A stretch of DNA of 24,000 nt, taken from Desertibaculum subflavum (GTDB lineage: Bacteria > Pseudomonadota > Alphaproteobacteria > Ferrovibrionales > Ferrovibrionaceae). Below the pieces are notes generated by a model. The model was not told the origin of the DNA, did no database searches, and saw nothing but the letters and a program-made list of their open reading frames with translations. Positions 1 through 24,000 of the stretch are shown here, piece by piece. The translations under genes and the position numbers were made by a program. How positions within the stretch are numbered: position 1 is the first letter of the stretch; the number at the start of each line of letters is the position of its first letter. The stretch is from NCBI RefSeq assembly GCF_003576705.1, contig NZ_QOZS01000004.1, positions 91,610-115,609 on the forward strand, read 5' to 3'.

Positions 1-294
1 CGCATGCACGCCCGGCACCGGTACGCCGCTGCCCTGCAGCGCGCGGATGATGCGGTATTCACGCTCCACCGCATGCGCCGAGGGCAGGAGTTTGCCCGGC
101 GGCTTCTTGCGCAGGACATAGCCGCGCCCGCCGGCGGCGAACCAGAACGTCGGGTTGGAATGTCCGCCGGCGAACTGCCTGACCTCGATCGGGCCCTGCA
201 TGGCCGGCAGGTTGGCCGCGAGCCAGCGCGCCAGCGCCGTCTCGTCGAAGCGATGCGCCTCGCGGACCGGCGTGGTTTCGGCCGGCGGGCGCAT
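1..294 (-). CDS. Phosphotransferase-family protein (APH/choline-kinase-like fold), N-terminal part only; the 3' end lies beyond the window edge
   Basis: Reverse-strand ATG at 294..292. It is absent from the ORF track because the frame runs off the window. My translation is [98 protein letters not shown]. This is collinear with the N-terminus of the adjacent 301..1368 protein (shared [31 protein letters not shown]). Confidence 0.8.
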
Positions 295-300
295 GCGCCC

Positions 301-1368
301 TCAGCCGGTCTTCTTCAACATGCGCTCGACCTGGGTCCAGGCGGCGATCGCCATCGGCTTCGCCCGCTTGCCCTGCTCCAGCGCGCTGGCATTCGACGCG
401 GTGCCGGCCACGACGCGGCCCATGATGCCCTGCAGGATGCCGGCCAGCCGGAACATGTTGTAGGCGAGGTAGAAGTCGAGGTTGGGGATGCCGTCCCGCC
501 GGGTGCGCCTGCAATAGAGCGCGACGTACTCGTCCTCCGTCGGGATGCCGAGCGCCGGCAGATCGAGCCCGAGCAGCCCGCGATAATCGCCGCCGCCGAG
601 CCGCCAGCTCATCAGGTGATAGGAGAAATCGGCGAGCGGGTGGCCGAGCGTGGAGAGCTCCCAGTCGAGCACCGCCAGCACGCGCGGCTCGGTCGGGTGG
701 AAGATCATGTTGTCGAGCCGGTAGTCGCCGTGCACCACCGACGTCTCTTCGCCCGGCGGAATGTTCTTCGGCAGCCAGGCGATCAGGTTCTCCATCTCCG
801 GGATCAGCTCGGTCTCGCTGTCCTTGTACTGCTTGGTCCAGCGATGGATCTGGCGCTGGATGTATTCGGTCGGCTTGCCGAAATCGGCAAGGCCCACCGC
901 CTGCCAGTCGACATTGTGCAGCGCCGCGATGGCGCGGTTCATGTCGTCATAGACCTTGGCCCGCTGGTCCTTGGGCAGGTCGCCCAGCGACTGGTCCCAG
1001 AAGACGCGGCCTTCGACGCAATCCATCACGTAGAACATGGTGCCGATGACGCTGTCGTCGGTGCAGAGCGCATAGGGCCGCGCCACCGGCACGTCGGTCG
1101 GGTGCAGCGCCGAGATCACCTTGAACTCGCGGTCGACGGCATGGGCGGAGGGGAGCAGCTTGCCCGGCGGCTTGCGGCGCAGCACATAGCGCTTGCCCGC
1201 GCCATCGGTCAGCCGGAAGGTCGGGTTCGACTGGCCGCCCTTGAACTGCTCGACCGTCACCGGGCCCTTGTAGCCCTCGACGTTCTGGCGCATCCAGCGG
1301 TCGAGGCTCGCCTCGTCGAAGCGATGCTGCTCGCGCACCGGCATCGTGCCGACGTACTGGTCGTACAT
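301..1368 (-). CDS. Phosphotransferase-family protein (aminoglycoside/choline-kinase-like kinase fold)
   Basis: 355-aa ORF with [23 protein letters not shown] and the catalytic-loop-like VVHGDYRLDNMIF followed by VLDWELS, typical of the APH-fold family often found next to acyl-CoA dehydrogenases. SD GGGAGGAA sits upstream of the ATG at 1368. Confidence 0.9.
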   Translation of the reverse strand: MYDQYVGTMPVREQHRFDEASLDRWMRQNVEGYKGPVTVEQFKGGQSNPTFRLTDGAGKRYVLRRKPPGKLLPSAHAVDREFKVISALHPTDVPVARPYALCTDDSVIGTMFYVMDCVEGRVFWDQSLGDLPKDQRAKVYDDMNRAIAALHNVDWQAVGLADFGKPTEYIQRQIHRWTKQYKDSETELIPEMENLIAWLPKNIPPGEETSVVHGDYRLDNMIFHPTEPRVLAVLDWELSTLGHPLADFSYHLMSWRLGGGDYRGLLGLDLPALGIPTEDEYVALYCRRTRRDGIPNLDFYLAYNMFRLAGILQGIMGRVVAGTASNASALEQGKRAKPMAIAAWTQVERMLKKTG

Positions 1369-1445
1369 GAAGCGTTCCTCCCGGGACTGAACTCGAAGAC
1401 GGATAGCACCCCGCCCCGGCCGGGGGCAATGCGGCCCGGCCTACC

Positions 1446-2498
1446 CTAAAGATACTGCTGGGCGATGTTGCAGGTGCCGGCGGCGCCGATCTTGTCGAAA
1501 TCCTGCTCCAGCCACTTGTCGGCGGCGGTGCGACCAAGGCCTTTCAGATAGGTCAGGAATTCCGGCTCCGCGTTCAGCTTGGTCGAGGCATGCAGATCGA
1601 CCATCACATCGGTGCCGTCGATCAGGTGCATGTTGGTGTGGCGGTACTCGCTCGGGTCGAGCTTGCCCCCGGCGATCAGCCGGTTGACGAAATTGATCGC
1701 CCGCATCTCGGCGATCAGCGAGCTGTTGAAGGTGATCTCATTGACCCGGTCCTGGATCTCGCGCGCGGTCGTCGGCACCGCCTCGCGAAACACCGGGTTG
1801 ACCTGCACGATCACGATGTCGCGGCTGCCCGGCGCATAGATCAGCGGCCAGATCGCCGGGTTGCCGACATAGCCGCCGTCGTAATAGGCCTCGCCCTTGA
1901 CCTCGACGGCACGAAACAGGAAGGGCAGGCAGGCCGAGGCGAGCACCGCCTCGATGCAGACCTCGCGGTTCTCGAACACCTTGACCTTGCCGGTGCGCAC
2001 GCTGGTGGCGCCGATATGGAGGCCAATGCGGCAGGCATAGCGGATGGCATCGAAATCGACCGCCTTCTCCAGCACGTCCTTCAGCGGGTTCAGCCCGTCC
2101 GGCAGCTGGTAGGGGGAAAACACCCGGCCCAGCATGTCCATGGCGATATAGCCGGGCGAATTGTCGATCCGCCAGTTGCCGAACAGGCGGTCCAGCGGGG
2201 TGCGCTGAATCAGGCTCCAGGTCGCCTCGCGGCCGATTTCGCCCCAGAACGCGTCGAGCGCGGCGCGCGCGCCCTGGCGGTCGCCGCTGGCATGACCCGA
2301 GGCCAGCACCGCCGCGTTCATCGCCCCGGCGCTGGTGCCGGAGATCGCCTCGATCTCCAGCCGCTCGTCTTCCAGCAGACGGTCGAGCACGCCCCAGGTG
2401 AAGGCGCCGTGCGAACCGCCGCCCTGCAGCGCGAGCTTGATGCCCTTCGGCCGCCCGTGGCTCGATGGCGGCGGAGCCGGAGGCTGGGCTTCGCTCAT
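1446..2498 (-). CDS. Patatin-like phospholipase family protein
   Basis: Oxyanion-hole motif LALQGGGSHGAF and nucleophile elbow GTSAGA, with a later DGG (YYDGGY). I trimmed the 497-aa track ORF to the start at MSEAQPPAPP (ATG 2498..2496), because the upstream 147 aa are Arg/Ala-rich junk overlapping the next gene. Confidence 0.9.
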   Translation of the reverse strand: MSEAQPPAPPPSSHGRPKGIKLALQGGGSHGAFTWGVLDRLLEDERLEIEAISGTSAGAMNAAVLASGHASGDRQGARAALDAFWGEIGREATWSLIQRTPLDRLFGNWRIDNSPGYIAMDMLGRVFSPYQLPDGLNPLKDVLEKAVDFDAIRYACRIGLHIGATSVRTGKVKVFENREVCIEAVLASACLPFLFRAVEVKGEAYYDGGYVGNPAIWPLIYAPGSRDIVIVQVNPVFREAVPTTAREIQDRVNEITFNSSLIAEMRAINFVNRLIAGGKLDPSEYRHTNMHLIDGTDVMVDLHASTKLNAEPEFLTYLKGLGRTAADKWLEQDFDKIGAAGTCNIAQQYL

Positions 2499-3472
2499 CA
2501 GGTGCTGGGCTTCTTGCGCAGCGGCGGCTTCGGCACCGGGCGGATCGGCACGCGCACAGGCGGCCGCGGCTTCACCGCCGGTTTGCGCGCGCCCTTCTCG
2601 TACATGGTGACGATGGCGATGCCGTCCTGCTCCGCATTGCCGTGCAGCAGGAAGAGACGCCAGAGCTGGGTGGCGAGGCCGGTGATCGGCAGCGGCGTGC
2701 CGCTGGCCTTGCCGACCGCGGTGATCAGGTCGAGATCCTTTACCAGGGTCTTGGCCTGACCCTGGCGGGCGAAATCGTGCTTGATCATGCGCCGGCCGTG
2801 CAGCTGCAGGATGGTGCTGTCGGCGAAGCCGCCTTCCAGCACATCCGGCAGCAGCCCGACATCGACGCCGTTGTCGCGCGCCAGCGCGAACATCTCCGAC
2901 AGCATCGGAATGGTGCAGCCGACCACGATCTGGTTGCACATCTTGGTGGTCTGGCCGGCGCCGATATCGCCCATGCGCACGAAGCGGCGGGCGACATGCT
3001 TCATCGCTGGCCGCACCCTCTCGACATCCGCCTCGGCGCCGCCGGCAAAGATGGCGAGCGTGCCGGCCTTGGCGCCGACCACGCCGCCGGTCACCGGGGC
3101 ATCGACCCAGCCCATCCCCGCCTCGCGCCGGAGGCGGAGCCCCAGGTCACGGGCGGCCTCCGGGCCCGTGGTCGAGTGATCGACCACGATCTTGCCGGGC
3201 TTGGCGCCCTCGATGACGCCGTCGGGCCCGAACACCACCTCCTCGACCGAAGCGCCGTCGAACACGCAGAGATGGATGATGTCGGCCGCGCGCGCCACCT
3301 CGGCCGGCGAAGCGGCCTCCTTGGCGCCGGCCTGCAGCGCCGGCAGGATCTTCTCGCGGCTGCGGTTCCACACCGTCACCGGATGGCCGCCCTTCAGCAG
3401 GTTCAAGGTCATCGGCAGGCCCATGAGCCCCAGCCCGATGAAACCGAGCGGCGTCTTGCCCTTCTTTGCCAT
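2498..3472 (-). CDS. NAD(P)-dependent oxidoreductase, 3-hydroxyisobutyrate dehydrogenase / 6-phosphogluconate-DH NAD-binding family
   Basis: N-terminal Rossmann motif GFIGLGLMGLPM and family-typical blocks (DAPVTGG, GAGQTTKMCNQ). Start chosen at MAKKGK (ATG 3472) because GGAGGGG lies directly upstream. The stop TGA (2500..2498) overlaps the patatin ATG as TGATG. It carries an unusual Pro/Lys/Arg-rich tail of about 30 aa. Confidence 0.9.
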   Translation of the reverse strand: MAKKGKTPLGFIGLGLMGLPMTLNLLKGGHPVTVWNRSREKILPALQAGAKEAASPAEVARAADIIHLCVFDGASVEEVVFGPDGVIEGAKPGKIVVDHSTTGPEAARDLGLRLRREAGMGWVDAPVTGGVVGAKAGTLAIFAGGAEADVERVRPAMKHVARRFVRMGDIGAGQTTKMCNQIVVGCTIPMLSEMFALARDNGVDVGLLPDVLEGGFADSTILQLHGRRMIKHDFARQGQAKTLVKDLDLITAVGKASGTPLPITGLATQLWRLFLLHGNAEQDGIAIVTMYEKGARKPAVKPRPPVRVPIRPVPKPPLRKKPST

Positions 3473-3582
3473 CACCCCTCCGGCACGCAACGAGCGCGAT
3501 CCTATGGGGGCGGACGCCGGCGCTCAATCGCCGCGAGCGTCGCGCAACGGCTATGATGCCGCCAAAGCGCGGGAGGAAAGCG

Positions 3583-4497
3583 ATGACCGAACCGATCCTG
3601 CACCACTACGACATCTCGCCCTTCTCCGAGAAGGTGCGGCTGATCTTCGGGCTGAAGGGCATCGCCTGGGCCTCGGTGATCATCCCGCAGATCATGCCGA
3701 AGCCCGACTACACCGCGCTGACCGGCGGCTATCGCCGCACGCCCAGCCTGCAGATCGGCGCCGACATCTATTGCGATACGCGTCTGATCGCCGAGGAGCT
3801 GGAGCGGCGCTATCCCCTGCCGACCCTGTTCCCGGGCGCCGCCGAGGGCCTGCACCGCGCCGTCGAGGCCTGGGCTGAGAACGTCTTGTTCTGGCCGGCG
3901 GCGCGCGCCACGGTCGGCGTCAACGCCGCGCATATGCTGCCCGACTTCCATGCCGACCGCGCCGCCATGCGCGGCCTGCCGCCACCGGCGCCGGACAAGG
4001 TGCGCGCCGCCGGCCTGCTGGCGCAGGCCCAGCTGCCGCCGCAGATCGGCTGGATCGCCAGCATGCTGGCGGATGGCCGGCACTACCTGCTGGGCGACCG
4101 GCCGGGCCTCGCCGATTTCGCCGTCTATCACTGCCTCTGGTTCCTCGACCGCCTGCCGCACCGGCTGACGCCGGAGCTTATTGCCGACCGTGCCATGACC
4201 GCCTGGATGGCCCGCATCGCCGAAATCGGCCAGGGCGAGCGCGAGGAGATCGAGGCGGCCGAAGCGATCGCCGCCGCCCATGCGAGCCGGCCGGAGACCC
4301 CGCCCGCCTCGACCGATCCGGAATTGAAGCCCGGGCAACGGGTGACGGTGAGCCCGGAAGAGCGCACCTCCGCGGCGGTCGAAGGCGAGATCGTCTTCGT
4401 CTCGCCGACCTGCATCGCGCTCCGCCGCACCGACGAGCGCGCCGGCACGGTGCATGTGCATTTCCCCAGGCTCGGCTATGTCGTGAAAGCAGCCTGA
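3583..4497 (+). CDS. Glutathione S-transferase family protein with a C-terminal extension
   Basis: N-terminal thioredoxin-like GST region (ILHHYDISPFSEKVRLIFGLKGI ... RRTPSLQIGADIYCDTRLI). Start at MTEPIL (ATG 3583) is preceded by GGGAGGAAAGCG. About 90 extra C-terminal residues lie beyond a normal GST. Confidence 0.85.
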   Translation: MTEPILHHYDISPFSEKVRLIFGLKGIAWASVIIPQIMPKPDYTALTGGYRRTPSLQIGADIYCDTRLIAEELERRYPLPTLFPGAAEGLHRAVEAWAENVLFWPAARATVGVNAAHMLPDFHADRAAMRGLPPPAPDKVRAAGLLAQAQLPPQIGWIASMLADGRHYLLGDRPGLADFAVYHCLWFLDRLPHRLTPELIADRAMTAWMARIAEIGQGEREEIEAAEAIAAAHASRPETPPASTDPELKPGQRVTVSPEERTSAAVEGEIVFVSPTCIALRRTDERAGTVHVHFPRLGYVVKAA

Positions 4498-4574
4498 ACC
4501 TGACGCGGCTTCGCTTGCCCCGCCGGCCGTCATCGCTATCATCCGCCGCGATCCGTGAACACGAGGGGAACTGA

Positions 4575-4757
4575 ATGCGCGAGCCGCCGGAGATCGTGGA
4601 GGCGAAGGAGCCGGTCGTGGCCTGCGATGGCGATGCCGGACCGAGCGGCCATCCGCGCGTCTATCTCAACATGGGGGCGAATACCCAGATCGACTGCCCC
4701 TATTGCGGCCGCCGCTTCGTGCTGAAGCAAGGCGCCGCGCACGCGGCCGCCCACTGA
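4575..4757 (+). CDS. Zinc-finger (zf-CHCC type) domain protein
   Basis: 60-aa ORF with VACDG...HPRVYL...CPYCGRRF, the pattern of the small zf-CHCC proteins (NDUFS6 C-terminal-like). It lies 6 nt upstream of polA and has an SD-like GAGGGGAA upstream. Confidence 0.8.
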   Translation: MREPPEIVEAKEPVVACDGDAGPSGHPRVYLNMGANTQIDCPYCGRRFVLKQGAAHAAAH

Positions 4758-4763
4758 GGCCCC

Positions 4764-7556
4764 GTGGCTGAAGCGCCGCATCGCAAGCTGACGCTGGTCG
4801 ACGGCTCGGGCTATATCTTCCGCGCCTATCACGCACTGCCGCCGCTGACCCGCAAGGACGGCACGCCGACCGGCGCCGTGTTCGGCTTCTGCAACATGCT
4901 GGAGCGGCTGGTCGAGGACGCCGCCGCCGACCACAAGATCACCCATCTCGCGGTGGTGTTCGATGCCGCGCGGGAGACCTTCCGCCACCAGATCTACGCC
5001 AACTACAAGGCGAATCGGCCGGAGCCGCCGGAAGACCTGATCCCGCAGTTCCCGCTGTTCCGCCAGGCGGTGGACGCCTTCTGCGTGCCCAGGGTCGAGC
5101 TGCAGGGTTTCGAGGCCGACGACGTGATCGCCACCTATGCCCGCCTCGCCAAGGAGGCCGGCATCGAGGTCGAGATCGTCTCCTCGGACAAGGACCTGAT
5201 GCAGCTGGTGCGCGACGGCGTCGGCATGTACGACCCGATCAAGCTGAAGCCGATCGGCGCCGCCGAAGTGATGGAGAAGTTCGGCGTGCCGCCCTCCAAG
5301 GTGGTGGAGGTACAGGCCCTGGCCGGCGATTCGACCGACAACGTGCCGGGCGTGCCGGGTATCGGCGTGAAGACGGCGGCGCAGCTGATCAACGAATACG
5401 GCGATCTCGACACGCTGCTGGCCCGCGCGGCCGAGATCAAGCAGCCGAAGCGCCGCGAATCCCTGCTCGCCAACAAAGAACAGGCGCTGATCTCGCGGCG
5501 CCTGGTGCAGCTCGACGAGAACGTGCCGGTGCCGCTTGGCCTCGACAAGCTCGCAGTGCAGCCCTGCGACACCGACCGGATGATCGCCTTTCTGCGCGAG
5601 ATGGAGTTCGAGCGCCTGGTGGCGCGGGCGCAGTCGAAGCTCGCCGGCGCCCGATCGGTGCCGGCGCCGGCGGCGAGCGACGAAGCAACGGCGCCTGCCG
5701 GCCCGCTCAACTCCGCCTATCGGCTGGTGCAGAAGGCGGACGAGCTGAGGGGATGGGTCGACCGCGCGACGCGCGCCGGCTATGTCGCCGTGGACACCGA
5801 GACGACCTCGCTCGACGCCATGCAGGCGAAGCTGGTCGGCGTCTCGCTCTCGGTCGAGACCGGCGAGGCCTGCTACATCCCGCTCGGCCATGTCGGCGGC
5901 GGGTCGCAAGGGGCACTGGACCTCGATGGCGCGGCGGCGCAGGGCGCGCCGGAACAGATCCCGATGGCCGAGGCGGTCGCGATCCTGAAGCCGCTGCTGG
6001 AGGATCCCGCCATCCTCAAGATCGGCCAGAACATCAAATACGACGCACTGGTGCTGTCGCGGCTCGGCATTGAGGTCGCGCCGATCGACGACACCATGCT
6101 GATCTCCTTCGTGCTGGAGAACGGGCTGCACGGCCACGGCATGGACGAGCTGTCGGAGCTGGTGCTGGGCCACAAGCCAGTCAGCTACGACGAGGTGACC
6201 GGCAAGGGCAAGACCCGCATCACCTTCGACCGGGTCGGCCTCGACGACGCGCTGCGCTACGCGGCCGAGGACGCCGATGTCACCTTGCGCCTGCACCAGA
6301 GCCTGAAGCCGAAGCTCCGCGCCAAGGGCATGCTCTCGGTCTACGAACGGCTCGACCGGCCGCTGGTGCCGGTGGTGGTCGCCATGGAGCGCGCCGGCAT
6401 CAAGGTCGATGTCGAGGAGCTCCGGCGGCTCTCCGCCATGTTCGCCAAGAAGATGGGCGAGCTGGAGGCGGAGATCCACGAACTGGCCGGCCAGCCGTTC
6501 AATGTCGGCTCGCCGAAGCAGCTCGGCGAGATCCTGTTCGACAAGATGCAGCTGCCGGGCGGCCGGCGGATGAAGACCGGCGCCTGGGGCACCGACGCCG
6601 ATGTGCTGGAGGCGCTGGCCGGCGATGGCCACGCGCTGCCGCAGAAGGTACTGGACTGGCGCCAGGTGCAGAAGCTGAAGAGCACCTATACCGACACGCT
6701 GCAGCAGGAGATAAATCCCGAAACCGGGCGCGTGCATACGAGCTACGCGCTCGCCGCCACCTCGACGGGGCGCATCGCCTCGAGCGACCCGAACCTGCAG
6801 AACATTCCGGTGCGCACCGACGAAGGCCGGCAGATCCGCCGCGCCTTCGTGGCCGAGCCCGGCAACCTGCTGATGAGCGCCGACTATTCGCAGATCGAGC
6901 TCCGCATCCTGGCCCATATCGCCGATATCGAGCCGCTGAAGCAGGCCTTCCGCGACGGCATCGACATCCACGCCAAGACCGCGTCGGAAGTCTTCAACGT
7001 GCCGGTCGAGGGCATGGACCCGATGGTGCGGCGCTCCGCCAAGGCGATCAATTTCGGCATCATCTACGGCATGTCGAGCTTCGGCCTGGCGCGCCAGCTC
7101 GGCATCGGCCAGCGCGAGGCGGCGACCTATATCGACGCCTATTTCAAGCGCTATCCCGGCATCCGCGACTACATGGACCGCACCAAGCGACAGGCGCGCG
7201 AGCAGGGCTATGTCGAGACCATCCGCGGCCGGCGCTGCCATTTCCCGGCGATCAACGACAAGAACCCGGCGCGGCGCGGCTTCATGGAGCGCGCGGCGAT
7301 CAACGCGCCGATCCAGGGCTCGGCCGCCGACATCATCAAGCGCGCCATGGTGAAGCTGCCCGCCGCCCTCGCCCGCGCCGGCCTCAAGGCGAAGATGCTG
7401 CTGCAGGTGCATGACGAGCTGGTCTTCGAAGTGCCGGAGGCCGAGCGCGACGCCACCGCCGCCACCGTGCGGCACGAGATGGAAGCCGCCGCCACGCTCT
7501 CGGTGCCGCTGGTCGTCGAGACCGGCTTCGGCCGCAACTGGGGCGAAGCGCACTAG
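4764..7556 (+). CDS. polA: DNA polymerase I
   Basis: 930-aa ORF with a GTG start. It has a 5'-nuclease domain (LVDGSGYIFRAYHALP, GDSTDNVPGVPGIG), a 3'-5' exonuclease domain (VAVDTETTSLD) and polymerase motifs (SADYSQIELRILAH, RRSAKAINFGIIYG, QVHDELVFE). Confidence 0.98.
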   Translation: MAEAPHRKLTLVDGSGYIFRAYHALPPLTRKDGTPTGAVFGFCNMLERLVEDAAADHKITHLAVVFDAARETFRHQIYANYKANRPEPPEDLIPQFPLFRQAVDAFCVPRVELQGFEADDVIATYARLAKEAGIEVEIVSSDKDLMQLVRDGVGMYDPIKLKPIGAAEVMEKFGVPPSKVVEVQALAGDSTDNVPGVPGIGVKTAAQLINEYGDLDTLLARAAEIKQPKRRESLLANKEQALISRRLVQLDENVPVPLGLDKLAVQPCDTDRMIAFLREMEFERLVARAQSKLAGARSVPAPAASDEATAPAGPLNSAYRLVQKADELRGWVDRATRAGYVAVDTETTSLDAMQAKLVGVSLSVETGEACYIPLGHVGGGSQGALDLDGAAAQGAPEQIPMAEAVAILKPLLEDPAILKIGQNIKYDALVLSRLGIEVAPIDDTMLISFVLENGLHGHGMDELSELVLGHKPVSYDEVTGKGKTRITFDRVGLDDALRYAAEDADVTLRLHQSLKPKLRAKGMLSVYERLDRPLVPVVVAMERAGIKVDVEELRRLSAMFAKKMGELEAEIHELAGQPFNVGSPKQLGEILFDKMQLPGGRRMKTGAWGTDADVLEALAGDGHALPQKVLDWRQVQKLKSTYTDTLQQEINPETGRVHTSYALAATSTGRIASSDPNLQNIPVRTDEGRQIRRAFVAEPGNLLMSADYSQIELRILAHIADIEPLKQAFRDGIDIHAKTASEVFNVPVEGMDPMVRRSAKAINFGIIYGMSSFGLARQLGIGQREAATYIDAYFKRYPGIRDYMDRTKRQAREQGYVETIRGRRCHFPAINDKNPARRGFMERAAINAPIQGSAADIIKRAMVKLPAALARAGLKAKMLLQVHDELVFEVPEAERDATAATVRHEMEAAATLSVPLVVETGFGRNWGEAH

Positions 7557-7565
7557 AGATTTCGA

Positions 7566-7658
7566 CCGCCAAGGACGCAAAGAGCGCCAAGGAACGCCAA
7601 GTGGGTTTTTTGATCATCCTCCCCTTGCGGCCCTTGGCGTCCTTCGCGTCCTTCGCGG
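7566..7658. repeat. REP-like imperfect inverted repeat built from 9-nt units; probable polA terminator structure
   Basis: The left arm ccgccaaggacgcaaagagcgccaaggaacgccaag faces the right arm cttgcggcccttggcgtccttcgcgtccttcgcgg. Each arm is about four units of CTTNGCGNC or its complement. The loop carries a T6 run (tgggttttttgatc). Confidence 0.6.
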
Positions 7659-7682
7659 TGAATGATTTGTAGGGAGGAAGCG

Positions 7683-8297
7683 ATGCTGAAGATCTGGGGA
7701 CGGGCGAACTCGATCAACGTGCAGAAGGTGCTGTGGGTCGCCGACGAGATCGGCATTCCATACGAGCGCGTCGATATCGGCGGGCCGTTCGGCGGCAACC
7801 GGGAGCCGGCCTATCTGAAGCTCAACCCCAATGGCCTCGTCCCCACCATCGAGGATGACGGCTTCACGCTCTGGGAATCGAATTCCATCGTGCGCTACCT
7901 CGCGGCCAGCCGGAACTCGCCGCTCTTGCCGGCCGAGCCAAAGGCGCGCGCCGAGGCGGAGCGCTGGATGGACTGGCAGCTCACCTCGCTGCCCGGCATG
8001 ACGACCCTGTTCTGGGGCCTTGTCCGCACGCCGCCGGAGAAGCGCGACCCGAAGCCGCTGGAAGAGGCCCGCGTGCAGACGGCGGAGCGCTGGCAGATCG
8101 TCGACCGCCATCTGGCGGCGCGGCCCTATCTCGCCGGCGACAGCTTCACCGTAGGCGACATTCCGGTCGGTGCCATGGCCTATCGCTGGCTGAACCTGCC
8201 GATCGAGCGGCCAAAACTGGCCAATCTCGACGCCTGGTACGAACGGTTAAGCAAACGCCCGCCCTATCAGCGGCATGTCATGCCGCCGATGACCTGA
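7683..8297 (+). CDS. Glutathione S-transferase
   Basis: MLKIWGRANSINVQKVLW...LNPNGLVPTIEDDGFTLWESNSIVRYL is a classic bacterial GST N-domain. Start at ATG 7683 behind GGGAGGAAGCG. The track ORF started 21 nt earlier. Confidence 0.9.
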   Translation: MLKIWGRANSINVQKVLWVADEIGIPYERVDIGGPFGGNREPAYLKLNPNGLVPTIEDDGFTLWESNSIVRYLAASRNSPLLPAEPKARAEAERWMDWQLTSLPGMTTLFWGLVRTPPEKRDPKPLEEARVQTAERWQIVDRHLAARPYLAGDSFTVGDIPVGAMAYRWLNLPIERPKLANLDAWYERLSKRPPYQRHVMPPMT

Positions 8298-8427
8298 GAT
8301 CTGCCGTTCACTTTCCCGGCCAAGTTTTTCTTAAACTTTGCGGCGAATGATCGGGACAGTCGGGCACGCGAAGGCCCGGCCGGTCGGAGCGCCACTTCCG
8401 GCCTGTAATGCCTACCTGTCGCAAAGG

Positions 8428-8463
8428 GAGGGCCGCTCTCGCCGGAGCGGCCCTCTACTTTTT
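8428..8463 (+). terminator. Rho-independent terminator
   Basis: Perfect 11-bp stem GAGGGCCGCTC / GAGCGGCCCTC with a 6-nt loop, followed by tacTTTTT. It lies 130 nt after the GST stop. Confidence 0.6.
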
Positions 8464-8488
8464 CATCGGACGGCAACACAATTCGTCC

Positions 8489-8513
8489 GGAACCAATCGC
8501 GCGCCGGCGCGTT
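8489..8513 (+). promoter_or_regulatory. EcfG-type (alphaproteobacterial general stress response sigma factor) promoter
   Basis: GGAAC (8489..8493), exactly 16 nt, then CGTT (8510..8513). This matches the published GGAAC-N16/17-CGTT consensus. It lies about 108 nt upstream of the ATG at 8621. Confidence 0.6.
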
Positions 8514-8620
8514 GGGTGTGGCAGGAGCCCCGGCGCCGTCTCCCAAGGCCCGTTTCCCCCCTCCGTGCCTCCGGGCGCCGGGGTTCCGCCCCCGAAGCAC
8601 CCTTTCGAAGGAGGACCGCC

Positions 8621-8848
8621 ATGGCGGAGTCCCGCCCACCGAACGCGCGACCGCAAGCCGACCAGCGCAACGAAGGCGAAGGCAACCGCACCGCCGCGCG
8701 CCGCTACAACGCCGAGACGACCGAGCACGCCAAGCAGGACAGCAAGGTCCGCCAGGCCGCCGAGAAGGCCAAGCAGGCCATGCAATCGCCCGAGCGCAAG
8801 GACCTGACCGAGGCCGAGAAGCAGGGTCTGAACAAGGCCCGTCACTAG
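8621..8848 (+). CDS. Small (75 aa) highly charged hypothetical protein; probable general-stress-regulon member
   Basis: Strong SD GAAGGAGGA sits 5 nt before ATG 8621. The sequence is MAESRPPNARPQADQRNEGEGNRTAARRYNAETTEHAKQDSKVRQAAEKAKQAMQSPERKDLTEAEKQGLNKARH. It is bracketed by an EcfG-type promoter and a strong terminator. The EGEGNRTAARRYN-type block resembles small conserved alphaproteobacterial proteins that I cannot name precisely. Confidence 0.75.
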   Translation: MAESRPPNARPQADQRNEGEGNRTAARRYNAETTEHAKQDSKVRQAAEKAKQAMQSPERKDLTEAEKQGLNKARH

Positions 8849-8862
8849 GCCGTTGCGCAAAG

Positions 8863-8898
8863 AAATCGCCGCCGATGCGGTGCATCGGCGGCGATTTT
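8863..8898. terminator. Bidirectional rho-independent terminator between convergent genes
   Basis: Perfect 16-nt arms AAATCGCCGCCGATGC / GCATCGGCGGCGATTT, with an A-run on one side and a T-run on the other. It lies between the small protein (+) and the ABC exporter (-). Confidence 0.7.
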
Positions 8899-8978
8899 CG
8901 TATCGGTTGTGGCGGAGCCATCAGCCGGGCGGGCCAGCGCGCCGCGCCAACCACGGCGCCGGCGCAGCGCTGATGTCG

Positions 8979-10793
<1,815 letters not shown>

Positions 10794-10828
10794 GATTGGG
10801 GGTGCTGCCTTTCCGATCCGGGCCGTGC

Positions 10829-11170
10829 TCAGGCGAGGTCGATATCGACGCCGGCTGCCTGCGCCAGATCGCCGGCCAGACGCCCCAGCAGCTCGGCATT
10901 GTCGCGGGTCGACATCCAGGTCCGCCCGTCGAAGGCGTAGTGGCTGGCCCCGGAAACCGGCGAGGAGAGCCAGATCTGCCGGGTCGGGGCGTGCTTGCTG
11001 ATCACGAAAGTGCCCCCGCGCCTGCCCGCCCCGGCCTCGATTTCGACCGTCAGGACCGGGCCTTGCAGCTCCACATCGACCCCGTCGGCCTCGGCGCTTT
11101 CGATCGACTCGGCCAGCCGGCCCAAGAGCGCCTCCGCCATCTGCTCGAACTCGTTTTCGGACAATGCCAT
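10829..11170 (-). CDS. cyaY: Iron-sulfur cluster assembly protein CyaY (frataxin homolog)
   Basis: 113 aa with an acidic N-terminal helix ([18 protein letters not shown]), then [26 protein letters not shown], the frataxin signature block. Confidence 0.9.
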
Positions 11171-11213
11171 AGGGGACCCTTGCGACCGGCCCGGGATATA
11201 GCAGCGGGATGCC

Positions 11214-11242
11214 TTGCCTCAAAGGGCCGTCGCTTGTATAGA
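11214..11242 (+). promoter_or_regulatory. Putative sigma-70 promoter of rpmE
   Basis: TTGCCT (11214..11219), 17 nt, then TATAGA (11237..11242). It lies about 30 nt upstream of the rpmE ATG. Confidence 0.45.
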
Positions 11243-11272
11243 GCCCGCTCGATTTCGCCGGAGCCCGCCGCC

Positions 11273-11506
11273 ATGAAGGCCGACATTCACCCCGACTACC
11301 ATGACATCACCGTCCAGATGACGGATGGCAGCACCTACAAGACCCGGTCGACCTATGGCAAGGCGGGCGAGACCCTGGTGCTGGAGATCGATCCCAAGGT
11401 GCACCCGGCCTGGACCGGCGGCCCGCAGCGCCTCAACGAGAGCGGCGGCCAGGTGGCCAAGTTCAACAAGCGCTTCGCCGGCATCAGCCTGCCCAAGAAG
11501 AAGTAG
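11273..11506 (+). CDS. rpmE: 50S ribosomal protein L31
   Basis: [30 protein letters not shown]...HPAWTG...FNKRF is unmistakably L31. This copy has no Cys residues, so it lacks the zinc-ribbon CxxC pairs. Confidence 0.95.
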
Positions 11507-11520
11507 CGGCAGGCGAGCGC

Positions 11521-11547
11521 GAGGCGCCGGCGGGCGCCGCCCGCCTC
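11521..11547 (+). terminator. GC-rich hairpin after rpmE (possible terminator, no T-tract)
   Basis: gaggcgccggcgggcgccgcccgcctc folds as GAGGCG..CGGCGG-loop-CCGCC..CGCCTC, 15 nt after the rpmE stop. Confidence 0.35.
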
Positions 11548-11685
11548 AAGTTCCCAACCGACAATCTGAAGGATGAGGACGGCGCACGCCTGGCCGGGCA
11601 GGCCGGCCGGCGCGCGCCGTCGGCGGAGCCGTCCCCCGATAGCTCCGCCGTAAGGTTCTCTCCGTCGCCTAAATCGCGGCGCCGG

Positions 11686-12192
11686 TCAAGATCCTGCCAC
11701 CGCCGCATTGCCCATCTGGGCACTGGCGAGCGACGAGGCGGTCAGCGACGACAGCGCCACCGGCAAGGTCACCCGCGGCGAGCGGGCCTGAGCATCGAGC
11801 CGGGCCAGCCGGCGATAGAGCTGGTCGCTCTCGTCCAACAGCTGCAGCAGCATGGTGGGCAGGCGTTCGCGGTCGACCGACGGCGCCGCCAGGCAGACTT
11901 CCACCTTCTCCAGCTCAGGCGCCTCGTTGGTGGCCTCGACCTGCGGCATCTCGCCCTCTTCGGCGGCGCGCTGCAGCAGCAGCCAGGCCATCATGTGGGT
12001 CAGGCGCGCGGTCAGGCGCACGGTCTCCAGCGCATGGGCGAGACGATCGGCCTGCGGCAGCTGAGCCACCTCGGTCGACGCGATCTCGCTAATATAGAGA
12101 CGCGCGCGCCACAGAAGGTCGATCGCCTCCCGGTAGGTCCGGCGCAGGAACAGACCCGAGCTGCCGATCAACACGTCCTGTTCGAGATCCAT
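11686..12192 (-). CDS. DUF1465 family protein (RcdA-like, regulator of CtrA degradation family)
   Basis: 168 aa starting at MDLEQD (ATG 12192), with GGAGG 7 nt upstream. The block ALETVRLTARLTHMMAWLLLQRA matches my recollection of the conserved DUF1465/RcdA helix (RLT.RL...AWLL..RA). Confidence 0.75.
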   Translation of the reverse strand: MDLEQDVLIGSSGLFLRRTYREAIDLLWRARLYISEIASTEVAQLPQADRLAHALETVRLTARLTHMMAWLLLQRAAEEGEMPQVEATNEAPELEKVEVCLAAPSVDRERLPTMLLQLLDESDQLYRRLARLDAQARSPRVTLPVALSSLTASSLASAQMGNAAVAGS

Positions 12193-12383
12193 CACCGCGT
12201 CCTCCAGCCCCGTTAACCCCTTGACGCACCACCGGCAATCGCGTTGCACCGTCTTTTTGTCATAAGCAAGCGCCGGGCCAACAGGGTCAAGCCCTTGACG
12301 GAAAAAGGCAAGCAAAACAAGGGTTAACGAGCAATCCGTAAATTTGTCAGTTTCGTTGACACTCGCATCCGGCGGAGGCGGCC

Positions 12384-12411
12384 CTTGAACGCGCGCCGAC
12401 CGCTCTTACAT
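12384..12411 (+). promoter_or_regulatory. RpoH (sigma-32)-type heat-shock promoter
   Basis: CTTG (12384..12387), 17 nt, then CTTACAT (12405..12411). The alphaproteobacterial RpoH consensus is CTTG-N17/18-CYTATNT, so there is one mismatch. It is positioned to give a leader of about 100 nt before hsp20. Confidence 0.5.
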
Positions 12412-12419
12412 GCAGGCTC

Positions 12420-12520
12420 GACCGCAACGCCGCCTCGGCGGGTTGCGGAACATCCGGTGGCCCCGGCCGATGGCGGGGCGGCGCCGATGGGTTAATCGCT
12501 CACGCAAGAGGATTCCGACC
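12420..12520 (+). ncRNA. ROSE-like RNA thermometer (5' leader of the Hsp20 gene)
   Basis: Three consecutive hairpins. The first (12422..12448) is ccgcaacgccgcc/ggcgggttgcgg. The second (12460..12479) is gccccg/cggggc. The third (12494..12514) is AATC-G-CTC / GAG-GATT, in which the TCGCT (U-Y-G-C-U) motif pairs with the SD GAGGA and leaves a bulged G. That is the ROSE hallmark. The ATG lies 6 nt downstream. Confidence 0.65.
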
Positions 12521-12991
12521 ATGCGAACCTTCGACCTTTCTCCCCTGCTCCGCTCCTCGATCGGCTTCGACCGTTTCGGCCAGCTGTTCGACACCGTGAA
12601 CCGCCTGGAAGACGCGGCGAACGGCTATCCGCCCTACAACATCGAGAAGCAGGGCGACGACAAGTACCGCGTGACGCTCGCGGTCGCCGGCTTCGGCGAG
12701 GACGAGCTTTCGATCGTGCAGCACGAGAGCACGCTGATCGTCAGCGGCAAGGCCAGCGAGCAGGGCAACGGCGACGGCCATAGCTACCTGCATCGCGGCA
12801 TCGCCCGCCGCGCCTTCGAACGCCGCTTCCAGCTCGCCGATTACGTGAAGGTGGTCGGCGCCGCGCTCGACAACGGCCTGCTGCATGTCGACCTGCAGCG
12901 CGTCGTGCCGGAGGCGATGAAGCCGCGCAAGATCGAGATCGGCAAGACCAGCCAGCCGGCGCCGAAGGTGATCGACGCCAAGGCCGCGTAA
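12521..12991 (+). CDS. Hsp20/alpha-crystallin family small heat-shock protein (IbpA-like)
   Basis: 156 aa: MRTFDLSPLLRSSIGFDRF...YPPYNIEK.GDD.YRVTLAVAGF..DELSI......L.V.G...............YLHRGIA.R.FERRF.LAD.V.V..A...NGLL.V.L. This is the class-A rhizobial sHSP pattern. Confidence 0.95.
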   Translation: MRTFDLSPLLRSSIGFDRFGQLFDTVNRLEDAANGYPPYNIEKQGDDKYRVTLAVAGFGEDELSIVQHESTLIVSGKASEQGNGDGHSYLHRGIARRAFERRFQLADYVKVVGAALDNGLLHVDLQRVVPEAMKPRKIEIGKTSQPAPKVIDAKAA

Positions 12992-13013
12992 AGCGTCGCG
13001 GCAGCAACCAGGG

Positions 13014-13049
13014 CAAGGCCCCTGCATCAGCAGGGGCCTTGTCTATTTT
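13014..13049 (+). terminator. Rho-independent terminator of hsp20
   Basis: CAAGGCCCCTGC-atca-GCAGGGGCCTTG (12-bp perfect stem), followed by tcTATTTT. Confidence 0.8.
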
Positions 13050-13169
13050 CTCCCCTGCCGAACCTGCGATCAACGGTCGCTAGTTATCGCGCAAGCTTGA
13101 CCATTGCGGCATGACCGCGGCAGATTTCGGCGCCGGCCGGTGGCCGGATCGTGACGCGAGGGGGAGTTC

Positions 13170-13877
13170 GTGGACATGCTTTGGTGCCTGCGCGCGGTCG
13201 GCGCCGCCGCGCTCATTCTGTTTGCGGGTTGCTCGGTGCCCCGCGTCGAGGCCACCCAGGGATCGCTCGGCAAGATCGGCACGCTCGCCGTCATCATCCC
13301 GCCGGAGCCGAAGACGATCGGCGTCGCCGATTTCGGCCATCCCGGCATGGCCTTCGGACTGATCGGCGGCATGGCGGCCTCGGCCGACATGAAGGCCAAG
13401 CAGGACCGCGTCACCGCGGCGCTCAAGTCCGAGAAGCTCGAACTGTCGCCGTTGCTGGTCGATCGGGTGGTGGCCGGCCTTGCAGCCGGCGGCTACAAGG
13501 CGCGCGCCGAAACCGGGCCATGGCGCGAAATCGATGGCAAGCTTCAATTGCGATATGAGGAGATTCAGTCGGACGCCGATGCGGTGCTGGTTCTTGTCCC
13601 GAACCCGGCCTTCATGTCGCCCAACCTCGCTTCGGATTTCCTGCCGACCATGCTGGTGACGGCGGTGCTGCTCGACAAGGACCGCAAGACCCAGCTCTAT
13701 CGCGGCTTTCACGCGAGTGGCTGGAAGCCGACCGGCGATGGCTGGCGCCACACGCCGGCCAAGGTGACGTTTCCGACCTTCGACGCCGTGATGCAATCGC
13801 CGCCGGCGACCGCGATCGCGCTGAAGGACGGCACCGACGCCGTGGCGGCGACCGTGGTGGCCGATCTGCGCCGATAG
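13170..13877 (+). CDS. Hypothetical lipoprotein
   Basis: The N-terminus M(D)MLWCLRAVGAAALILFAGCS carries a lipobox (LFAG-C). SD GGGGAG lies upstream. The start is GTG 13170 or ATG 13176. I recognise no family for the mature part. Confidence 0.75.
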   Translation: MDMLWCLRAVGAAALILFAGCSVPRVEATQGSLGKIGTLAVIIPPEPKTIGVADFGHPGMAFGLIGGMAASADMKAKQDRVTAALKSEKLELSPLLVDRVVAGLAAGGYKARAETGPWREIDGKLQLRYEEIQSDADAVLVLVPNPAFMSPNLASDFLPTMLVTAVLLDKDRKTQLYRGFHASGWKPTGDGWRHTPAKVTFPTFDAVMQSPPATAIALKDGTDAVAATVVADLRR

Positions 13878-13940
13878 ACGCGAGACGGGCTGCGCTGCGC
13901 CGCGCCTGCTATTCTCCCGGTCCGTAAACGGGAGGAAGCG

Positions 13941-14606
13941 ATGGCGGCGGACGCGGCCCTGCTCGAACAGGCGAAGCGGGTTCTCTACACGGCGGTGTTG
14001 TCCGACGTGCTGGACGGGCTTGGGCACCGCCACCAGGCGATGCGGCCGAGCGTGCGGCCGCTCGACGACACGCTCATGCTGTTCGGCCGCGCCCGCACCG
14101 GGATCTACATGGACGTCTATCACGTCGATCCCGCGGTCAACCCCTACGAGCTCGAGATCAGGCTGATCGACGACCTGAAGCCGGGCGAGGTGGCGGTGCT
14201 CGCCTGCGGCACGAGCGGGCGCATCGCGCCCTGGGGCGAGCTGCTCACCACCGCCTCGCGGGCGCGCGGCGCCGCCGGCTGCGTCACCGACGGGCTCTGC
14301 CGCGACCTGCGGCTGATCCGCGAGATGCGCTTTCCGGTGTTCTGCGGCGGCATCGGCCCGCTCGATTCCAAGGGCCGCGGCATGGTGATGGCGATCGACG
14401 TGCCGGTGGAGACCGGCGGCGTGCACGTCGCGCCGGGCGACCTCGTGGTTGGCGATGTCGACGGCGTGATCGTGGTGCCCAAGGCGGTGGAGGTGGAGGC
14501 GCTCCGCCTCGCCATCGAGAAAGTCGCCGCCGAGGACACCACGCGGAAGGAGCTCGAAGCCGGCGCGCTGCTCGCCGACGTGTTCAAGCGGCACGGCGTG
14601 CTGTGA
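13941..14606 (+). CDS. RraA family protein (RNase E regulator / 4-hydroxy-4-methyl-2-oxoglutarate aldolase family)
   Basis: 221 aa with TAVLSDVLD, GE.L...A...G..G.V.DG..RD (GCVTDGLCRD) and GD.VVGD.DGV.VVP, the typical RraA-fold blocks. SD GGGAGGAAGCG lies before the ATG. Confidence 0.9.
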   Translation: MAADAALLEQAKRVLYTAVLSDVLDGLGHRHQAMRPSVRPLDDTLMLFGRARTGIYMDVYHVDPAVNPYELEIRLIDDLKPGEVAVLACGTSGRIAPWGELLTTASRARGAAGCVTDGLCRDLRLIREMRFPVFCGGIGPLDSKGRGMVMAIDVPVETGGVHVAPGDLVVGDVDGVIVVPKAVEVEALRLAIEKVAAEDTTRKELEAGALLADVFKRHGVL

Positions 14607-15076
14607 GCGCGGCCTGCACCATCGTGCCGCTGGCGGCGCGGCCGGATCTCGTGCCGCTGGTCGCCGAATGGGGCCATGCCACCTGGGGCCATCTCGCGCC
14701 CGGCGACACCGCGGCGAAGCGGGCCGGGCGGCTCAAGCGGCATCTGCAGGTCGATGCGGTGCCAAGCACCATCGTGGCGCTCGACGCGGCCGGCGTGCCG
14801 GTCGGCTCCGCGGGCCTGCTCGCGCATGACATCGACGGCGATCCGCGCGGGCCCTGGCTCGCCAGCGTCTACGTCGTGCCGGAGCGGCGCGGCGAGGGCT
14901 TCGGCAAGGCGGTGGTCGGCGCGATCGAGGCATCGGCCGCGCACGCCGGCATCGCCCTGCTCTATCTCTTCACGCCCGACAAGATGAGCTTCTACGCCAG
15001 CCTCGGCTGGACCGCGATCGAAGCCCGCGACTACCGCGGCGAGCACATCACGGTGATGACGAAGCGGTTGGGTTAG
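14603..15076 (+). CDS. GNAT family N-acetyltransferase
   Basis: 157 aa with the acetyl-CoA motif A region VYVVPERRGEGFGKAVV and the C-terminal YASLGW. The GTG start overlaps the RraA-family stop (GTGA). Confidence 0.82.
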   Translation: MSAACTIVPLAARPDLVPLVAEWGHATWGHLAPGDTAAKRAGRLKRHLQVDAVPSTIVALDAAGVPVGSAGLLAHDIDGDPRGPWLASVYVVPERRGEGFGKAVVGAIEASAAHAGIALLYLFTPDKMSFYASLGWTAIEARDYRGEHITVMTKRLG

Positions 15077-16199
15077 TTCGATGCCGCGGAAACGGGCCGA
15101 TCGCTGATCCGGCGATCTCGCGTTCAATGATTCGCGTGAGCGAGGCAAATTCGCGATGCGTCTTCTGGTCCCGCGGCAGGACCAGCGTGAACTGGAGAAG
15201 TGCCAGCTCCGTATCGCGAGGCTCCAGCAGCATCCATCGCAGCAAGACGAAGGCCCCGTCCTTCTCCGTGCCCGGTTGCTCTTCATGGAAGAGCAGCCTC
15301 CCCGGCATCTCGGTCGGGCGCGGCACAGCGCCTCGCCGGCTGAAGACCTGTTTGTACCGCTCCAACAGCTGCTCTCTGGCTCCCTCATATAGATCGTACT
15401 GGATCCAGAAAGTGCCCGTATTCGGTTCATCCTCGCAGGCGATCCACATGCCGTCAGGCGAAGAATATTCGTCGTACCAGCGCGCCGGCACATTCAGTTC
15501 GATGAAGCCGAAGGCGCGCATCGGCCGCACGCGATCGAAGCCGAAACCCCGGTCGAGCGAGCCGACCAGGCGCGGGTCGCTGGGCGGCGCACGGCGGAAC
15601 TGCTGTCCGAACAATTCCTCCAGGATCGCGGTATCCGCGCTGTGCCAGAACCGGTCGCGGACATAGAGCGACAGCCATGCTTCGACGATCACACCATCCA
15701 GGCGCAGAAGCTGGGGCCAGTGCCAGGCGCTGAACCCGTCTCGGTCCGACTTTGCCACCGGCACCTGGAGCGCAACCATGCGCCTGACGTCGAGCTCGGC
15801 GAACGTCTCTTTCATATTTTTGCCGGTCAGCGCTTGCATGATCTCTGCCGCCCGCGACCTGATGGTCTCACGCCAGTCGCTGCCCGCCGGCAGCAGCCGC
15901 ATTCTGCGCTCGAGACCGTAGTCGCGTTGCGCCGGCGCCGTCCAAGGCGCGCCGGTGTCGTCGCGTCCAGTGTCCCAGTCATGCGGAACCCGGAAGCGAT
16001 AGCCGTCCAGGCTGATCGTCTTGAGCGGGCCCAGATGCGCCGCCAGCGTGTCGTAGTCTGGCGTGGAGCCCATATCCTCGACTGCCGGAACGCTGTTGCT
16101 TTGCTCCGCCATCGGCGATTCCCTTGCTTGTTCGAACGACGCTGGCGCGACCAAGGCGAACATTGCCACCAGCCACCACGCCGCGTGCCGAATCGTCAT
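15048..16199 (-). CDS. Uncharacterized secreted protein, divergent member (A) of the four-paralog array
   Basis: 383 aa. It has a Sec-type N-terminus MTIRHAAWWLVAMFALVAPASF. It shares array motifs (YRFRVPHDW in the first half, FGFIELNVPARW and LLRWMLLEP in the second). It lies 9 nt downstream of paralog B. High GC3 on this strand. Confidence 0.7.
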   Translation of the reverse strand: MTIRHAAWWLVAMFALVAPASFEQARESPMAEQSNSVPAVEDMGSTPDYDTLAAHLGPLKTISLDGYRFRVPHDWDTGRDDTGAPWTAPAQRDYGLERRMRLLPAGSDWRETIRSRAAEIMQALTGKNMKETFAELDVRRMVALQVPVAKSDRDGFSAWHWPQLLRLDGVIVEAWLSLYVRDRFWHSADTAILEELFGQQFRRAPPSDPRLVGSLDRGFGFDRVRPMRAFGFIELNVPARWYDEYSSPDGMWIACEDEPNTGTFWIQYDLYEGAREQLLERYKQVFSRRGAVPRPTEMPGRLLFHEEQPGTEKDGAFVLLRWMLLEPRDTELALLQFTLVLPRDQKTHREFASLTRIIEREIAGSAIGPFPRHRTNPTASSSP

Positions 16200-16208
16200 T
16201 GATAATCT

Positions 16209-17294
16209 CTACGGTCGGCGGGCCGGTGCCGTGTCGTTCGGCCGCTTACCGGTCTCGATCGTCGCTTCCTTCTCCGCCGGCGGGCGGCCGATGCGCATGC
16301 GGTGGAGCTGCTCGTCGACGATCTGCACCAGTTCCTTGAACTCCGGCCGGTCGGCGTCGCTCTCCGCCATGAAGAGGTCGACGATCAGGATCATCGCCCG
16401 GTCTTCCGTGCCGTCGGAAATCATCCACTGCACGCGGCGGCGGTCGTCGCTCTTGTTCTCGCGCCGATAGGGCGCATCCATCTTGCGGTAGACGGCACCG
16501 CCGCGGTCATGGTGACGGATGACGATGTGATAGCCGATCCAGAGCTCGGGCGAGCCGGGCCGCGGATCGTAGTAGCCGACCACGTCGCCATCGTTCTCCT
16601 GTCGCCAGGTGCTCGGCACGCGCAAGGCCATGAAGCCGAACGGCGTCACCGGTCGGAGCGAACGGAAGTCGTAACGGTCTTCGGACCGCGGCGGCGGCAG
16701 TCGATCGATCACCGATGGTGGCGGTGCGAGGCTGCCGCGCAGGAGCTGTTCGCGGAACAGCCTGACGATCTCGACCGTCACCGCCGGCTCGCGCGCCTGC
16801 GGACGCACCTCGATCTGGAATCCGGAGACATGCGCGTCGCGCGGATCGGTCCAGAACTGGACCACGCTGTGCGTAAGGGCGCCGGCGACACGGCCGCCCA
16901 CCGGGACTGTGGCCTCGATCAGCAGGGTACCGCCGCGCTCCGCGACCCGCAGGTCTCGGGCGGAGCGGTCCTCCAGCAGCCGCCGGATCGGATCGACCAG
17001 GCTCTTCCGCCCGGCAGCGGGATCGCCTCCATGAGCGACGGCGATCTGGGTGAGCTCGACCATGTAGTTCCGGTCGGCCGAGCCGAGCCGCAGCTGATCC
17101 TTCGCGTCGCGCCAGACACGCCAGCCGGCGGGCACGATCAGCGACGGCGGATCGGCGCTGGCGCGGTCCTTGATCTCGAGCCGTTCGAGCCGGAAGGCGG
17201 TCGAGCTGAATCCGTCGAGCTCATAGGGCTGCGCCTTCGCGGCGACCGCGCTCGTCAGCGCCAGTATGCCGAGGGCGAGCCACGCCGCCTTCAT
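16209..17294 (-). CDS. Uncharacterized secreted protein, paralog B of the array
   Basis: 361 aa from MKAAWLALGILALTSAVAAKA|QP, a clear signal peptide. The ATG (17294) overlaps the stop of paralog C as ATGA. It is alignable over its full length with C and D. The track ORF (443 aa) is over-extended upstream. Confidence 0.8.
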   Translation of the reverse strand: MKAAWLALGILALTSAVAAKAQPYELDGFSSTAFRLERLEIKDRASADPPSLIVPAGWRVWRDAKDQLRLGSADRNYMVELTQIAVAHGGDPAAGRKSLVDPIRRLLEDRSARDLRVAERGGTLLIEATVPVGGRVAGALTHSVVQFWTDPRDAHVSGFQIEVRPQAREPAVTVEIVRLFREQLLRGSLAPPPSVIDRLPPPRSEDRYDFRSLRPVTPFGFMALRVPSTWRQENDGDVVGYYDPRPGSPELWIGYHIVIRHHDRGGAVYRKMDAPYRRENKSDDRRRVQWMISDGTEDRAMILIVDLFMAESDADRPEFKELVQIVDEQLHRMRIGRPPAEKEATIETGKRPNDTAPARRP

Positions 17295-18391
17295 GCCCGG
17301 CCTCGCTTCGCCGATGGGCGCCCGATCTCGCGGGTCGCTTCCGCCTCGGGCGGCGGCAGGCCGATCTTCATGCGGCGCACCTGCTCGTCGAGGATCAGGA
17401 TCAGCTCCTGGAACTCGGGGTCGTCCGCCTGCCCCTCGTCGAGCATCAGATCGATCAGCACGATCATCGACCGGTCGGCCGTGGTGTCCTTGACCATCCA
17501 TTGCAAGCGCTCGATCTCGGGGTCCTTGCTCTGCCGCCAATAGCGGTCGACCTCGCGCGACGGCGTCAGGCCCGAGCCATGATCGCGGATGACGACGTGG
17601 TAGGAGATCCAGAGCGCGCCCGAGCGCTGGTCCGGGTCGTAGTAGCCCTGCGCCCCGCCGCTCTCATGCGCGCGCCAATGGCGCGGCACGCCGATGCTCA
17701 TGAAGCCGTGCGGCTGCACATGGTGGAGGTCGCGGAAGTCGAAGCGGTACGCCGCCGGCGTCGGCGGCAGCTTGTCCAGGACCGATGCCGCGGCCCAGAA
17801 GCGGCCGCGAAGGATCTGCGCCCGCAGCAGATCGACGATGTCGGCGGTTTCTGGCCGATCCCAGATTTCGGGCCGCGTGATCAGATGGTAGCCGACCAGA
17901 TAGAGCTTGCCGTCTTCCGGCCAGATGCGGAACAGGTTGCGGATTCGCACCTGGCGCCCGTCATAGGTAGTGTCCTGCGCGCTCTCGAAGATGGTGTGAT
18001 CCTCGTGGCGATAGCTGCGCGGACGGGGAAGGCCGGCGCCGATCGAGGCCTCGCGGCGCAGCTCGCCGAGCAGTCCGCGCAAGGTGGCGGCTTCGTCGGC
18101 ACCGATCGGCCGGAAGCCCCCCGACCGCTGCAGGATGTAATTCTCGTCCGGATCGGCGAGCCAGATATTGTCGCCCTGCGTCAGGCCACTCCGCCAATCG
18201 GCCGGCACGACGAACGAGCCGATGGTGGTGCCTGTGCGGTCGTCGATCTCGACTCGCTTCAGCTCGAAAAAGCGGGATTGATAGCCTTCGAATTCGTACA
18301 TCGGCTTCGCCTCCTCCGCGCGGCCGACCAGCAGGGTGAAGATCAGAAGGAAGGTGCGAACCGCCTCGACGAAGAGTTCGAGCGAGAGCAT
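17291..18391 (-). CDS. Uncharacterized protein, paralog C of the array
   Basis: 366 aa from MLSLELFVEAVRTFLLIFTLLVGRAEEA, with GGAGG 7 nt upstream and 13 nt after the paralog D stop. An alternative start at MYEFEGY (ATG 18301) also has GGAGGAGG upstream. The track ORF (414 aa) is over-extended. Confidence 0.75.
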   Translation of the reverse strand: MLSLELFVEAVRTFLLIFTLLVGRAEEAKPMYEFEGYQSRFFELKRVEIDDRTGTTIGSFVVPADWRSGLTQGDNIWLADPDENYILQRSGGFRPIGADEAATLRGLLGELRREASIGAGLPRPRSYRHEDHTIFESAQDTTYDGRQVRIRNLFRIWPEDGKLYLVGYHLITRPEIWDRPETADIVDLLRAQILRGRFWAAASVLDKLPPTPAAYRFDFRDLHHVQPHGFMSIGVPRHWRAHESGGAQGYYDPDQRSGALWISYHVVIRDHGSGLTPSREVDRYWRQSKDPEIERLQWMVKDTTADRSMIVLIDLMLDEGQADDPEFQELILILDEQVRRMKIGLPPPEAEATREIGRPSAKRGRA

Positions 18392-18404
18392 TTCCGGCCT
18401 CCGC

Positions 18405-19400
18405 TCACGCGCGCCGCCGCGGCTCGGCGCAGGCCTCGGCGCTCGCCGGCGGCATGCCGATGCGCATGCGGCGCACCTCGTCGTTGACGATGCCGACCAG
18501 CTCGCGGAATTCCGGCGTGTCGGCGCGTTCGGCATCCATCACCAGATCGACGATCGCCCACATCGCGCGGTCGTGCGTGCTGTCGGACACCATCCACTTG
18601 ATGCGGCGGAGGCGAACGCCGCGGTCTTCCTCTTCGCGCGCGGTCATGTCGACCTTGCGATGTAGCTCACCGCCGTTGTTCGGGAAGCGGAGGATCACCA
18701 CGTAGTTGACGAACAGCGTCAGCGCCGCCTCGTCGGGATCGAAATAGGCGACATGGCCTTCGTCGTCCTCTTCCGACTCCCAGTATTCGGGCACGCGGAG
18801 CTGCATGAAGCCGTAGGGCTCGACTGGCTTCAGGTCGCGGAAATTGAAGCGGCTGTCCGGCTTCGGCGGCGGCAGGCGATCGACCAGGGGCAGGTCGGCG
18901 GGCGGCTCGGCCCGCAGGATCTGCGGGCGGAAGAGGTCGATCAGGTCCTGCGTCCTCGGCCGATCGGCCAGGCGCGATCCGTATTCGAGACCGAGCTGGC
19001 CGACGAAGTAGACGTCGTCGCGCGACCACAATCGGAACAGGCGGAAGACGTGGAAGCCGTCGCCCGTGTCGCTCGCGGCCTCGATCAGGGCGCGGTCGCC
19101 CTCGCGCATCGTCGCGACCGGCTGGGCGAGGCCCTGTTCCTCCACTCCTGCGACGATGCTTTCGACCAATCCGTCACGCTGACGTACCGGGTCGCGGCGA
19201 AGCGGGAAGACGTCGAAGGTGATCTGAACCCGGTAATCGCCATCCGGATCGGCGATCCAGATCAGGTCGCGATGGCTGAGTTCGCCGCGCCAATGGTCCG
19301 GCGCATAGATCGGATCGCGCCGGCCTGTCGAGCGATCGAGCACCTCGAACCGCTTCAGCGGGAAAAACCGCGTCCGATTTCCGTCCAGCTCGTGCATCAT
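18405..19400 (-). CDS. Uncharacterized protein, paralog D (first gene) of the array; no signal peptide
   Basis: 331 aa from MMHELDGNRTRFFPLKRFEV, with GAGG 6 nt upstream of the ATG at 19400. An alternative upstream ATG at 19472 would add 24 non-hydrophobic residues. It is alignable with B and C throughout. Confidence 0.7.
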   Translation of the reverse strand: MMHELDGNRTRFFPLKRFEVLDRSTGRRDPIYAPDHWRGELSHRDLIWIADPDGDYRVQITFDVFPLRRDPVRQRDGLVESIVAGVEEQGLAQPVATMREGDRALIEAASDTGDGFHVFRLFRLWSRDDVYFVGQLGLEYGSRLADRPRTQDLIDLFRPQILRAEPPADLPLVDRLPPPKPDSRFNFRDLKPVEPYGFMQLRVPEYWESEEDDEGHVAYFDPDEAALTLFVNYVVILRFPNNGGELHRKVDMTAREEEDRGVRLRRIKWMVSDSTHDRAMWAIVDLVMDAERADTPEFRELVGIVNDEVRRMRIGMPPASAEACAEPRRRA

Positions 19401-19428
19401 CCCTGCCTCGCGCTTAGAACGAACAAGG

Positions 19429-19456
19429 AACATACTGATCGACGCGGCCCGATCAA
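19429..19456 (-). promoter_or_regulatory. Putative sigma-70 promoter of the paralog array
   Basis: On the minus strand: TTGATC (19456..19451), 16 nt, then TATGTT (19434..19429). It lies about 30 nt upstream of the D start at 19400. Confidence 0.35.
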
Positions 19457-19462
19457 CTACCA

Positions 19463-19494
19463 ATTCGTGCATTAACTATCTTTGATGCACGAAT
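19463..19494. promoter_or_regulatory. Perfect 10-bp inverted repeat (candidate operator/activator site) in the divergent control region
   Basis: ATTCGTGCAT (19463..19472), 12 nt AT-rich spacer taactatctttg, then ATGCACGAAT (19485..19494). It sits just upstream of the putative -35 of the array promoter and next to the AT-rich block at 19519..19554. Confidence 0.55.
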
Positions 19495-20477
19495 CCGCCC
19501 GCCGTACCGGCAAGAGCGTACTATATAGAGAATATAAATTAAATAACTCTCATTGCGGGTATCGCGGAGTTGCGACTGGCCGGCCCGCGGGGCATGCCTA
19601 TGCTCCCCGCCAGCACCCGCCCGGAGCTTTCGCCCTGTATCCCTGGCTTGACCGCACCGGTCGCTTTTCCGCCCTGAAAGCCCTGACCTTCGCGCTCGTC
19701 CTGGCGCCGGGTCTATGGCTGGTCGCGCAAGGCCTGGTCGAAGGGTTCGGCGCCGAGCCGATCAAGACGGCGCTGCGCAATCTCGGCGACTGGACGGTGC
19801 GCTTCCTGCTGCTCGCCCTGCTCGTCACCCCACTGCGCCAGATCGGGCGCTGGCCGCGCCTGATGCTGGTGCGGCGCATGCTGGGCGTCACCGCCTTCGC
19901 CTATGCGGCGGTGCATTTCACGCTCTACATCGCCGATCAGAGCTTCAATCTCGCCGTGGTCGCGCGCGAGATCTGGCTCCGCGTCTATCTCACCATCGGC
20001 TTCGTCGCGCTGGCCGGCCTGACGGTGCTGGCGGCGACCTCGACCGACCGCATGGTGCGGCGGCTCGGCGGCCGGCGCTGGCAACGCCTGCACCGCGCCG
20101 CCTATCCGCTCGCCGCCCTCGCGCTGATCCACTTCCTGCTGCAGAGCAGCAAGTCGGGCATCGACGAGGCCGTGCTGATGTCGGGCTGCTACATCTGGCT
20201 GATGGGCCATCGCCTGATGCAGGCGGGCTTCGCCGCGCCGGGCCCGCTGCACCGCCTCGCCCTCGCCGGCCTTACCGCCTTGCTGACGGCCGCCGGCGAG
20301 GCCGCCTGGTACGGGCTCACCACCGGCATCGATCCCTGGCGCGTGGCCGCGGCCAATCTCGACCCGCTCGGCATGCTGCGCCCGGCCTGGTGGGTGCTGG
20401 CGGCGGGCATCGTCATGGTGGCAATCGACATCGCCCGCGCGACACAGCGCCGCCGCGCGCTGCAGCCCGCGACCTAG
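19485..20477 (+). CDS. Ferric-reductase-like transmembrane domain protein (MsrQ/YedZ-like heme-b subunit), start uncertain
   Basis: The core from about 19634 is YPWLDRTGRFSALKALTFALVLAPGLWL...GDWTVRFLLLALLVTPLR...GVTAFAYAAVHFTLY...WQRLHRAAYPLAALALIHFL. That is the MsrQ-type helix and His pattern. The only in-frame ATG (19485) lies inside the palindrome and would add about 50 implausible residues. About 100 extra C-terminal residues contain further hydrophobic segments. Confidence 0.75.
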   Translation: MHESARRTGKSVLYREYKLNNSHCGYRGVATGRPAGHAYAPRQHPPGAFALYPWLDRTGRFSALKALTFALVLAPGLWLVAQGLVEGFGAEPIKTALRNLGDWTVRFLLLALLVTPLRQIGRWPRLMLVRRMLGVTAFAYAAVHFTLYIADQSFNLAVVAREIWLRVYLTIGFVALAGLTVLAATSTDRMVRRLGGRRWQRLHRAAYPLAALALIHFLLQSSKSGIDEAVLMSGCYIWLMGHRLMQAGFAAPGPLHRLALAGLTALLTAAGEAAWYGLTTGIDPWRVAAANLDPLGMLRPAWWVLAAGIVMVAIDIARATQRRRALQPAT

Positions 20478-21361
20478 CCGGGCGGCGCCCAGTCGAGCTC
20501 GAAAGCTTCGCCGCGTCCTCTGATATAGGCCGCATGCGGCGCGCCGAAATGCGCCGGCAGCATCAGGCTCCGCGTCTCCGCGCAATGCCCGAGCAGGGCA
20601 TGGCGCGTCGCGCGCGATTGCACCGGATCCTCGCAGGAGCTGGCACTCCACTGCCAGAGGGGCACCTGCAACGGGCTGTGCAGCGCGTCGCCGGCGAATA
20701 CCGCGCGCTTGTCCGCGGAGGCGAGATCGATGCGGAAATGCCCGGGCGTGTGGCCCGGCGCGGCGACGACCCGGAGCGCCGCGTCGCATTCATGCCCGTC
20801 CTCCACCATGGCGACGCGACCCGACTCCATCACCGGCAGGATCGAATCCGCATAGGCCTGGCGGCGGAATTCGGACGCGTCCGGCGCGCCGGCGCGGGCA
20901 TGCCAGAGATCGTGATCGATGCGCGACATCACGTAGGTCGCATTGGGGAAAGTCGGCACCCAGCGCCCGTCCTTCGCTTGCGTGTTCCAGCCGATGTGAT
21001 CGACATGCAGATGCGTGCACATGACGACGTCGATCATGTCAGGTGTCACGCCGGCGGCGGCAAGCCGCTGCAGAAAGGGCCGGTCCTGCAGATGAAAGTC
21101 CGGCATGCCGGGACGCTCTTTGCCGTTGCCGCCGCAGGCATCGATCAGGATGCGATGCCGCGGCGTCTCGACCAACCAGCTGTGAATGCTGAAGCGGATC
21201 TGGTCGCGCGCCGCATCGTAGTGGTGCGGCGCGAGCCAGTCCGCATGGCGGGCGAACTCCTCCGGATCGAAATCGGGGAAGAAGCGCGACGGCGGATCGG
21301 CGGACCAGATGAACTCCTCGATCCGGGTGACGCGCACATCGCCGATCTGCCAGACCTGCAC
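20474..21361 (-). CDS. MBL-fold metallo-hydrolase (lactonase-like)
   Basis: 295 aa with the zinc motif THLHVDHIGWN, later GHTPGH and an Asp/His-containing C-terminal half. The GTG start lies 3 nt after the stop of the upstream paralog. Confidence 0.9.
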   Translation of the reverse strand: MQVWQIGDVRVTRIEEFIWSADPPSRFFPDFDPEEFARHADWLAPHHYDAARDQIRFSIHSWLVETPRHRILIDACGGNGKERPGMPDFHLQDRPFLQRLAAAGVTPDMIDVVMCTHLHVDHIGWNTQAKDGRWVPTFPNATYVMSRIDHDLWHARAGAPDASEFRRQAYADSILPVMESGRVAMVEDGHECDAALRVVAAPGHTPGHFRIDLASADKRAVFAGDALHSPLQVPLWQWSASSCEDPVQSRATRHALLGHCAETRSLMLPAHFGAPHAAYIRGRGEAFELDWAPPG

Positions 21362-21364
21362 GAG

Positions 21365-22255
21365 TTACCCCCGATCCCAGTCGAGCTCGAAGGCGTCGCC
21401 CTTGGCCTTGATATAGGCCGCGTGCGGCGGGGCGAAATGCGCCGGCATGAGCAGCGCGCGCGTCTCGGCGCAATGCGCCAGCAGCTCGCCGCGCGTCCTG
21501 CGCGCCTGCGCCGGGTCCTCGCAGAACCGGCTGTTCCATTGCCAGAGCGGCACCTGCACCGGATTGTGCAGCGCATCGCCCGAGAACACGGCGCGCCGGT
21601 CCTTCGACGCGAGGTCGACCCGGATATGGCCGGGCGTGTGGCCCGGTGTCGGCCGCACGGTGAGGCAGGCATCGCACTGGTGCCCGTCGGCGACGAACTC
21701 GGCCTTGCCCGCCTCCACCACCGGCAGGACGGAATCGTTGTAGGTGTTGACCTGATAGGCGGCCGTCTCCGGCCGCTTCGCCTCGGCCGCCCAGTGGTCG
21801 TGGTCGGTGCGCGACATCACGTAGCGCGCGTTCGGGAAGGTCGGCACCCAGCGGCCGTCCTGAAGCCGGGTGTTCCAGCCGACATGATCGACATGCAGAT
21901 GCGTGCACATCACGAAGTCGACCTGTTCCGGCGCCACGCCGGCCGCCTGCAGCCGGTCGAGATAGGGCGTGTCCAGCATGTCGAAGCGCGGCATGGCGGG
22001 ACGCGGCTTGTGGTTGCCGCTGCAGGCATCGATCAGGATGGTGTGGTGCGGCGTCCGCACCAGCCAGGAATGGATCGATGCGATCAGCTTGCCGCTCTCC
22101 GGCTGGTAGTAGGTCGGCGCCAGCCAATGCTCGTGTGACTTGAAGGTCTCCGCATCGAATTCCGGAAAGAAATCCTTGGCCGGGAAGCCCGGGCCCATGA
22201 TCTCCTCGATACGCGTGACGCGCACATCCCCGATCAGCCGTTCCTGCATGCTCAC
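21365..22255 (-). CDS. MBL-fold metallo-hydrolase (lactonase-like), tandem paralog
   Basis: 296 aa with THLHVDHVGWN and GHTPGH. It is collinear with 20474..21361 over the whole length. Confidence 0.9.
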   Translation of the reverse strand: MSMQERLIGDVRVTRIEEIMGPGFPAKDFFPEFDAETFKSHEHWLAPTYYQPESGKLIASIHSWLVRTPHHTILIDACSGNHKPRPAMPRFDMLDTPYLDRLQAAGVAPEQVDFVMCTHLHVDHVGWNTRLQDGRWVPTFPNARYVMSRTDHDHWAAEAKRPETAAYQVNTYNDSVLPVVEAGKAEFVADGHQCDACLTVRPTPGHTPGHIRVDLASKDRRAVFSGDALHNPVQVPLWQWNSRFCEDPAQARRTRGELLAHCAETRALLMPAHFAPPHAAYIKAKGDAFELDWDRG

Positions 22256-22308
22256 CCCTCCTCTGACCGCGCTATGATGCGGCCAAGATCACGCCAAGGG
22301 GAAGTCTG

Positions 22309-23253
22309 ATGGAAATCCGCAATCTCGGCCGCTCCGGCCTGCGCGTCTCGGCCGTCGGCCTTGGCTGCAACAATTTCGGCATGCGCTGCGATCTGGAAGC
22401 CTCGCGCAAGGTGATCGACAAGGCGATCGATCTTGGCATCACCCTGTTCGACACCGCGGATGCCTATGGCAACCAGGGCGGATCGGAAGAGATCATCGGC
22501 CAGGTGCTGGGCGCCCGCCGCAAGGACATCGTGCTGGCGACCAAGTTCGCCCTGCCGATGGACAAGGCCGAGGTGCTCAAAGGCGCGTCCCGCCGCTACA
22601 TCATGAGCGCCGTGGAAGCGAGCCTGAAGCGGCTCAAGACCGACTGGATCGACCTCTACCAGCAGCACCGCCCGGATCCCCTCACCCCGATCGAGGAGAC
22701 CTTGCGCGCCCTCGACGACCTCGTGGCCCAGGGCAAGGTCCGCTATATCGGCTGCTCCAACCTGGTGTCGTGGCAGGTGGTGGAGGCGCAGTGGACCTCG
22801 AAGGAGCGCAACCTGGAGCGCTATGTCTCCTGCCAGGACGAATACAGCCTCCTGGTGCGCGACATCGAGAAGGAGCTGATCCCGGCGATGCAGGCCTATG
22901 ACCTCGGCCTGCTGCCCTTCTTCCCGCTGGCGAGCGGCCTCCTCACCGGCAAGTACAAGCGCAACGCGCCGCTGCCGCCGGGCGCCCGCCTCACCACCAC
23001 CCAGCGCCTCGCCGACCGCTACATGACCGACGCCAATTGGCCGATCGTCGAAAAGCTTGCCGATTTCGCCGCCTCGCGCGGCAAGTCGATGCTGGAGCTT
23101 GCCTTCTCCTGGCTCGCCTGCCGGCCGCAGGTATCGAGCGTGATCGCCGGCGCGACCAGGCCGGAGCAGCTCGAGGAGAACGTGAAGGCGGCGGGCTGGA
23201 AGATCAGCCCGGAGGACATGGCGGCGATCGACAAGATCACCGCCAAGGGTTGA
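22309..23253 (+). CDS. Aldo/keto reductase
   Basis: MEIRNLGRSGLRVSAVGLGCNNFG...GITLFDTADAYG...SEEIIG...ATKF...DLYQQHRPD...G.VRYIG.SN is the canonical AKR pattern. Confidence 0.95.
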   Translation: MEIRNLGRSGLRVSAVGLGCNNFGMRCDLEASRKVIDKAIDLGITLFDTADAYGNQGGSEEIIGQVLGARRKDIVLATKFALPMDKAEVLKGASRRYIMSAVEASLKRLKTDWIDLYQQHRPDPLTPIEETLRALDDLVAQGKVRYIGCSNLVSWQVVEAQWTSKERNLERYVSCQDEYSLLVRDIEKELIPAMQAYDLGLLPFFPLASGLLTGKYKRNAPLPPGARLTTTQRLADRYMTDANWPIVEKLADFAASRGKSMLELAFSWLACRPQVSSVIAGATRPEQLEENVKAAGWKISPEDMAAIDKITAKG

Positions 23254-23267
23254 GCTCCGGGCCCCGC

Positions 23268-23297
23268 GGCGTCACGCCGCCATGGCGGTGTGACGCC
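23268..23297. terminator. Palindromic hairpin between convergent genes (possible bidirectional terminator, no T-tract)
   Basis: GGCGTCACgCCGCCatGGCGGtGTGACGCC centred on ccatgg, between the AKR stop (23253) and the dehydrogenase stop (23326). Confidence 0.45.
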
Positions 23298-23325
23298 CAG
23301 GCTCGTCGTAGTGTGGAGCGGGCGC

Positions 23326-24000
23326 TCACACGATCTGGTTCTTCAGCGCCGTCTCGCCGCGCCAGAGCCGCCCGAGATTGTCCAGCAGGATGTCGAGCAC
23401 ATTGTCCTCGTAGGCGCGGGTCTCGCCGCCGGTATGCGGGGTGACGAAGGCGTTCGGCAGGTCCCAGAGCGACGATGACGACGCGAGCGGCTCCTCGCGC
23501 GTCACATCGATGCCGGCGCCGGCGATGCGGTTCGCCTTGAGCGCCGCGACCAGCGCCGCCTCGTCCACCACGCGGCCGCGCGCGACGTTGACGAGATAGG
23601 AAGACGGCTTCATCAGGCCGATCGCCTCGGCGCTCATCAGGCCCTCGGTTTCCGGCGTCAGCGCGCAGGTGAGCGCCACCACATCGGCCTTGGGCAGGCA
23701 GGCCTTGAGCTGGCTCATCGCCAGCACCTCGTCGCAGGCATCGCCGCCGGAGGCGGGATCGCGGCGCAGACCGATCACCTTCATGTCGAAGGCCTTGGCC
23801 AACTGGGCGAGGCGGCCGCCGATGCGGCCGAGACCGACGACGAGCAGGGTCTTGCCGCCGAGCTCGTCCTCGCGGATCGACAGGTCGCCGATCATGCCGC
23901 GCCAGACATGCTTGGCCTGGTTGTCGCGCGCTTCCGGCAGGCGGCGGGCCAGCGCCAGGACCAGCGCGATCGCGTGCTCCGCCACGGCGCGCGCGTTGAC
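23326..24000 (-). CDS. D-isomer-specific 2-hydroxyacid dehydrogenase family protein (C-terminal part; the 5' end lies beyond the window)
   Basis: (VNARAV)AEHAIALVLALARRL, the NAD-binding GKTLLVVGLGRIGGRLA, and the catalytic-region blocks NVARG and TPHTGG. The frame stays open to position 24000. Confidence 0.9.
   Translation of the reverse strand, partial: VNARAVAEHAIALVLALARRLPEARDNQAKHVWRGMIGDLSIREDELGGKTLLVVGLGRIGGRLAQLAKAFDMKVIGLRRDPASGGDACDEVLAMSQLKACLPKADVVALTCALTPETEGLMSAEAIGLMKPSSYLVNVARGRVVDEAALVAALKANRIAGAGIDVTREEPLASSSSLWDLPNAFVTPHTGGETRAYEDNVLDILLDNLGRLWRGETALKNQIV

Follow-up and report, generated by a model that had tools for sequence, protein, structure and literature searches.

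The soil bacterium Desertibaculum subflavum carries a chromosomal four-gene operon, D-C-B-A, which encodes four two-domain paralogs with eight ~155-residue alpha/beta domains of the Mog1p/PsbP/DcrB-like type (probability about 0.9). Coordinates are collected in Table 1 and refer to the window, i.e., the whole stretch of 24,000 nucleotides that was analyzed. An earlier note had described four tandem paralogs in one closely packed minus-strand unit. This description is supported, with coordinates, strand and gene order all correct.

Table 1. Positions of the genes, spacers and other features of the D-C-B-A operon
Feature	Position	Strand	Description
5' leader and probable promoter region	19401..19600	-	putative function; common with the divergent MsrQ-like gene
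Gene D	18405..19400	-	331 aa; first gene of the unit; no signal peptide; domains N 18906-19313, C 18459-18833
D-C intergenic spacer	18392..18404	-	13 nt, contains GGAGG; read from sequence
Gene C	17291..18391	-	366 aa; two domains (N 17798-18259, C 17363-17728)
Gene B	16209..17294	-	361 aa; two domains (N 16728-17165, C 16290-16658)
Recombination-replaced tract in B	16551..17150	-	residues ~48-248, covers most of both domains
B-A intergenic spacer	16200..16208	-	9 nt
Gene A	15048..16199	-	383 aa; divergent paralog; two domains (N 15585-16025, C 15099-15530)

Direct reading of the sequence bears out the tight junctions of the earlier note. The D stop codon TGA is followed by gcGGAGGccggaa and the C start ATG at 18391, the C stop and B start share an ATGA overlap (17291-17294), and the B stop TAG is followed by agattatca and the A start ATG at 16199. 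D starts with ATGATG, with a GAGG Shine-Dalgarno motif 8-9 nt upstream, and its orthologs in the related loci L001, L002 and L011 likewise begin with M(H/Y)ELDG. B is 100% identical to a D. subflavum hypothetical protein. The last 29 nt at the 3' end of A are shared with the convergent GNAT gene, and NCBI's version of A (P0004) begins at Met30.

Long spurious ORFs are common in high-GC DNA, and overlapping 300-400-aa ORFs are indeed present on the opposite strand of the window. The likelihood that A-D are not real genes, but ORFs that arose by chance in a genome of 68% GC, or else pseudogenes in decay, is nevertheless negligible. GC3 is 0.78-0.86 in the A-D frames versus a regional GC of 0.64-0.68, which fits coding sequence. 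For orthologs in metagenomic relatives, dN/dS values of 0.12-0.42 (0.22-0.29 for D) over dS of up to 1.4 identify the frames as coding and under purifying selection. Together with intact orthologs in at least six independent contigs, confident AF2 folds and the presence of Shine-Dalgarno motifs, these values refute the chance ORF or pseudogene explanation.

The similarity among A-D is far above chance and marks them as paralogs. B, C and D are mutually 37-39% identical (E 1e-62 to 8e-72; B/C 38% over 348 aa, E 8e-72; B/D 37%, E 1e-62), and all shared motif blocks quoted in the earlier note were seen in the alignment. A is a distant paralog (24% identity to B over 314 aa, E 3e-9), as had been suggested. 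The repeating element is a domain of ~155 aa, of which every protein has two, rather than a protein of ~350 aa. An iterated HMM based on the C-terminal halves detects each half of each of the four proteins (domain E 1e-14 to 1e-37), so that D, C, B and A are each an internal duplication of this domain. In addition to its two domains and signal-peptide-like N-terminus, A has a linker of ~35 aa. The window contains exactly eight domain copies, all in A-D and none elsewhere, and every relative contains one to four. Only P and W of the strand-initial P..W motif are invariant among 32 domain copies, and no enzyme or cofactor motif is conserved, in line with the earlier note.

The earlier note had guessed at a PsbP/DcrB-type fold, and two independent AlphaFold2 models (pLDDT 74.8 for B and 77.3 for A) and Foldseek bear this out. 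Against the PDB, the models retrieved solely members of the Mog1p/PsbP-like superfamily with probability 1.00, namely PsbP, 3LYD, BT_1490, LpqN, MTC28, Tsi3, Mog1p and BamC-N, at target-normalised TM values of 0.27-0.58. DcrB and the Eag chaperones SciW and EagT6 followed with probabilities of 0.82-0.99. The best full-length match of B was the two-domain immunity protein TplEi (5h7z; E 7e-5, probability 0.94), with a TM of only ~0.2 for the full-length alignment.

At the sequence level, the array proteins are as unassignable as originally claimed, and they form a new family whose fold is known. The best match in Pfam-A and NCBIfam had an E-value of 0.0027, every match was far under its curated cutoff, and PADLOC and PHROGs did not recognise the family. 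The family is very small: an exhaustive search among 1.84 billion proteins yielded 69 representatives at E<=1e-3, and 241 million metagenome records yielded one locus. No family members were found in the plasmids and phages searched. The named genome matches are Rhodospirillales-type Alphaproteobacteria; D. subflavum itself is classified in the Sneathiellales. The sole sequence-level links lead to DUF3805 (PF12712) and BT_1490 (PDB 3hlz), a Bacteroides protein, with E 0.29 for C, E 7e-5 for one remote relative, and E 0.075 for the domain profile versus 3HLZ (first two strands). None of the window proteins reaches the Pfam gathering cutoff for DUF3805. BT_1490 also matches the fold of A (probability 1.00, rmsd 4.0-4.4 A), but it joins its domain to a helical DUF3806 domain, whereas the array proteins join two copies of their own.

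Export signals had been attributed to the array proteins in general. This holds for B and A, and for C in the form of an anchor-like N-terminus, but not for D. We infer localisation from the N-terminal sequences. B has a classical Sec signal peptide (17232-17294) with cleavage after AKA (MKAAWLALGILALTSAVAAKA|QP), and A a signal-peptide-like N-terminus (16134-16199, MTIRHAAWWLVAMFALVAPASF). In C, hydrophobic residues (~10-23, AVRTFLLIFTLLVG) are followed by charged ones, and this N-terminus is therefore likely a signal anchor or an atypical signal peptide. It remains hydrophobic in the orthologs P0005, L011_2 and L002_C despite differing sequence. D and its orthologs in L001, L002 and L011 have neither a signal peptide nor a hydrophobic anchor. 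The A-type orthologs in L001, L005, L006 and L013 are without signal peptide, and none of A-D has a lipobox cysteine.

The array occupies one conserved chromosomal slot and appears to be vertically inherited. Its flanks are housekeeping genes (PolA, HSP20, RraA, GNAT, ABC exporter), and neither a toxin gene, nor a T6SS, T4SS or CDI component, nor another conserved partner gene was found in the 24-kb window or the related loci. The slot holds two to four genes in relatives and in one case a leftover gene fragment. Domains have been gained or lost, the A type having two or three of them, and relatives keep the paralog types D, C, B and A as orthologs. More distant family members are single. These remote relatives have one to four domains and no signal peptide, and are solitary in unrelated housekeeping contexts, among the contexts examined. 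A-type proteins are closest to them.

Compared with a ~95%-identical relative, the middle of B and the entire A are replaced by divergent alleles, a mosaic pattern for which one close relative and a few metagenomic contigs are the basis. In the B tract, 67-79% of the nucleotides are identical to L001, versus 91-98% on either side, and dS is 0.71 versus 0.07-0.20 in the rest of B. A differs over the whole gene (51% amino acid identity, dS 1.19), with a sharp divergence boundary at the A/GNAT junction, and the flanking genes have dS of only 0.09-0.17. In the comparison with L011, dN of the array is ~3 times that of the flank.

To our knowledge, every characterised member of the fold acts by protein binding, not catalysis. 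By analogy, we infer binding as the mode of action of A-D, as well as the nature of the partners, and tentatively propose, with low confidence, that they are non-enzymatic envelope protein binders, possibly immunity-like. B and A would be released into the periplasm via cleavable signal peptides, C would be retained at the inner membrane or exported across it by its hydrophobic N-terminus, and D would remain in the cytoplasm, as judged from the N-termini. The two domains of each protein may grip a partner as TplEi/Tli4 grips the Tle4 cap domain. The variation in gene number (two to four) and domain number (two to three in the A type), the gene fragment and the recombination-replaced cassettes suggest that the varying array could be a diversifying set of binders that tracks variable envelope partner proteins, perhaps an immunity-like or neutralising array unlinked to a toxin of its own.

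Array dynamics and fold are compatible with the idea of an immunity or inhibitor array, and PsbP/MOG1-like domains have been linked to toxin systems and to polyimmunity loci (Zhang et al., 2012, PMC3482391). In polymorphic toxin systems, homogeneous polyimmunity loci share tandem diverged paralogs, copy-number change and recombination with the array (PMC3482391). Unlike them, the array has neither toxin cassettes nor secretion genes in its vicinity, keeps to a fixed position among housekeeping genes, and consists of old paralog types (37-39% identity) that are retained as orthologs. TplEi/Tli4 (PA1509; PDB 5h7z, 4r1d), the periplasmic T6SS immunity protein of the Tle4/TplE lipase, is similar in being ~300 aa long, periplasmic, non-enzymatic and composed of two domains, both in contact with the partner, where each binds one of the subdomains in the toxin cap (PMC5611513). 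However, sequence homology is not detectable (12-13% identity), the low full-length TM implies a different or mis-modelled domain arrangement, Tli4 is encoded beside its effector while the array has none, and the array family also has cytoplasmic members. Counting against immunity are further the absence of toxin, T6SS, T4SS and CDI genes, the empty PADLOC result, the housekeeping slot with apparent vertical inheritance, the lack of export signals in D and some A-type orthologs, and fold matches to non-immunity proteins (3LYD, PsbP, LpqN) that equal or exceed those to Tsi3 and TplEi.

Alternatively, A-D could be housekeeping envelope accessory or scaffold proteins that dock on resident membrane complexes and aid their assembly or stability, with array variability as neutral turnover of redundant paralogs. 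We consider this rather unlikely. The fold matches to DcrB, LpqN, MTC28 and BamC-N would agree with it, as the DcrB/Mog1p/PsbP group has been described as tied to membrane-anchored complexes (PMC7716261), and so would the fixed slot with its orthologous gene types, the purifying selection and the absence of toxin genes. Yet the lipobox cysteine of DcrB, LpqN and BamC is missing, D is predicted to be cytoplasmic, there is no conserved membrane-complex neighbour, copy number varies from two to four, and allele replacement with dS 4-10 times that of the flank would be odd for a fixed housekeeping interaction. PsbP/CyanoP (PF01789), LpqN/MTC28 (Lpp-LpqN) and Mog1p are extrinsic or secreted binding proteins of the same fold (target-normalised TM 0.38-0.58), but do not match in sequence, and the systems of their partners (photosystem II, mycobacterial MmpL-type complexes, Ran) are absent here. 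A general cytoplasmic function (chaperone, adaptor, small-ligand binding), partly re-targeted to the periplasm in the D. subflavum lineage and possibly involving a heteromeric A-D set across cytoplasm, membrane and periplasm, is distinctly unlikely. The single, signal-peptide-less distant members in housekeeping contexts fit a general cellular role better than immunity, and A, the type nearest to them, also occurs in the minimal conserved unit of L005 and L006, one exported BCD-type gene and one signal-peptide-less A-type gene with overlapping stop/start codons. Such a function leaves the cassette replacement unexplained, and no ligand-binding or conserved polar motif is present beyond structural positions. 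The substrate-binding-protein idea of the earlier note finds no support, with no transporter partner and a different fold.

DcrB/DUF1795 (PF08786), Eag and Tsi3 share the Mog1p/PsbP-like fold and the strand-initial hydrophobic-x-hydrophobic-P-x-x-W signature with the array proteins, and DUF1795 members are protein-binding and non-enzymatic, some of them periplasmic (DcrB, Tsi3). They are single-domain proteins, whereas the array family forms tandem repeats of two to four domains, without an HMM match to DUF1795 or the lipobox of DcrB. Eag chaperones are cytoplasmic and encoded beside their effector; Tsi3, too, has an effector gene as its neighbour, unlike the array genes. A-D are very improbable candidates for Eag-type secretion chaperones or adaptors of T6SS effectors, a role that is disfavoured: despite the SciW and EagT6 fold matches and the PsbP/MOG1-like adaptor genes known from T6SS operons (PMC3482391), three of the four array proteins bear export signals, and none of the loci contains an effector, VgrG or PAAR gene.

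A Ferric_reduct (MsrQ-like) gene adjoins the array divergently in the window and in L001, and PsbP itself belongs to a membrane redox complex, as an extrinsic subunit. A-D as PsbP-like extrinsic subunits or partners of this haem reductase are still more improbable, since the adjacency, to which the earlier note had drawn attention, is not conserved. The upstream gene encodes a metallo-beta-lactamase-fold protein in L002, HxlR and NmrA genes are found upstream in L011 and L012, and L005 and L006 have an IS1595 transposase, several unknown genes and an MFS gene in between. This loss of synteny largely refutes the partnership. The leader shared with the divergent gene had no sigma-70 consensus match and no Rfam match. 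Its features are an AT-rich stretch, an inverted repeat (TTCGTGCAT-N12-ATGCACGAA) and, at 19457-19434, a hairpin with a T-run after it.

The four minus-strand frames D, C, B and A are firmly supported as real protein-coding sequence. Their GC3 is 0.78-0.86, the excess expected of genes in this genome (the GC content of the window is 64-73%), and orthologs from metagenomic contigs give dN/dS values of 0.12-0.42 across a dS range of 0.08-1.4, which argues for translation under purifying selection. The non-gene explanation considered in the earlier note is therefore refuted. B matches, at 100% identity, an NCBI hypothetical protein from Desertibaculum subflavum, an alphaproteobacterium placed by NCBI in the order Sneathiellales. 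The reading of the frames as tandem paralogs was confirmed by pairwise alignment, with B being 38% identical to C (E 8e-72), 37% identical to D (E 1e-62) and 24% identical to A (E 3e-9). Every motif block quoted earlier was recovered in alignment A1 of these proteins, and the tight junctions were found as described on reading the sequence (Table). Since the genes share one strand and are spaced by at most 13 nt or overlap, co-transcription is predicted; there is no terminator-like site on the minus strand within the array. At its 3' end, A overlaps a convergent GNAT acetyltransferase gene, with no terminator between the two. The corresponding overlap in the related locus L011 is 59 nt.

Table. 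Coordinates and composition of the array, its surroundings and the related loci
Locus	Feature	Coordinates	Strand	Detail
Window	Four ORFs (D, C, B, A)	15048-19400	minus	four-gene array
Window	D-C junction		minus	TGA, gcGGAGGccggaa (13 nt), ATG; read from sequence
Window	C-B junction		minus	ATGA overlap; read from sequence
Window	B-A junction		minus	TAG, agattatca (9 nt), ATG; read from sequence
Window	Divergent tract of B	17150-16551	minus	residues 48-248
Window	GGAGGAGG motif inside C	18301-18330	minus	8 nt upstream of Met31 (MYEFEG...)
Window	GNAT gene	14603-15076	plus	29-nt 3'-end overlap with A, 15048-15076
Window	Patatin gene	1446-2939		12 kb from array, past PolA
Window	Unmatched ORFs	13170-13877, 8408-8848	plus	no Pfam match
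Window	MsrQ-like Ferric_reduct ORF	19482-20477	plus	331 aa from first TTG
Window	Metallo-beta-lactamase-fold pair	20474-21361, 21365-22255	minus	295 and 296 aa
Window	D leader, with inverted repeat	19401-19600	minus reading	perfect 9 bp, TTCGTGCAT-N12-ATGCACGAA
Window	Hairpin then T-run, D leader	19457-19434	minus reading	
Window	ATGCACGA(A/G)(T/C)TGG	19472-19460, 19397-19385	minus reading	two copies, same frame
L001, L002	Array			four genes
L011, L012	Array			three genes
L005, L006	Array			two genes: signal-peptide-bearing BCD-type and signal-peptide-less A-type, stop/start overlapping
L013	Array			two genes: C-type (called without its signal peptide) and signal-peptide-less A-type
L002	51-aa ORF between C and B	2778-2933		paralog C-terminal tail motif only (DPEFRDLIVILDEQVRRMQIGMPPPEAKA)
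L005	MFS_1 gene	8623-9891		directly upstream, divergent
L006	MFS_1 gene	3740-4921		directly upstream, divergent
L010	MFS_1 gene	3812-4996		directly upstream, divergent

Profile scans of Pfam, NCBIfam, PADLOC and PHROGs returned no usable family for A-D or for remote relatives (zero matches in PADLOC, noise only at E ~0.1 in PHROGs), in agreement with the previous failure to place these proteins in a characterised sequence family. The Pfam models DUF1795 (DcrB/Eag), PsbP and Lpp-LpqN gave nothing at E<=1 for A-D and nothing at E<=0.01 in 62 remote relatives. DUF3805 (PF12712) matched C with 11.6 bits (E 0.29), under its gathering cutoff of 22 bits, and one remote relative with E 7e-5; A, B and D had no match to this Pfam model. 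The domain profile matched BT_1490 marginally (E 0.075), and sequence and profile searches of the PDB returned nothing beyond this match. From these scores, the relation to DUF3805 looks like distant kinship and not membership. A literature search found no published work on DUF3805 and, for Desertibaculum, only a validation list of names that is silent on this family.

Searched exhaustively with HMMER, 1.84 billion representatives yielded 69 proteins at E<=1e-3, eight of them at E<=1e-30. Among 241 million metagenome records, one short contig carried a family match; a word-indexed homolog search with the 32-domain alignment yielded a single fragment, and tblastn against plasmid and phage collections gave no match. 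Scanning genome contigs for the close family returned no relative, nor the source genome itself, and scanning them for the remote subfamily returned two MAGs, one Thalassospiraceae and one Rhodospirillaceae. Remote members are without signal peptides and have one to four domains (possibly five in one 1394-aa protein). Multi-copy organization, considered earlier as a possible constant of the family, holds for the array loci with their two to four genes but not for the remote members, which are solitary among housekeeping genes in the contexts examined (MAGs labelled Thalassospiraceae and Rhodospirillaceae).

Each of the proteins A-D is an internal duplication. An HMM seeded with the C-terminal halves and iterated across all relatives collected matches both halves (domain E 1e-14 to 1e-37) and finds one to four domain copies in every family member. 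Comparison of N halves with C halves by hhalign reached only 46% probability, over the last strand and helix only, so that the duplication rests on the iterated HMM instead. A six-frame scan of the window found exactly eight copies and none outside the array. In B, C and D, the C-terminal domain is shortened by loss of the central helix segment (131 aa versus ~155 aa for the full domain). Across the 32 aligned domain copies, P and W of the strand-initial P..W motif alone are invariant; the remaining conserved positions are hydrophobic or glycine, together with an acidic 'DPEF..L..I.D.E' C-terminal helix, and the alignment contains no catalytic, cofactor or nucleotide-binding pattern.

AlphaFold2 models were computed for mature B (pLDDT 74.8) and, from a separate 17-sequence alignment, for mature A (pLDDT 77.3); each has two tandem domains, and the strand/helix order is identical. 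The domain is predicted to be an alpha-beta-alpha sandwich, with an antiparallel sheet opening with a beta-hairpin, one mid helix and one C-terminal helix. When the two models were compared with the PDB by Foldseek, all probability-1.00 matches were Mog1p/PsbP-like (PsbP, 3LYD, BT_1490, LpqN, MTC28, Tsi3, Mog1p and the BamC N-domain; target-normalised TM 0.27-0.58), and DcrB and the Eag chaperones SciW/EagT6 followed with probabilities of 0.82-0.99. Given these TM values and a pLDDT of ~75, the assignment is imprecise and applies at the fold level, where the two independent models place the array proteins in the Mog1p/PsbP-like superfamily and bear out the earlier guess of a PsbP/DcrB-type fold. 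The best full-length match of B was the two-domain TplEi/Tli4 (E 7e-5), at a TM of only 0.2, so that the likeness holds for the single domains but not for the shape as a whole. It is firmly established that A-D belong to a small family, absent from the catalogues, of tandem Mog1p/PsbP-fold domains; the fold is known, and the family is new and very rare. The ~155-aa boundary, the fold and the seed alignment are enough for a new Pfam-type entry in a Mog1p/PsbP-like clan.

Divergence along the array is mosaic. In comparison with L001, the locus of a ~95%-identical relative, DNA identity is 91-100% in the flanking genes, in D, in C and at both ends of B (its first ~47 and last ~110 codons), and the flank dS is 0.09-0.17. 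Identity is 67-79% in the intervening tract of B (dS 0.71) and 55-76% over the whole of A (dS 1.19; 51% amino acid identity), and is back to 90-97% exactly at the A/GNAT boundary. Even though L001 is the closer genome, A of the window is closer to A of L011 (72%) than to A of L001 (51%). Gene conversion from C or D into the B tract was rejected, because protein identity to these paralogs is ~30% versus 59-68% to other B alleles. Judged from these alignments, the B tract and A are recombination-replaced cassettes. Relative to L011, the array proteins carry ~3x more non-synonymous change than the flanks. The locus has a fixed chromosomal address, yet a variable number of genes and domains and sharp allele replacement between strains that are otherwise ~95% identical. 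This pattern is usual in genes exposed to other organisms, such as those for immunity proteins, receptors and surface proteins.

The array is always found directly upstream of genes for GNAT, RraA (a second GNAT in L005/L006), HSP20, DUF1465, L31, frataxin and an ABC exporter. Paralog types are 37-39% identical to one another and orthologs 55-98%, and by this measure the types are old. The A-type gene of L001 and L002 has a third, BCD-type domain at its N-terminus. The 51-aa ORF of L002, returned as protein P0071 in the exhaustive search, is a remnant of a lost or recombined paralog. The upstream neighbor varies: the window and L001 have an MsrQ-like gene there, L002 has a metallo-beta-lactamase-fold gene, L011 has HxlR/NmrA, and L005 has MFS plus IS1595. 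With synteny lost across relatives, the MsrQ-like gene, previously entertained as a companion of the array, is rejected as a functional partner. MFS_1 genes adjoin three loci, which count as two independent contexts: L005/L006 with their two-gene array, and L010 with P0013, a solitary protein of four domains. None lies upstream of the array in the window. This association was dismissed as too weak, as it could be due to chance for so common a family.

By reading of the sequences, B has a textbook Sec signal peptide, and A has a signal-peptide-like N-terminus that recurs in its orthologs of L011 and L002 (the NCBI version of A, P0004, starts at Met30). C has a hydrophobic N-terminal segment or anchor, the character of which is kept in four lineages. 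The same reading detected no export signal in D or its orthologs and no signal peptide in several A-type orthologs. The export signals attributed earlier to the paralogs are therefore present in B, A and C but not in D. From these N-termini, the majority of domain copies in this lineage are predicted to be exported. The signal peptides of B, C and A neither contain a Cys nor are followed by one, and a DcrB-type lipoprotein was rejected because the lipobox Cys at +1 of the mature protein is absent. B and C have zero cysteines and A and D one each, and cytoplasmic remote relatives keep first-hairpin cysteines at 'W.C' and 'CYEE' (alignment A6; proteins P0011-P0036); this fits an adaptation of exported copies to the periplasm. 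The internal GGAGGAGG motif makes a short, signal-less, D-like isoform of C conceivable. The C ortholog of L002 is without Met at the position of Met31, so that the long form must serve there.

All characterised members of the fold work via protein binding, among them immunity proteins, secretion chaperones, envelope accessory lipoproteins and PSII extrinsic subunits (PMC7716261, PMC3482391, PMC5611513). By this analogy, non-enzymatic protein binding would be the most economical mode of action for the array proteins. The tandem array, the changes in copy and domain number and the cassette replacement suggest partners that vary between strains, and an immunity-like or neutralising role is ranked first, at a probability of about 0.3-0.35. 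Substantial evidence speaks against it: one paralog (D) and the distant relatives are predicted to be cytoplasmic, the latter are solitary, the array occupies a vertically inherited housekeeping slot, and all loci are without toxin or secretion genes nearby. The toxin and T6SS neighbors envisaged earlier did not materialize, as neither the window nor L001-L013 have a gene for a lipase, a muramidase, VgrG, PAAR or Hcp close to the array; the patatin gene of the window is a distant one (Table). T6SS immunity genes (Tli4/TplEi, Tsi3) adjoin the cognate effector gene, whereas the array is without an adjacent effector gene. The main rival, a DcrB/LpqN-type scaffold resident in the envelope, sits easily with a fixed housekeeping slot and less so with cassette replacement; it is possible but tentative.

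An elaboration of the immunity-like role, which we consider unlikely, is that a previously unrecognised family of PsbP-fold repeats serves as an 'orphan' immunity or decoy array, fixed in the chromosome, without a toxin and with strain-exchanged cassettes. Its paralogs would be distributed over cytoplasm, inner membrane and periplasm, and the middle of B and all of A would be swapped between strains to match envelope-acting effectors that arrive from competitors or phages. Rather improbable, too, is a general adaptor or a mixed heteromer reaching from cytoplasm to periplasm. Eag chaperones are cytoplasmic, and their gene adjoins that of an effector with N-terminal transmembrane helices; an Eag (DUF1795) effector chaperone is disfavoured, as export signals are present in all of the four proteins but D and no effector gene adjoins the array. 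If the binders neutralise incoming toxins, they would form an immunity family unlinked to toxins and put the PsbP fold to a new use, and as an orphan array they would be a new broad-spectrum protective binder family in Alphaproteobacteria; as envelope scaffolds they would be nothing out of the ordinary. The finding matters for the definition of the family and the unusual behavior of the locus, not for a demonstrated new mechanism, and the array analysis answers no long-standing question.

Further observations concern the surroundings of the array. The tandem metallo-beta-lactamase-fold paralogs just past the MsrQ-like gene are kept as a pair in L005 and L011. Homologs of the MsrQ-like protein in L005/L006 have 270 aa, and its true start probably lies ~60 codons further downstream, so that the D/MsrQ intergenic region would grow to ~260 bp; no MsrP (YedY) gene adjoins it. 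Both unmatched plus-strand ORFs have coding-like GC3, and the 235-aa member is 97% conserved in L001. Apart from the inverted repeat and the hairpin, the D leader contains a very AT-rich stretch (ttatttaatttatattctctatatag) within an otherwise 68% GC region. A sigma-70 promoter scan returned no hit, nor did an Rfam scan of the whole window. These leader features, conserved in L001 (a genome too close to be informative), could be operator, promoter and attenuator for the divergent D and MsrQ-like genes. The ATGCACGA repeat encodes 'MHEL' twice, once at an in-frame ATG upstream and once at the D start itself, and may be the remnant of a duplicated 5' end.
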